Positions 1 through 64,000 are shown, counted from the stretch's first letter. The stretch is DNA of 64,000 bases from Dehalococcoidia bacterium (GCA_028279505.1 JANQNP010000042.1:93-64092), one strand, 5' to 3'. The notes: generated from the sequence alone by a model not told the origin. Translations and numbers: made by a program.

Positions 1-7
1 CGAGGAC

Positions 8-661
8 GTGACGCAGCTCATCACCCCGGAGCCCGAGGTCCTCGCCGACGAGCCGCGACCGGCGACTCCCGAACCTGGCGAAGCCGACGCGCCGGCGCCA
101 ACGGCACCCACCTCGACGTCGGGAGCGGCGCCCCCGGCCGGAGCGGTACCTGGAGCGCCGGAGCGCGGGTGGCCGCTCGTGGGACGGCCCTGGTGGATCG
201 GGGGCGGGATCGCGGCGATCGTCATCCTCGTGATCATCGCGGCGCTGGCCAGCGACGGCGACGAAAGCCCCGAAGCGGACGTGAACAGCGGCGACTCGCT
301 GATCATCGCCGGCGAGTGGAGTTACAACTTCATCATCGAATCCAACAGCTGCCCGTTTGGGCCGCTGCCCGGCGGGGTGTTCACGCTGACCTACCGGCTG
401 GTCGACCTCGATGTACAGGACGAGCTCGTGCAGGAAGGCGAGCTGGTGGAGATCACCGAGTGGCCCTCGGGTCAGTTCATCGACCAGCTGGTGTTCACCT
501 ATCCGAACTTCTCGTGGACCTACCCCGCGACGGCACCCGGCGCCAGCGGCTTCGTCACGGTCAACAACACCTATTTCAACCAGTCCACCGGGCGGGCGGA
601 GCTCTTCGAGAGCTACGAGCTCGACTCCGGCGGTACCTGCGCGATCAGTGGCACGGAGTGA
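8..661 (+). CDS. Hypothetical single-pass membrane protein with a Pro/Thr-rich N-terminal tail. The 5' end may lie upstream of the window.
   Basis: Open frame starts at GTG 8 with no upstream stop before the window edge. N-terminal TPEPE/ATPEPG/PTAPTSTSG low-complexity tail, one hydrophobic helix (WWIGGGIAAIVILVIIAALA), then a Cys-containing extracytoplasmic domain. Stop is 8 nt before the next gene's ATG. Confidence 0.4.
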   Translation: MTQLITPEPEVLADEPRPATPEPGEADAPAPTAPTSTSGAAPPAGAVPGAPERGWPLVGRPWWIGGGIAAIVILVIIAALASDGDESPEADVNSGDSLIIAGEWSYNFIIESNSCPFGPLPGGVFTLTYRLVDLDVQDELVQEGELVEITEWPSGQFIDQLVFTYPNFSWTYPATAPGASGFVTVNNTYFNQSTGRAELFESYELDSGGTCAISGTE

Positions 662-668
662 TGCACCG

Positions 669-2657
669 ATGAGCCCTGAACGGTCCGACCACAAGATCGC
701 CTGGGAGGACCCCGAGGCCGGCGACGGCGCGTACACCCTCCCCGAAGGCGACACCGTCGTCGGGCGCGCGGAGGATGCCGACGTGGTGCTGAATAGCCCA
801 CTGGTCTCACGCTCCCACGCACGCTTCGAGCGCGCCGGGCTGCGCTTGACGCTGCACGACCTCGGCAGCAGCAATGGCACGTTCGTCAACGGAGAGCGCA
901 TCACCGAGCACGTGCTCCGACCGGGCGACAACGTCCGAGTCGGCAGCGTCGCGCTGACGGTGACGCACCCGGTCGTCGAGCAGCAAGCGACCGTGCTCGC
1001 GCCGGCCTTCACCGTCGCGGAGGGTGTGCTCACGGACGACGGCGCCGGCGCACCCGCTTCGATGCTGACGGCGGTCCTCCCGTTCGCCGACTCGCCGGTC
1101 GAGGAGGCGATGCCGGAGCGTGGCGTCGTCCCGGACGAGATGCTCCGTGACCCCGTGCTCTCCGAGGAAGCGCTCGCGGCTGCCGGTGTGGAGGTGACCG
1201 AGACCGAGTACATGGCCCTCGGCGGGGGTGTCGGCAGCTTCGTGTTCACCGACCTGCTGCGGACCTCGGGGGTGGCGGCCTCCGACATCACGGTGATCGG
1301 CAACGAGCGCGTGCCCTATGCCCGCTATCAGCGCCTCTGCATCAACTCGCAGATCCCGGCGTCCGAGCGGCTGCGTTCGAACTCGGACTCCTGCCCGGAC
1401 AACGTCTGGGGCTTCCCCGGCTACGCGACGCGCGAGGCGTGGCGTGCGGTCCGTTCGGGCAACCTCGGCGAGGCGGCCAGCTTGCTCTGGTCGATCTTCG
1501 GCGAGCCGGCGGTTGCACAGACGTACACGCCGATATCCGGAGACGTCTTCGACTCGATCGATCGTGAGGCGGAGCGCATCGGCTGGGACGAGATGCTGCG
1601 CGAGGGTCGCATTCGCGCGATCCGCAAGACCGATCGAGGACGGGTTGCGGCCGTCGTCTCGACGAGCACGGGGACCGAGCGGCGGCACTCGGTGGTTGCC
1701 GGACGGTTCGCCCAGTTCGCGCTCGGCTACCCGGCGATCCAGATGCTGCCGGACCTCGCGACGTACCGGGAGCAGACCGGCGATCACTTCCACATCGTCA
1801 ACGCCTACGAGGACCACGACGCCGTCTACGAGCACCTGCGGGAACACGGCGGGACGGTCATGATCCGCGGTCGTGGCATCGTCGCGTCGCGGGTGCTGCA
1901 GAAGCTGTGGGAAGACCGCGCGGTCAATCCGAACATCAACGTGGTCCACCTCCATCGCTCACGCCTCGCGGAAGGACACCAGTACGGCCGCTCCGCGCGG
2001 AAGGTCGAGGAGCAGTTCGAGTTCCAGCCCTTCAACTGGCCGAAGTCCTGCTGGGGCGGCGAGCTGCGCGACCTACTGGAATCCTCGGACGACGCGAAGC
2101 GCGCCGAGTTGCTCGGCGCCTGGGGCGGCACCACGACTGCCTCGCGCGACGATTGGCGCGAGCTCGTCAAACAAGGCGTTCGCGAGGGCTGGTACCGGCC
2201 CGAGTTCGGCTCGGTACGCGAAGTGGTGCCGAGTGACGACGGCCGCGTGACGACGCGGATCGACAGCACCGCAGCCGAAGGCAGCACACTGGAGGTCACA
2301 ACCGACTTCGTGATCGACTGCGTCGGTCTGGAGGCGGGCCCCGAGCGCAGCCCGGTCATCCACGACCTGATGGAGATGTACGATTTGCCGCTCAACCCGC
2401 TCGGCCGGTTGAAGGTGAACGATGACTTCGAACTGCCGGGCCTGAGACACGACTCCGCGCGCGTCTACACAGCCGGGGCGGTCACCCTCGGTGGGCCGTA
2501 CGCCGCCGTCGATAGCTTCCTCGGCCTGCAGTACTCAGCGCTGCGGGCGGTCGAGTCGATCCTCGCGAGCGGGATGCAACCGCGAGGGCTGCGGCCGCTG
2601 CGCGGCCTCTACTCGTTCAAGCAGTGGGTGCGGTGGGCGCAGGGGGTCGCGCCGTGA
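669..2657 (+). CDS. FHA domain-containing FAD/NAD(P)-binding oxidoreductase (two dinucleotide-binding domains)
   Basis: ATG at 669 (MSPERSDHKIAWEDPEAG). Canonical FHA motifs present (GR...SRSHARF...DLGSSNGTFVNGERI). Downstream are GGGVGS and GRGIVAS Rossmann-type glycine motifs. The C-terminus (DFVIDCVGLEA...VYTAGAVTLG) is typical of pyridine-nucleotide/flavin oxidoreductases. The tool ORF from 411 is an out-of-frame upstream extension. Confidence 0.6.
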   Translation: MSPERSDHKIAWEDPEAGDGAYTLPEGDTVVGRAEDADVVLNSPLVSRSHARFERAGLRLTLHDLGSSNGTFVNGERITEHVLRPGDNVRVGSVALTVTHPVVEQQATVLAPAFTVAEGVLTDDGAGAPASMLTAVLPFADSPVEEAMPERGVVPDEMLRDPVLSEEALAAAGVEVTETEYMALGGGVGSFVFTDLLRTSGVAASDITVIGNERVPYARYQRLCINSQIPASERLRSNSDSCPDNVWGFPGYATREAWRAVRSGNLGEAASLLWSIFGEPAVAQTYTPISGDVFDSIDREAERIGWDEMLREGRIRAIRKTDRGRVAAVVSTSTGTERRHSVVAGRFAQFALGYPAIQMLPDLATYREQTGDHFHIVNAYEDHDAVYEHLREHGGTVMIRGRGIVASRVLQKLWEDRAVNPNINVVHLHRSRLAEGHQYGRSARKVEEQFEFQPFNWPKSCWGGELRDLLESSDDAKRAELLGAWGGTTTASRDDWRELVKQGVREGWYRPEFGSVREVVPSDDGRVTTRIDSTAAEGSTLEVTTDFVIDCVGLEAGPERSPVIHDLMEMYDLPLNPLGRLKVNDDFELPGLRHDSARVYTAGAVTLGGPYAAVDSFLGLQYSALRAVESILASGMQPRGLRPLRGLYSFKQWVRWAQGVAP

Positions 2658-3088
2658 CACCCAGCCTCGCTGGTCGGTGGCAGAGCCGCCTGTTCGTCCT
2701 CGGCACGATCGGCGTGATCGTGTCCGCCCTGTTCGCCGTCAGCCTCAGCGATCCCGGGGTTGGCGGGGGCGTGTACTTCGTGATCCTCTTCTACGTCGCG
2801 CTGTTCGGCCTCGCGTGGGACGTCGCGTTCATCGGTGTCCAGCGCCTGCGCTGGGATCGCGACTGGCCGCCGGTCTTCCAGGTTGCCGCCGGCATCGTGG
2901 AGGGACTCGTCCTGTTCCTCCTGATCGACGGTGGCGGTCTGCCGGGAATCCCCGAGCAAGGGGTCCCGTTTGGCAGCCGGTTCCTCCCGCACTACGGGTT
3001 GGTGTGGCTGTTAAGCTTCCTGTGGCTACAGGGGCCGATGCGCGTGCTCTCGACGCGCTGGCGCTTCTTCGGTGGGCGGCTCGTCTAG
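2654..3088 (+). CDS. Small polytopic membrane protein, translationally coupled (GTGA) to the FHA-oxidoreductase
   Basis: GTG at 2654 overlaps the TGA of the upstream gene. About four hydrophobic segments (LFVLGTIGVIVSALFAV, VYFVILFYVALFGLAW, GIVEGLVLFLLI, LVWLLSFLWL). Confidence 0.45.
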   Translation: MTPSLAGRWQSRLFVLGTIGVIVSALFAVSLSDPGVGGGVYFVILFYVALFGLAWDVAFIGVQRLRWDRDWPPVFQVAAGIVEGLVLFLLIDGGGLPGIPEQGVPFGSRFLPHYGLVWLLSFLWLQGPMRVLSTRWRFFGGRLV

Positions 3089-3843
3089 TCCGCCCGGGGG
3101 ATACACAGATACCGCCGCGACCCCACCTCAACGACATCGCTGAACGCGAGCCGACGCTCAGCCGCGAGTGCTTCGCCGTTCGCACGCGCCCCATGGGCGG
3201 GTGTCAGCCACAGCTCACCGTCCCTCAGCTCGATCCGCGGTCCGCCGTTCGAGGCAGCGCTCGCGGCGTCGTCCATCGTCATCGACGCCACGCCCTCGCC
3301 GTCGAACGTGAGCGTGTTGCTGGCCAGCAGATCGAAACGCTCCCCGTCGGCGCTGACCACGCGGCACACGACGGGCTGGCGTCCGACCATCGTCGGCGCG
3401 TTGACCAGCGACGAACCGCAGTACCAGCAGTCGTACTGGCCGACCGGGTTCTCGCGCCCACAGTGGTGGCATGCGACGCCGAGCTCGCGCGCGGCTGCGT
3501 CGAGGTCGTGAAAGGTGATCGCGGCGGGGCCAGCCTCGATCACGTCATGGTCCTCGAGCGGTCGACTGGCCTCCACCGATTCGCCGTTGACGAGCGTCGG
3601 GTTGGTCTGGCTGAGGTGCTCCAGCACGAAGCGTTCATCCGCGCGAACGACGCGCGCGTGCTGGCGCGAGAGCGCCGGCAGTTCGATCGACACGGTCGCG
3701 TCGGTCGCACGACCAATCGAGGCCGGCGCGTCGTCCGGGATGCTCGCGACGCACAACTGCTCGTCGTCGATCCAGGTCAGCGCGGCTCGCGGCATCAGGC
3801 GGTGTTCCTCGCTGCAGCGTGCGGGTGACAGTAGGCGGGTCAT
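3085..3843 (-). CDS. FHA domain protein with a central zinc ribbon and a C-terminal FHA-like domain
   Basis: FHA signature (IGRATDATVSIELPALSRQHARVV...LSQTNPTLVNGESV). CxxC...CxxC ribbon (CHHCGRENPVGQYDCWYCG). C-terminal segment has FHA-like character (RIELRDGELWL...VVEVGSRRY). An alternative ATG lies at 3795. Confidence 0.55.
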   Translation of the reverse strand: MTRLLSPARCSEEHRLMPRAALTWIDDEQLCVASIPDDAPASIGRATDATVSIELPALSRQHARVVRADERFVLEHLSQTNPTLVNGESVEASRPLEDHDVIEAGPAAITFHDLDAAARELGVACHHCGRENPVGQYDCWYCGSSLVNAPTMVGRQPVVCRVVSADGERFDLLASNTLTFDGEGVASMTMDDAASAASNGGPRIELRDGELWLTPAHGARANGEALAAERRLAFSDVVEVGSRRYLCIPRAD

Positions 3844-3867
3844 GATACTGCCGAACTGCTGTCAGCC

Positions 3868-5733
3868 GTGACTGACGGTGTCGACGCCGGGCCCGCCGTG
3901 GGGGGCGCACTGGCAGCGCCGGCGTTGGAGTTGTTCGTCCTGGGCGAGGACGGCAGCCGCGAGCCGATCACCGCCCCGCCGGCCCGGTCGCTCACGATCG
4001 GGCGCGAGGGTTCAGACGTCGAGATCGATGACCCGCTATTGAGCCGCCGTCACGCTCGCCTGACCCGGGACGGCGATGCCCTTGTCGTCGAGGACCTCGC
4101 CAGCGCGAACGGCACCCACCTCGAGCGCGGTCAGGACCTGATCGCGGTCGACGGTCGCGCGGTGCTGCACCCGGGCGACGTACTGCGCGTCGGCGCGCAA
4201 CGACTGGCGGTCGACGTGCCGGCGCGCCGCGACGAGGACCGCCCATGGGAGCAGGCGGTCGAGGCGAAGACCGTGGTCGCCGGTTTCGCCAATTTCTTCG
4301 CGGGCTTCATGGTCTGGGCGTTGGTCCCCGTGTTCGCGAAGAGCATGGCGACCGAGATCGGCGCGGACCCCGCCGGGCTCACCCCACTGCTCCTCGCGGC
4401 GGTCCCCGTCTTCAGCGGCGCGGCGTCCCGCATGGTGTTCGGCGTCTGGACGGACATCCGAGGTCCGTTCCTCCCGGGCACGGTCAGCCTCCTTGTAGCG
4501 GCGGTGCCCTTGCTCGCGCTGTGGCTCGCGGGCGACCGTGCGGCCGTGGTGTGGCCGGCGGTCGCGATCCTCGGCGTGGGGCTGGCGGCGTTGCCGATCT
4601 CGATCCCGATGGGCGCGCAGCGCACGGCGCCGCACCAGCGTGGGTTCGCCCTCGGAGTGATCAGCGCGGGCTCGGTCGGTGTCGGCACCGCGGCGATCGG
4701 CGGCCCGCTGCTGGCCGAGGCGATCGGCTGGCGTGAGACCTGCGCGGTGGCAGTCGTGCCGCTCGCCGTCTCGACCGCTGTGTTCGCCTGGGGCAGCCGC
4801 GGCCACTGGTCGTCGCCAACTGCCAGTGAGCGCGCCCGGCTCGTTGCCGATCCAGGGCTCTGGTACGTCTCGGTGCTCTACGGCATCACCTTCGGCGGCT
4901 TTGCGGCGCTCTACTCGTTCCTGCCTGTCCCGCTGCAGGAGGGGGAGTTTGCCCTCGATCCGCGCGAGGCGGCGCTCGTCGTCGCGATGGGTGCGCTATT
5001 CGGCAGCGCCGTCCGGCCGCTCGGCGGGGTGCTCGCCGACCGCAGCGGGACGATCACGGTCCTGCCCTACATCTACGGGGCGACGACGCTGCTGCTGCTC
5101 GTCGCCGCCAACGCGCCCGTCGCCGGGGGGATCGTGCTGCTCGTCGCGACGATGACGGTGCTCGACCTCGGGACCGGTTCGGTGTTCAAGCTCGCCACGC
5201 AGCGCTTCGGCACAGCACTCGGGACCGGCGCCGGGCTCGTCGGCTCGCTGGGTGGGTTCGCCGGATTCTTGATCTTCCTGCTGATGCTCGTCGTGTATCG
5301 CGCGGCGGGCGAGATCGCGCTGGCGCTGGCCTGCGTCGTGGCGATCACCGCCGCCGCCACGGTGGGCATGGTGATTGCCGCGCGGCTGCGACCGAGCGCG
5401 ATCCGCAGGTACGTGCCACCTCGGGCGCCGCGCCTCGAGCTGCTCGACTCGTACGGACGACCTGCCGAGGGTTGGTCGGTCGGCGAGGAGCTGACGATCG
5501 GCCGGTCGCCCGCGCAGCAGGTCTTTCTGCCGCTCGACGACCTCGTCAGTCGGTCGCACGCTCGGCTCGAGTCGAGCGCCGACGGGATCGTGCTCGAGGA
5601 TCTCGGGAGCACGAACGGGACGCACGTCTGGGCGGACGAGCGGTGGACGCAGGTTGCGCGCCAACGGCTACGCGACGGCGACGTGGTTGTGGTCGGCGCG
5701 ACGGTGTTCCGCTTCAGCGCGAACGGGAGCTGA
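3868..5733 (+). CDS. FHA - MFS transporter - FHA fusion protein
   Basis: N-terminal FHA (TIGREGSDVEIDDPLLSRRHARL...DLASANGTHLERG). About 400 aa polytopic core with MFS-like helices (FANFFAGFMVWALVPVFAKSM...). C-terminal FHA (TIGRSPAQQVFLPLDDLVSRSHARL...DLGSTNGTHVWADE). GTG start sits 24 nt from the divergent gene. Confidence 0.65.
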   Translation: MTDGVDAGPAVGGALAAPALELFVLGEDGSREPITAPPARSLTIGREGSDVEIDDPLLSRRHARLTRDGDALVVEDLASANGTHLERGQDLIAVDGRAVLHPGDVLRVGAQRLAVDVPARRDEDRPWEQAVEAKTVVAGFANFFAGFMVWALVPVFAKSMATEIGADPAGLTPLLLAAVPVFSGAASRMVFGVWTDIRGPFLPGTVSLLVAAVPLLALWLAGDRAAVVWPAVAILGVGLAALPISIPMGAQRTAPHQRGFALGVISAGSVGVGTAAIGGPLLAEAIGWRETCAVAVVPLAVSTAVFAWGSRGHWSSPTASERARLVADPGLWYVSVLYGITFGGFAALYSFLPVPLQEGEFALDPREAALVVAMGALFGSAVRPLGGVLADRSGTITVLPYIYGATTLLLLVAANAPVAGGIVLLVATMTVLDLGTGSVFKLATQRFGTALGTGAGLVGSLGGFAGFLIFLLMLVVYRAAGEIALALACVVAITAAATVGMVIAARLRPSAIRRYVPPRAPRLELLDSYGRPAEGWSVGEELTIGRSPAQQVFLPLDDLVSRSHARLESSADGIVLEDLGSTNGTHVWADERWTQVARQRLRDGDVVVVGATVFRFSANGS

Positions 5734-5736
5734 CGA

Positions 5737-6246
5737 GTGGCGACGCTGTACTACCGGGTTGACGACGTCGAGGTGGATCGCGAACTCGATCGCGATCTAT
5801 CGATCGGCCGCGGGAGCGGGAACGAGCTCGTGATCCGCGGCGTGAGCGGCGTCAGCCGCCGTCACGCCGCGATCCGCCGGGCGGGTTCCGGGTACGTCAT
5901 CGAAGACCTCGGAAGCCGCAACGGCACGCGCATCGAGCGGGCCGGCTCCTCGATCGAGGTCGAGGGTGCGACGTCGCTCGCAGCGGGCGACACGATCGTC
6001 CTCGGTGAGTTGCGCGTCCGCTTCGAGGTGGCCCCGGCGGAGGCCACGGACGCGGCGGTCCGCAGCGCGACGTACGTCCCGGCAGTGACGCGCGTGGACG
6101 CGGGCGGGCCGGGGCCCTCGATGGCGACGCCGCCGGTGCCGACGGCGTCCGAAGGTGGATCGCGCTGGCTGCCGATCGCCGCCGGGGCGATCGCGGCCGG
6201 GGCGGCGGCGGCCACGGTCGTCGTGGTGATCGCGCGGGTGCTCTAG
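5737..6246 (+). CDS. FHA domain protein with a C-terminal transmembrane anchor
   Basis: GTG start is 3 nt after the stop of the FHA-MFS gene. FHA motifs present (SIGRGSGNELVIRGVSGVSRRHAAI...DLGSRNGTRIERAG). C-terminal hydrophobic helix (WLPIAAGAIAAGAAAATVVVVIARVL). Confidence 0.55.
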   Translation: MATLYYRVDDVEVDRELDRDLSIGRGSGNELVIRGVSGVSRRHAAIRRAGSGYVIEDLGSRNGTRIERAGSSIEVEGATSLAAGDTIVLGELRVRFEVAPAEATDAAVRSATYVPAVTRVDAGGPGPSMATPPVPTASEGGSRWLPIAAGAIAAGAAAATVVVVIARVL

Positions 6247-6316
6247 GCCGGACGAGGCCCACCGCCTCCAGTGCGCCGAGCGCACCTCGGGAGGCAGCCG
6301 CCGCGCCCTCACCGCG

Positions 6317-7627
6317 CTAGAAGCGGCCACCCGCGAAGTTGTAGGTGACGTTCTCCACCGTTTGCTCGAAGTAGACGCCCTGGACGGAACCATCAGCCCC
6401 GAGCACGCCCTGGTACACGCCGCGACGGAAGCCGAGGCGCTCCGGCGCGTTGTCGGTGATCTGGAAGGTGCCGTCGGCGCTCACGGCACCGGTGAGCGTG
6501 AACTCGCCGGTCTCCGGCCAGAGGCTGGTGCCGGTGATACCGCCGGCAGCGTCGATCACGAACTGGAATTCGTGCGCTGCCTGCGGATCGTTCACCACGG
6601 CTCCATAGGTCCCGGCGATCGAGGCCTGACCGTCTCCGCCTCCGCCGCCGGAGGGGGCCGCCGCGGCCGGCACGGGCAGCTCGACGCCCTGCAGCGTGTT
6701 CGAGTCGAAGAGCGACAGGAGCGTGTGGATGTGCCGGACGTGCACACCGAAGTTGTTCGCGGCCTGCGCCTGCCGATCGAATTCGAACTCGCCAGGGTTC
6801 GTCGCGCTGGGAACGAGGACGATGCGCACGGTGCCGGCGTTGTTGATCGCCGCCACCAACCCACAGTGCATCATCGACGAGCCGCTGGTGCCCGGCGTGG
6901 TCGGCGCCTGGTGCTGATAGACGTCGAGGTTGCTTGCCGTCACCGCTTCCGTGTTGTTGTGCGAGCGCCTCGAGGTGACTGACCCGAGCAGGGACGTCGC
7001 CTGGGGCACGGTCACCCCCGGCTCGGTCGTGATGAACTCATCGACGTCACCCGGGAAGCCGACGATCTGCACGTCGTCGCCGATGCTCAGCACGCTGTTC
7101 GCCGGAGCCAGAGGGAGCGCCGTCGGCATCGCGTCGATTGAGGTGAACAGCGCGACGTCAGGCGAGGTCAGCGGATCGCCGGTGTAGTCCGGATGGACGA
7201 GCGACCGGGCGAGCCGGATCACCTTGCCGGTCCCGGACTGCACGCCCAGCACGTCGGAAAACTGCACACCCTGTGCCGCCGTGTCCTCGAACACGCGGGC
7301 GACGTGGGCGTTCGTCGCCAGTAGCCGGTCGCGCACTGCCCAGGCCGTGCCGATGAAGAGGTGCGCGACCGCCGGGCTACCGTCGGCGGCCTGGAACTGC
7401 GCCTCGCCGAAGATCTGATAGGTGGCGGCGTTCGCGCTATCGAAGGCGTCGCCGGTCGAGGGACAGGTGGCCGGGAAGCCCGCCTTCGCGAGCGGTCCGG
7501 TGGTCGAGCCGGAGTCAGACGGAGCCACCGTTGCGGTCGCGTCGTCTCCGTCGCTTCCACAGGCGGTGAGCAGCAGCGCCAGGGCCACACCCCCGACCAG
7601 CATTGCGCGAGTCCACCAGCGCTGCAT
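6317..7627 (-). CDS. Secreted trypsin-like (S1/chymotrypsin-fold) serine protease, lipoprotein
   Basis: ATG at 7627 is preceded by GAGAGGG. Lipoprotein signal present (MQRWWTRAMLVGGVALALLLTACGSDG). His (TNAHVA), Asp (PDVALF) and Ser (TPGTSGSSMM) triad-like motifs. The longer tool ORF to 7894 has no lipobox context. Confidence 0.6.
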   Translation of the reverse strand: MQRWWTRAMLVGGVALALLLTACGSDGDDATATVAPSDSGSTTGPLAKAGFPATCPSTGDAFDSANAATYQIFGEAQFQAADGSPAVAHLFIGTAWAVRDRLLATNAHVARVFEDTAAQGVQFSDVLGVQSGTGKVIRLARSLVHPDYTGDPLTSPDVALFTSIDAMPTALPLAPANSVLSIGDDVQIVGFPGDVDEFITTEPGVTVPQATSLLGSVTSRRSHNNTEAVTASNLDVYQHQAPTTPGTSGSSMMHCGLVAAINNAGTVRIVLVPSATNPGEFEFDRQAQAANNFGVHVRHIHTLLSLFDSNTLQGVELPVPAAAAPSGGGGGDGQASIAGTYGAVVNDPQAAHEFQFVIDAAGGITGTSLWPETGEFTLTGAVSADGTFQITDNAPERLGFRRGVYQGVLGADGSVQGVYFEQTVENVTYNFAGGRF

Positions 7628-7841
7628 CGTCAGCCCTCTCGACGCGTCATTGATTTCGGGAGCGGAGCCTATCATCGGCCCCTGAGAGGGTCGAGATGAG
7701 ACCGACAGACGCTCTCCCAGCTGGCTCAAGTCTTGCCACGATCGACCTGCCGACGGGCCCGGGACCGGAGCGCCAGGCGCTACTCCAGCCTCTCGTCCCA
7801 GCACACGGGCACCAGTCGCATGAGGGCGACGGGGCGGGACG

Positions 7842-10800
7842 CTAGCTGGCCGTTGGGGCGAGCTGGGTCGCAACGAGGCGTGCATAGAGGCCATCGCGGG
7901 CCAGAAGCTCCTCGTGAGTGCCGGCTTCGACGACGTGGCCGGCGTCGAGTACCACGATCAGGTCGGCGTCGCGAACGGTGGAGAGCCGGTGGGCGATGAC
8001 GACGGTGGTGCGGCCGCTCTCGAGTTCGGAGAGGGCGTTGCGGACAAGGCGCTCGTTGAGCGAGTCGAGGTGTGAGGTGGCTTCGTCGAGCACGAGGACG
8101 GGAGCGTCCTTGAGGATGGCGCGGCCGATGGCGACACGCTGGCGCTGGCCACCGGAGAGCTGGGCACCGCGCTCGCCGACGATGGTGTCGACGCCATCGG
8201 GCAGGGTGGCGACGAAGTCGGCGAGGCCCGCTCGTTGGAGCGCGTCAGAGAGCTCGCGGTCGTTGGCAGTGGGCCGGGCGACGAGCAGGTTGTCCCGGAT
8301 CGACGCGTTGAACAGGTAGGTGTCCTGGGCGACGAGGGCGATGCGGCCGCGGAGTTGATCGAGCTGGAAGTCGCGGGCGTCGTGGTTGTCGAGGGTGACG
8401 GTACCGGCGTCCGGGTCCCAGAAGCGGAGGAGCTGGTGGGCGACGGTGCTCTTGCCGGCACCGGAGGGGCCGACGAGCGCGACGGTGGAGCCGGGACGGA
8501 CATCGAATGAGACGTCCTCGAGCGCGGGACGCGAGGCGCCCTGGTAGGTGAAGACAACGTCGCTGAGCGCGGCGCCGGCGGGCGCGCGGCCATTGCCCTC
8601 GGCCGGGTCGTCGCTCACGCCGGGGCCGTCGAGGACGGGGACGTGCTCGGTGTGGATCGCTGTGATGCGGCGGGTGGCGCCGATGGTGTCACCGAGGCGC
8701 CGGCCAACCTGCGCAAGCTCGCTGATGGGGAGGAAGGCGCCCATGGAGAGGAGGGTGATGAGTGGGAGGGCGCCGGGGTCGAGGTCTCCGTTGGCGGCCA
8801 TGGATGCGCCGACGACGAGGATGGTGAGGCCACCGGTCCCGATGAGCAGTTCGAGCCAGATGCGCTGGATGGTGATCTGGCGGTTGAACGCGAGGCGGAC
8901 GGGGATGTAGCCGGCGGCGAGGCGCGCGAACTCCTGTCGCCGGGCCGGCGCGGCCTGAAAGGCAGCGATCTCGCGGAGTCCCTGGAGGGTGTCGACGACG
9001 TGGGCGTTGAGTTCGCCGAGGTGTCCGCGCGCGACGGTGCCGAGGCGCTCGATGGCGGCGCGGGTGAGCACGGGGCTCCAGGCAGCGAGGACGAGGAACG
9101 GGAGGAGGACGAGGGCGAGCTGCCAGCCGTAGAAGAACAGGGTGATGAGGATGCCGAGCGGGACGACGAGGGCGACGAAGGCGTTGGCGATGGTGTGCGC
9201 GAAGAAGTATTCGATGGTTTCGACGTCCTGGGTCGCCATGGCGACGAGGTCGCCAGTACGGCGGCGTTGGAGGTAGCCGGGCGTCAGCCGATCGAGCTGG
9301 CGATAGAGGGCGATGCGCATCTGGGCGAGGAGGCGGAAGGCGAGGTCATGGGAGAACCAGGATTCGAGCCAGGTGAGGAGCGCGGTGGCGGGAGCGAGGA
9401 TGAGCAGCGCGATCATGAGGCCGTCGAAGGACTCCCCGTCGCGGACGCGGGCGACCATGAGGGCGCCGAGGACGGAGACGCCGATCAGTCCGATGAAGTG
9501 CCCGACGCCGGATACGAAGGAGAGGATGAGCTTGGGCCAGAGCGAGCCGACGACGGCGAGGAGGCGGGTGAAGGTCTCGACCCAGCCCATGGCGTCTGCG
9601 TTGCGCATGGCCTCAGTAGGCGCGGCGTGGAGGTCTTCGCGCGGCTCGGCCGACGGGGTGGCGACGGTGTTCGGGGCCGGGACAGCGGCTGCGGGGCGCT
9701 GGCGGGTTGACGCCGCGGCGTCTTCGAGTTGCTCGGCCATGAGAGCGGCGTAGGGGCCACCGCTCTCCCGAAGCTCGGCGGGCGCGCCGGTCTCGACCAG
9801 TTCGCCGTCGTGGAGCACCAGAACGCGGTCGCATCCGGCGACGCTGGAGAGCCGGTGGGCAACGACGAGGGTGGTGCGGCCCTCCATGAGGCGGTCCAGC
9901 GCCTGCTGGATTATGGCTTCATTCTCGGCGTCGACGCTGGAGAGCGCCTCGTCGAGGACGAGGATGGGAGCGTCGCGGAGGAGGGCGCGGGCGATGGCGA
10001 CGCGCTGGCGCTCGCCACCGGAGAGGCGCAGTCCTCGTTCTCCGATCACGGTGTCGTAGCCACGGGGGAGGCCGGCGATGAAGTCGTGGGCGTTGGCGGC
10101 GCGGGCAGCCACCTCTAGCTCCTCTTGGGAGGCATCGGGCTTTCCGAGCCGGAGGTTGGCGGCGATCGTGCCGTGGAAGAGGTAGGTGTCCTGGAGCACG
10201 ACGGCCATCTGGGCGCGGAGCGAGTCGAACGAGAGTTCGCGGACATCGACGTCGCCCACGAGGACGCGACCGTCCTGGGGGTCGTAGAGGCGCTGGAGTA
10301 GCCAGACGAGGGTGGATTTGCCGGAGCCGCTTCGGCCAACGACGGCGACGCGTTCGCCGGAGGCGACCTGGAAGGAGACGTCGCGGAGGGCGGGGCGGCG
10401 ACCGCCCGGGTAGGAGAAGGTCACGCCCTCGAAGGTGACGCCGGGGCCGGTGGCGGCGGCGGGGAGGGCGCGTGCCTCGGAGGCCTCGGCGACGCGCGGT
10501 TCCGCGGCGAGCAGATCGAAGACGCCGCCGGAGGCGGAGACGCCCAGCAGGCCCTGGTGGAAGAGCTGGCTGAGTTCGCGGAGCGGGCGGAAGACCTCGA
10601 CGCCGAGCATGAGGATGACGAGCAACACCTCGATGCTGAGGTCGCCGCTCTCGACGCGGGAGGCGCCGTAGGCGAGCGCGATGGCGGCGCCCATCGCGAT
10701 GCCGGCGATGGTCATGCCGTGGGTGGCGGCGTTGCTGGCGAGGACGCCCATAGTGGAGCGGAAGACGTCGTCGGCGCGGCGCTCGAGCCGGTCGCCGCGG

Positions 10801-11447
10801 GTGCCGCTCTGGCCGAAGGCCTTGAGCGTCGGCAGTCCCTGGATGGAGTCGAGGAAGTCTGAGGCGAAGGAGCCGTAGGCCTCGCGACGGCGGATGCTGG
10901 CGGAGGCGTTCATGCGGTGGAAGACGGAGGGCGCGGCCAGCGTGACGAGGGCGACGACGAGGTAGATGGCGGCGGTGGGCAGGTCGAGGAAGGCCATGAA
11001 GAGGAAGATGCCGACTGGAGCGAGCGCGGCGGTGAAGAACTGTGGCAAGTACTGGCCGAAGAAGGTCTCGAGCTGCTCGACGCCTTCGACGAGCGAGATG
11101 GTGACTTCGCCGGTGCGGCGGGAGTCGAAGTAGGCGGGGCCGAGGTCGAGCACGCGGTCGTGCAGGCGGGCGCGGAGATGCGATTGGACGCGGGCGGCGG
11201 TGGCGTAGGCGACGCCTTCCTTCAGGTACTGGAGGCCGGCGCGGGTGACGATGGCAGCGAGGACGGCCGCGATCGGGAGGACGAGATCGGAGGGCGCATC
11301 GCCCTCGAAGACACGCGCGAGCAGGAGGCCGAGGAGGGCGAGGCGCGCGATCCCGGCGGCGGCGGTGGCGAGTCCGAGGGCGACGGCGAGTGCGATGCGT
11401 CCTCGGACGCCGGCGGTGAGGCTCCAGAGACGAAGGCTGAAGTACAC
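7842..11447 (-). CDS. Fused ABC exporter (TMD-NBD-TMD-NBD), CydDC-type thiol/cysteine exporter family
   Basis: 1201 aa. Two Walker A motifs (GRSGSGKST, GPSGAGKST). Two ABC signatures ([28 protein letters not shown]). Two six-helix TMD blocks. Confidence 0.8.
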   Translation of the reverse strand: MYFSLRLWSLTAGVRGRIALAVALGLATAAAGIARLALLGLLLARVFEGDAPSDLVLPIAAVLAAIVTRAGLQYLKEGVAYATAARVQSHLRARLHDRVLDLGPAYFDSRRTGEVTISLVEGVEQLETFFGQYLPQFFTAALAPVGIFLFMAFLDLPTAAIYLVVALVTLAAPSVFHRMNASASIRRREAYGSFASDFLDSIQGLPTLKAFGQSGTRGDRLERRADDVFRSTMGVLASNAATHGMTIAGIAMGAAIALAYGASRVESGDLSIEVLLVILMLGVEVFRPLRELSQLFHQGLLGVSASGGVFDLLAAEPRVAEASEARALPAAATGPGVTFEGVTFSYPGGRRPALRDVSFQVASGERVAVVGRSGSGKSTLVWLLQRLYDPQDGRVLVGDVDVRELSFDSLRAQMAVVLQDTYLFHGTIAANLRLGKPDASQEELEVAARAANAHDFIAGLPRGYDTVIGERGLRLSGGERQRVAIARALLRDAPILVLDEALSSVDAENEAIIQQALDRLMEGRTTLVVAHRLSSVAGCDRVLVLHDGELVETGAPAELRESGGPYAALMAEQLEDAAASTRQRPAAAVPAPNTVATPSAEPREDLHAAPTEAMRNADAMGWVETFTRLLAVVGSLWPKLILSFVSGVGHFIGLIGVSVLGALMVARVRDGESFDGLMIALLILAPATALLTWLESWFSHDLAFRLLAQMRIALYRQLDRLTPGYLQRRRTGDLVAMATQDVETIEYFFAHTIANAFVALVVPLGILITLFFYGWQLALVLLPFLVLAAWSPVLTRAAIERLGTVARGHLGELNAHVVDTLQGLREIAAFQAAPARRQEFARLAAGYIPVRLAFNRQITIQRIWLELLIGTGGLTILVVGASMAANGDLDPGALPLITLLSMGAFLPISELAQVGRRLGDTIGATRRITAIHTEHVPVLDGPGVSDDPAEGNGRAPAGAALSDVVFTYQGASRPALEDVSFDVRPGSTVALVGPSGAGKSTVAHQLLRFWDPDAGTVTLDNHDARDFQLDQLRGRIALVAQDTYLFNASIRDNLLVARPTANDRELSDALQRAGLADFVATLPDGVDTIVGERGAQLSGGQRQRVAIGRAILKDAPVLVLDEATSHLDSLNERLVRNALSELESGRTTVVIAHRLSTVRDADLIVVLDAGHVVEAGTHEELLARDGLYARLVATQLAPTAS

Positions 11448-11552
11448 GAGGGGCTCGCTCCGCTAGCGGTATCGAGAGGGCAGGGACGCTACGAGCGCCG
11501 GTGGGCGGGCGGGGCGTCGCCGTGCGGGTCACCGTAGGGACCGCTGACTCTT

Positions 11553-11696
11553 TTTGCAAACATTCGCAACTTGGCGACACGTTGACCGGCTAGCGCGCTG
11601 GAACGGCCGGGATGCCTGCTCGCTCAGGGGGCAGCGGGCTTGCTTAACGCGAAAATTCGCATCAAGATACGATTCGTTTCTGCGAATCTTTGCGAA
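11553..11696. promoter_or_regulatory. AT-rich intergenic region with repeated TTCGCA/TGCGAA hexamers and short palindromes. Candidate operator/promoter for the downstream peptide ABC operon.
   Basis: TTTGCAAA palindrome at 11553-11560. TTCGCA at 11564 and 11656. GCGAAaaTTCGC near-palindrome at 11649-11660. TGCGAA at 11681 and 11691 (10-bp spacing). ATTCGCA/TGCGAAT inverted pair. Local AT content is well above the genome background. Confidence 0.35.
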
Positions 11697-11714
11697 AGTG
11701 ATCGAGGTGCATGG

Positions 11715-13367
11715 ATGCGGATCGGACGTCGGCTGGGGCTGGGACTCCTCGTCCTCTTCGCCGTGGTGGCTCTCGCTGCCTGCGGCGACAGCGAGGATAG
11801 CGATAGCGATTCGTCAGCAACAGCACGGGCCGACAGCGGCGCCAGTTCTCCGACGACGTCTGACGGGAACGACTCTTTCGATCCGAACGCGGAGATCGTC
11901 ATCGCCCTCGGCAATGACACGGCCAACCTCGACGGGGACAACGCAACGGTGGGGATGGGGTCTCCGCCGGCGAACATCTACGACACGCTCGTCTTCATGG
12001 GGAACGACTTCCAGGTCCGTCCTGGGCTGGCGACCGAATGGGAGCTGCTGGAGGACGGTGAGACGTGGCGCTTCCACCTCCGCGAGGGTGTCCTCTTCCA
12101 CGATGGCACCGAGCTGACAGCCGCGGACGTGGTGTGGACGATGGACCGCATCGCTCGCGCCGGGGGACGCGCGATCCGCGCCCAGGAGGGCGGCACGGTC
12201 GCCGTCGATGACTACACCGTCGACTTCACGCCCAGCAGCCCGAACGCGAAGACCCCGCTGCAGATCGTGCACCCGGTCTTTGGGATCATGAAGGCGGACA
12301 GCGACCCCGTCGCGGCTCCCGTCGGCACCGGACCGTTCCGGTTCGTCGAGTACCAGCCAGGTGAGTTCTTCCGGGTCGCGCGCTTCGACGACTACTGGGA
12401 TGAGGAGCAGATTGCCGGCGTCGCCGCGATCGAGTTCAGGTTCATCCCCGACAACAACAGCCGCATCCTCGCCCTCCAGGCCGATGACGTGGACATCGCG
12501 GGGGAGCTCGGTCCCGACGCGATCGACGCCCTGCTGGCCGGGGACGGGCTGACCGTCGAGACCTCGCTGGTCGGGGCCTACCAGGCGATCTCGATGAACA
12601 TCCGCGGCGAGGACGAGTGGGCGCTGACGGCGGACCTCGATCTGCGTCGCGCGATCGCGATGGCGATCGACCGGGAATCGATCGTGGAGGCGGTCTACCA
12701 GGGCTACGCCGACGTTGGTCGAAACCTGATCCCGCCAGCGATCCTGGGAGACGCCTCGGAAGCCGTTGAGGGCGGACCGGCCTACGACCCGGACGGCGCG
12801 CGCGCGATCCTCGATCAGGCCGGCTGGGTTGCCGGGGACGACGGTATCCGCGAGCGTGACGGTCAGCGCCTGACGCTGCGCCTGGTCAACGGCTATCCGG
12901 AGCCCGAGGTGCATCGCCCGATCCCGGAGGTCCTCCAGCTTCAGCTCGCCGAGGTGGGCATTGAGGTGGAGATCTACGAGACCCTCGAGTACGAGACGTT
13001 CCTCACCGACGCACAGGGACACCTCTGGCTGGAGCGCGGGAACCAGAACGACGCGAACGCGGCCTTCCTGCCCGCCTTGCTCTATCGCCTCCCGGAGAAC
13101 GGCGGCTTCGTCGCCGACTATGCGATCCCCTTCGGACCCGGTGGCGAGTACGACGAGTTGCTGAACGAAGCCCTCGAGAGCACCGACGTCGCGGCGACCC
13201 AGGAGCTCACGGCCGAGGCAATGCACATCCAGATCGACGAGGAGGTCATCATCGTTCCGATCGCGGGGCTGGTGAACATCTGGGGAGCGCGAGCAGGCAT
13301 CGAGGGGTTCGACCCGCACTCGGCGCGCGTCCACACTCGCTTCTCCTCGGTGCGCGTCGCGGAGTAG
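11715..13367 (+). CDS. ABC transporter substrate-binding lipoprotein, family 5 (peptide/nickel, DppA/OppA-like)
   Basis: ATG at 11715 is preceded by GAGGTG. Lipoprotein signal present (MRIGRRLGLGLLVLFAVVALAACGDS). Family-5 SBP-length mature domain. Confidence 0.8.
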   Translation: MRIGRRLGLGLLVLFAVVALAACGDSEDSDSDSSATARADSGASSPTTSDGNDSFDPNAEIVIALGNDTANLDGDNATVGMGSPPANIYDTLVFMGNDFQVRPGLATEWELLEDGETWRFHLREGVLFHDGTELTAADVVWTMDRIARAGGRAIRAQEGGTVAVDDYTVDFTPSSPNAKTPLQIVHPVFGIMKADSDPVAAPVGTGPFRFVEYQPGEFFRVARFDDYWDEEQIAGVAAIEFRFIPDNNSRILALQADDVDIAGELGPDAIDALLAGDGLTVETSLVGAYQAISMNIRGEDEWALTADLDLRRAIAMAIDRESIVEAVYQGYADVGRNLIPPAILGDASEAVEGGPAYDPDGARAILDQAGWVAGDDGIRERDGQRLTLRLVNGYPEPEVHRPIPEVLQLQLAEVGIEVEIYETLEYETFLTDAQGHLWLERGNQNDANAAFLPALLYRLPENGGFVADYAIPFGPGGEYDELLNEALESTDVAATQELTAEAMHIQIDEEVIIVPIAGLVNIWGARAGIEGFDPHSARVHTRFSSVRVAE

Positions 13368-13376
13368 CTCCGCGCC

Positions 13377-14390
13377 GTGCGCGAACTCGAGGTCACCTTC
13401 GAGTCCGACATCCGCCTCGGAGGGATGTTGTGTCTCCCCGAGGATGCGGGCGCCGATCGTCCCGCGCCGGCCTTCGTGCTGCTGGGCGGGACGGGCGGCG
13501 ACACGCGCGACGGCGACCTGGCGCCCGAACGGACGCCGGGGACGCACAACCCGCCGCGCCGCGGGCTGCTGCGCCGGATCGCACATCGCCTGGCGGTCGA
13601 TGGCATCGCGACCCTGCGGTTTGACAAGCGCGGTTGTGGCGCGAGCGGCGGCACGGCCGACGAGTCCGACTACGACACCGACCTGCTCGATAATCGCGCC
13701 GCGTTCCGATGGCTGCGCGGGCGGGATGAGATCGACGCCTCGCGGGTCGGGCTGATCGGGCACAGCGCCGGCGCGTTCAATGCCTGCATGGTCTGCCGCG
13801 ACGAACCCGACGTCGCCGCGGCAGGTCTGCTGGGAGCACTCCACGGACCGATCGACGATCTGATCCGCTGGAACTGGGGACGCATCGCCGCGCACTGGGA
13901 GCAGTTCAGCGAGGACCAGCGAGACTGGCTGCTGCGGGAGCGCACGCGCGACGTCCTTGGCAGCTTCGGGATGGAGCGATTCCTCGAAGCGCTGCACGGC
14001 GACGCGCGCACGATCACCCTCGAGGCGCACGGGCGCTCGATGGAGTTCGCGACCGTGCGCGCCCAGCAGGACCTGGAGCGTTCTGTCGCTCCGGCCTTCG
14101 CGTACGTTCGTTGTCCCGCGTTGGTGCTGCACGGCGGCGACGATCTGAACGTCAGGGTCGACGACGCGCTCGACAGCTACCGCGCGCTGCGCGCGGCGGG
14201 CAACGACGCGGTTGACCTCGAGATCTTGCCCGGCCTTGACCACTCCTTCCAGCCTGTCGCCGCCGATCCGGCGCAGCGGATCTGGGACCGCGTGTCGCTC
14301 GCCTCGTTCGGTCGTCCCGTCTCGCCAGCAGCGCTCGACGCCGTCGCGCGCTGGGCGACGCGCACCCTCAGCGGTCGCGGCGCCAGCTAG
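13377..14390 (+). CDS. Alpha/beta-fold hydrolase embedded in the ABC operon
   Basis: GxSxG nucleophile elbow (IGHSAGAF). GTG start is 9 nt after the SBP stop. Its stop overlaps the permease start (TAGTG). Confidence 0.6.
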   Translation: MRELEVTFESDIRLGGMLCLPEDAGADRPAPAFVLLGGTGGDTRDGDLAPERTPGTHNPPRRGLLRRIAHRLAVDGIATLRFDKRGCGASGGTADESDYDTDLLDNRAAFRWLRGRDEIDASRVGLIGHSAGAFNACMVCRDEPDVAAAGLLGALHGPIDDLIRWNWGRIAAHWEQFSEDQRDWLLRERTRDVLGSFGMERFLEALHGDARTITLEAHGRSMEFATVRAQQDLERSVAPAFAYVRCPALVLHGGDDLNVRVDDALDSYRALRAAGNDAVDLEILPGLDHSFQPVAADPAQRIWDRVSLASFGRPVSPAALDAVARWATRTLSGRGAS

Positions 14391-15337
14391 TGCTCGGCTT
14401 TGCGGCGCGCCGCCTGGCGCAGTCCATCCCCGTCCTGGTCGGCATCAGCGTTGTCACCTGGGCGTTGATGGCCGCCTCGCCGGATGACCCGGCGCGGATC
14501 TACGCGAACCAGCAGGCGGTCGGCGGTCGCGCCGAACCGGCGGAGATCGAGCAAGCCCGCGAGTTGCTCGGCCTCACCGGCTCACCCGTCGAACAGTACG
14601 TGCGCTGGGCGAGGCGGGCGCTGAGCGGGGACCTTGGCGAATCGTTCCGCACCGGGCAGCCGGTGACGACCGAGATCGTTGATCGGCTGCCGGCCACCCT
14701 GGAACTGGCCGGTGGGGCCGTGCTGGTCACGCTGCTGCTCGGCCTTCCGCTGGGTGTCATCGCCGCGGTCTGGGCGAATCGCTGGCCGGACCATGTTGCT
14801 CGGCTGGTGGCGCTGATCGGCGGCGCGGTGCCCGCGTTCTGGCTGTCGCTGCTCCTGATCTGGCTCTTCGCGGTGGAGTGGCGCTGGCTGCCCAGCAACG
14901 GCCGGGGTGGGCTCGATCACCTCGTGCTGCCCGCACTCGCGCTGGGGGCCGCCGCCGCGGGGGGCTACGTCCGCCTGCTCCGAGCGTCGCTCCTGGAGAC
15001 GCTCGGCGAGGACTATGTCGTCGCCGCGCGCGCCCGCGGGCTCCGGGGGAGCGCGGTGCTGGTGCGGCATGCGCTGCGCAACGCGCTCATTCCCGTCGTC
15101 TCGCAGCTCGGCGTGACCGTCGGGGTGCTGCTGAGCGGCTCGGTCGTCGTCGAGGTGATCTTTTCCTGGCCCGGCATCGGTCGGTACGCCGTCGACTCGA
15201 TCGCCCGTCGCGACCTGCCCGCGTTGCAGGGGTTCGTCCTGTTCAGCGCGCTCGTGTACCTCGGAGCCAGCCTCGCGGTCGACCTTGCCTACCGCTGGCT
15301 CGACCCGCGCGTGGGACGTCGGGGCGCCGAGCGATGA
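14390..15337 (+). CDS. ABC transporter permease (DppB/OppB-like)
   Basis: Polytopic binding-protein-dependent permease; start overlaps upstream stop. Confidence 0.85.
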   Translation: MLGFAARRLAQSIPVLVGISVVTWALMAASPDDPARIYANQQAVGGRAEPAEIEQARELLGLTGSPVEQYVRWARRALSGDLGESFRTGQPVTTEIVDRLPATLELAGGAVLVTLLLGLPLGVIAAVWANRWPDHVARLVALIGGAVPAFWLSLLLIWLFAVEWRWLPSNGRGGLDHLVLPALALGAAAAGGYVRLLRASLLETLGEDYVVAARARGLRGSAVLVRHALRNALIPVVSQLGVTVGVLLSGSVVVEVIFSWPGIGRYAVDSIARRDLPALQGFVLFSALVYLGASLAVDLAYRWLDPRVGRRGAER

Positions 15338-16212
15338 CGGTGGCCGCGGAGGCGATCTGGCTCGCGCCGGAACCTGGGCTGCGCGCCTCGTGGCGGCGCT
15401 TCCGCCGCAACCATGCCGCGCTCGCCGGCCTCGTGCTGGTCAGCGTGGTGCTCGCCGCCGCGCTGTTCGGGCCATCGGTCGCGCCGAGCGATCCGCTCGC
15501 CGGGTCGCTCGACGCTCGTCACCAGGGGATCAGCGGCGACCACTGGCTCGGGACGGACGCGCTGGGGCGGGATCAGCTCGCGCGCATCCTCCACGGCGCC
15601 CGCGTCTCCGTCCTCACCGCGGTGTTGCTGATGTCGATCATCCTCGTGATCGCGACCGTCGTCGGCGTCGCGGCCGGGTATGCGGGCGGCCTGCTCGACG
15701 CGACGCTGATGCGGGTGGTGGACGTCGTCCTCGCGTTTCCCTCGTTCATCCTCGCCCTCGCGATCACCGGCGTCCTCGGCGTCGGGCTGGACAAGGTGTT
15801 GATCGCGCTCGGTGCGGTCTGGTGGGCTGGCTTCGCGCGTGTGATTCGCGGTCAGGTGGTCGCGGTCCGCGAGCGCGGGTTCATCGATGCGGCAGAGGCG
15901 TCGGGAGGGACGCAGCTCAGCATCGTTCGCCGCCACGTCCTTCCGCACGTGGCCGGCGTCATCCTTGTGCTCGGCACGCTCGATGTCGGCTCGATCATCC
16001 TCGCGCTAGCCGGGCTCTCGTTCCTCGGCTTTGGGCAGCAGCCGCCCGATCCGGAGTGGGGACGGATGCTGTTCGACGCGAAGCCGTACCTCCAGACGCA
16101 GCCGCTCGAGATGATCGTCCCCGGCAGCGCGATCGCGATCACGGTGCTCGGCTTCAACCTCCTGGGGGACGGGTTGCGCGACGCCTTCGATCCCGCCGGG
16201 AGCGCGCGCTGA
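15334..16212 (+). CDS. ABC transporter permease (DppC/OppC-like)
   Basis: ATG 15334 overlaps the upstream TGA (ATGA). N-terminal helix (ALAGLVLVSVVLAAALFGP) and permease core. Confidence 0.85.
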   Translation: MTVAAEAIWLAPEPGLRASWRRFRRNHAALAGLVLVSVVLAAALFGPSVAPSDPLAGSLDARHQGISGDHWLGTDALGRDQLARILHGARVSVLTAVLLMSIILVIATVVGVAAGYAGGLLDATLMRVVDVVLAFPSFILALAITGVLGVGLDKVLIALGAVWWAGFARVIRGQVVAVRERGFIDAAEASGGTQLSIVRRHVLPHVAGVILVLGTLDVGSIILALAGLSFLGFGQQPPDPEWGRMLFDAKPYLQTQPLEMIVPGSAIAITVLGFNLLGDGLRDAFDPAGSAR

Positions 16213-17177
16213 TGGCCCTCCTGGAGGTGAACGACCTCACGACGACCTTCGCCACCGATCGCGGGCCGGTCCGTGCGTGCGACGGCGTCTCATTCGAGGT
16301 CGAGCGAGGCGAGGTGCTCGGCATCGTCGGCGAAAGCGGCAGCGGCAAGACGATCGCCGCCCTCTCCGTGATGGGGCTCGTTCCGCCGCCGGGCGTCATC
16401 GAGCGGGGCTCGATCCGCTTCGATGGCGAGGAGCTGCGCGGGGCGCCGGAGCACCGCTACCGTGACCTGCGCGGGCGCCAGATCGGGATGGTCTTCCAGG
16501 ACGCCGGCCGCGCCCTCGACCCGGTGCATACGGTTCGCTCGCACCTCCGCGAGGCGTCGGGGCGCCAGGACGATCATGGGGCGCTGCTCCAGCGGGTCGG
16601 GCTCGATGCGGATCTCCTCGATCGCTACCCGTACCAGCTCTCCGGTGGACAGCGGCAGCGCGTGATGATCGCAATCGCGATCGCGCGCGACCCGGCCCTC
16701 ATCATTGCCGACGAACCGACCACCGCCGTCGACGCGCTCACGCAGGTCGCCCTGTTGGCCGAGCTGATGCGGCTGCGTCACGAACTCGGGGCGGCGCTGA
16801 TCCTCGTCTCGCACAACCTCGGGCTCATCTCGCGCGTCGCCGATCGGGTCGCGGTGATGTACCTCGGCCAGATCCTCGAGCTGTCGCCCACCGCCGAGCT
16901 CGTTCGCGAGCCGGGCCACCCGTATTCGGCGGCGCTGCTCCGGGCCACGGTTCCCCTCGACGGCGATGGAACGCGCCTCGAGGGTGTCGGCGGCAACCCG
17001 GACAGTCTCCTCGACCCGCCGTCGGGGTGCGTCTTCTCCCGCCGCTGCCCGCACGCCGACGATTCGTGCGCCATGTCGCGCCCGGCGCTGGTGGCGACGG
17101 CGCCCGGCCGGCACTCCGCGTGCCATCACCTCGATCGGTTCGCCGAAGCGACGCGAGGGGTGGGGTATGGGAGCTGA
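16212..17177 (+). CDS. ABC transporter ATP-binding protein (DppD/OppD-like)
   Basis: ATG 16212 overlaps TGA. Walker A (GESGSGKT), signature ([14 protein letters not shown]), C-terminal oligopeptide-type Cys motif ([15 protein letters not shown]). Confidence 0.85.
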
Positions 17178-18150
17178 ACTGCTGCGTCTCACGGCCGCGG
17201 GCCGCGACTTCGCGAGCGGTCTGTTCTGGTCACGACAGCGGACCGTCGCGTTGGAGGCGCTCGACCTCGAACTGCGCCCACGCGAAACGGTCGGGCTCCT
17301 CGGACAGAGCGGCAGCGGCAAGACGACCGCCCTCCGCATCGCCGGGTTCCTGCTGCGTCCGACGCGCGGCGAGGTCTCCGTGGGCGGGCGCGACCCGTGG
17401 CGCGCAGGCGGTCGCGAGCGGCGCCGTCTGCGACGCGACGTGCAGTACGTCTTCCAAGACGGCAGCGACGCGTTCGATCCGCGGCAGGCCGCCGCCGGCA
17501 TCGTCGAGGAACCGCTTCGGAACTTCGGCGTGCCCGCCACCGACCGTCGGGAGCGCGTCGCCGAGGGGTTCGCGGCGGTCGGATTGACGGCGGACCTGCG
17601 CGACCGGCACCCGCACCAGCTCTCCGGCGGGCAACGACAGCGCCTCGGCATTGCGCGCGCCCTCGTGCTGGAGCCCGGCACCTTGCTGCTCGACGAGCCG
17701 GTCAGCGCGCTGGACGTCAGTCTCGCGGCTCAGGTCCTCAATCTGCTTCGCGATCTGCAAGAACAGCGCGGACTCGGGTACCTGCTCGTGAGCCATGAGT
17801 TGCCTGTCGTCCAACACCTGGCGGATCGGGTCCTGGTGCTCTATGCGGGGCTGGTCGTCGAAGAGGGTGGGGCGAAGATCTTGAGCGCGCCGGCCCACCC
17901 CTACACGCAGGCGCTCCGGGCGGCGGCGCTGACGGTGGACCCGGGGGCCGGCCTCCCACCGATCGCGGGCGTGGCTCCGCCCGCTCAGCGAGGCTGCGCC
18001 TTCGCCCCCTCTTGCCCGGCGGTGCACGACCGCTGCCGCGAGGCGCGCCCCGCCCTCGCGAGGCAGCCGGACGGCCGGCGCGTTCGGTGCTTCTTGTTCT
18101 CCGATCAGATCGACAACGACGCAGACAGGCTCAGCGAGGAGCTGCCATGA
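17167..18150 (+). CDS. ABC transporter ATP-binding protein (DppF/OppF-like)
   Basis: ATG 17167 (MGAELLRL). Walker A (GQSGSGKT), signature ([14 protein letters not shown]). Confidence 0.85.
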   Translation: MGAELLRLTAAGRDFASGLFWSRQRTVALEALDLELRPRETVGLLGQSGSGKTTALRIAGFLLRPTRGEVSVGGRDPWRAGGRERRRLRRDVQYVFQDGSDAFDPRQAAAGIVEEPLRNFGVPATDRRERVAEGFAAVGLTADLRDRHPHQLSGGQRQRLGIARALVLEPGTLLLDEPVSALDVSLAAQVLNLLRDLQEQRGLGYLLVSHELPVVQHLADRVLVLYAGLVVEEGGAKILSAPAHPYTQALRAAALTVDPGAGLPPIAGVAPPAQRGCAFAPSCPAVHDRCREARPALARQPDGRRVRCFLFSDQIDNDADRLSEELP

Positions 18151-18641
18151 CTGGGATTGCGGTGCTCGAGGACGTCAACGCGGTTGCGGGGGTCGAGACC
18201 TTGGAGGGCGATATCGGACCGCTGCTCCGAGCGGCACGTGGGGGCGCTCACTTCATCCGCATGCATCCCGGGATGTACCTCGAGGAGCACGCGCACGAGA
18301 CCGAGAGTCTGATCTACACCGTCTCGGGACGCTGGGTGCTCTGCTCCGGTGGCGAGCGCCGGGTGATGCCCGCGGGCAGTCTCTTCTGGTTCGGCGACAA
18401 CGTGCCGACGGGCTACGAGCTGCCCTTCGACGAGGACGCTTACCTGTTGATCTTCAAGCCGGGCGAGCGGCCTAGCGACGACGAGTTCGTCGAGTACCTG
18501 ACCGGCATGGCCGCGGAGCTCGTCGACCAGCAGGCGTCGGGCACGGCGTTCAGCTTCGATGCCCTCCCTGACGACCATCCGGCGCGCGTCTTCGCGCGCA
18601 CCCTCGAGGGCAACAACCTCGGTGAGGATGGCGGCGAGTAG
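18147..18641 (+). CDS. Cupin-domain protein, last gene of the operon
   Basis: ATG 18147 overlaps upstream TGA. His-rich cupin motif region (MHPGMYLEEHAHETESLIY...G). The operon ends at a strong hairpin. Confidence 0.6.
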   Translation: MTGIAVLEDVNAVAGVETLEGDIGPLLRAARGGAHFIRMHPGMYLEEHAHETESLIYTVSGRWVLCSGGERRVMPAGSLFWFGDNVPTGYELPFDEDAYLLIFKPGERPSDDEFVEYLTGMAAELVDQQASGTAFSFDALPDDHPARVFARTLEGNNLGEDGGE

Positions 18642-18781
18642 CCAGCCCCGTATACCGGGAACCGATCGTCATCGTTCACCGCCGGCAGAGGACAGCGCCG
18701 AGCCTGGAGCGAACCCGGCTGGTGGTTGGAGCGGGAAGACCGCCGGCCGATTGGACTCGGTCCGGTCGGCTGGGAGCAAGA

Positions 18782-18812
18782 GGACCCGGCCACCCCTTAG
18801 GTGGCCGGGTCC
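18782..18812. terminator. Perfect 13-bp stem / 5-nt loop hairpin between convergent genes (bidirectional terminator candidate)
   Basis: GGACCCGGCCACC ccta GGTGGCCGGGTCC lies between the cupin gene (+) and the SBP gene (-). Confidence 0.5.
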
Positions 18813-18843
18813 TGACTACTTGCGGCGTGGCTCCGGTGGAGCG

Positions 18844-20523
18844 CTAGTCGTCGATCCAGACCTCGTTCAGGCTGATGAACCAGGACTGGGGCTGGACGAA
18901 GCCCTTCACCTTCGGCGAGAGCGCCCGGAAGTTGAGGTCGTGCACGGTCACGAGGACCGGCGCGTCCTTCATCATCGTGGACTGGAACTCGGCGAGGATG
19001 GAATCCTGCTCCACCTTGTCGAAGCTGGCGGCCGCCGCGTAGTAGAGCGCGTCGACGTCCGGGTTGTCGTAGCCCGGCTGGTTGCAGCAGCCATCCGGCG
19101 GGATGAAGTCGCTGACGTAGAGCCGCCACCCGGTCGGGGCGACCGGCGCGAGTGAGATGTACGACATGTCGTACTGCTCCCAATCGGGGTGCTGGAAGCC
19201 CTGACGCAGCGCGGTGATGATGTTGTTCCACTCGATCGGGATCAGCTCGAGCTCGATCCCGACGGCGTCGAGGTCTTGCTTCAGCTTCTCGTTCATCGGA
19301 CCGGGGAACATGTTCCCGGAGCCGCCGGTCGGGTAGATCAGGCTCAGCTCAACGCCGCCGTCCGGGAATCCGGCCTCGGCGAGGAGGTCCCTCGCCCGCT
19401 GTGGGTCGTAGCTGTAGCCCTCCCAGCTCTCGTCGTACCAGGGGTGGCCCGGGTACATGTACTGAGTCGCGGGGAAGCCGACGTTGTTGATCAGCGTCGA
19501 GGTGCCCTCACGGTCGACGGCGTAGTTCAGCGCCTGGCGGATCAGCGGGTCCTGGAGCGGCCCGTTGTGCAGGTTGAGCTGGTACGTGATGACGTGTGGG
19601 TACTCCTTGAGCAGGACCTGGAAGTCCTGGGCCTCGAGGAGGTCGAGCGCGTCGGGGGGCGGCAGCTCCGCCCAGTCGATGTCGCCGGCCTGCAGCGCCG
19701 CGAGGCGGGTCGCCGGCTCGGGCATCGGGTAGAGCTCGATCCTGTCGAGCTTGGGGCGACCGCCCCAGTAGTCCTCGAAGGCGGTCAGCTCCATGATCTG
19801 GCCGTCGATGTACTCGGTCATCACGAACGGGCCGGTGCCAGTCGCGCTCTTGATGTAGTCGTCATTGCCGGCCTCCATCACCGCTTCCGGGCTGGGGAAG
19901 TAGATGTAAGCGAGGTCGTACGGCAGGAACGAGTAGGGCACGGCCGTGGAGATCTCGATGGTGTAGTCGTCGAGCATCGCGATCTCTTCGATCTGCGCGA
20001 GGCTCGAGGCGTTCGAAGCGGCGAGGCTGCTGTCGTAGTACTCGAAGTCCTCGTCACGGAGCCGGCTGAACTGGAACATGACGTCTTCGGCCTCGAAGGT
20101 CGTGCCGTCGTGGAAGACGACGTCCTCGCGGAGCTTGAACGTCCAGGTGAGCTGGTCCTCGGAGATCTCGTAGGACTCGGCGAGGGCGGGCACCGGCTCG
20201 GGTACCTCGTCGCCCTGCTCGACGGTCCAGCGGAAGAGTCCGTCGTAGATCTGATAGCCGACGAAGCGGCGTCCCTCGAAGCCCTCGTTGGGTGGGGTGT
20301 TCGGGAACGGGATGTTCCCGGCGGTCATCCCGATGCGGAGCACGCCGCCGCTGCCGCTGGTATCGGGGGTGGCGGCGACGGTTGGATCGCCGGTGCCGGT
20401 GTCGGCGGTTGCCGTGATGGTGTCGTCTCCGCCGTCGTCGCTGCCGCCACAGGCGATCAGCAACGCTCCGACCACGAGGGTCGCGAGGAACAGCGGAACC
20501 GCGCGCCACGTCTTGAAGCGCAT
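18844..20523 (-). CDS. ABC transporter substrate-binding lipoprotein, family 5 (peptide/nickel type)
   Basis: ATG at 20523 is preceded by GAGGGA. Lipoprotein signal (MRFKTWRAVPLFLATLVVGALLIACGGSDDGGDD). The tool ORF extends 63 codons further upstream without signal-peptide logic. Confidence 0.8.
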   Translation of the reverse strand: MRFKTWRAVPLFLATLVVGALLIACGGSDDGGDDTITATADTGTGDPTVAATPDTSGSGGVLRIGMTAGNIPFPNTPPNEGFEGRRFVGYQIYDGLFRWTVEQGDEVPEPVPALAESYEISEDQLTWTFKLREDVVFHDGTTFEAEDVMFQFSRLRDEDFEYYDSSLAASNASSLAQIEEIAMLDDYTIEISTAVPYSFLPYDLAYIYFPSPEAVMEAGNDDYIKSATGTGPFVMTEYIDGQIMELTAFEDYWGGRPKLDRIELYPMPEPATRLAALQAGDIDWAELPPPDALDLLEAQDFQVLLKEYPHVITYQLNLHNGPLQDPLIRQALNYAVDREGTSTLINNVGFPATQYMYPGHPWYDESWEGYSYDPQRARDLLAEAGFPDGGVELSLIYPTGGSGNMFPGPMNEKLKQDLDAVGIELELIPIEWNNIITALRQGFQHPDWEQYDMSYISLAPVAPTGWRLYVSDFIPPDGCCNQPGYDNPDVDALYYAAAASFDKVEQDSILAEFQSTMMKDAPVLVTVHDLNFRALSPKVKGFVQPQSWFISLNEVWIDD

Positions 20524-20648
20524 GCCAGTCCCTCTTCTCTTACGCACCCCCGTCCCTGGCGGGAGCCGCGATGCGGGGAACTCTAGGCAGCGCCGTTTGC
20601 CGCCTCGTGACCGCGGAATGAAGTCGCGGTGAATGCGAAGTCTCGGTT

Positions 20649-20725
20649 GCGTTCCCCGACGGTTCCGGGGCGGTTCCTCGGCGGTTCCGGTACTGTTCCT
20701 CGCCAGTTCCATGCGGGTTCAGCGG
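20649..20725. repeat. Array of 6-7 tandem 11-bp direct repeats (consensus cGGTTCCncgg) in a divergent promoter region
   Basis: GTTCC occurs at 20651, 20662, 20673, 20684, 20695 and 20706 with exactly 11-bp spacing. A seventh degenerate unit (GGTTCA) is at 20716. The array lies between the divergent SBP gene (-) and the ABC ATPase gene (+). Confidence 0.5.
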
Positions 20726-20975
20726 CGCTTGCCGCGACCCTTCGCGGACGGGACGTCGCCGCAACGTGGCGCTGACGCGCCGACGACCGAGGCGTGACGA
20801 ACAGGCAAGGGCCGGGCAACGAGCGAGCAATCGCCGGGCAACGGACCGGTCATCTGCTCTTCATCGGGCGGTCACCGCGGCGACACCGCCCGCCTCTAGC
20901 GTCGACTCCACGTCACCGAGAGCACGCGCCGCGGCCACGACCGTCGAGCGCGCGGAGTCAGCCGTGGAGGTCCAG

Positions 20976-22025
20976 ATGGCCGTGACCGCCGTACCCGAGC
21001 GCACCGCCCGTCAGCAGCCGCGACCCTCGGTCGGCTCGGTTGCATCGAGCGCGCCCGCGCCGCTGTTGCAGGTGGAAGGACTGAAGACGCAGTTCCCGAC
21101 GCGCGGCGGGTGGCTGACCGCCGTGAACGAGGTGTCGTTCGAGCTGGCGCCGGGCACGGTGCTCGGGGTCCTCGGCGAGTCGGGCTCGGGGAAGAGCGCG
21201 ATGCTGCGGACGATCCTGGGACTGCAGCCGAAGTCGGCGCGGATCAGCGGGGAGGTGATCCTCGAGGGACGCGACCTGATCGCGATGTCAGCTCGGGAAC
21301 GCGCGGCGATGCGCGGCTCCTCGGTGTCGATGGTGTTCCAGGACCCGATGACCGCGCTCGACCCCGTCTTCTCGGTCGAGCAGCAGCTCGTGGAGACGAT
21401 CCGACGCCACCACCCGATGTCTGGGGAGGAGGCGCGCGGGCGGGCACTCGAGCTGCTGCACCTCGTGCAGATCCCGTCGCCCGAGCGGCGGCTGAAGGCG
21501 TACCCGTACGAGCTCTCGGGCGGGATGCGACAGCGGATCGTGATCGCGATGGCGTTGGTCTCCAACCCGACGCTGCTGCTGGCGGACGAACCGACGACCG
21601 CCCTCGATGTGACGGTGCAGGCACGGGTGCTCGACCTCTTCCATGAGCTCAAGGGGCGCGAGGGGATGAGCATCATCTTCGTCACGCACGACCTGTCGGT
21701 CGCCGCGGAGATCGCGGATGAGATCGCGGTGATGTACGCGGGCCGGATCGTCGAGCAAGGCAGCGTCGAGGAGCTGGTGCGCAGTCCGCAGCACCCGTAC
21801 ACGCGCGGGTTGCTCGAGGCGAACGTGCGCCCCGGTCAGGCCGATCGGCCGGAGGCGATCCGTGGCGCGCCGCCCAACCTCGCGAACCTGCCGCCGGGCT
21901 GCTCGTTCGCGCCGCGCTGCGACCTCGTGGAGGACGCGTGCTGGTCGGCGCTGCCCGAGCCGGTGCACGTGTCGGCAAGCCACTTCGCGCGCTGCCGGCT
22001 CGTCACCGCGAGTGAGTCGAACTGA
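20976..22025 (+). CDS. ABC transporter ATP-binding protein (DppD-like)
   Basis: ATG 20976 (MAVTAVPER...LLQVEGLKTQF). Walker A (GESGSGKS), signature (LSGGMRQRIVIAMA), C-terminal CxxxxC oligopeptide-type tail. Confidence 0.75.
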   Translation: MAVTAVPERTARQQPRPSVGSVASSAPAPLLQVEGLKTQFPTRGGWLTAVNEVSFELAPGTVLGVLGESGSGKSAMLRTILGLQPKSARISGEVILEGRDLIAMSARERAAMRGSSVSMVFQDPMTALDPVFSVEQQLVETIRRHHPMSGEEARGRALELLHLVQIPSPERRLKAYPYELSGGMRQRIVIAMALVSNPTLLLADEPTTALDVTVQARVLDLFHELKGREGMSIIFVTHDLSVAAEIADEIAVMYAGRIVEQGSVEELVRSPQHPYTRGLLEANVRPGQADRPEAIRGAPPNLANLPPGCSFAPRCDLVEDACWSALPEPVHVSASHFARCRLVTASESN

Positions 22026-22969
22026 TGGCGACGATCATTGGGCGCCGCGTCGCGATGGCGATCCCGACGTTGTTCGGGGTGTCGATCCTGATCTGGCTGC
22101 TGCTCTCGATCCTGCCGGGCGATCCGCTGGCGTTCCTGTTGCCGCAGGACGCGACGCCAGCCGACCGCGAACAACTCTCCGCGGACCTCGGTCTCGATCG
22201 GCCGCTGGTCGTCCGCTACGTGAGCTGGGTCGGCGACGTGATGACCGGGGACTTCGGCTACTCGCCGTTCCGTCGCCGCGACGTGTCCGAGCTGATCGCA
22301 ACCGCGTGGACGAACACCGCGATCCTCGCGGGGGTCTCGGCGGTGTTCGGTCTGACGATCGGTGTCGCCGCCGGGACGCTGGCCGGTGTCTACCGAGGCT
22401 CGCTGATCGACCGGGCCGTGACCGGGCTCGCGATCGTGGGCCTGAGCGTGCCGTCGTTCTGGATCGGGATCTTGCTGCTGATCCTGTTCTCGGCGCAGTG
22501 GGGGCTCTTACCCGCCGGCGGCATCGGGTCGCTCGAGGATGGCTATCTCGATTACGCCAAACACTTAGTGATGCCGGTGATCGCCGGCTCGCTGATCACG
22601 ATCGCGATCACGGCGCGGGTGACGCGCGCCAGCATCGTGGAGACCTACCAGCTCGAGTTCGTCGACCTGCTGCGGGCGAAGGGGCTGCGCGAGTACCAGG
22701 TGCTGCTCCACGTCTCGAAGAACGCGATGTCGCCGGTGCTGACCACGGCGGGGCTGCAGATCGGCTACCTCCTCGGCGGGTCGGTGCTGATCGAGACGAT
22801 CTTCTCGTGGCCGGGCCTCGGACAGCTGGTGTTCAACGCGATCAGCGCGCGCGACCTGCTGGTGGTGCAGGCGACGACGCTGGTGATCGCGGTGACGTTC
22901 GTCCTGCTCAACCTCGCGGTCGACATCCTGCAGATCGCGTTCGACCCACGACAGAAGGCGGCCGGGTGA
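22025..22969 (+). CDS. ABC transporter permease (DppB-like)
   Basis: ATG overlaps the upstream TGA. Polytopic permease with EAA-type loop. Confidence 0.85.
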   Translation: MATIIGRRVAMAIPTLFGVSILIWLLLSILPGDPLAFLLPQDATPADREQLSADLGLDRPLVVRYVSWVGDVMTGDFGYSPFRRRDVSELIATAWTNTAILAGVSAVFGLTIGVAAGTLAGVYRGSLIDRAVTGLAIVGLSVPSFWIGILLLILFSAQWGLLPAGGIGSLEDGYLDYAKHLVMPVIAGSLITIAITARVTRASIVETYQLEFVDLLRAKGLREYQVLLHVSKNAMSPVLTTAGLQIGYLLGGSVLIETIFSWPGLGQLVFNAISARDLLVVQATTLVIAVTFVLLNLAVDILQIAFDPRQKAAG

Positions 22970-23008
22970 TGGCAGCCCAAGTAGGGGCCGGCGGGCGGGA
23001 GGCCAGCG

Positions 23009-23923
23009 ATGGCAACTGATGCGATGACGACCGACGCTGCCGCGCTCGCGCGGCAGTGGATGGACGCGGATGCACCGGCGTCGCCGGAGTCGTACCTCCA
23101 GGCCGGCCGGCGGCGGTTCCTGCGGAACCGCGTGGGTCTCGCAGCCCTCGGTGTGCTCGGGTTGCTGGTGGTGACGGCGGTCGCCGCGCCGGTACTGACG
23201 ACGTACGACCCGAACGTGGGTGTGCCCGCAGACCGGCTGCTGCCGATCGGTGCGGACGGCCACCTCGTCGGCACCGACGAGCAGGGCCGGGACATGCTGA
23301 CGCGGCTGTTCTACGGCGGGCGGCTGTCGCTGATCGCGGGCCTGACGCCGGTGCTGATCGCGACGGTGATCGGCACGTTCCTCGGATCAATCGCCGGGTA
23401 CCTCGGCGGGTGGGTCGCGGCGATCGTGATGCGGACGATGGACATGTTCTACGCGTTCCCGGCTGTGCTGCTGGCGATCGCGATCTCGGCGTCACTGGGG
23501 CCGGGCCTCGTCAACGTGATCATCTCGATGACAATCATCTACATCGCGCCGATCGCGCGGGTGGCGGAGGCGGCGACGCGGAAGATCGTGACGGCCGAGT
23601 TCATCGAGGCGGCGCGGCTGACCGGCGCGGGGACGCCGCGGATCATCGCGACGCAGGTGCTGGCGAACATCTTCAGCCCAATCTTCGTCTACGCCTCGGG
23701 GCTGGTCGGGCTGTCGATCGTGATCGCCGCGAGCCTGTCGTTCCTCGGGCTTGGCGTGAAGCCGCCCGACGCGGAGTGGGGCTTCATGCTCAACAGCCTG
23801 CGGGGAACGATCTACGTGAACCCGTGGGTGGCGGCGCTGCCCGGGCTGTTCATCTTCGCCACTTCGATCTCGTTCAACATGCTCGCCGACGCGCTACGTG
23901 ACGCGCTCGACGTGAAGGACTAA
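23009..23923 (+). CDS. ABC transporter permease (DppC-like)
   Basis: ATG 23009; N-terminal helix and permease core. Confidence 0.85.
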   Translation: MATDAMTTDAAALARQWMDADAPASPESYLQAGRRRFLRNRVGLAALGVLGLLVVTAVAAPVLTTYDPNVGVPADRLLPIGADGHLVGTDEQGRDMLTRLFYGGRLSLIAGLTPVLIATVIGTFLGSIAGYLGGWVAAIVMRTMDMFYAFPAVLLAIAISASLGPGLVNVIISMTIIYIAPIARVAEAATRKIVTAEFIEAARLTGAGTPRIIATQVLANIFSPIFVYASGLVGLSIVIAASLSFLGLGVKPPDAEWGFMLNSLRGTIYVNPWVAALPGLFIFATSISFNMLADALRDALDVKD

Positions 23924-23955
23924 CCCCGCCCGAAACCGCGGATCAGGAGCCGACC

Positions 23956-25008
23956 GTGACCACGACCGCCCTCGAACGACACGCCACCGCCGACGAACCT
24001 GGCCGCCCGCCGCTGTTGGAGGTGAAGGGCGTCAGCAAGCGGTTTCCGGTCCGGCTCGGGCTGATGAAGAAGGGGTACGTCTCGGCGGTGGAGGACCTGT
24101 CCTTCACGGTGAAGCCGGGCACCACCTTCGGCATCGTCGGCGAGTCGGGATGCGGCAAGTCGACCGCGGCGCGACTGATCCTCGGGTTGTTCGACGTCGA
24201 CGCGGGCGATGTGCTCTTCGAAGGCCGCAACGTGGTGAGCGCGCGACGGATGCCCAACATCAAGGAGGACAGCCGTGCCCTGCGCAAGCACATGCAGATG
24301 GTCTTCCAGGATCCGCATTCGGCGCTCAACCCGCGTGCCTCGATCGGGGAGATCGTCTCGTTCCCGATGAAGGTGCACGGCTACCCGAAGGACGAGCGCC
24401 GCGAGCGGACGCAATGGCTCCTGGAACAGGTGGGGCTGCACGCGAACCACGCGTCGTACTACCCGCACCAGCTCAGCGGCGGGCAGCGGCAGCGCGTGAA
24501 CATCGCGCGGGCGCTCGCGCTCTCGCCGAAGCTCGTCGTCTGCGACGAGGCGGTGTCCGCCCTCGACAAGTCGGTGCAGGCGCAGGTGCTGAACCTGCTG
24601 CAGGACCTGCAGGCCGAGCTGGGGCTGACGTACCTGTTCATCAGCCACGACCTGAACGTGGTGCAGTACGTGAGCGACGAGGTGCTGGTGATGTACCTCG
24701 GGCAGGCGGTCGAGGTGACCTCGGCGGAGCGGCTGTACGCCGAGCCGTTGCACCCGTACTCGCAGGCGCTGCTCGCCTCGATCCCGAAGATCGGGCTCGA
24801 CGACGAGCCCTCGGTGGAGGCGCCGCGCCTCGAGGGGGAGCTGCCGAGCCCGCTCGATCCGCCCTCGGGCTGTCGCTTCCGGACGCGGTGCCCGGTCGCG
24901 ATGGACGTCTGCGCCGAGGAGCGCCCGCCGATGGTCGAGGCGGCGCCGGAGCACCACGTCGCCTGCCACCTCTATTCCGAGGGCTCGGTGGAACCGCTCG
25001 CGATCTGA
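23956..25008 (+). CDS. ABC transporter ATP-binding protein (DppF-like)
   Basis: GTG 23956 is preceded by GGAG. Walker A (GESGCGKST), signature ([14 protein letters not shown]), C-terminal Cys motif (GCRFRTRCPVAMDVC). Confidence 0.85.
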   Translation: MTTTALERHATADEPGRPPLLEVKGVSKRFPVRLGLMKKGYVSAVEDLSFTVKPGTTFGIVGESGCGKSTAARLILGLFDVDAGDVLFEGRNVVSARRMPNIKEDSRALRKHMQMVFQDPHSALNPRASIGEIVSFPMKVHGYPKDERRERTQWLLEQVGLHANHASYYPHQLSGGQRQRVNIARALALSPKLVVCDEAVSALDKSVQAQVLNLLQDLQAELGLTYLFISHDLNVVQYVSDEVLVMYLGQAVEVTSAERLYAEPLHPYSQALLASIPKIGLDDEPSVEAPRLEGELPSPLDPPSGCRFRTRCPVAMDVCAEERPPMVEAAPEHHVACHLYSEGSVEPLAI

Positions 25009-25070
25009 CCGCGACGCGATCCCGCCCGACCCGCGATTCGATATGCCAGCCGTCCGAGAAGGGAATCCGA

Positions 25071-25283
25071 ATGCCAGTGCCAGAGAACGTCGAAGCCGCC
25101 GTGCGGGGGATGGTCGATGCCGCGGGGTTGCCTGTCAGCGAGGAGGAGTTCGACTCCTTCGTTGCGATGTACCCGACGCTCCGGGAGGCCGCCGATGGCC
25201 TCTATATAGAGGACGTGCGCTACGAGGAGCCGGCGCTCATCTTCACGCCCGTTGCTCCAACGCCGGCCGCGGTCAAGGAGTAA
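25071..25283 (+). CDS. Small (70 aa) GatC-like / AtzG-like protein. Candidate small subunit for the downstream amidases.
   Basis: ATG 25071 is preceded by GAAGGGAA. Acidic helical protein with a GatC-like pattern (L-PVSEEEFDSFVAMYPTLREAADGLYIEDVRYEEPA). Its TAA is 5 nt before the amidase GTG. Confidence 0.45.
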   Translation: MPVPENVEAAVRGMVDAAGLPVSEEEFDSFVAMYPTLREAADGLYIEDVRYEEPALIFTPVAPTPAAVKE

Positions 25284-25287
25284 GGCG

Positions 25288-26700
25288 GTGACACTCCCAG
25301 ACACGATCGAAGCGGCAGCCACCGCGCTGCGCGCGGGCGAGGTCACGAGCGTCGAACTGACCGAGGAGGCGCTCCGGAAGATCGAGGCGATGAACGACGA
25401 CGTCGGCGCGTTCATCGCCGTGAGCGAGAGGGCGATGGAGCAGGCTGCACGCGCCGATGCCGGCCTCGCGGCGGGCGTTGACCGGGGTCCGCTCCAGGGC
25501 ATCCCGTTCGGACTGAAGGACATCCTCGCAACGAAGGACCAGCCGTCGACGGCGAACTCGCTCGTGCTCGACCCGGCGTGGGGTGACGGCTACGACGCCG
25601 TCGTCAGCGAGCGCGTGCGCGCGGCCGGCGCCGTCATCATGGGCAAGCTCGTCCTCTCCGAGTTCGCCCTCGGGCCTCCCGATGAGGAGAAGCCGTTCCC
25701 GATCCCGAGGAACCCGTGGGCGCTCGATCGGACGCCGGGTGGATCGTCCTCGGGGACAGGCATCGCCGTCTCGACTGGGATGGTGCTGGGCGGCCTCGGG
25801 ACGGACACGGGCGGGTCGGTGCGGTTCCCGGCCGCGTACTGCGGGCACACGGGGCTGAAGGTCACCTACGGGCGCGTGCCGAAGTGGGGCTGCGTCCCGC
25901 TGGGCTACTCGCTCGACTCGATCGGGCCGATGGCGCGGTCGGCCTACGACTGCGCCGCGATCCTTGACGTGATCGCGGGGCCCGACGCGCGCGACGTGAC
26001 CGCTTCGACGGCGCCCGGTGAGGACTACCTCGGGGGGATCGACCGCAGCGTCGAGGGGCTGACGATCGGGGTGCCGCGGGCCTACTTCTTCGACCACGAG
26101 CAGCTCGACTCCGAGATGCAGGCGGCGACGGAGGCGGTGATCGCCGCGCTTGCCGACCTCGGCGCGCGGATCGTCGAAATCGAGCTGCCGCACTCCGACC
26201 TGGCGAAGGAGGCGAACACGCTGACGATGGTCAGCGAGGCGTTCGCCTACCACCGCACGGACATGGCGAGCGAGCGGTGGACGGACTATGGCGCGAAGAC
26301 GCGGATGATCATCGCGCGCGGCGCCTTCTACTCGGCGGCCGACTACGTGCAGGCCCAGCGGTTCCGGAGCTGGTACGCGAAGGCGGCCGCCTCGGTGATG
26401 GCGGAGGTCGACGCGTTGATCACGCCGACGATCATCGAGCCGGCCGCGCTCTCCGCCGAGAACGACCTCGCGAAGCGGCTGACGCAGCCGAGCTACACGG
26501 GGCCGTTCAACCTGCTGGGGTACCCGGCGCTGGCGCTGCCCTCGGGCTTCTCGTCTGACCTCGGACTGCCGCTGTCGGCGCAGATCGTCGGCGCGCCGAT
26601 GTCAGAGGCGCTGCTGCTGCGGATCGGACACGCCTACCAGCAGCAGACCGACTGGCACCTGCAGTACCCGACCGGGGTCCTCGAGGGGAGCGTCGCATGA
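25288..26700 (+). CDS. Amidase-signature family enzyme (GatA-like amidase), paralog 1
   Basis: GTG 25288 is preceded by AAGGAG. Amidase-signature Gly/Ser-rich block (PGGSSSGTGIAVSTGMVLGGLGTDTGGSVRFPAAYCG). Confidence 0.8.
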   Translation: MTLPDTIEAAATALRAGEVTSVELTEEALRKIEAMNDDVGAFIAVSERAMEQAARADAGLAAGVDRGPLQGIPFGLKDILATKDQPSTANSLVLDPAWGDGYDAVVSERVRAAGAVIMGKLVLSEFALGPPDEEKPFPIPRNPWALDRTPGGSSSGTGIAVSTGMVLGGLGTDTGGSVRFPAAYCGHTGLKVTYGRVPKWGCVPLGYSLDSIGPMARSAYDCAAILDVIAGPDARDVTASTAPGEDYLGGIDRSVEGLTIGVPRAYFFDHEQLDSEMQAATEAVIAALADLGARIVEIELPHSDLAKEANTLTMVSEAFAYHRTDMASERWTDYGAKTRMIIARGAFYSAADYVQAQRFRSWYAKAAASVMAEVDALITPTIIEPAALSAENDLAKRLTQPSYTGPFNLLGYPALALPSGFSSDLGLPLSAQIVGAPMSEALLLRIGHAYQQQTDWHLQYPTGVLEGSVA

Positions 26701-28109
26701 CGGAGATCCCACTCACGATCACGGATGCGGCGGCGGCGATGCGCGCGGGGACGCTGACGAGCCTCGAGCTGGTCGAAGCCTGCTTCGCGCATGCCGACGC
26801 GCTGGACGGGGAGCTCGGGGTCTATCTCCACCGGCTCGACGACGACGCACGAGCCGCGGCGCGGGCGGCCGACGAGGAGCTGGCCGCCGGGACCGATCGC
26901 GGTCCGCTGCACGGGATCCCGATCGGCATCAAGGACATCATCGCAACCAACGAGGCGCCGACCACCGCGCAGAGCCTCGTGCTCGACCCGGCGTGGGGGG
27001 CTCAGGGCGATGCGCCTGTAGTGGCCCGGCTGCGCGAGGCGGGCGCGATCGTGATGGGTAAGACCTCGACGATGGAGTTCGCGATCGGGATGCCGGACGC
27101 GTCGAAGCCGTTCCCGGTGCCGCGGAATCCGTGGAACACGGACACGTGGCCCGGTGGATCTTCATCCGGTAGCGGCGCCGGCGTGGCGGCCGGATTCTTC
27201 CTCGGGGCGCTGGGGACGGACACCGGTGGCTCGGTGCGGATCCCGGCCGCGTTCTGCGGCATCAGCGGGATGAAGCAGACCTTCGGCCGCGTCCCGAAGT
27301 CCGGCTGCGCGCCGCTCGGCTACTCGCTCGACCACATCGGCCCGCTGACTCGGAGCGCGCGCGACTGCGCGGCGATGCTCGGGGTGATGGCGGGTGCTGA
27401 CGCCTCGGATCCGACGACCGCGGACGTGCCGGTGCCGGACTACCTCGCGGCGCTGACCGGAAGCGTCGAGGGCCTGCGCATCGGCGTAGAGCGGGCGAAC
27501 CACCTCGATGCTCCGGGGGTGCTCCCGGAGGCGGTGGAGGCGTTCGAGGCGGCGGTGAGCTGGTTCGCCGGTGCGGGCGCGATCCTCGATGAGGTGGAGA
27601 TTTCTCGGTACGAGGCGATCCGGAACGTCGGTCTGATCACGATGCGGGGCGAGGCGAACTCGTACCACCAGAGCGACCTGCAGTCACGCTGGAGCGACTA
27701 CGGCATGTACACGAACCGTTTCGTCGCCGGCGGGGCGTTGGTGTCGGCCTCGGACTACGTCCAGGCACAGCGATTCCGCAGCCTGGCGCGCGAGCAGATG
27801 GCGGCGCTGATGAAGCCGTTCGACGTGCTGATCATGCCGACCGCCGGGATGGGGGCGCCACTCGTCGAGGGCCTCGACGACACCTCGTTCATGGGGTGGC
27901 CGGTGTTCACACCGTTCTGGAATCCGCTGGGGCTGCCGGTGCTCTCGGTGCCGATGGGGTTCACGAACGACGGGCTTCCGCTGTCGCTGCAGATCGCCGG
28001 CAAACCGTTCGATGAGGCGACGGTCTTCCGCGTCGCCGATGCGTTCCAGCAGGCGACGGATCACCATCTGCAGGTGCCGTCGCTGGTGTCAGGTGCGGTC
28101 ACCGTCTAA
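26697..28109 (+). CDS. Amidase-signature family enzyme (GatA-like amidase), paralog 2
   Basis: ATGA overlap with paralog 1. Signature block (PGGSSSGSGAGVAAGFFLGALGTDTGGSVRIPAAFCG). Roughly half of residues are identical to paralog 1 by eye. Confidence 0.8.
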   Translation: MTEIPLTITDAAAAMRAGTLTSLELVEACFAHADALDGELGVYLHRLDDDARAAARAADEELAAGTDRGPLHGIPIGIKDIIATNEAPTTAQSLVLDPAWGAQGDAPVVARLREAGAIVMGKTSTMEFAIGMPDASKPFPVPRNPWNTDTWPGGSSSGSGAGVAAGFFLGALGTDTGGSVRIPAAFCGISGMKQTFGRVPKSGCAPLGYSLDHIGPLTRSARDCAAMLGVMAGADASDPTTADVPVPDYLAALTGSVEGLRIGVERANHLDAPGVLPEAVEAFEAAVSWFAGAGAILDEVEISRYEAIRNVGLITMRGEANSYHQSDLQSRWSDYGMYTNRFVAGGALVSASDYVQAQRFRSLAREQMAALMKPFDVLIMPTAGMGAPLVEGLDDTSFMGWPVFTPFWNPLGLPVLSVPMGFTNDGLPLSLQIAGKPFDEATVFRVADAFQQATDHHLQVPSLVSGAVTV

Positions 28110-28136
28110 GCCCTCCTCCCGCGGGGACCGACACCG

Positions 28137-28170
28137 ATGCCAAGAGAAGGGGGCGGCCGATCGGCCGCCC
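28137..28170. terminator. Intrinsic-terminator-like hairpin (12-bp GC stem, GATC loop) followed by a T-rich tract, between convergent genes
   Basis: AAGGGGGCGGCC gatc GGCCGCCCCCTT followed by CTTCTT. It can serve both convergent transcripts. Confidence 0.6.
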
Positions 28171-28209
28171 CCTTCTTCTTGTCCCGAGCGAGCGGCGGGC
28201 GCCGGCGTA

Positions 28210-29895
28210 CTAGTGGGTGTCGAAGATCGCCTGGTACTCGGCGACCTTCGCAGCCGTCGCGGCGACCTCGTCGGGCGTGGGGTTCGCCGGGTCGGCGGCG
28301 GGCGGGAGCGCGCCGAGCTTCAACAGCGCCGCCATCAGCAGGATGCGCGCCTTGGTGGAAGTCAGGTTGCTGCCCGCGATCTTGACCGGGTCGGTCTTGT
28401 AGGCGTTGCCGCCGGTCGCGCCGCGGCCGACGCCGACGACGGGCATCCCGCTGAACACGGCGCGCGTCAGCGCCTGGTCGGTCGCAGTGTTCATGCTGCC
28501 GTACGGCGACGCGCCTTCACCGACGAAGCCAGCGAGTGGCGCCGCCTCGAGGTTGCGAGCGATGCGACCGAGGATCTCGACTTCGCTGTCGGCGTCGACC
28601 TCAGGGCCCGGGGGCAGGTAGCGCGCGTACTTCGCGATGGTGACGCTGGGCATCGCCTCGGGGCGGAGCAGGCCATCCGCCGTCTTCACCGCGATCGGCT
28701 CCGTGTGGATGGCTGTGCCGTCGAGGCAGATGCCCGGAACGACATCCTGTAGCTGCGTGAGGTTCAGCTCGGATGACCAGGTGTGCTTGCGGCTGGGGAC
28801 GTAGGTGAGCTGCGGGGGTGCGTAGCCGTTCATCAGCGCGACGACGCCGCCGTGGCCGCCGGTCGCCTCGTAGTTGCCGGGGCGCGCGTCGGTCTTGGTC
28901 ACCTCGCGAGCGTGAAACACCTGCTCGTCGACGATCATCACGCCGCCGACCGTGTCCCGCTCGCCGCCGTTTCGCCAGACGTTCGAGAGGATGTACTTCA
29001 CCCCATCGACGATGTTGCGGTCGCCGTCGGCGCTCACGGTCTGATGCGGCCGCTGGGAAGAGTGGCCGACGAGCGGGATGGCGGTGTCGATCAGGAGGTT
29101 CAGCCAGTACATCGACTCCTCGGTGGTGGGACTGCCCTCGAGCCACTGGGCGCCGGCGTACTCGCCGCTCGCGAGGGTGGTGGCGACCATGTTGGTCGCC
29201 TTCGCGAGCGCGACGAGGTGTGGCTCCGCCCGCAGGTGGCGCGGGTAGTAGATGAAGAAGTCGTCGCCGAGGCGCTCGGGTGGGATGTCGCCTTCGCCGC
29301 GGTCGGTGCGCTGATCCTCGGGCAGGCCCTGCTTGTAGCCGCCCGACGGCGCCGCCCGGTAGAAGTCGAACGCCGCGACCGAGGACAGCAGGTTGTTGTG
29401 CCCATCGCTATCGACGCCGAAGCGGTCGATCTCCTCGTAGATGCGCGAGGCGTCGGGATAGAAGGTCTGGCGGGCGTGGTCCTCGGGCGCGTTGGGGAAG
29501 GCGCAGGCTTCCTCCCACGGCGAGCCGTCAGCCTGCCGCCCCATATAAGGGAGCAGGTAGAGGCCGTCCGATGGATCGAGGGTGGCGACCTGGACCGGGC
29601 GATCCTCGGCGGTGGTCGGCTCCTCGTGGAACGCGCCGTCCGCGTCGAGGTAGCCGTCGGGCGGGGCGTAGAGCGCGGCCGCGTCGGCCTCGAGGGGGTG
29701 GGCGCTGAGGTAGTCGATGTAGACCGTGACAGGGGCGGCGAGGCGCTGGGCGCGCAGGGCATCGAAGCCCTCGGCGGTGCCGTTCTCGGGCAGGGTGTGG
29801 CGCTGGCGGGCCTGGCGGCTGGTGATCAGCGGCGGGCTGTTCTGGATGGTCGCGGTCGGTCCGGAGAAGACCGCGATCCTCGGAAGGTCGGGCAT
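28210..29895 (-). CDS. Atypical L-asparaginase/glutaminase-superfamily protein with a large insertion and variant catalytic motifs
   Basis: ATG 29895 (MPDLPRIAVFSGPTATIQNS) aligns with the asparaginase N-terminal TGGTIAG region. The segment LEGSPTTEESMYWLNLLIDTAIPLVGHSSQRPHQTVSADGDRNIVDG parallels the asparaginase HGTDTMEETAYFLNL...PVVxVGAMRPSTAISADGPxNL block. The C-terminal GMPVVGVGRGATGGN block also fits. About 250 aa are inserted between the two motif regions. Confidence 0.4.
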   Translation of the reverse strand: MPDLPRIAVFSGPTATIQNSPPLITSRQARQRHTLPENGTAEGFDALRAQRLAAPVTVYIDYLSAHPLEADAAALYAPPDGYLDADGAFHEEPTTAEDRPVQVATLDPSDGLYLLPYMGRQADGSPWEEACAFPNAPEDHARQTFYPDASRIYEEIDRFGVDSDGHNNLLSSVAAFDFYRAAPSGGYKQGLPEDQRTDRGEGDIPPERLGDDFFIYYPRHLRAEPHLVALAKATNMVATTLASGEYAGAQWLEGSPTTEESMYWLNLLIDTAIPLVGHSSQRPHQTVSADGDRNIVDGVKYILSNVWRNGGERDTVGGVMIVDEQVFHAREVTKTDARPGNYEATGGHGGVVALMNGYAPPQLTYVPSRKHTWSSELNLTQLQDVVPGICLDGTAIHTEPIAVKTADGLLRPEAMPSVTIAKYARYLPPGPEVDADSEVEILGRIARNLEAAPLAGFVGEGASPYGSMNTATDQALTRAVFSGMPVVGVGRGATGGNAYKTDPVKIAGSNLTSTKARILLMAALLKLGALPPAADPANPTPDEVAATAAKVAEYQAIFDTH

Positions 29896-30116
29896 CTGTG
29901 GGCTCCGCTTGAGTGGCCTCGGGTGGATGCCTCGGACGCTACCGGTCGGGGATGTCGGGGCCATGACCGGCAGGTCTCGACGAGGTGCCGTGGAGGCAAC
30001 AACCCTCGGCCGCAGCCCTCGTCAACGGAGCACCGAACCGGGAGCTTCTCTTGCTCGTCGGTGTCGGAGACCTGCGAGCAGTGAGTCGATCGGGCTCCCC
30101 GAGGAGGGTTGAACGG

Positions 30117-31202
30117 CTAGGGAGCCGGTCGGGCCTCGGTTGCTGGCGGCGCGTGCGGCGCGTCCGACTCTTGGCCGGAGAGCCATCGGGTGAGATCGGC
30201 TAGCGATGTGAAACGCCGCTCCTCGTTGTTCGTCGTTACCCACCAGCGGTCGACGGGATCTCCAGCCTCGGATGTCACGCCGCAAACGATCGGCTTCCGC
30301 TCGCCGTCGCCGCTCTCATCCTCGGTCACGTCGAACCCCGAACGGAGCAGCGCCTGACGCAGCCAGTGGTGCTCGAGGGAGTCGCCCGTCACTCGGGCTC
30401 GGCGGCCCGGGTGGGGTGTTGGCGTGAAGTGACCCGTGGCGCGGTCGAACGCGACCTCGCTGCTGGAGAACGCGTGCTCCAGCAGGCCGTTGAGGACGAG
30501 ATCCTCGGGGGCGCCGCTCTCGAGCGAGCCGTCCTCGGTGATCAGCCAGAGGACATCGGCGGTACGCAGGGCGAGATCGAGGTCGTGCGTGGTCATCAGG
30601 ATCGCCAGCCCTCGTTCAGCCGCGAGCCGCCGAAGGAGGGCGGTGAGCTCGATCCGAGACGGGAGGTCGAGGAACGCGGTCGGCTCGTCGAGCAGCAGCA
30701 CCTTCGGCTCTTGCGCCAGCGCCCGGGCGATCATGACCCGCTGGCGCTCGCCGTCGGACAGCTCGGTGACGTCGCGATGCGCGAGGTGGCCGGACTGGGT
30801 GGCCTCCATCGCCCATTCGATCGTGGTGTGGTCCTCGGGACCGAGCCGGCCGAAGTATCCGGTGTGGGGGAAGCGGCCGAGTCCGACCAGCTCGTAGGCC
30901 GAGAGGTTCGCGATCTGCACGCGGTCGGTCAGGACCACGGCCAGTCGCCGGGCCAGGTCTTCGCTGGTCAGTCCGTCAAGTTCGTCACCGTCGAGGGACA
31001 CGGTGCCGGCGAAGGAGGGCTGCACGCGCGAGAGCGTTCGGAGCAGCGTCGACTTACCGGCGCCGTTGGGGCCGAGGAGGCACGCGAACTCCCCTCGGTC
31101 GAGGGCGACGCTCACCTCGCTGAGCACCACGCGACGGCGCCGGCGCGCGCGGTAGCCGATCTCCAACGACGACAGGCTGAGTACCGGCTCGGGCGGCGCC
31201 AT
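30117..31202 (-). CDS. ABC transporter ATP-binding protein, FecE/BtuD (iron-chelate/B12) type, with about 100-aa C-terminal extension
   Basis: Walker A (GPNGAGKST), signature (LSDGERQRVMIARA). ATGA overlap with the upstream permease. Confidence 0.8.
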   Translation of the reverse strand: MAPPEPVLSLSSLEIGYRARRRRRVVLSEVSVALDRGEFACLLGPNGAGKSTLLRTLSRVQPSFAGTVSLDGDELDGLTSEDLARRLAVVLTDRVQIANLSAYELVGLGRFPHTGYFGRLGPEDHTTIEWAMEATQSGHLAHRDVTELSDGERQRVMIARALAQEPKVLLLDEPTAFLDLPSRIELTALLRRLAAERGLAILMTTHDLDLALRTADVLWLITEDGSLESGAPEDLVLNGLLEHAFSSSEVAFDRATGHFTPTPHPGRRARVTGDSLEHHWLRQALLRSGFDVTEDESGDGERKPIVCGVTSEAGDPVDRWWVTTNNEERRFTSLADLTRWLSGQESDAPHAPPATEARPAP

Positions 31203-32323
31203 CAGCTACCCCAGCCTCGGCGCATGCGGAGGAGCACCCAGAAGGCGATCGGGCCACCGACGATCGCGGTGGCCGCGTTCACGGGGAGGGTGAGGTTGCT
31301 GTTCGGCATCTCGGCCAGCAGCCCGCAGCCGAGCGCGACCGAGGCGCCGGTGAGGGCGCTCCCCGGCACCAGGATCCGGTGATCGGCGGAACCGAAGATG
31401 CCGCGGGTGATGTGTGGGATCGCGATCCCGAGGAAGGCGATGGGTCCGGCGAAGGCGACGACGGCGCCTGCGAGGATCGAGGCGCTGGTCAGCGTCAGCG
31501 TTCGGGCTCGTCGCACGTTCAAGCCCATGCTCCGCGCGTAGTTCTCGCCCATCAGCAGCGCGTTGAGCTGCTTCATGGAGAGCGTGGCGACCACCGTTCC
31601 CGTGCCAACCGCGGTTGCGAAGAGCGGTACATCGCCCCAGCGGACCCGCTGGAAGCTCCCGAATCCCCACTCGACGAAGACCCGGGTCTGGTTCGGGTCG
31701 GCGAAGAAGACAAGGACGGTGACGAGCGCCCCGATCAGGGCGGAGAGGACGACGCCGAGCAGGAGCACGATCACCATGTCGCGCACGATGCTGGCGACCA
31801 CGAGCATGGCGAGCAGGATGACGCCCGCCCCGAGCGCGGCGCCGAAGACGAGGCCGACGCTGGAGAGGGCCTGTGCGACGCCGCTCGCCGCCGCGCCGTC
31901 ACGGTAGAGGCCGACCGTCAGGCCGGGCAGCACGATGATGACGAGTGCGGCACCGAGGCTGGCGCCCGAGACGACCCCGAGGGTGTACGGACTCGCGAGT
32001 GGGTTTCGGAAGACGGCCTGCATCTGGAGGCCCGCCAGGCCGAGGGCGACGCCAACCAGTGTCGCGGTGATCACTCGAGGAAGCCGGATGTCTAGAACGA
32101 TCGTCGTCCAGGCGTCCCGCTCGGCCGGACGGCCGAGCAGGATGCGCGCCACCTCGTCCCAGGGGACGCGGACGGACGACCAGCTCAGCGACAGGAGCAC
32201 CGCGAGGATGAACACCGCGATGAGGAGTGAGAAGGCCACGAGCGTCCGGGTCCGGCCCCGCGTGCGCGCCGTCTCGATGTTCGGCCGCTGACGGAGCGAG
32301 ACCGCGTCTGTTGACGAGGTCAC
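31202..32323 (-). CDS. FecCD-family ABC permease (iron-chelate/cobalamin type)
   Basis: GTG 32323 overlaps the regulator's TGA (GTGA). FecCD-like helices (LVGVALGLAGLQMQAVFRNPLASPYTLGVVSGASLG). The tool ORF extends 126 codons upstream through an Arg-rich nonsense region. Confidence 0.75.
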   Translation of the reverse strand: MTSSTDAVSLRQRPNIETARTRGRTRTLVAFSLLIAVFILAVLLSLSWSSVRVPWDEVARILLGRPAERDAWTTIVLDIRLPRVITATLVGVALGLAGLQMQAVFRNPLASPYTLGVVSGASLGAALVIIVLPGLTVGLYRDGAAASGVAQALSSVGLVFGAALGAGVILLAMLVVASIVRDMVIVLLLGVVLSALIGALVTVLVFFADPNQTRVFVEWGFGSFQRVRWGDVPLFATAVGTGTVVATLSMKQLNALLMGENYARSMGLNVRRARTLTLTSASILAGAVVAFAGPIAFLGIAIPHITRGIFGSADHRILVPGSALTGASVALGCGLLAEMPNSNLTLPVNAATAIVGGPIAFWVLLRMRRGWGS

Positions 32324-33888
32324 GGCTGCTCCATCCGCACGTGGAACAGCGGCTCGTGCTCCGGAAGTACCTCGGGCGAGATCAGCGCGATCAGGTCTGC
32401 CAGCATCAGGTCGACGCGGACCCCTCCGGTGTGGAGCACGTCGCGACCGCGCCCGAAGCGGTGGAACGCCGCACCTCGCCGAGTGGCCGCGATCTGGCCG
32501 TAGACCTCCGCGGCCGCGGGGGTTGGCGAGGTGGTCTCCCAGATCGAGCTGTACCAGCAGTCGGCGTCCGCCCCGAATGCCAGCGCCTCGTCGAGATCGA
32601 TCTCGCCGAGGGTTCCCGCCTCGTTGAGCCGGGGCGAGACGCCTGCCTCGCTCAGGACGTCCTCGCCGCCGGCGTCGCGCACCAGGCCGGGCAGGAGCCA
32701 ATGCGGCCAGAAGCTGTCCCAGCTGCCGCGGTCGTTCGGGTGGCCGATCAGCACTCGCGGCCGCTGGCGGCCTCGTCGCGCGCGCTGTCTGAGGTCCAGG
32801 TAGCGGGCCTCGATCGCGGCGAACTGGCGGTTCGCCTTGGCCTCGAGATTGAAGAAGAGCGAGGCGAACTTCAGCTGCTCCGCGCAGGCGAGCGGGGGCT
32901 CGACGGCGGGGAGGAAGAAGACGGTGGGGAACCCTCGGTTCCGCCGGTTACGCCGCCATCCATGGTTCAGGCCGTAGAAGTAGACGTCGGGCTCGAGAGC
33001 CCTGATGCGGGCGATCCGCTCGTCCTCGGTTCCCGGCAAGCTCGACTCCGAGACGATCTCGTCGACCCGCGCCGAAAGCGCGCCGAGGTGGTCGATTCCC
33101 GAGGGACGGGTCCGCCATCCGAGGAGGGCGTCGGCGACCTCGAGGAACTCGATCGCGCCGAGGAGGCGGGCCTCGTCGTGCCAGACGCGCCGCACCGGCA
33201 CCTCGATGACCGTGGCGCCGCTGAGCGGCCCGACCAACCGCGGCGGCGGCGTCCCACGTTGTACGAGGACGTAGACGTCCGGGTTCCGCATCCCCGGTCG
33301 CTCGATCTCGCTACTGACGGTGAGCACCTTGTAGCTGCGCTCGTACCGGACTCGCCAGCGCTTCGCGTACCGCGGCGAGACGCGGTCGGGGAAGTAGTCG
33401 ACCGACGGGTCGTAGCGTTCCACCGGCCGGTCCAGATTCTCGGACGGCGGTGCCTGCGGACGGAGCAGTCCGAGCGTGAACTCGAGGATCGCGTCACGCC
33501 CCACGGATTCGTCGAGAAGATTGGTGACCGCCGTCTGGACCGCTCGGACCTCGTGCGGGTCCAACCCGCCGGCGTCGAGTTTCGAGATCTCACGGGCCAG
33601 ACCCCGGCTCACGAGCGGGACGTTTTCCCGACGGACTTCGCCGGGAGACATCAGCTGCTCCATCACCGGGTGTGGCAGCAGCCCGGCGCGCTCGATCAGG
33701 ATCCTCGCATCGACCTCGAGGGCCAGCGCGAGACGACCGAGCATCTCCACGGTCGCCGGCTTCCGTCCGTTCTCGAGTTTGGACAGATGTCCGTCCGAGA
33801 CGCCCGACGCTTCAGCCAACCTGCTCAGGGTGAAGCCGCGCTCCTTTCGCAGGTCGCGCAACATGGCCCCGAGTTCAGAGTGGTTCAA
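32320..33888 (-). CDS. One-component transcriptional regulator: N-terminal XRE-family HTH fused to a class III periplasmic-binding-protein (FecB/BtuF-like) domain
   Basis: HTH present (MLRDLRKERGFTLSRLAEASGVSDGHLSKLENGRKPATVEMLGRLALAL). No signal peptide. The C-terminal about 420 aa are paralogous to the adjacent secreted SBPs (DYFPDRVSPRYAKRWRVRYERSYKVLTVS; ...EVLPEHEPLFHVRMEQP). TTG 33888 has an AAGAGG RBS; an alternative ATG lies at 33864. Confidence 0.65.
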   Translation of the reverse strand: MNHSELGAMLRDLRKERGFTLSRLAEASGVSDGHLSKLENGRKPATVEMLGRLALALEVDARILIERAGLLPHPVMEQLMSPGEVRRENVPLVSRGLAREISKLDAGGLDPHEVRAVQTAVTNLLDESVGRDAILEFTLGLLRPQAPPSENLDRPVERYDPSVDYFPDRVSPRYAKRWRVRYERSYKVLTVSSEIERPGMRNPDVYVLVQRGTPPPRLVGPLSGATVIEVPVRRVWHDEARLLGAIEFLEVADALLGWRTRPSGIDHLGALSARVDEIVSESSLPGTEDERIARIRALEPDVYFYGLNHGWRRNRRNRGFPTVFFLPAVEPPLACAEQLKFASLFFNLEAKANRQFAAIEARYLDLRQRARRGRQRPRVLIGHPNDRGSWDSFWPHWLLPGLVRDAGGEDVLSEAGVSPRLNEAGTLGEIDLDEALAFGADADCWYSSIWETTSPTPAAAEVYGQIAATRRGAAFHRFGRGRDVLHTGGVRVDLMLADLIALISPEVLPEHEPLFHVRMEQP

Positions 33889-33895
33889 CTGAACC
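33882..33895. promoter_or_regulatory. 14-bp palindrome GGTTCAacTGAACC overlapping the regulator start, in a 39-bp divergent intergenic region. Candidate autoregulatory operator.
   Basis: Perfect 6-bp arms with a 2-bp spacer. An AT-rich TATCGATA palindrome follows at about 33917-33924, upstream of the divergent SBP gene. Confidence 0.3.
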
Positions 33896-33927
33896 TCTTT
33901 CTGTCGGTTGGATCGGCTTATCGATAG

Positions 33928-35283
33928 TTGGTATCAGTACAGGCCATCATGCCGCAGGCGCAAGTCGCGCCGAGACGGAAGAAGGTCTTTGTGCGTCCAC
34001 GCCTCCCACTGTTGATCGGCCTCGGCCTGTTGCTTGGCCTGTTGATCGCCTGCAGCGATGACGATTCGCCGGAGGCGACTCCCGAGCCGACGGAGCGCGC
34101 CGAGCCCACGTCGACGGCCGCCGCGGCGACGCCGACCGCCGCGCCGCCAGCGCCGATCACCAGCAACCCCCAGGAGTGTGTGACGGACTTCCAGGACGGG
34201 ACGGACTACTTCCCCGACAAGGTGGAGGCGATCCACGCCGAGGGCTGGAGTGTGCGCTACGAGGGGCACTACAAGGTCTTGACCGTTGAGCCCGTGCCCA
34301 ACGTCCAGAACGCAAGGCAGGACACCTACGTCCTGGCGCAGTGTGGGGCGCCGGCGCCCGACCTCTCCGGCGATCTCGCGGACGCCCACGTGATCCCGAT
34401 CCCGGCGCAGAGCTTCTGGACCGCCTCGGGCAGCGGCTGGTTCGTGGCGCTCGAGACGCTCGGGCTGTCCGACGCCGTCCTGGGTGCGAACGTCCGCGCC
34501 GCCGGGTTGGAGTACCTCCCGAACATCAACCGCCGCTTCGAGGACGGGCTCGCGATCCCGGCGCGTGCCTCGAACAGCTTCGAGCCGATCCTCGAGGCCG
34601 AGCCGGAGCTCTTCCACGTCGCGTTCAGCTATGAGCTGACCGACCAGGCCCGGGACCTGGGCCTGAACGGAGTGACCTACAACTCGTTCTGGGAGCCGCC
34701 GCTCGGGAGCGCCGAGGAGATCAAGTTCGTCTCACTCTTCTTCAACGCCGAGGCGCGCGCGAACGAGGTCCTCGAACCGGTGATCGCGAACTACGAGGCG
34801 CTGCGCCAGCAGGTGGCGGATGCCGAGTCCGAGGATCCGACCGTCCTCTTCGGCTCGATCAACAACTCTGGTCTCTGGGCGACGCAGCCGGCCAACCGGA
34901 TCGACATCCGGTTGATCGAGGACGCGGGCGGAATCCCGATCCTCCAGCGCGAGGTGACTGACGTACCGCTGAACTCGCCGCTGCCGCTCGAGCGCGTCGT
35001 CGACCTCGGCGCGGACGCCGACATCTGGATCGACAACACCTACTTCGCGGACAGCCGGTTGGGCGATACCGTCGCGGGCTCGCTCGCCTACCAGCCGCTG
35101 AACAGCTCATTCGAGGCGCTGGCCGAGGGGCAGGCGATCCACCAGTTCGCGCGCGGGACCGACATCTTCGCGACCGGACAGAGCTTCCGCGTGGACATCC
35201 TGCTGCGCGACCTCGTCAGCGTGTTCCACCCGGAGCTGTTGCCGGAGCATGAGTTCGTCTGGCACACGCGACTCGAGCCGTAA
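33928..35283 (+). CDS. Class III periplasmic-binding lipoprotein (iron-chelate/B12-type SBP) with an N-terminal add-on domain
   Basis: Lipoprotein signal (RPRLPLLIGLGLLLGLLIACSDDDS). PBP core (IPIPAQSFWTASGSGWFVALETLGLSDAVLG). Paralogous to the regulator's C-terminal domain and to the SBP at 48724-50058. An alternative ATG lies at 33949. Confidence 0.7.
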   Translation: MVSVQAIMPQAQVAPRRKKVFVRPRLPLLIGLGLLLGLLIACSDDDSPEATPEPTERAEPTSTAAAATPTAAPPAPITSNPQECVTDFQDGTDYFPDKVEAIHAEGWSVRYEGHYKVLTVEPVPNVQNARQDTYVLAQCGAPAPDLSGDLADAHVIPIPAQSFWTASGSGWFVALETLGLSDAVLGANVRAAGLEYLPNINRRFEDGLAIPARASNSFEPILEAEPELFHVAFSYELTDQARDLGLNGVTYNSFWEPPLGSAEEIKFVSLFFNAEARANEVLEPVIANYEALRQQVADAESEDPTVLFGSINNSGLWATQPANRIDIRLIEDAGGIPILQREVTDVPLNSPLPLERVVDLGADADIWIDNTYFADSRLGDTVAGSLAYQPLNSSFEALAEGQAIHQFARGTDIFATGQSFRVDILLRDLVSVFHPELLPEHEFVWHTRLEP

Positions 35284-36305
35284 TGGAGGTCCGGCCGTAC
35301 GACCCCGCGCACCTCCGCGACGCGGCGGCGTTGCTCGCGCAGGCGCACGAAACTCGACTCGCGGGCCTGCCGGCGTTGCCGGCGGCCTTCCGCGATCCAG
35401 AGGAGGCTCGCCCGGTCCTCGAGGCGTTCGCGGGGCGATCGACGTGCTCCGGGTACAGCGCCTTCCGAGGCGGGCGCCTCGTGGGGTTCTTGCTTGCGAC
35501 CAGGCATCTTCCCGCCCCGTCGCAGCCGTTGAGCGCCTACGTCATGCCGCGCTCGACCTGGACGCCGACGCAAGCGTGGGCGGTCGGCGAGGACACCGAT
35601 CCTCGGACGGTATTCGAGGCGCTTTACGGCGCGGTCGCCGATGACGCGGTAGCGGAGGGTTACCTCAACCAGCAGGTCGAGGTGAACGCGGGCGATCCGG
35701 CGGAGGGGTGGCTCCTCGATCTGGGGTTCACGCGGAGCAGTGTGTACGCGGTGCTCCCGATCGGGGGTGGAGTGACCGGGGAGGATGCCGGCGGCGGTGC
35801 GGAGGCACCGGAGATCCGGTCAGCGCGTACCGGTGACGAAGAGCGCATCGTGGCGGTCGGCGAACTCGAGGCGGGGCACCACCGGACCTCGCCGGTCTTT
35901 CGGCCGGACCTCTCGCGGGACTACCGCGAGGCGTCCCTGGACTCGGCGGCCGATTTGATCGAGGCCGAGGGCCGCATGGCGTTCCTGGCGTTCGTGGACG
36001 GCGACTTCGTTGGTGGGATTCTCGCGAACGCGATGGGGAACGGGCGCCCGTTGCTTCGCCCGGCGAACAGCCTGTACATCGGCAGCACCGCCGTCTCGCC
36101 GGGACACCGTGGACGCGGCGTCGGTCAGGCGCTGCTCCGGGCGCTGCTGGCGGCAGCCCGATCACAGGGCTTCGAGCACGCCGTCCTCAACTACTCGCCC
36201 GCGAACGCGTCCGCACGACGGTTCTGGCACAAGATGGGGTTCCAGCCCCTGATGACGGCCTTCCAGCGGAGAATCGACCCGCGAATCGCATGGGGAGCGA
36301 GCTAG
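35283..36305 (+). CDS. GNAT-family N-acetyltransferase (two GNAT-like halves), translationally coupled to the SBP gene
   Basis: TAATG overlap. GNAT motif A region (VSPGHRGRGVGQALLRALLAAA). Confidence 0.65.
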   Translation: MEVRPYDPAHLRDAAALLAQAHETRLAGLPALPAAFRDPEEARPVLEAFAGRSTCSGYSAFRGGRLVGFLLATRHLPAPSQPLSAYVMPRSTWTPTQAWAVGEDTDPRTVFEALYGAVADDAVAEGYLNQQVEVNAGDPAEGWLLDLGFTRSSVYAVLPIGGGVTGEDAGGGAEAPEIRSARTGDEERIVAVGELEAGHHRTSPVFRPDLSRDYREASLDSAADLIEAEGRMAFLAFVDGDFVGGILANAMGNGRPLLRPANSLYIGSTAVSPGHRGRGVGQALLRALLAAARSQGFEHAVLNYSPANASARRFWHKMGFQPLMTAFQRRIDPRIAWGAS

Positions 36306-36359
36306 CGCCGGGCGCCCTCGGAGGTCCGACCGTCGAGGTCGGCGAGGGCTGCCGCGTCA

Positions 36360-36383
36360 ACCCCATTACACTCCGTGGGGTTG
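36360..36383. terminator. 7-bp stem hairpin between convergent GNAT and His-rich genes (weak terminator candidate)
   Basis: AACCCCA ttacactccg TGGGGTT, followed by GCGCGC palindromes. Confidence 0.3.
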
Positions 36384-36405
36384 GCGCGCTCCTCGCGTCA
36401 GCGCG

Positions 36406-45169: not shown

Positions 45170-46450
45170 TCAGTACAGCGGCAGCAGGTAGGAGGGGGCA
45201 GGCGGGAAGAGTGCATGGAGCACCGGGCGCGCCCTCGCACTGACCCCGATCCGGTAGGGGAACTGTGCCTCCAGCTGAGGCAGACCCGCGCGGCCGAACA
45301 GCAGCTCGAGGAAGGTGGCGTCGGCGAAGCGCGCGTCACCCTCGTGGATGCCGGTCTGGCGCCAGGGTTCCACTGTCACGCGGCCGTGATCGAACTGGAG
45401 CTCGACGCCGGGCTCGCGGTAGCGGCCGATCCGCAGGGCGCCGTGGTAGCCGGCCTCGTTGGATTGCGCGAGGCGCTCCTCCAGCGCGGGCGCGATGTGA
45501 GCCACGAAGGCTGGCACGTCCGGGATGCGCACGTACCAAGCACCGCGACGCAGCGGGGAGCCGAGCGTCTCGAACTGACCGAACAGATGCGGGCACGAGC
45601 TGAACGCCGGGTGATCCTCTCCCAGCCAGCCGAACGACCAGCTCGGGCGTTCGGAGACCTCGAGGCCGAGGGCGCCCTCGGCATGTTCCAACAACCATCG
45701 GGCGAGCGAGCCGGTCGCGAGGGACCAGGGCGTGGCCGGCGCGACCTCGAACGCGTCGATCGCGAGAGTGAGCGGGTGGATGGAGATGAACCCGACGGGG
45801 CGCGTCGGGGAGGTCAGGATGAAGAGCCGACGCGCCCACGCGTTTCGCGGGTCTCGCTTGAGCAGTTCGTACTCCCAGTGATCGCGTGTCCGCAGGTAGC
45901 TCACGCGGAGGCGCGGCGCGCCGGACTGGAAGGTCTGTTCGATGAAGTCGAGGTCGTCCGGCGTGGCCTCCCGCAGGGCGTAGGGCGCCTGCTCCGCCGG
46001 TACGGTCTGGGCGTACTCCCGGAAGAGCCGCCGGCCGTTGTGCTTGTCCAACGGCAGCTCGTACCCAAACTGGGTGTAGTACCAGGGGATGCCGTTGACG
46101 ACGGTCGCCAGCTCGCCGGCGGCGGCGCTCCAGTCGTGCATGACATCCGTCTGGCGACGAATCAGGCCGCGCCGGCGATAGTCGACGCGGGTGGAAACGT
46201 GCTCGATCTCCCCCACGGGAAACTCGACGCCGCCGTACGCCCAGCGGTGATGCGAGAAGTGCTGCGACGACACGATCCGGCCGGTCGCGACCTCCTCCAC
46301 CACGGTCATCTCGGTACCGGAGAACGTCGGGTGTGGCCGCTCGAGCAGATCGCGAAGCTGGTGTTCGTCAGCCGTGGATCGGGCTTCGCCGTGCGTTTCT
46401 CGATGCAGGTCGATGAGCGCCGGAACGTCGTCGGCCGCGGCCCGCCGCAT
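45170..46450 (-). CDS. GNAT-family acetyltransferase with a large C-terminal extension (Eis-like architecture)
   Basis: ATG 46450 (MRRAAADDVPALIDLHRETHGE). GNAT core (VEEVATGRIVSSQHF...VDYRRRGLIRRQ). About 426 aa. Confidence 0.5.
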   Translation of the reverse strand: MRRAAADDVPALIDLHRETHGEARSTADEHQLRDLLERPHPTFSGTEMTVVEEVATGRIVSSQHFSHHRWAYGGVEFPVGEIEHVSTRVDYRRRGLIRRQTDVMHDWSAAAGELATVVNGIPWYYTQFGYELPLDKHNGRRLFREYAQTVPAEQAPYALREATPDDLDFIEQTFQSGAPRLRVSYLRTRDHWEYELLKRDPRNAWARRLFILTSPTRPVGFISIHPLTLAIDAFEVAPATPWSLATGSLARWLLEHAEGALGLEVSERPSWSFGWLGEDHPAFSSCPHLFGQFETLGSPLRRGAWYVRIPDVPAFVAHIAPALEERLAQSNEAGYHGALRIGRYREPGVELQFDHGRVTVEPWRQTGIHEGDARFADATFLELLFGRAGLPQLEAQFPYRIGVSARARPVLHALFPPAPSYLLPLY

Positions 46451-46530
46451 CAGCAGGCCCTCGCCCACGTCACCGAGATCACGGGGTTCCACCTCAGGGC
46501 TCACGACCGACTCTCCCTTCGCGATGACGC

Positions 46531-47544
46531 TCAAGACGCAGCGGGTGCCATTACCCGCGCGATGAGGTCGCTAATCGAAGTCACCGTCTCGTCGGACGGG
46601 AGGCGCCAGCCGTCGCCCTCGACGCAAACGTCGGCGGATTCGCCTCGTGCGGCCGGGCGCACCTCGAACCCCAGGCGCGTCAGCGCCCGCACCGTCCAGA
46701 GGCGCCGAACGCCCTCGTCGCCGCCGACGCGAAGCGTCCCCCTGGTGGCCTCTGGCGAGACGCGGAAGCCGCCCGCCTCGTGTTCGAAGACCAGCCGGTC
46801 GTCGGAGAACTCCTCGGAGAGGACGCCGGTGAGCGCGATGTCCTCGGGCGGTGCGGTGATCAGCTCACCGGACTGACGGATGAGCCAGGCAGTGTCGGCC
46901 GTGCGCAGCGCGAGCTCGAGGTCATGGGTGGACATCAGCACGGCGATGCCCGCGCTGTGCGTGAGGTCGCGGAGCAAGGCCGTCAGGCGCACACGATGCG
47001 CGACGTCGAGGAAGGCGGTGGGTTCGTCGAGGAGCATCACGCGCGGGGACTGCGCCACCGCGCGAGCGATCAGCACCCGCTGTCGTTCGCCGTCGCTCAG
47101 GCTCGTGATCGGACGTTCGACGAGATGCTCGCAGCGGGTGACCGCGATCGACTCCTCGACGATGCGATGGTCCTCGGCGGAGAGCCGGCCGTGCCACCCG
47201 GTGAACGGGTGGCGGCCCAGCCGCACGACGTCGAGGCCGGTCAGGTGGCGCGCGAAGGTGCGCTCGGTCAGGACGAGCGAGATCGTGCGAGCGCGGGCGA
47301 TCCCGGAGAGGCGGGTGACACCGACACCGTCGAGTTCGACGCCGCCGCTGAGCGCCGGCTGGAGCCCAGCGAGCGTGCGCATCAGCGTGGACTTGCCGGC
47401 GCCGTTGATCCCGAGGAGGCAGGCGAACTCCCCAGGCCGCAACGCGGCCGTGGCCTCCCGCACCACCTCGGTGGTCTGTCGCCCGGAGCGGTAGCCGGCG
47501 GTGAGTCGATCGGTGCGGAGCGGTGCGATCTCCTCGGCGGTCAC
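46531..47544 (-). CDS. ABC transporter ATP-binding protein, FecE/BtuD type, with C-terminal extension
   Basis: GTG 47544 overlaps the permease TGA (GTGA). Walker A (GINGAGKST), signature (LSDGERQRVLIARA). Confidence 0.8.
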   Translation of the reverse strand: MTAEEIAPLRTDRLTAGYRSGRQTTEVVREATAALRPGEFACLLGINGAGKSTLMRTLAGLQPALSGGVELDGVGVTRLSGIARARTISLVLTERTFARHLTGLDVVRLGRHPFTGWHGRLSAEDHRIVEESIAVTRCEHLVERPITSLSDGERQRVLIARAVAQSPRVMLLDEPTAFLDVAHRVRLTALLRDLTHSAGIAVLMSTHDLELALRTADTAWLIRQSGELITAPPEDIALTGVLSEEFSDDRLVFEHEAGGFRVSPEATRGTLRVGGDEGVRRLWTVRALTRLGFEVRPAARGESADVCVEGDGWRLPSDETVTSISDLIARVMAPAAS

Positions 47545-48638
47545 AGGTCGGCAGTCCCGCTCTCGCGAGCGGACCTCAGGAGGACCCACACGACGACGGG
47601 CGCACCGAAGAGCGCCGTTGCCGCGTTGATCGGCAGCGTCGCGTTCCGGCCCGGCATCTGCGCCAACGCTCCGCACAGGCAGGCCAGCGCGACGCCGATG
47701 AGGATGCAGGCCGGGAAGAGCAGCCGCTGGTCCGCGGTCCTCAGGACCCCACGGGCCAAGTGGGGTACCGCGAGGCCGATGAAGCCGATGGGGCCGCAGA
47801 ACGACGTCACGACTCCGGCGATCAGCGCGGCGGAGAGCATCGTGACCAGCCGCAGCCGGAAGACCGACACACCGACCGAGGCGGCGTACTGGTCGCCCAA
47901 CAGCATGGCGTTCAGGCCTTTGGTGCCGATCGCACCGGCGCTGACGCCGATCAGCACGATCGCCGCGAACGCCGGCAACTGATCTCGCGTCACGCCCTGG
48001 AACGAGCCAAACGTCCACACGGAGAAGGCCTGCACGGACTCCGGCGTGGAGAAGTAGACCAGGATGCTCACGATGGAGTAGGAGAACGCGCCGACGGCCA
48101 CGCCGACGATCAAGACCGTCGCGACGTTCCGGAACCACGACGCCACGACGAGCATGACGGAGAGGACCGCCATCGCTCCGATACTGGCCGCGAAGACGAT
48201 GATGAGGTTCCGCTCAAGGCCCACGCCCGCGAGCAAGCCACCACTCGCGCTGACGCCGGCCGACAGGATCACGAAGCCAACCCCGAGTGACGCTCCGGAC
48301 GAGACGCCGAGGATGTATGGATCAGCAAGGCCGTTCCGGAACAGCGTCTGCATCTGCAGGCCAGCGACCCCGAGGGACCCACCGACGAGCGCGGCGGTGG
48401 CCGCTCGAGGTACCCGCAACTCGGTGACGATCGGTCCCCAGACCGGGTTCTCTACCGTGCCTCCGGTGAGCACCGTGAAGACTGCCCGGGGCGGGATGAG
48501 CACCGAACCAACAGCGAGGGCGACCACGAGCCCCGCCCCAGCGAGGACCGTGAGGACGATGAAGGTGATCGTCAATCGCAGGGTCGCGCCGCCGCGTACG
48601 CGATCGGGAGCGGTGCGACGTTGGCGTACGAGGTGCAC
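47541..48638 (-). CDS. FecCD-family ABC permease
   Basis: FecCD-like helices (LVGGSLGVAGLQMQTLFRNGLADPYILGVSSGASLG). GTG start at 48638. Confidence 0.8.
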   Translation of the reverse strand: MHLVRQRRTAPDRVRGGATLRLTITFIVLTVLAGAGLVVALAVGSVLIPPRAVFTVLTGGTVENPVWGPIVTELRVPRAATAALVGGSLGVAGLQMQTLFRNGLADPYILGVSSGASLGVGFVILSAGVSASGGLLAGVGLERNLIIVFAASIGAMAVLSVMLVVASWFRNVATVLIVGVAVGAFSYSIVSILVYFSTPESVQAFSVWTFGSFQGVTRDQLPAFAAIVLIGVSAGAIGTKGLNAMLLGDQYAASVGVSVFRLRLVTMLSAALIAGVVTSFCGPIGFIGLAVPHLARGVLRTADQRLLFPACILIGVALACLCGALAQMPGRNATLPINAATALFGAPVVVWVLLRSARESGTADL

Positions 48639-48723
48639 AAGTACCCCTCACGCAAGGCGCCATCGAGAGGAGCGGAGCGGCGGGCGGAGTTCCGCCCGCT
48701 GCTCCGCTAGTACGTGGGGCCTC

Positions 48724-50058
48724 CTACTGACCCGGGAAGGGGCTGATCCCCATGTAGGTGAGCGTGTGATCCGGCACCAGCTCCGGGTACACCTGGGCCA
48801 CGATGTCCTGCAGCAAGACGTCAGGGCGCAGCGCTCCCGAGTAGAAGTACTCGTAGACGCCGTCGCGCACGCTCACGCCTTCGGCGTCGTTGGAGATGAT
48901 CTGGTTCTCCTGGAACGCGCGGAACGAGGGCATCAGCGGTCCGGTGTACTTCTCACCCGGCCAGCTGAACGAGACGAGCCAGTCGGCTTCCGCGCCGGCT
49001 TCGAAGACCTGCTCGATTGACCACCGTTCCAGGCCTAGCGGGGCCGTTGGGTCAGCGATCACGTTGACCAGTCCTGCGTCCTCGAGCATCTCCGCCTGCC
49101 AGCCGTTGCGGGCGACGGTGCACTCGCCGTTCGTCCCACACTGGGCGAAGATCACGGTCGGCTGGTCCGCCTGTGCACTCGCCTGCGCGGCGAGCTCGCG
49201 GTAGTCATCCAGCACGTTGCCGAGCACCTCGTTCGCCCGCACCTCCTGGTTGAAGGGGAGTGCGATCACCTTCGCCCACTCGGCTCTGCCCAGGACGGTG
49301 GTCGCACCGGAGGTGAGTGTCGGGACGGTTGGGATGCCGAGTTCTGCGAGCTGCTCCACGCCAGCCAGCGCCGCCTCGCTGCTGAGGAACAACAACATGA
49401 CGTCGGGATCCTGGGCCGCGACGGCCTCGAAGTCCATGTTCTGGGCGCCGAAGGCGGCGCCGTTCGGGACGATCTCGCCGGCCTCGATGCGAGCATCGAT
49501 GTCTTCCGGGAAGACGCTGGGGAAGCCGTGCGTGACGAGGTTGTCGGTGAGACCGAGCGCGACGGCGGAAGCGAGGTCATCGTTCCGGTTGAGGCCGAAC
49601 GTCGTCGCTGGGACCTCGATCAGCGTCGCGTCCGCGAGGTCGCCCGTCAGCTCAGGCGCCGGCGTCCCGCACTGGACCATGACCACGACCTGGGGCGCCA
49701 TGCCCTCGAATTTAAGGTCGGTGCGGACGGTCAGGACTTTGTAGTTGTTCTCGTACTGGATCTCGAAGTCGGTGGCTTCCTCGACGGTGATCTTGTCGGG
49801 GAAGTAGTCGATCTCGGAGTCGTACGACTCGACGCAGCCCTCGGTGATGTTGGTCGTTGGAGCCTCAGCGGCCGGGGTCGTCGCCGTAGCCTCGGCGGTT
49901 GCCGTTGCGGTGGGTTCGGAGGGAGCGGGAGTGGAGGTCGCCGTCGCCTCATCGTCTGAATCGTCGCCACAGGCGACGAAGGCGATGGCCACGACCACCG
50001 CGGCGATACCTACAGTCCACCGAGCGAGAGCACGGCGATACGAAGGAGTGACAGACAT
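48724..50058 (-). CDS. Class III periplasmic-binding lipoprotein (iron-chelate/B12-type SBP), paralog of 33928-35283
   Basis: ATG 50058 is preceded by GGAAAGG. Lipobox (IAAVVVAIAFVACGDDSDD). Shared motifs DYFPDK...YKVLTV and ELVPDH. Confidence 0.7.
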   Translation of the reverse strand: MSVTPSYRRALARWTVGIAAVVVAIAFVACGDDSDDEATATSTPAPSEPTATATAEATATTPAAEAPTTNITEGCVESYDSEIDYFPDKITVEEATDFEIQYENNYKVLTVRTDLKFEGMAPQVVVMVQCGTPAPELTGDLADATLIEVPATTFGLNRNDDLASAVALGLTDNLVTHGFPSVFPEDIDARIEAGEIVPNGAAFGAQNMDFEAVAAQDPDVMLLFLSSEAALAGVEQLAELGIPTVPTLTSGATTVLGRAEWAKVIALPFNQEVRANEVLGNVLDDYRELAAQASAQADQPTVIFAQCGTNGECTVARNGWQAEMLEDAGLVNVIADPTAPLGLERWSIEQVFEAGAEADWLVSFSWPGEKYTGPLMPSFRAFQENQIISNDAEGVSVRDGVYEYFYSGALRPDVLLQDIVAQVYPELVPDHTLTYMGISPFPGQ

Positions 50059-50094
50059 CTGACGCCTTTCCGGCAGAACAGTTAATTGAGACGG

Positions 50095-50124
50095 AGTATC
50101 ATGCACTAGCAGATACTTAGTATC
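50095..50124. promoter_or_regulatory. Operator-like cluster of GATACT/AGTATC hexamers upstream of the SBP-permease-ATPase operon (Fur-box-like)
   Basis: AGTATC at 50095. 13-bp palindrome GATACTtAGTATC at 50112-50124. AT-rich island 35-70 bp upstream of the SBP start codon. Confidence 0.35.
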
Positions 50125-50384
50125 AATGTGCGCTCTCGCCTTCGACCCCGAGGTCCATCGGATGGCCGGAGCTCGCGCTCACGTAGCCAGGTGCCTCATC
50201 GAGCGGCGGCAGAGCCAATACTGCGGTCCACGAAGGCGGCCTAAGAGTTTCTGAGAGTAGTGGCGGGGGACCTTGGTGCCGGCCGGGCGCAGAGCCCTTG
50301 CGACCACTGCCAACGACGGCTTCCTCCGGACCCAAGAAGAGAACGTCGGCGGACCGGCGGGCGTGGTGCCTGGCGGGACTGGCG

Positions 50385-51186
50385 CTAGTCGCCGGTGAAG
50401 ATCGGTTGGCGCTTCTCGGCTCGGGCCGTGACCGCCTCCTTGAAGTCCTTCCGCCCGTAGACGTAGTCCTGCGAGAAGCTCTCGAAGTGGCGCGCCGTCC
50501 CGAGATCCCCGCTGCTACTCAGGTAGCCGAGCCGCTTGGTGAGCATCAGGGCGGTTGGGGCGTTCTGGGCGATCTCGGCGGCTAGCGCCTTGGCGCGGGG
50601 GAGCAGCTCTTCGTCGGGTACCACCTCGTTGACCATGCCGATTGCCTGCGCCTCGTCGGATTCGACCCAGTGGCTCGTGTACCAGATCTCGAACGCCTTG
50701 CCGGTGCCGATCAGGCGCGGGAGGTAGTAGGTGCTGTAGGCCTCGGGGGTCATGCCGAGCGAGGTGAAGGGCAGCCGGATGCGGGCGCTCTGGGCCGCGA
50801 GCCGGATGTCGCACTGCAGCGTGTAGTTGAAGCCGACGCCGATCGCGTAGCCGTTGATCGCCGCGATCAGGGGCTGCCGGATCGAGGTGAGATCGGTAGC
50901 GCCGTTCGGGTATCGCGGTAGCTTGCGGGTGATGTTCGACGTGCCCGCCTCGTGCGCGTCGACCTCGGCCTCGAAGCGTTGCTGGAAGTCCGCGCCGGCG
51001 GAGAACGCTCTGCCGGCACCGGTGAGGATCACCACGCGAACATCGTCATCGTCGCTCACGGCCTTCGCCGCTGACGCCAGCTCCTCGTACATTCTTGGGA
51101 TTGAAGGCGTTCAACCGCTCGGGGCGGTTGAGCGTGATCGTGGCGACGTGATCCGCCTTCTTCACCAGGATGGTTTCGTAGTCCAT
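50385..51186 (-). pseudogene. Enoyl-CoA hydratase/isomerase (crotonase) gene interrupted by a +1 frameshift
   Basis: Canonical crotonase N-terminus (MDYETILVKKADHVATITLNRPERLNAFNP) runs from ATG 51186 to about 51091. The rest (MYEELASAAKAV...VRVVILTGAGRAFSAGADF...) is in the adjacent frame starting at 51092. The junction sequence cccAAGAATGtac has one extra nucleotide. Confidence 0.5.
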
Positions 51187-51226
51187 GACTCAGCTTTCGT
51201 TGATGGCGACGGCTGGGCGAGAGCGG

Positions 51227-52444
51227 CTAGCCCCGAGGGAGTCCCAGGCCGCGTGTGGCGATGATGTTGCGTTGGATCTCGGACGTGCCGCCGGCGATCG
51301 TCGAGGAGACGCTGCCCACGTAGGCGCGCGCGAAGTTCGCCTTCAGCGGGGCACGCTCGTCGTCCTCATCCCAGAGGTTGCTGTAGAGCCCGAAGGCCTT
51401 CACGCCGGTGTTCGCCAGACGCTGGGCGAGTTCGGAGTTATACAGCTTCGAGGTAGACGCCTCGTAGTTGGGGATGAGCCCCTTGTCCTGCATCGAGATG
51501 ATGCGGAACGAGAAGTTGAACAGGATCTCGGTCTCCACGAAGCGGTCGGCGATCTCGTGGCGGATCGTCGGGAGGTCGGCGAGTCGGGACTTCGAGGCGC
51601 CCTCGCCGGTCGCGTGACTGACCAGCCGATCGATCCGGCGGCGCGCCGTGACCGCGCCGGTGATGTTCGAGCGCTCGTAGTCCAGCAGCGTCATGCCGAC
51701 GTACCAACCGCGGTTCTCTTCGCCGACCCGGTTGCTCACCGGGACACGCACGTCCTCGAAGAAGGTCTCGTTGAAGATGTGGCCCCAGGCCATATTGACC
51801 AGCGGCTGCACCGACAGACCCGGCGTCTGGCCGTCGATCAGCACGAACGAGATGCCGCGGTGCTTCGGCGCCTCCGGGTCGGTGCGCACGAGGACAAAGA
51901 ACCAGTCGGCGTTGTGCGCGCCCGAGGTCCAGATCTTCTGCCCGTTCACGACGTACTCGTCGCCGTCGCGGACCGCGCGCGTCTGTAGGGAGGCGAGATC
52001 CGACCCGGCTGAGGGCTCGGAGTAGCCCTGCGCCCAGTTCACCTCGCCCGACAGGATCTTGGGGATGTGCTGCTGCTTCTGCTCCTCGGAGCCGTGCACC
52101 ATCAGCATCGGCCCGAGCATCGAGACGCCGGGACCTCCGACGTTGGGCGCGTTGGCCTCGGTCATCTCCATCTTGAAGATGAACTGCTCCATCGGAGAGA
52201 GGCCGCCCCCGCCGTACTCAGTCGGCCACTGCGGCGCGACCCACCCCTTCTCGCCGAGCGCCGAGGCCCATTCGTCCGCAGCCTGGCGAGCGTCGCCCGC
52301 CTCCGACTTCCGGTCCTCGGCCCACGCGAACGGCGAGGCGAAGCCGTAGTCGTCTTGCTGGTAGCGCTCCGGAATCTCGGTCGCGAAGAACTCGTGCACC
52401 TCGCGGCGAAAAGCCGCCTGCTCCGCGGAGTCGTTCCAGTCCAT
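51227..52444 (-). CDS. Acyl-CoA dehydrogenase family protein
   Basis: 405 aa with the ACAD layout. Contains WAQGYSEPSAGSDLASLQTRA and the C-terminal GGTSEIQRNIIA block. Confidence 0.8.
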   Translation of the reverse strand: MDWNDSAEQAAFRREVHEFFATEIPERYQQDDYGFASPFAWAEDRKSEAGDARQAADEWASALGEKGWVAPQWPTEYGGGGLSPMEQFIFKMEMTEANAPNVGGPGVSMLGPMLMVHGSEEQKQQHIPKILSGEVNWAQGYSEPSAGSDLASLQTRAVRDGDEYVVNGQKIWTSGAHNADWFFVLVRTDPEAPKHRGISFVLIDGQTPGLSVQPLVNMAWGHIFNETFFEDVRVPVSNRVGEENRGWYVGMTLLDYERSNITGAVTARRRIDRLVSHATGEGASKSRLADLPTIRHEIADRFVETEILFNFSFRIISMQDKGLIPNYEASTSKLYNSELAQRLANTGVKAFGLYSNLWDEDDERAPLKANFARAYVGSVSSTIAGGTSEIQRNIIATRGLGLPRG

Positions 52445-52486
52445 CTTCGTTCTCCAATCACGCCCCGAGGTCGCTCGCGCGGGGTG

Positions 52487-53389
52487 CTAGAACATCGCAA
52501 TCGGGTTGACCGGGCTGCCGGTCCCGCCTTCCACCCGCAACGGGTGCGCCATGAAGAGGAACTCGTACCGCCCCTCCTGCGCGCAGGCCGCGGCGAGCGG
52601 TTCGAGCAACGCGCTATCGAGGAGCGCGACGCCGAACTGGAACAGCACGCCGTGCACCGGCCAGCGCAGGCCCTCGGCGTTCGGACGCGCGTCCATCAGG
52701 TCCCAGCCGAGGAGCGCCACGTCGTGTTCGCGCAGGAACGGCGCGCACGAGGCATGCAGGCCCGGTCGCTCGGACTCGGGCAGCGGGTGATCTGCGGTGT
52801 AGGCGCCCTCGCCGCTGTGCACGAGCACGGCGTCGCCGGGTCGGACCTCGACGCCCTGCGCGGCAGCAATCGCCTCGAGTTCGTCGCCGTGGACCGGACG
52901 GTCGAGCGTCACGTAGGGCTCGCCGCGGTGGCGGACCACATCGAGGAGCACGCCCCGCGTCACGATGCCCTGCCGCCACGCGGCGACATCGCCAAAGCGC
53001 GCCCCATCCTCGCGGAGCGTCTCGCGAGGATCGCGATCGTTCCACAGCCGGCCGCCCTCCCAGACGTGGCAGAGCGCGTCGAGGTGGGTCATCTGCGCGC
53101 TGTGGTAGAGGAACCCGTAGTAGTCGACCACGCCGCCCGCCTGCCGCCCGATCGTGGCGCGCATGAAGTGCTGCGCCGGCGTCGGGTTCCGAGGCCCTGG
53201 CTCCTTCGGGTAGGGTCGGCTGAGCGAGACGGTGCGACCGGTCCGCGCCAGCGCCACCGCCTCGAGCCGCTTCTCCTCCGTCACGAGGTTGAGCGCACCG
53301 ACCTCATCGTCGGCGCCCCAGCGACCCCAGTTGCGGTGCGTCTCGTAGTACTCCTTCAGCGCCGCGCCGTCCCTCGGGTAGTCGGTCAT
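52487..53389 (-). CDS. Cyclase-family protein (kynurenine formamidase-like fold)
   Basis: HxxxxTHxDAxxH motif (YHSAQMTHLDALCHV); 300 aa. Confidence 0.6.
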   Translation of the reverse strand: MTDYPRDGAALKEYYETHRNWGRWGADDEVGALNLVTEEKRLEAVALARTGRTVSLSRPYPKEPGPRNPTPAQHFMRATIGRQAGGVVDYYGFLYHSAQMTHLDALCHVWEGGRLWNDRDPRETLREDGARFGDVAAWRQGIVTRGVLLDVVRHRGEPYVTLDRPVHGDELEAIAAAQGVEVRPGDAVLVHSGEGAYTADHPLPESERPGLHASCAPFLREHDVALLGWDLMDARPNAEGLRWPVHGVLFQFGVALLDSALLEPLAAACAQEGRYEFLFMAHPLRVEGGTGSPVNPIAMF

Positions 53390-53429
53390 CGGTCGCCTCG
53401 ACCAGGTCGCTGTGCGACAGCTATCGCCA

Positions 53430-54278
53430 TCAGTCGGGGCGCTTCCCCATCCAGCGGATCTTCTGGCGCGCGATGGCGACCCGATCGCCGGAGCTGTTGG
53501 TGACCTCGAACTCGTTGGTGCGGTAGGCGGTTCGCGTGGAGAAGCCCTTCTCCACCAGCGTCCCGGAGAGCGTGTACTCGTCCCCGATCATCAGCGGCCC
53601 GGATTGCAGCAGCTGGAACGTGCCGTTCATCCCGGCGCGGAACGGCGGGTTCGGTCGGAAACCGCCGTCGGGGGCGCCGCCGCTGCCGAGGAGCATGTAC
53701 ATGTAGCTCGGCGCGATCGGGCCGCCCCACGGCGAGGCCGTCGTGTACCAGGGGCTGTCGTCCCCAACGACCGCCCGACGCGACTCACTGTCCTCGATGG
53801 CCACGATCCGCGTGTACGGCGCGAAGGCCGTGCCCAGCGGCACGTCCGGCAGCGGGTCACCGTCGCCGGGTGGCGGGGCAGGCTCGCCCGCCCGCTCCCA
53901 CGGCGGCGACGCCGTCGCCGCGTCCGAGGCAAGGCCGGCGTAGCCGACCGTCACCTGGGTCCCGTCGCGCTTCTCGAGGGCGACCGAGACGAGAGCGTCA
54001 TCGCCCTCGTGCGGCTCGAGCGCTTCGAGGACGACCTGGAAGTCGTCGACCTCGTAGAGGGGCGCGATGAATGCTTGCTTCAGGAAGCCACGTTCGTACC
54101 AGTCGGGGCCGAAGCGGTCGACGAGCCGATCAACGGCGAACGCGCAGGTGATCGTGCCGCCAATCAGGGCCGCCTTGAAGCCAAGGTCCTGCGCCTGGTT
54201 CTCGTCGTGGATCGTCCCGACATCGTCAGCCGAGAGGTTGATCGCTCGCCGCCACTGAGGGGCGCTCGCCGAGGTCAT
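53430..54278 (-). CDS. Conserved 282-aa protein, probable MaoC-like (hotdog-fold) hydratase/dehydratase, tandem paralog A
   Basis: ATG 54278 (MTSASAPQWRRAINLSADDVGTIHDENQAQDLGFKAALIGG). MaoC-like D-x-N-x-I-H-x-D-x-x-x-A...G-F motif. Double-hotdog length. Confidence 0.45.
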   Translation of the reverse strand: MTSASAPQWRRAINLSADDVGTIHDENQAQDLGFKAALIGGTITCAFAVDRLVDRFGPDWYERGFLKQAFIAPLYEVDDFQVVLEALEPHEGDDALVSVALEKRDGTQVTVGYAGLASDAATASPPWERAGEPAPPPGDGDPLPDVPLGTAFAPYTRIVAIEDSESRRAVVGDDSPWYTTASPWGGPIAPSYMYMLLGSGGAPDGGFRPNPPFRAGMNGTFQLLQSGPLMIGDEYTLSGTLVEKGFSTRTAYRTNEFEVTNSSGDRVAIARQKIRWMGKRPD

Positions 54279-54321
54279 CTTGGGGTTCCTTTCACTCGAT
54301 GTCGAAGTCAGGACGGTCACG

Positions 54322-55170
54322 TCAGTCCGGTTGCTTTGCCATCCAGCGCATCTGCTGACGCGCAACGGCCACTCGATCGCCTGCGGCGTTCGTGACCTCG
54401 AACTCGTTGGTGTAGTGCGCCGATCGCGCGGAGAACCCGTTCGCCACAAGCGTCCCCGTGATCGTGTGCTCCTCGCCGGCCATCAGCGGCGCGAACTGCT
54501 GTAGCTGGAACGTCCCCTTCATCGGGGCAACGATCTCTGGCCGCGCTCGGTAGCCGCCTTCCGGCTCGCCGCCACCGCCGAGCAGCATGCACATGAAGCT
54601 GGGCGCGATCGGACCGCCCCACGGCGAGGCCGCCGTGTACCAGGGGCTCCCGTCGCCGACCATCGCGCGGCGCGACTCGCTGTCCTCGATCGTGACCGTC
54701 CGCCTGTACGCCGGATACGACGTGCCGATGGGTACCTCGGGGAGCGGGTCGCCAGCGTCCGAGGTGGGGCGCCGCTCGCCCTCGCGCTGCCACGGCCGCA
54801 GTGCGGTCGCGGGGTCGGTGGCGAGGCCGGCGTAGCCGGCCGTGACCTGTGTCCCGTCGCGCTTCTCGAGGGCGACGTTGACGAGGGCTTCGTCGCCCTC
54901 GTGCGACTCGAGTGGCTCGAGGAGCACCTGGAACTCGTCGACCTCGTACAGCGGCGCGATCGCCGCCTGCTTGAAGAAGCCGCGCTCGTACCAATCGCGG
55001 CCGAACCGGTCGACGAGCCGCTCGAACGCGAAGGCACTCGCGTTGGTGGCACTCACGAGCGCGGCCTTGAAGCCGAGTTCCTTCGCCTGATCCGCATCGT
55101 GGATCGAACCGACGTCATCCGCGTGGAGATTGATCGCCCTCCGCCATTGCGCGGCACTTGCCGAGGTCAT
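54322..55170 (-). CDS. Conserved 282-aa protein, probable MaoC-like (hotdog-fold) hydratase/dehydratase, tandem paralog B
   Basis: MTSASAAQWRRAINLHADDVGSIHDADQAKELGFKAALVSA. Colinear with paralog A over its full length. Confidence 0.45.
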   Translation of the reverse strand: MTSASAAQWRRAINLHADDVGSIHDADQAKELGFKAALVSATNASAFAFERLVDRFGRDWYERGFFKQAAIAPLYEVDEFQVLLEPLESHEGDEALVNVALEKRDGTQVTAGYAGLATDPATALRPWQREGERRPTSDAGDPLPEVPIGTSYPAYRRTVTIEDSESRRAMVGDGSPWYTAASPWGGPIAPSFMCMLLGGGGEPEGGYRARPEIVAPMKGTFQLQQFAPLMAGEEHTITGTLVANGFSARSAHYTNEFEVTNAAGDRVAVARQQMRWMAKQPD

Positions 55171-55231
55171 CGATCGCTCCCTTCCCCCGACCTACGGTCG
55201 GGACGCTCGACCGTGCATCGCTCCAGCGTCG

Positions 55232-56056
55232 TCACGGTCGACTCGCCAATCCTCGAGTCAGATCGAAGTTGCGCCGCGCTCGATCGATCGGGGCAATGCG
55301 TCGCTGCCCCGAGGAGAGCTGCGCACCCTGTGACCCGGCGCCGTCCGAGGGCTGCAGGCTGTGCGCAGCGATCACGTGGTTCGTGTAGCCCTGCTCGTCC
55401 TGGGCCTGGTTGATCGCGAGCTTCGTGAAGCGGAGCGAGAACGGATCGCTCTCCGCGACTCGCGCCGCGTACTCCATCGTCGCGTCGTCGAGCTCGTCCC
55501 GGTCAAAGACGCGGCTCACGAACCCGGCCTGCTGGGCCTCGCGCGCCTCGATGAACCGAGGCTCGAACAGGATCTCCTTCGCCTTGCGGATGCCGACGTC
55601 CCAGGGCACCGAGAAGTACTGGAACTTCGAGCCGAGGAAGCGCGCATCGCTGGAGGCGAAGATGAGGTCCATGGTGGTGGCCACCATCCAGCCACCGAAG
55701 ATGCAGTACCCCTGCACCGCCGCGATGGTTGGCATCGGCAGGTTCCGCCAGCGCAACCCCGGCTCGATGTACAGCTCCCAGCTGCGGTGGAAGCGGCCCC
55801 GCGCGCCGGGCGGGTACGGACGCGCCTCGTCGTCCTGCAGCTTCTCGGGTGTGCCGAGGTCGTGACCGGCAGAGAAGTGGTCGCCCTCGGCTCTCAGCAC
55901 GATCACTCGCAGTTCCGGATCGTCCACCGCCCGCGAGAAGGCGTGGTCGAGCTCTTCGATGCAGATCCGGCCGATCGGGTTGCGGTAACGCGGTCGGTTC
56001 AGGCTGATCCGAGCGACGGCGCCGACCGGCTCGTAGGTGATCTGGGTGTAGTCCAT
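55232..56056 (-). CDS. Enoyl-CoA hydratase/isomerase (crotonase) family protein
   Basis: N-terminal VARISLNRP, oxyanion region (LRAEGDHFSAGHDL), 274 aa. Confidence 0.75.
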   Translation of the reverse strand: MDYTQITYEPVGAVARISLNRPRYRNPIGRICIEELDHAFSRAVDDPELRVIVLRAEGDHFSAGHDLGTPEKLQDDEARPYPPGARGRFHRSWELYIEPGLRWRNLPMPTIAAVQGYCIFGGWMVATTMDLIFASSDARFLGSKFQYFSVPWDVGIRKAKEILFEPRFIEAREAQQAGFVSRVFDRDELDDATMEYAARVAESDPFSLRFTKLAINQAQDEQGYTNHVIAAHSLQPSDGAGSQGAQLSSGQRRIAPIDRARRNFDLTRGLASRP

Positions 56057-56080
56057 ACGTCTCTCCGCGGGGCAGTCGCC

Positions 56081-57328
56081 CTAGTCGGGCGGCCCCATCC
56101 CGGTGATCGCCCGCGCCTCGAGGTCCGCGTACTGCGCGTCGTCCACGCCGAGGAACTCCCGTAGGACTTCGCGCGAGTGTTCGCCGTGCAGCGGGGATGG
56201 TCCGGTCACCTCCATCGGGGTCTGCGAGAAGCGGTACGGCACCGCGGCCTGGCGCCACGGGCCGGCCTCGGAGTGGGCGACTTCCTGGATCACGCCGCGC
56301 TCGGCGAAGACCAGATCATGTGCGACGCCGATCGCATCGAGGACGGGCGCGGCGATCACACCCGCGCCGCCCAGCCACTCCGCGAGGGCGTCGCGATCGT
56401 GCTGGGCGGTCCACTCGGCGATCGCCTCGTCGAGCGCTACCTCGTTGGCGCGACGCGCCTCGTTCGAGGTGAAGCGACCGTCGTCCTCCCAGCCGCGCCC
56501 GGCGATCGCGCACAGCGCCGACCACTGGCTCTCGTCCTCGGTGGCGATCGCGATCCAACGTTCTTCGCCTCGCGCCGGGTAGATGCCGTGCGGGGCGAAG
56601 CTGAGGCTGCGGTTGCCAAGTCGTGGCCGGAGCGCCCCCGTCAGCGCGTACTGCAACGTGGCGTCGCCGACCAACGTGTGGTTCGACTCCATCATCGAGA
56701 CGTCGACGAACTGCCCCTCGCCGGTGCGGAGCCGGTGGAACAGCGCCGTCACGATCGCTGCGAAGCCGTAGTAGCCAGAGACTGGGTCGGGGTACATCGC
56801 CCCCGAGTTCAGCGGCTGCCCATCCTCGTAGCCGAGCAGCGCAGACATGCCGGCCGCCGGCTCGACTGTGCCGCCGATCCCGATGAACCGCTCGTACGGA
56901 CCGCTGGCACCGAAGGCCGAGATGCTGCAAGCGATCACGTCGGGCCGGATTTCGCGGAGCGCCTCGTATCCGAGGCCGAGGCGGTCCATCACGCCGGGCG
57001 CGAAGTTGTCGACCACGATGTCGGCGGATGGGACGAGGCCGCGGAACAGTTCGACGCCCTCGTCTGCCTTGAGATCGAGCGTGATCGCTCGCTTGTTCAG
57101 ATTGACCGAGTTGTAGAAGCCGCTGCAGTTCCAGGCGTTCCGTGCGCTCGTCACGGACTGCAACGCATCCGGAACGGGGCTATCGAAGCCCATGCGCCAG
57201 ACGTCGGGTCGCTGGCGAGCCTCGACCTGGATCACCTCGGCGCCGGATAGCGCGAGCAACTCGGTCGCGAAGGTGCCGGACCAGGCCTGCGTGGCCGCAA
57301 GCACGCGAACGCCGTCGAGCGCGGTCAT
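56081..57328 (-). CDS. Family III CoA-transferase (CaiB/BaiF-like)
   Basis: N-terminal LDGVRVLAATQAWSGTFATELLALSGAEVIQVE and central SAFGASGPY-type region. ATGA overlap with the upstream gene. Confidence 0.8.
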   Translation of the reverse strand: MTALDGVRVLAATQAWSGTFATELLALSGAEVIQVEARQRPDVWRMGFDSPVPDALQSVTSARNAWNCSGFYNSVNLNKRAITLDLKADEGVELFRGLVPSADIVVDNFAPGVMDRLGLGYEALREIRPDVIACSISAFGASGPYERFIGIGGTVEPAAGMSALLGYEDGQPLNSGAMYPDPVSGYYGFAAIVTALFHRLRTGEGQFVDVSMMESNHTLVGDATLQYALTGALRPRLGNRSLSFAPHGIYPARGEERWIAIATEDESQWSALCAIAGRGWEDDGRFTSNEARRANEVALDEAIAEWTAQHDRDALAEWLGGAGVIAAPVLDAIGVAHDLVFAERGVIQEVAHSEAGPWRQAAVPYRFSQTPMEVTGPSPLHGEHSREVLREFLGVDDAQYADLEARAITGMGPPD

Positions 57329-58497
57329 GCGGTCTCCCCGCTCGCAACACCCCGCTGGAGCAGCTGGCGGTCGCGACCCAGCAGTCGCGTCAGCGCCTCG
57401 TCGCTGTGCTCGCCGATCTCCGGTGCGGTGGTGCGCAGCTCCGCGGGCGTCGCGCTGAGGCTGAACGGCGAACCCGGGAACGCGACATCGCCGCCCTCGG
57501 CTGGCGGCCGGAACCAGTCGCGCGCCTGCATCTGCTGGTTCTCCATCAGCGCGGCGGCGTCCAGCACCGGCCCCACCGTGATGTGCAGCGGAGAGAGCAG
57601 GTCGAAGACCTCCTCGGGATCGAGTTCGGCCAGGCGCTCATTGAGCGCTCGCATCACTTCCGGATCTGCCGAGGCACGCGCGGGCGCGTCAGCGGAAATG
57701 CTCGAGGCGAGATCGTCGAGTCCGACGGCTCGCAGCGCGCCCGCCAGCCGCGCGCCACGGTTCAGACCAGCGGTGACATAGCCGTCCCGCACCCGGCCGG
57801 GGTACGTGGAAGACATCTGGGACTCGCTGTTGCGCCGAGGGAGCTCACCCTCGTACTGGGCGCGCAGCATGCTGCGGCTGAAGATCGTGGCCATCGAATC
57901 GGCCTCGGCGATGTCGATGTGCTGACCGCGGCCCGTCAGCTCTCGGTGGCAGAGCGCGGTGATCACCGCCCCGTAGGCAGACGTCCCCGCGGTGAACGAC
58001 GCCGTGTAACCGCTGCCCTTGAGCGGCTCGCGGTCGGCGCGCCCGTTCACCGACGCCCAGCCGGACCACGCGTACGCAGTGAGGTCATTGCCCGGCAGGT
58101 CCGACCTCGGACCGGTCTCCCCGTTCGCCGTCACGCTGATCGAGACGAGCTCCGGCCTCGAGGCGTGCACCCGATCAAGGTCCAGACCGCGCTCGGCGAA
58201 CGCCGACCAGCCGGAGTGCACGACCACGTCGACCGCCTCGAGGAGTTCGCCGATCACCCGCGCGGACTCCGGTTCGTCGAGGTCCAGCGCGATCGACTGC
58301 TTGTTCGCGAGCACATAGGTCGCGGCGATCGAGCGCTCGCGCTCATCGAAGGGCGCGAACTGTCGAATCCTTAGACCCTCGAGCGGCTCTACCAGCACGA
58401 TGTCCGCGCCGTTGTCGGCCAGCAGCCGCGTGCACCACGCGGCCGCCATCGAATCGGACAGATCGAGGACCGACACGCCGTCGAGCGCGCGCGTCAC
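57325..58497 (-). CDS. Family III CoA-transferase (CaiB/BaiF-like)
   Basis: GTG 58497 overlaps the upstream TGA (GTGA). Sequence LDGVSVLDLSDSMAAAWCTRLLADNGADIVLVE. Confidence 0.75.
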   Translation of the reverse strand: MTRALDGVSVLDLSDSMAAAWCTRLLADNGADIVLVEPLEGLRIRQFAPFDERERSIAATYVLANKQSIALDLDEPESARVIGELLEAVDVVVHSGWSAFAERGLDLDRVHASRPELVSISVTANGETGPRSDLPGNDLTAYAWSGWASVNGRADREPLKGSGYTASFTAGTSAYGAVITALCHRELTGRGQHIDIAEADSMATIFSRSMLRAQYEGELPRRNSESQMSSTYPGRVRDGYVTAGLNRGARLAGALRAVGLDDLASSISADAPARASADPEVMRALNERLAELDPEEVFDLLSPLHITVGPVLDAAALMENQQMQARDWFRPPAEGGDVAFPGSPFSLSATPAELRTTAPEIGEHSDEALTRLLGRDRQLLQRGVASGETA

Positions 58498-59654
58498 GAT
58501 CGGTCCGCTTCGGGGTGCCCAGATCCGCGCTGCGCGGTCGTGGCCGCATCCTCGTCGTCGCCCGCCTCCCTCGAGGGCTGATCCCACTCCTCGCGTCGAC
58601 CCGCGAACGTGAACGGAAGGCCGGGACAGGGCACGGTGCGACCGTCCTCCAGCCGCATCCGGCCGAAGAAGTCGCGGCTGCGCAGCTGGGGGCTCTCGAG
58701 CACGCTCAGCGCGTCATCAATCGGCGCGAAGGTGTAGCCGCGTTCGGCGGCGTCCGCGAACCACTCGTAGCGCCCACGTTGCTGTACCGCCGCCTCGAAG
58801 TGCGGGCGGATCTCCTCCCAGTGCTCGACCCGGTACTCCACGTCGCTCCAATCGCCGCCGACGAAGTCCAGCAGTCCAAGGAAGATCGCGAGCGACTCCC
58901 AGTCCGCACCGATTGCCAGCAAGAAGAGCCATCCGTCCGCCGACGGGACGGTGTGGGGGAAGCCCTGGAGGCCAAGCCGGCCGCTGGCGCGCGGCGTTTC
59001 CTGGCCCGTGTACGCGTAGCGGCCGACTTCGCGCGTCCAGTGAGACGCGACCACCTCCTGGATCGAGATATCGAGGTGGACGGCACCGCTGGCGTTCGCG
59101 TGCACGCCTCGGACGGCGGCAAGCGTCTGCATAGCGGCGGCGACACCGGCAACGTGCGACGCCTGACTACCCGCCAGCCGCGTCGGCGGGCCGTCGCTGC
59201 GGCCGCTGGCGGCAACGAGCCCACCCATCGCCTGCACCACCAGCTCGCTCGACTTCCAGCCGGCACGCGGGCCGCTGCTCCCGAAAGGCGAGACGGAGGT
59301 GATCACGAGCCGTGGGTTGGCCGCGCGCAGCCCCGCGAGGTCGAGCCCCAAGGCACTCAGCCCATCGCCGCCGACGCCTTCGACGACGGCATCGGCATCG
59401 CGAACGACCTCGAGCAGCCGGGCACGACCGCGGTCTTGTCCGAGGTCGATGTGTTCGATCCGCTTCCCGCGATGGAGGTACTCGAACTGCGCGTCGTCGA
59501 GGGTGGCCGCCCGCGCACGGAGTGCGGACCCACTGGGCGGCTCGACCACCGTCACGGTCGCGCTCATCAGCTGCAGGAACTGGGTCGCGAACGCGGCCGC
59601 CACCTCGCCGCCGCTCGCCTCCGCGCTCTGGAGCTCGACGACGCGGAGCATCAC
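58494..59654 (-). CDS. Family III CoA-transferase-like protein
   Basis: Start overlaps the upstream stop. CaiB/BaiF-like core (ITSVSPFGSSGPRAGW). Confidence 0.7.
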   Translation of the reverse strand: MMLRVVELQSAEASGGEVAAAFATQFLQLMSATVTVVEPPSGSALRARAATLDDAQFEYLHRGKRIEHIDLGQDRGRARLLEVVRDADAVVEGVGGDGLSALGLDLAGLRAANPRLVITSVSPFGSSGPRAGWKSSELVVQAMGGLVAASGRSDGPPTRLAGSQASHVAGVAAAMQTLAAVRGVHANASGAVHLDISIQEVVASHWTREVGRYAYTGQETPRASGRLGLQGFPHTVPSADGWLFLLAIGADWESLAIFLGLLDFVGGDWSDVEYRVEHWEEIRPHFEAAVQQRGRYEWFADAAERGYTFAPIDDALSVLESPQLRSRDFFGRMRLEDGRTVPCPGLPFTFAGRREEWDQPSREAGDDEDAATTAQRGSGHPEADRS

Positions 59655-60958
59655 TCGGCCGCCCGTTCACCGAGCCCGAGCCGCCGCGCGAACTCCGGCT
59701 CGCGCGCCGCGTCGCGCCCCCCAAACCACGAGGGCTTGGGCGCATCCGCGGCGAGGACCGGCACCAGCTCGCCCACCGCACCCTCGGCACGCAACGCCTC
59801 GATCTGCTGGTGGCTGAGCCCCAGCCACCGCTCGAGCACCTGCTCCGCTGGAGACCCGTCCGGGTTGTGGTCGGACAGCGCCGCGCGGTCGAAGCCCTCG
59901 GCCCGCCCGGGGACCGTCATGTGCGGGTGGCGCCCGTACCCCTCGAGCGGCTGCGCGTGATCGACGTACTGGAAGAAGCCGCGTGCGCGATGGTGCTCGT
60001 CGCTGGCGACCTCGGACGACTTGAGGACGGGGCCGGCCGCGATGCCGCGCGCTTGCAGCGCCTCGGCGGCCTCGTGCTTCGACCGGCTCGAGGTCCACTC
60101 GGTGATCTCGCCGTCGATCAGCTCGTGGTCCCGACGGCGCACCTCGACGTCTCGGTACGACTCGTCAGCCAGGCTCGGCGCGGCGATCAAGTCGACGAGC
60201 GCGGCCCACTCCGAGGTCGTTGCGACGGTGATCGCGACCCACTCGTCGTCACCGAGACAGGGGTAGATGCCCTGCGGGGCGAGGAGCTCGTCGCGGCTAC
60301 CGAGGCGCGCGGGCGCCTCCCCGTCGCGAGCCGCCCTGAGTACGGCGTCCCCAACCCCGGAGACGATCGTCTCGTACATCGAGAGGTCGATGTACTGGCC
60401 CTCGCCGGTGGCGTCTCGCTGGACCAGCGCGCCGCAGATCGCGAGCGCGGCGTAGCGGCCACCGAGGGTGTCCGCGAACACGCTGCCCCCGACCCGCAAC
60501 GGCGGCTCGTTCGCCGTCCCCATCTTGGCGTTCATCCCGCCGGCGGCCTCGACACTCGGACCGTACGCCGGGAAATCCTGCCAGGGCCCCGGCGTCCCAT
60601 AGCCAGACAGCTGGAGCACGATCAGGTCCGACTTCAGCGCCCGCAGCGTCTCGTAGTCCAGCCCCAAACGAGGCATCACGCTCGGCCGGAAGTTGCTGCA
60701 GACGACGTCCGCCACCGAGGCCAGCTGCTTCGCCAGATCCAGCGACCGCGGCTCCTTCAGGTCGAGGCGGATCGACTGCTTGTTGATCAACGTGCTGTCG
60801 AACAGTCGCAAGTGCTGGTTGTAGGTCCCCGGCCGCTCGGCGACGCGGACGACGTCCGCCCCCAGGTCGGCCAGCGCGCGCGTCGCCGCCGGCAGCGACG
60901 CCGCCGCTTCGAAGGAGAGGATCCGCACGCCCTCGAGCGGTCGGAACTGCGGCATCAT
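59651..60958 (-). CDS. Family III CoA-transferase (CaiB/BaiF-like)
   Basis: ATG 60958 (MMPQFRPLEGVRILSFEAAASLPAATRALADLGADVVRVE). An alternative GTG lies at 60985. Confidence 0.7.
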   Translation of the reverse strand: MMPQFRPLEGVRILSFEAAASLPAATRALADLGADVVRVAERPGTYNQHLRLFDSTLINKQSIRLDLKEPRSLDLAKQLASVADVVCSNFRPSVMPRLGLDYETLRALKSDLIVLQLSGYGTPGPWQDFPAYGPSVEAAGGMNAKMGTANEPPLRVGGSVFADTLGGRYAALAICGALVQRDATGEGQYIDLSMYETIVSGVGDAVLRAARDGEAPARLGSRDELLAPQGIYPCLGDDEWVAITVATTSEWAALVDLIAAPSLADESYRDVEVRRRDHELIDGEITEWTSSRSKHEAAEALQARGIAAGPVLKSSEVASDEHHRARGFFQYVDHAQPLEGYGRHPHMTVPGRAEGFDRAALSDHNPDGSPAEQVLERWLGLSHQQIEALRAEGAVGELVPVLAADAPKPSWFGGRDAAREPEFARRLGLGERAAE

Positions 60959-60989
60959 CGGCCGCCCGACCTGAGTACTAGGCACGCCG

Positions 60990-61883
60990 TCATCGCCGCA
61001 CCACCCCTCGGAGGCGGGGATCGGTCAGGTCGCGGATGCGGTCGCCGAGGAGGTTCACCGACATCACGAACAGCACGAGCGGGATGCCCGGAATCAACGC
61101 GCCCCACGGGCTCTGACGGATCACCTGGAACCCATCCGCGATGATGATTCCCCATGTCGCCGTCGGTGGCTGCACACCGATCCCGAGGAAGCTGAGCCCC
61201 GCTTCCGACAGGACCGCGACGCCGGTGAAGAGCGAGGCCTGAACGAGCACCGGTTGGTACCCGTTGGGCAGGATGTGCCGCAGCATAATCCGACCCGGCG
61301 ACGCGCCGAGAGCTCGCGCCGCCGTGACGTAGTCCTCCTCTTTCAGTGACAGGGTCTGGCCGCGGATCAGGCGGGCGTACAGAGGGAATGCGCCCAGCCC
61401 GATCGCGACCATGATGTTGAAGACCCCACCACCGATGATGGTGATGATTGCGAGGATCAAGATGAGGTTCGGGAACGCGATCCACGCGTCGACGAACCTC
61501 ATGATCGCGTCGTCGACGATGCCGCCCGCGTAGCCCGCCAGGATGCCGAGCGGAACACCAAACAGCACCGCGAGCCCGGCTGCGGTCACGCCGATCAGCA
61601 CCGAGGTACGCGCGCCGTACACCACCCGACTGAAGATGTCGCGCCCGAGGCGATCGGTACCAAACGGGTGCGAGAACGACGGATCTTGCAGCGACTCCGT
61701 CGGGTTGAGCTCGTTCTCGCCGTACGGCGCGATCAGCGGACCGAACACCGCGAACACGAGAATCACCGCGAGGACCGCGCCCCCGAGCAGCGCCTTCGGG
61801 TCCGCGAGGAATACTCGCGCGGCGTCCAACCGCCGCCGGGTCGGGGCCGCACTCTCGAACCTGACTGCCGCGACGTCGGCCAT
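60990..61883 (-). CDS. ABC transporter permease (DppC/OppC-like)
   Basis: ATG 61883 is 2 nt after the upstream TAG. Permease core with N-terminal helix (LGGAVLAVILVFAVFGPLIAPYG). Confidence 0.8.
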   Translation of the reverse strand: MADVAAVRFESAAPTRRRLDAARVFLADPKALLGGAVLAVILVFAVFGPLIAPYGENELNPTESLQDPSFSHPFGTDRLGRDIFSRVVYGARTSVLIGVTAAGLAVLFGVPLGILAGYAGGIVDDAIMRFVDAWIAFPNLILILAIITIIGGGVFNIMVAIGLGAFPLYARLIRGQTLSLKEEDYVTAARALGASPGRIMLRHILPNGYQPVLVQASLFTGVAVLSEAGLSFLGIGVQPPTATWGIIIADGFQVIRQSPWGALIPGIPLVLFVMSVNLLGDRIRDLTDPRLRGVVRR

Positions 61884-61885
61884 GG

Positions 61886-62848
61886 CTACGAGTACCGGAT
61901 ACGCGGGTCGAGCCACGCGTAGAGCATGTCTGCTATGAGGTTGGCAACGACGATCGCGAGCGCCGACATCATCACGACGGCCTGGACGACCTGGAAGTCG
62001 CGATTCTGTGTCGCATCGAGGGCCATCCGCCCAATCCCAGGAAGGCCGAAGATGCGCTCGATGAGCACACTCCCGCTGAGCAGCGCGGCGATCTGGAACC
62101 CGAGCAAGGTCATCACCGGCAACAGGGCGACCTTCAACATGTGGCGCCGGATGATGACCGACTCGCGCAGGCCCTTCGAGCGGGCAGTGGTCACGTAGTC
62201 CTGTCGCAGCACCTCGATCAGTCCCGACCGGGTCTGTCTCAGGATCGACGCCGACCCAAACACGCCGAGGGCGAAGACCGGCAGGATCAGATGTTTGATG
62301 CCGTTTCCGAAGTCATCGAGGGGATCCACCCAGCCCGATGACGGGAGCCAGCCGAGCCATAACGTGAACACGATGATCGAGAGGATTCCGACCCAGAAGC
62401 CGGGCGTCGCGACGCCGATCACCGCGACTAACGTCGCTATCAGGTCGATCTTGGTCCCGTGGTAGAGGCCGGCGATCACTCCTAGCCCGACACCGAGGGC
62501 GACGTTCGTCACGAAGGTGATGCTGTTGAGCCACAGGGTGACCGGGAGCCGGTCCTTGAACATCTCCGTCACCGGCTGACGGGTGATCCGCGAGCGGCCG
62601 AGGTCGCCCTGCGCGAGTCTGCCGAGGTAGCGGACGTAGCGCTCGGTGATCGGACCATCCAAGCCGGCCTGCTTGAGCAGGGCTTCGTACTGCTCGTCGG
62701 TCAGTTGTCCGACCTCGGCTCCGGGCCCAAGCACCAGTTCGATCGGGTCGTCAACCGGTACGAGCTCGAGGCCGAAAAACGACAGCGCAGACACGAAGAA
62801 CAGCACGGGGATCAGTGAGAGAACGCGCCGTATCAGGAATCGGTGCAT
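61886..62848 (-). CDS. ABC transporter permease (DppB/OppB-like)
   Basis: MHRFLIRRVLSLIPVLFFVSALSFFGLELVP plus permease core. Confidence 0.8.
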   Translation of the reverse strand: MHRFLIRRVLSLIPVLFFVSALSFFGLELVPVDDPIELVLGPGAEVGQLTDEQYEALLKQAGLDGPITERYVRYLGRLAQGDLGRSRITRQPVTEMFKDRLPVTLWLNSITFVTNVALGVGLGVIAGLYHGTKIDLIATLVAVIGVATPGFWVGILSIIVFTLWLGWLPSSGWVDPLDDFGNGIKHLILPVFALGVFGSASILRQTRSGLIEVLRQDYVTTARSKGLRESVIIRRHMLKVALLPVMTLLGFQIAALLSGSVLIERIFGLPGIGRMALDATQNRDFQVVQAVVMMSALAIVVANLIADMLYAWLDPRIRYS

Positions 62849-63019
62849 GTCACTCCAACTGACTCACTTCGTGTTCTCGAACTGCTCGACGGACGGTTCA
62901 CGGAACTGCGTCCCTAAGGCGACAACGTCGCTCACCGAGGGCGGTGGCTGCTGGTCCGAGTAGCGGGCGATGCCCACGTGGCGATCTGCGCGCCCGCTAT
63001 CTCGGATCGGTCGCCGCGA

Positions 63020-64000: not shown

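What the first reader, a model, noticed from the sequence alone, without database searches (positions are those of the whole stretch)
32320..33888. Cytoplasmic one-component regulator: XRE-type HTH fused to a class III periplasmic-binding-protein domain paralogous to the adjacent transporter's SBP
The protein has an N-terminal XRE helix-turn-helix and no signal peptide. It is followed by a full FecB/BtuF-like binding domain that shares distinctive motifs with the secreted SBP encoded divergently 40 bp away. Its TGA overlaps the GTG of the FecCD permease gene (GTGA). It sits in the position normally held by the SBP gene. This suggests the binding-protein fold is reused as an intracellular ligand sensor, presumably for a metal-chelate, and controls its own importer. 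AraC-PBP fusions of this logic are known (for example Bacillus Btr), but an XRE-HTH version embedded in the transporter operon is unusual.
Basis: partly seen in the sequence, partly recalled or inferred. Interest (0 to 1): 0.7.

Follow-up and report, generated by a model that had tools for sequence, protein, structure and literature searches.

The report
Transporter binding protein turned gene regulator
A rare bacterial protein joins a DNA-binding head to a copy of the binding protein that normally sits outside the cell and feeds a metal-chelate importer; the copy has lost its export signal and a residue needed to dock on the transporter, so it most likely senses the imported compound inside the cell and controls the importer genes next to it.

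Summary
The ORF 32320-33888 (-) encodes 522 aa. It has an XRE-type HTH (Pfam HTH_31/HTH_3, E 5e-13), an ~80-aa linker found only in these fusions, and a class III substrate-binding-protein (SBP) domain. That domain is 34% identical (E 3e-60) to the lipoprotein SBP encoded divergently. Its stop overlaps the GTG of a FecCD permease gene, which is followed by an ABC ATPase gene.

New evidence points to a cytoplasmic, non-transport role:
- There is no signal peptide or membrane segment.
- The family's covarying cysteine pair is absent.
- The N-lobe permease-docking glutamate (BtuF Glu72 equivalent, 99% conserved in 167 SBP domains) is replaced in all five fusion proteins.
- dN/dS is 0.09-0.22 in every part of the protein.

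The fusion is old, arose once (bootstrap 189/200) and is very rare: 3 clusters among 1.84 billion representatives, with those of known source in Chloroflexota/Dehalococcoidia MAGs. In both lineages with context it lies beside an importer with a related SBP.

The control region is about 100 bp, not 40. It carries a Fur-box-like palindrome shared with a second paralogous importer and a fur operon, plus two further palindromes. The ligand, the operator and the direction of control are unknown. I class it as a new variant of the Btr-type logic.

The parts
32320..33888 (-). Gene for the XRE-HTH / class III SBP-domain fusion protein (522 aa, TTG start; stop codon at 32320-32322)
   Evidence: ORF. 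Pfam HTH_31/HTH_3 plus a weak Peripla_BP_2 match. Orthologues are 82-83% identical in L001, L002 and L004-L006. The TTG is kept in all orthologues, whereas the downstream ATG (33864) is not.
33688..33876 (-). XRE/Cro-C1-type helix-turn-helix domain (aa 5-67)
   Evidence: HTH_31 E 5.2e-13, HTH_3 E 1.6e-12. The best solved relative is ClgR 3f51, E 3.9e-10. The model has five helices with pLDDT 79-93. dN/dS is about 0.09-0.10.
33439..33678 (-). Linker (aa 71-150), predicted helical at low confidence; candidate dimerisation and signal-transmission module
   Evidence: pLDDT is 37-56, with helices at 74-80, 98-105, 111-123 and 130-142. No family hit. No relatives outside the fusion proteins. dN/dS is about 0.2, so it is constrained.
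32323..33438 (-). Class III (cluster A) substrate-binding-protein domain (aa 151-522), without signal peptide. The N-lobe docking Glu is replaced by Ala293 (codon 33010-33012), and the C-lobe position is Asp433.
   Evidence: 34% identity to SBP1, E 3e-60. Foldseek hits to YiuA, 4hn9, TM0189 and CeuE at E about 1e-10. A long inter-lobe helix spans 349-372. Docking-residue analysis. dN/dS is about 0.13-0.14.
31202..32323 (-). FecCD-family (BtuC-like) permease gene; its GTG start overlaps the regulator's TGA (GTGA)
   Evidence: Pfam FecCD E 3.7e-72. Sequence read. The same 4-nt overlap is present in L001 and L002.
30117..31202 (-). ABC ATPase gene of the importer, with a C-terminal extension of about 100 aa
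   Evidence: Pfam ABC_tran E 7.6e-31. The best NCBIfam hits are the corrinoid, ferric-dicitrate and heme importer ATPases.
33991..35283 (+). SBP1: lipoprotein substrate-binding protein of the same divergent 'DYFP' class III family (longest ORF starts at 33928; likely start GTG 33991)
   Evidence: Signal peptide with lipobox LLIAC. Both docking Glu and both Cys are present. The upstream frame is not kept in L001.
35283..36305 (+). GNAT acetyltransferase gene, overlapping the end of the SBP1 gene by one base
   Evidence: Pfam Acetyltransf_1 E 3.9e-20. Synteny is kept in L001 and L002.
33957..33971 (.). Palindrome (a), GGCGCGACTTGCGCC. It is invariant in five orthologous loci and lies between box (b) and the SBP1 ribosome-binding site. 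It is a candidate operator of the fusion protein, or a 5'-UTR hairpin.
   Evidence: 15 of 15 columns are invariant while dS is 0.6-1.0 in the flanking gene. No close second copy exists in the window. It shares only the CGC-N5-GCG core with the ClgR site.
33922..33936 (.). Palindrome (b), TGATACcaaCTATCG: a Fur-box-like site at the centre of the divergent control region
   Evidence: TGATACNNNGTATCA with up to 2 mismatches gives 4 sites in the window against 0.20 expected, and 0 of 100 shuffles reach 4. The site is kept in L001, L002, L004 and L006. Similar sites lie near the regulator gene in L003 and L028.
33882..33895 (.). Palindrome (c), GGTTCAACTGAACC, overlapping the TTG start codon (33886-33888) of the regulator gene; the second candidate operator
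   Evidence: The left part, GGTTCAGTTG, is invariant, and the right arm varies among orthologues.
33977..33985 (+). GGAAGAAGG, the likely ribosome-binding site of SBP1, 5 nt before GTG 33991
   Evidence: Invariant block ACCTTCTTCC in alignment A3. Sequence read.
45170..50058 (-). Second, paralogous importer operon in the classical order: SBP2 (48724-50058), FecCD permease (47541-48638), ABC ATPase (46531 to about 47540), GNAT (45170-46534)
   Evidence: Pfam. SBP2 is 32% identical to SBP1, E 1e-47. Lipoprotein signal AFVAC.
50087..50125 (.). Two Fur-box-like palindromes (50087-50101 and 50111-50125), 29-67 nt upstream of the SBP2 start
37909..39206 (+). Fur-box-like palindrome (37909-37923) upstream of a Glyoxalase_3 gene (38015-38713) and a Fur-family regulator gene (38775-39206); the likely regulator acting on box (b)
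   Evidence: Pfam FUR E 2e-23. The best NCBIfam hit is ferric uptake regulator, ahead of PerR and Zur. Site found.

Best explanation
The protein is a soluble, cytoplasmic one-component transcription regulator. Its sensor is a class III substrate-binding-protein domain recruited long ago from the transporter's own SBP family.

Proposed working:
1. The lipoprotein SBP1 captures a metal-chelate-type substrate outside the cell.
2. The BtuCD-type permease and ATPase, translated from the same mRNA as the regulator, import it.
3. Inside the cell the substrate, or its metal-free form, is bound in the cleft of the regulator's SBP domain.
4. Through the helical linker this changes how the N-terminal XRE HTH, presumably acting as a dimer, binds a palindrome in the ~100-bp divergent control region.
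5. That sets transcription of sbp1-gnat in one direction and of regulator-permease-ATPase in the other.
6. A Fur-family repressor acting on the central TGATAC-N3-GTATCA box probably adds a metal-limitation gate.

Shown here: the domain architecture, cytoplasmic location, loss of transport-specific features, selection, single origin, rarity, conserved linkage to the importer, and the conserved DNA elements.

Inferred: ligand binding, which palindrome is bound, dimerisation by the linker, the Fur assignment, and the sign of control. I lean about 60:40 to induction by the substrate, by analogy with Btr and lac-type logic.
For: Architecture:
- HTH above the Pfam cut-offs.
- SBP domain 34% identical to SBP1.
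- Confident model with two lobes joined by one long helix, and exclusively class III SBP fold matches.

Cytoplasmic, non-transport role:
- No hydrophobic segment in any of five fusion proteins.
- The Cys upstream of the DYFP motif and the VQCG Cys covary perfectly in the family (55 C/C, 24 neither, 0 mixed). All fusions lack both.
- The N-lobe Glu that aligns with BtuF Glu72 is E in 99% of 167 SBP domains but A/A/R/A/T in the fusions. The C-lobe Glu (BtuF Glu202) is D/E/D/E/T.
- These glutamates form the salt bridges to the permease and are indispensable in FecB, FhuD2 and FeuA (PMC3741162).
- All other family-wide conserved residues are retained.

Functional gene: dN/dS is 0.09-0.10 (HTH), about 0.2 (linker) and 0.13-0.14 (SBP domain) at dS 0.6-1.0.

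One old origin: the fused domains form a clade in 189 of 200 bootstraps, with 0.9-1.2 substitutions per site between lineages.

Linkage to the importer:
- The same gene order occurs in L001, L002 and L004.
- In the distant lineage L028 the regulator gene is divergent from a complete SBP-FecCD-ATPase operon whose SBP is 36% identical to the fused domain.

Control region:
- Three conserved palindromes.
- The Fur-like box is shared with SBP2 and a fur operon.

Precedent: Btr, an AraC DNA-binding domain joined to an SBP-like domain homologous to FeuA, activates feuABC on binding bacillibactin and works next to a Fur site (PMC3333878).
Against: - No ligand is known for any member of this SBP family, and no solved structure is close enough for sequence search to find.
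- I could not inspect the binding cleft in the model, so retention of ligand binding rests on overall conservation only.
- Class III SBPs are normally monomers and move little on binding, so how binding would reach the HTH is unclear. The linker is modelled with low confidence.
- No palindrome could be assigned to the regulator:
  - (c) is partly coding and imperfectly conserved.
  - (a) has no second copy in the window and could act as an RNA hairpin.
  - Neither is evident upstream of the distant members L003 and L028.
- In L003 no permease gene follows the regulator gene, but that contig is only 1.9 kb.
- About a quarter of the secreted family members scored (24 of 79 motif pairs) also lack the cysteine pair, so that feature is not specific.
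Confidence: 0.6

Rival explanations
1. The SBP-like domain no longer binds a small ligand. It serves as an oligomerisation or protein-protein interaction module, for example contacting the cytoplasmic face of the importer or the ATPase's C-terminal extension. The regulator would then report transporter activity, or simply be a constitutive or auto-repressor.
For: - Ligand binding is not shown.
- The regulator gene is translationally coupled to the permease and ATPase genes.
- The ATPase has an unexplained extension of about 100 aa.
- A docking residue has changed, so surfaces have been remodelled.
Against: - Nearly all residues conserved across the whole SBP family, including those not needed for a mere scaffold, are retained after divergence to 36-43% identity between fusion lineages.
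- dN/dS of the domain is as low as that of the HTH.
- In L028 the regulator gene is not in the permease operon.
Confidence: 0.15
2. The protein is a cytoplasmic cargo acceptor or chaperone first and a regulator second. It takes the imported chelate from the permease exit and hands it on for metal release or modification (the GNAT), with the HTH giving feedback.
For: - Co-translation with the permease and ATPase.
- A GNAT gene is conserved next to both paralogous importers.
- A high-affinity binding fold is retained.
Against: - No precedent is known to me.
- A regulator is expected at far lower copy number than the cargo flux.
- In L028 the gene is separate from the transporter operon and no GNAT gene is nearby.
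Confidence: 0.08
3. It is a membrane-anchored one-component regulator, like RodZ- or ToxR-type proteins, with a cytoplasmic HTH and an extracytoplasmic SBP domain that senses the external substrate.
For: XRE-HTH proteins with one membrane helix and an outer domain exist (my own knowledge, e.g. RodZ). Transmembrane transcription regulators are widespread (PMC10269533, title and abstract seen).
Against: - No segment between HTH and SBP domain reaches membrane-helix hydrophobicity in any of five fusions: the maximum is 1.34, against more than 2.1 for the SBP signal peptides.
- The disulfide pair and the docking Glu typical of exported members are lost.
Confidence: 0.03
4. It is an artefact or a decaying gene: a frameshift or misassembly joining an XRE gene to an SBP gene, or an ordinary SBP with a miscalled start.
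For: A truncated 187-aa variant with an internal deletion (P0029) exists in some assemblies.
Against: - The same uninterrupted ORF occurs in at least six independent assemblies and three deep lineages.
- Purifying selection acts on every part.
- No relic signal peptide lies between the domains.
Confidence: 0.02

Closest known systems
Btr (YbbB) of Bacillus subtilis, the AraC-type siderophore sensor with an SBP-like domain (PMC3333878)
   Same: - A DNA-binding domain at the N-terminus and a C-terminal ligand domain homologous to the class III SBP of the importer it controls (FeuA).
- Encoded next to that importer.
- Works alongside a Fur site.
- The logic is that the imported ferric siderophore is sensed in the cytoplasm by a copy of the binding protein.
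   Different: - The DNA-binding domain here is an XRE/Cro-C1 HTH, not AraC; no HTH_18 hit.
- An ~80-aa linker unique to these fusions is present.
- The SBP domain belongs to a divergent ~370-aa 'DYFP' family.
- The gene sits in the SBP slot of the operon, overlapping the permease gene.
- The host is Chloroflexota.
- Candidate sites are palindromes, whereas Btr binds a direct repeat.
- Ligand and sign of control are unknown.
ClgR and other small XRE-family regulators (ClgR structure 3f51; SinR, DdrO)
   Same: These are the best sequence matches of the HTH (E 3.9e-10; NCBIfam ClgR). Palindrome (a) shares the CGC-N5-GCG core and spacing of the ClgR site WNNWMGCYNNNRGCGWWS.
   Different: ClgR is about 110 aa with no sensor domain. 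The flanking and Y/R positions of its consensus are not matched. The score is far below the ClgR equivalog cut-off (32 against 170 bits).
Class III (cluster A) transport SBPs: BtuF, FhuD2, FeuA, CeuE, YiuA
   Same: Same fold. The fused domain is a member of one of their sub-families by sequence.
   Different: No signal peptide or lipid anchor. The N-lobe docking Glu is lost. The domain is fused to an HTH.
LacI/GalR (class I PBP fold) and LysR (class II PBP fold) regulators; XRE-cupin regulators such as PsdR
   Same: The general principle is a cytoplasmic regulator whose effector domain has a periplasmic-binding-protein fold. In XRE-cupins, an XRE HTH carries a C-terminal small-molecule sensor (PMC10965056 abstract; the nearest HTH-only relatives are XRE-cupins).
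   Different: The PBP fold class, the HTH type, or both differ. Those families are huge and ancient, whereas this one has three known clusters.

Membership tests
XRE / Cro-C1 HTH family (Pfam HTH_3, HTH_31) | Profile match above the curated gathering score | tested here: met
   HTH_31 scores 49.5 bits (cut-off 27), HTH_3 47.7 (cut-off 23) and HTH_19 31.8 (cut-off 30.2), all at aa 5-69.
XRE / Cro-C1 HTH family (Pfam HTH_3, HTH_31) | Five-helix bundle fold | tested here: met
   The model has helices at 5-16, 21-28, 32-39, 47-56 and 61-67, with pLDDT 79-93. Sequence matches to solved XRE proteins: ClgR, SinR, DdrOC.
Class III / cluster A substrate-binding proteins (Pfam Peripla_BP_2) | Profile match above the gathering score | tested here: not met
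   24.8 bits against a cut-off of 27.5. SBP1 gets no Pfam hit at all. A family profile does reach BtuF, IsdE and YiuA at E 1e-8 to 1e-11, so this is a divergent sub-family.
Class III / cluster A substrate-binding proteins (Pfam Peripla_BP_2) | Two alpha/beta lobes joined by a single long helix | tested here: met
   The model has a 24-residue helix at 349-372 between two beta/alpha lobes. Foldseek matches are all class III SBPs at probability 1.0.
Class III / cluster A substrate-binding proteins, as transport components | Signal peptide or lipoprotein anchor | tested here: not met
   The hydropathy maximum is 1.25 in the first 160 aa and there is no lipobox. SBP1 and SBP2 have LLIAC and AFVAC.
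Class III / cluster A substrate-binding proteins, as transport components | One conserved glutamate on each lobe that pairs with a permease arginine (BtuF Glu72/Glu202) | tested here: not met
   The N-lobe position is Ala293 (A/A/R/A/T across the fusions, against E in 99% of SBP domains). The C-lobe position is Asp433 (D/E/D/E/T). The role of these residues is taken from PMC3741162.
Btr-type siderophore sensors (AraC DNA-binding domain plus SBP-like domain) | AraC-type DNA-binding domain | tested here: not met
   No AraC/HTH_18 match. The N-terminus is an XRE HTH.
Btr-type siderophore sensors (AraC DNA-binding domain plus SBP-like domain) | C-terminal domain homologous to the SBP of the importer encoded next to it | tested here: met
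   34% identity to SBP1. In L028, 36% identity to the adjacent SBP.
Btr-type siderophore sensors (AraC DNA-binding domain plus SBP-like domain) | Ligand-dependent control of the importer promoter | not testable with these tools
   Needs EMSA or reporter assays with candidate ligands.
Transmembrane one-component regulators (RodZ/ToxR-like) | A membrane-spanning helix between the HTH and the sensor domain | tested here: not met
   No 19-residue window above 1.34 in the first 160 aa of any fusion.
ClgR | Equivalog-level profile score and a small size of about 110 aa | tested here: not met
   NF041677 scores 32 bits against a cut-off of 170. The protein is 522 aa.
Fur regulon (for box b) | A palindromic operator repeated upstream of metal-uptake genes and of fur itself | tested here: inconclusive
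   There are 4 sites against 0.20 expected, all intergenic: the SBP1/regulator region, SBP2 (two sites) and the glyoxalase-fur operon. The core TGATA-N5-TATCA matches the 7-1-7 reading of the Fur box as I recall it. Binding by the Fur-family protein was not tested.

The most novel reading that the evidence does not exclude
The fusion protein is a cytoplasmic-side binding protein of a BtuCD-type importer. Made from the same mRNA as the permease and ATPase, it would receive the metal chelate as it leaves the transporter, pass it on to downstream processing (the conserved GNAT), and convert its own occupancy directly into transcription. That would physically couple transport flux to gene control, something not described for ABC importers.
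Probability: 0.08. Interest if true: 0.85.

Novelty: new variant of a known kind. Interest (0 to 1): 0.55.

Why it matters
**A second, independent recruitment.** A class III transporter binding protein has been taken into the cytoplasm as a transcriptional sensor on a different DNA-binding scaffold (XRE instead of AraC). This supports the idea that reusing the transporter's own receptor as the intracellular sensor is a general evolutionary solution.

**A visible conversion.** The family records the molecular steps. The signal peptide, the disulfide pair and the permease-docking glutamate are lost, while the rest of the fold is kept. The docking-glutamate test could be used to flag other SBP domains that have left transport duty.

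**A practical route to the ligand.** The regulator and SBP1/SBP2 offer a handle on an uncharacterised SBP family from uncultured Chloroflexota, including a sponge-associated MAG. They could also provide a compact biosensor module.

It does not bear on a long-standing open question, and the rarity of the architecture limits its reach.

Tried and rejected
- **Ordinary SBP or membrane-anchored sensor.** Rejected by hydropathy scans of five fusions against SBP controls.
- **Recent duplicate of the adjacent SBP.** Rejected. SBP1 is not among the seven nearest relatives of the fused domain, and the fusions form their own old clade.
- **TGATAC-N3-GTATCA box as the regulator's own operator.** This was attractive because a similar site lies upstream of the 41%-identical P0007 gene. 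I rejected it in favour of a general Fur-type site. The box also precedes SBP operons that have no fusion (L001:3049; a perfect box at L029:4891), the second importer, and the fur operon.
- **Palindrome (a) as a ClgR-type site.** Only the CGC-N5-GCG core fits, so I keep it as a lead, not a finding.
- **Searches for (a)- or (c)-like sites elsewhere in the window.** They gave nothing beyond chance.
- **Inverted repeats upstream of P0007 and P0030.** They show no shared motif with (a) or (c).
- **Origin of the linker.** A search with the N-terminal 160 aa found only XRE-cupin HTHs and the truncated P0029.
- **More fusion loci.** The scan of genome contigs gave only three close orthologues, and the scan of metagenome contigs gave 80 SBP loci and no fusion.
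- **AlphaFold-database fold search for annotated fusions.** The library was not available.
- **Literature searches for an XRE plus class III SBP regulator.** Nothing found. A hit on a 'novel heme one-component switch' turned out to be a LuxR-PAS protein.
- **First tree attempt.** It timed out and was redone on 74 domains.
- **Two Pfam calls.** They failed on wrong frames before correction.


Full report
**1. What is in the sequence**

The ORF 32320-33888 on the minus strand encodes 522 aa from a TTG. Its last codons read GAG CAG CCG TGA, and the GTG inside CCGTGA starts a 373-aa FecCD-family permease (31202-32323, Pfam E 3.7e-72). That gene is followed, again with overlap, by an ABC ATPase gene (30117-31202).

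On the other strand lie a 430-451-aa protein (33928/33991-35283) and a GNAT acetyltransferase gene (35283-36305).

The N-terminus of the 522-aa protein matches HTH_31 (49.5 bits), HTH_3 (47.7) and HTH_19 (31.8), all above their gathering scores. Its best solved relatives are ClgR, SinR and DdrO. The rest matches Peripla_BP_2 only weakly (24.8 bits, cut-off 27.5). It aligns over 382 residues with the divergent neighbour at 34% identity (E 3e-60).

**2. Fold**

I modelled the protein with AlphaFold, using an alignment of 23 family members. Mean pLDDT is 80.7.

| Region | Confidence and structure |
|---|---|
| aa 1-70 | Confident five-helix HTH |
| aa 81-150 | Low-confidence, partly helical linker |
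| aa 155-522 | Confident two-lobe alpha/beta domain with a 24-residue connecting helix at 349-372 |

Foldseek against the PDB returns only class III (cluster A) binding proteins: YiuA, 4hn9, TM0189, CeuE, HtsA, FhuD2 and BtuF, at E about 1e-10 to 1e-7 and probability 1.0. A profile of the family also reaches IsdE, YiuA and BtuF by sequence.

**3. Location**

No fusion protein has a hydrophobic stretch that could serve as a signal peptide or membrane helix. The Kyte-Doolittle 19-residue maximum in the first 160 aa is 0.76-1.34. The two secreted paralogues in the window score 2.13 and 2.15 and carry lipoboxes (LLIAC, AFVAC).

**4. Signs that the domain has left transport duty**

*(a) Cysteine pair.* In the SBP family, a Cys just upstream of the DYFP motif and the Cys of the VQCG motif covary perfectly. 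There are 55 proteins with both, 24 with neither and none mixed, which is the pattern of a disulfide. All fusions lack both. This fits a reducing compartment but is not specific, because some secreted members also lack the pair.

*(b) Docking glutamates.* This is the stronger sign. Among 167 SBP domains, two glutamates are 99% and 98% conserved. They align with the glutamates of the 'E..v..l.PD' motif of IsdE, YiuA, Lmo2184 and 4hn9. They also align with positions 72 and 202 of E. coli BtuF. I wrote the BtuF sequence from memory, but its numbering reproduces the published Glu72/Glu202 exactly.

According to PMC3741162 these glutamates form the salt bridges to the permease arginines. The paper says they are indispensable in FecB, FhuD2 and FeuA. 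It writes Glu74/Glu202 for BtuF; Glu72 is the number I recall from the BtuF literature.

| Position | Secreted SBP domains | Five fusion proteins | Window protein |
|---|---|---|---|
| N-lobe Glu (BtuF Glu72) | E in 99% | A, A, R, A, T | Ala293, codon 33010-33012 |
| C-lobe Glu (BtuF Glu202) | E in 98% | D, E, D, E, T | Asp433 |

SBP1 and SBP2 keep both glutamates. All other family-wide conserved positions are kept in the fusions.

**5. A working gene**

Against three orthologues, dN/dS is 0.09-0.10 for the HTH, about 0.2 for the linker and 0.13-0.14 for the SBP domain, at dS 0.6-1.0.

**6. Distribution and origin**

- An exhaustive HMMER pass over 1.84 billion representatives found only three clusters in which the match runs from the HTH through the SBP domain: the window's clade (P0002), P0007 and P0030.
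- P0030 was called with a late start. The ORF in L028 extends upstream and encodes the whole HTH.
- Among 185,579 species genomes, the fusion turned up in three Dehalococcoidia/Chloroflexi MAGs. One is a complete 2.73-Mb chromosome and one is a sponge-associated bin. The window is therefore most likely Chloroflexota, class Dehalococcoidia.
- A scan of JGI metagenomes gave 80 SBP loci and no further fusion.
- In a neighbour-joining tree of 74 domains, the five fused domains form a clade in 189 of 200 bootstraps. Distances between the three lineages are 0.9-1.2 substitutions per site.
- The adjacent SBP1 is not among the nearest relatives of the fused domain.

The fusion thus arose once, long ago, and has been kept.

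**7. Linkage to an importer**

- L001, L002 and L004 share the order GNAT <- SBP <-> regulator -> FecCD -> ATPase, with the same 4-nt overlap.
- In the distant lineage L028, the regulator gene stands alone. It is divergent from a complete SBP-FecCD-ATPase operon whose SBP belongs to the same family (36% identity to the fused domain) and carries a lipobox.
- The P0007 contig is too short to tell.
- The window also holds a second paralogous importer in the classical order SBP2-FecCD-ATPase-GNAT (45170-50058, minus strand). This shows that the regulator gene in the first operon does occupy the slot an SBP gene normally holds.

**8. The control region**

The longest SBP1 ORF starts 40 bp from the regulator gene, but that upstream frame is broken in L001. 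A GTG at 33991 gives a canonical lipoprotein signal, and an invariant GGAAGAAGG precedes it. The region is therefore about 102 bp.

Across five orthologous loci the invariant blocks are:
- the SBP1 ribosome-binding site;
- (a) GGCGCGACTTGCGCC (33957-33971), invariant in 15 of 15 columns;
- (b) most of TGATAC-N4-TATC (33922-33936);
Its right arm lies in codons 2-3 and varies.

*Motif (b).* TGATACNNNGTATCA with up to two mismatches occurs four times in the window against 0.20 expected, and 0 of 100 shuffles reach four. All four sites are intergenic:
- the SBP1/regulator region;
- two sites 29-67 nt upstream of SBP2;
- one site upstream of a Glyoxalase_3 gene followed by a Fur-family gene whose best NCBIfam match is Fur.

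The motif also lies:
- 49 nt before a second SBP gene in L001;
- in the SBP/regulator intergenic region of L028;
- upstream of the P0007 gene;
- as a perfect copy about 110 nt before a double-SBP gene in L029, a locus with no fusion.

Its core, TGATA-N5-TATCA, is that of the 7-1-7 Fur box as I recall it. I therefore read (b) as the site of the Fur-family repressor and not of the fusion protein. That in turn suggests a metal, probably iron, chelate as cargo.

*Motifs (a) and (c).* These remain the candidates for the XRE-SBP protein. Motif (a) is the better conserved and shares the CGC-N5-GCG core of the site of ClgR, the closest HTH relative, but not the rest of the consensus. It could equally be a 5'-UTR hairpin. 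Motif (c) overlaps the regulator's own start codon.

**9. Mechanism**

The most likely reading (confidence 0.6) is a cytoplasmic one-component regulator that senses the imported compound with a domesticated copy of the transporter's receptor. It would control the two divergent operons, with a Fur-type gate on top.

The direction of control is not determined. I lean to substrate induction by analogy with Btr, which activates feuABC when it binds ferric bacillibactin (PMC3333878).

The rivals are given with their probabilities in the rival-explanations section. They are a ligand-independent scaffold or partner of the importer, a cytoplasmic cargo acceptor, a membrane-anchored sensor, and an artefact.

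**10. Comparison and novelty**

It works like Btr but is not a member of that family, because the AraC domain, a defining feature, is absent. It is an XRE-family protein by its HTH and a class III SBP by fold. As a transport SBP it fails two defining features: the export signal and the N-lobe docking glutamate.

Literature searches found no description of an XRE plus class III SBP regulator. I could not query domain-architecture databases, so unrelated fusions of this type may exist.

I rate it a new variant of a known kind, with interest 0.55. It is a neat and rare case with a clear evolutionary signature and testable predictions, but it does not change current understanding.

Noticed in passing
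window 45170-50125: A second importer operon of the same divergent SBP family sits about 11 kb from the first, on the minus strand: SBP2 (48724-50058), FecCD permease (47541-48638), ATPase (46531 to about 47540) and a 454-aa GNAT (45170-46534). Two Fur-box-like palindromes lie upstream. Both importers end in or sit next to a GNAT gene, whose role is unknown.
   Followed up: partly
window 37909-39206: A Fur-box-like palindrome (37909-37923) precedes a Glyoxalase_3 gene (38015-38713) and a Fur-family gene (38775-39206). This looks like an autoregulated fur operon and defines a small local regulon with the two importers.
   Followed up: partly
window 36406-37130: A 121-aa protein very rich in His and Asp (HADHAHAHGDGCGH...), with no Pfam hit, overlaps or abuts an ArsR/SmtB metalloregulator gene (36699-37130). 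This is probably a metal-binding or metal-resistance pair.
   Followed up: no
window 41577-45152: A 1191-aa ORF on the minus strand fuses two ABC exporter halves (ABC_membrane plus ABC_tran, twice). It lies between the two importers. L001 has two separate half-transporter genes next to its importers. It may be a chelator exporter or an IrtAB/YbtPQ-like system.
   Followed up: no
proteins P0004-P0006, P0027, P0028, P0008 (loci L008, L009, L029): Some relatives are lipoproteins of 730-909 aa. P0004-P0006, P0027 and P0028 carry two tandem SBP domains of this family. P0004 and P0006 also have N-terminal VEVPVDRVVE-type repeats. P0008 joins a different N-terminal region to one domain of this family. 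These are among the closest relatives of the fused domain.
   Followed up: no
SBP family alignment (A1; 174 proteins): A Cys upstream of the DYFP motif and the Cys of VQCG covary perfectly: 55 proteins have both, 24 have neither, none is mixed. This implies a disulfide in most secreted members and a disulfide-free sub-group.
   Followed up: yes
protein P0029 (187 aa, 8 member sequences): A shortened version of the fusion, with the HTH joined directly to the last ~130 residues of the SBP domain, occurs in several assemblies. It is either a deletion derivative or an assembly collapse.
   Followed up: no
window 30117-30420 (ATPase C-terminus): The importer ATPase has a C-terminal extension of about 100 aa beyond the ABC domain, as in the long archaeal-type corrinoid ATPases (best NCBIfam hit PRK09536). 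It may be a regulatory domain.
   Followed up: no
window 33957-33971: The perfect 15-nt palindrome GGCGCGACTTGCGCC is invariant in five orthologous loci although synonymous sites nearby are close to saturation. As RNA it would form a 5-bp GC hairpin in the SBP1 leader.
   Followed up: partly
window 18844-29964: Upstream of the importer lies a peptide-type ABC transporter (SBP_bac_5, two BPD_transp_1 permeases, an ATPase with an oligo_HPY domain). It is followed by an Amidase-family gene (25252-26700) and a second ORF (26697-28109) that I read as amidase-like from its sequence but did not scan. A 584-aa asparaginase-like protein follows. This may be a nitrogen or amide scavenging cluster.
   Followed up: no
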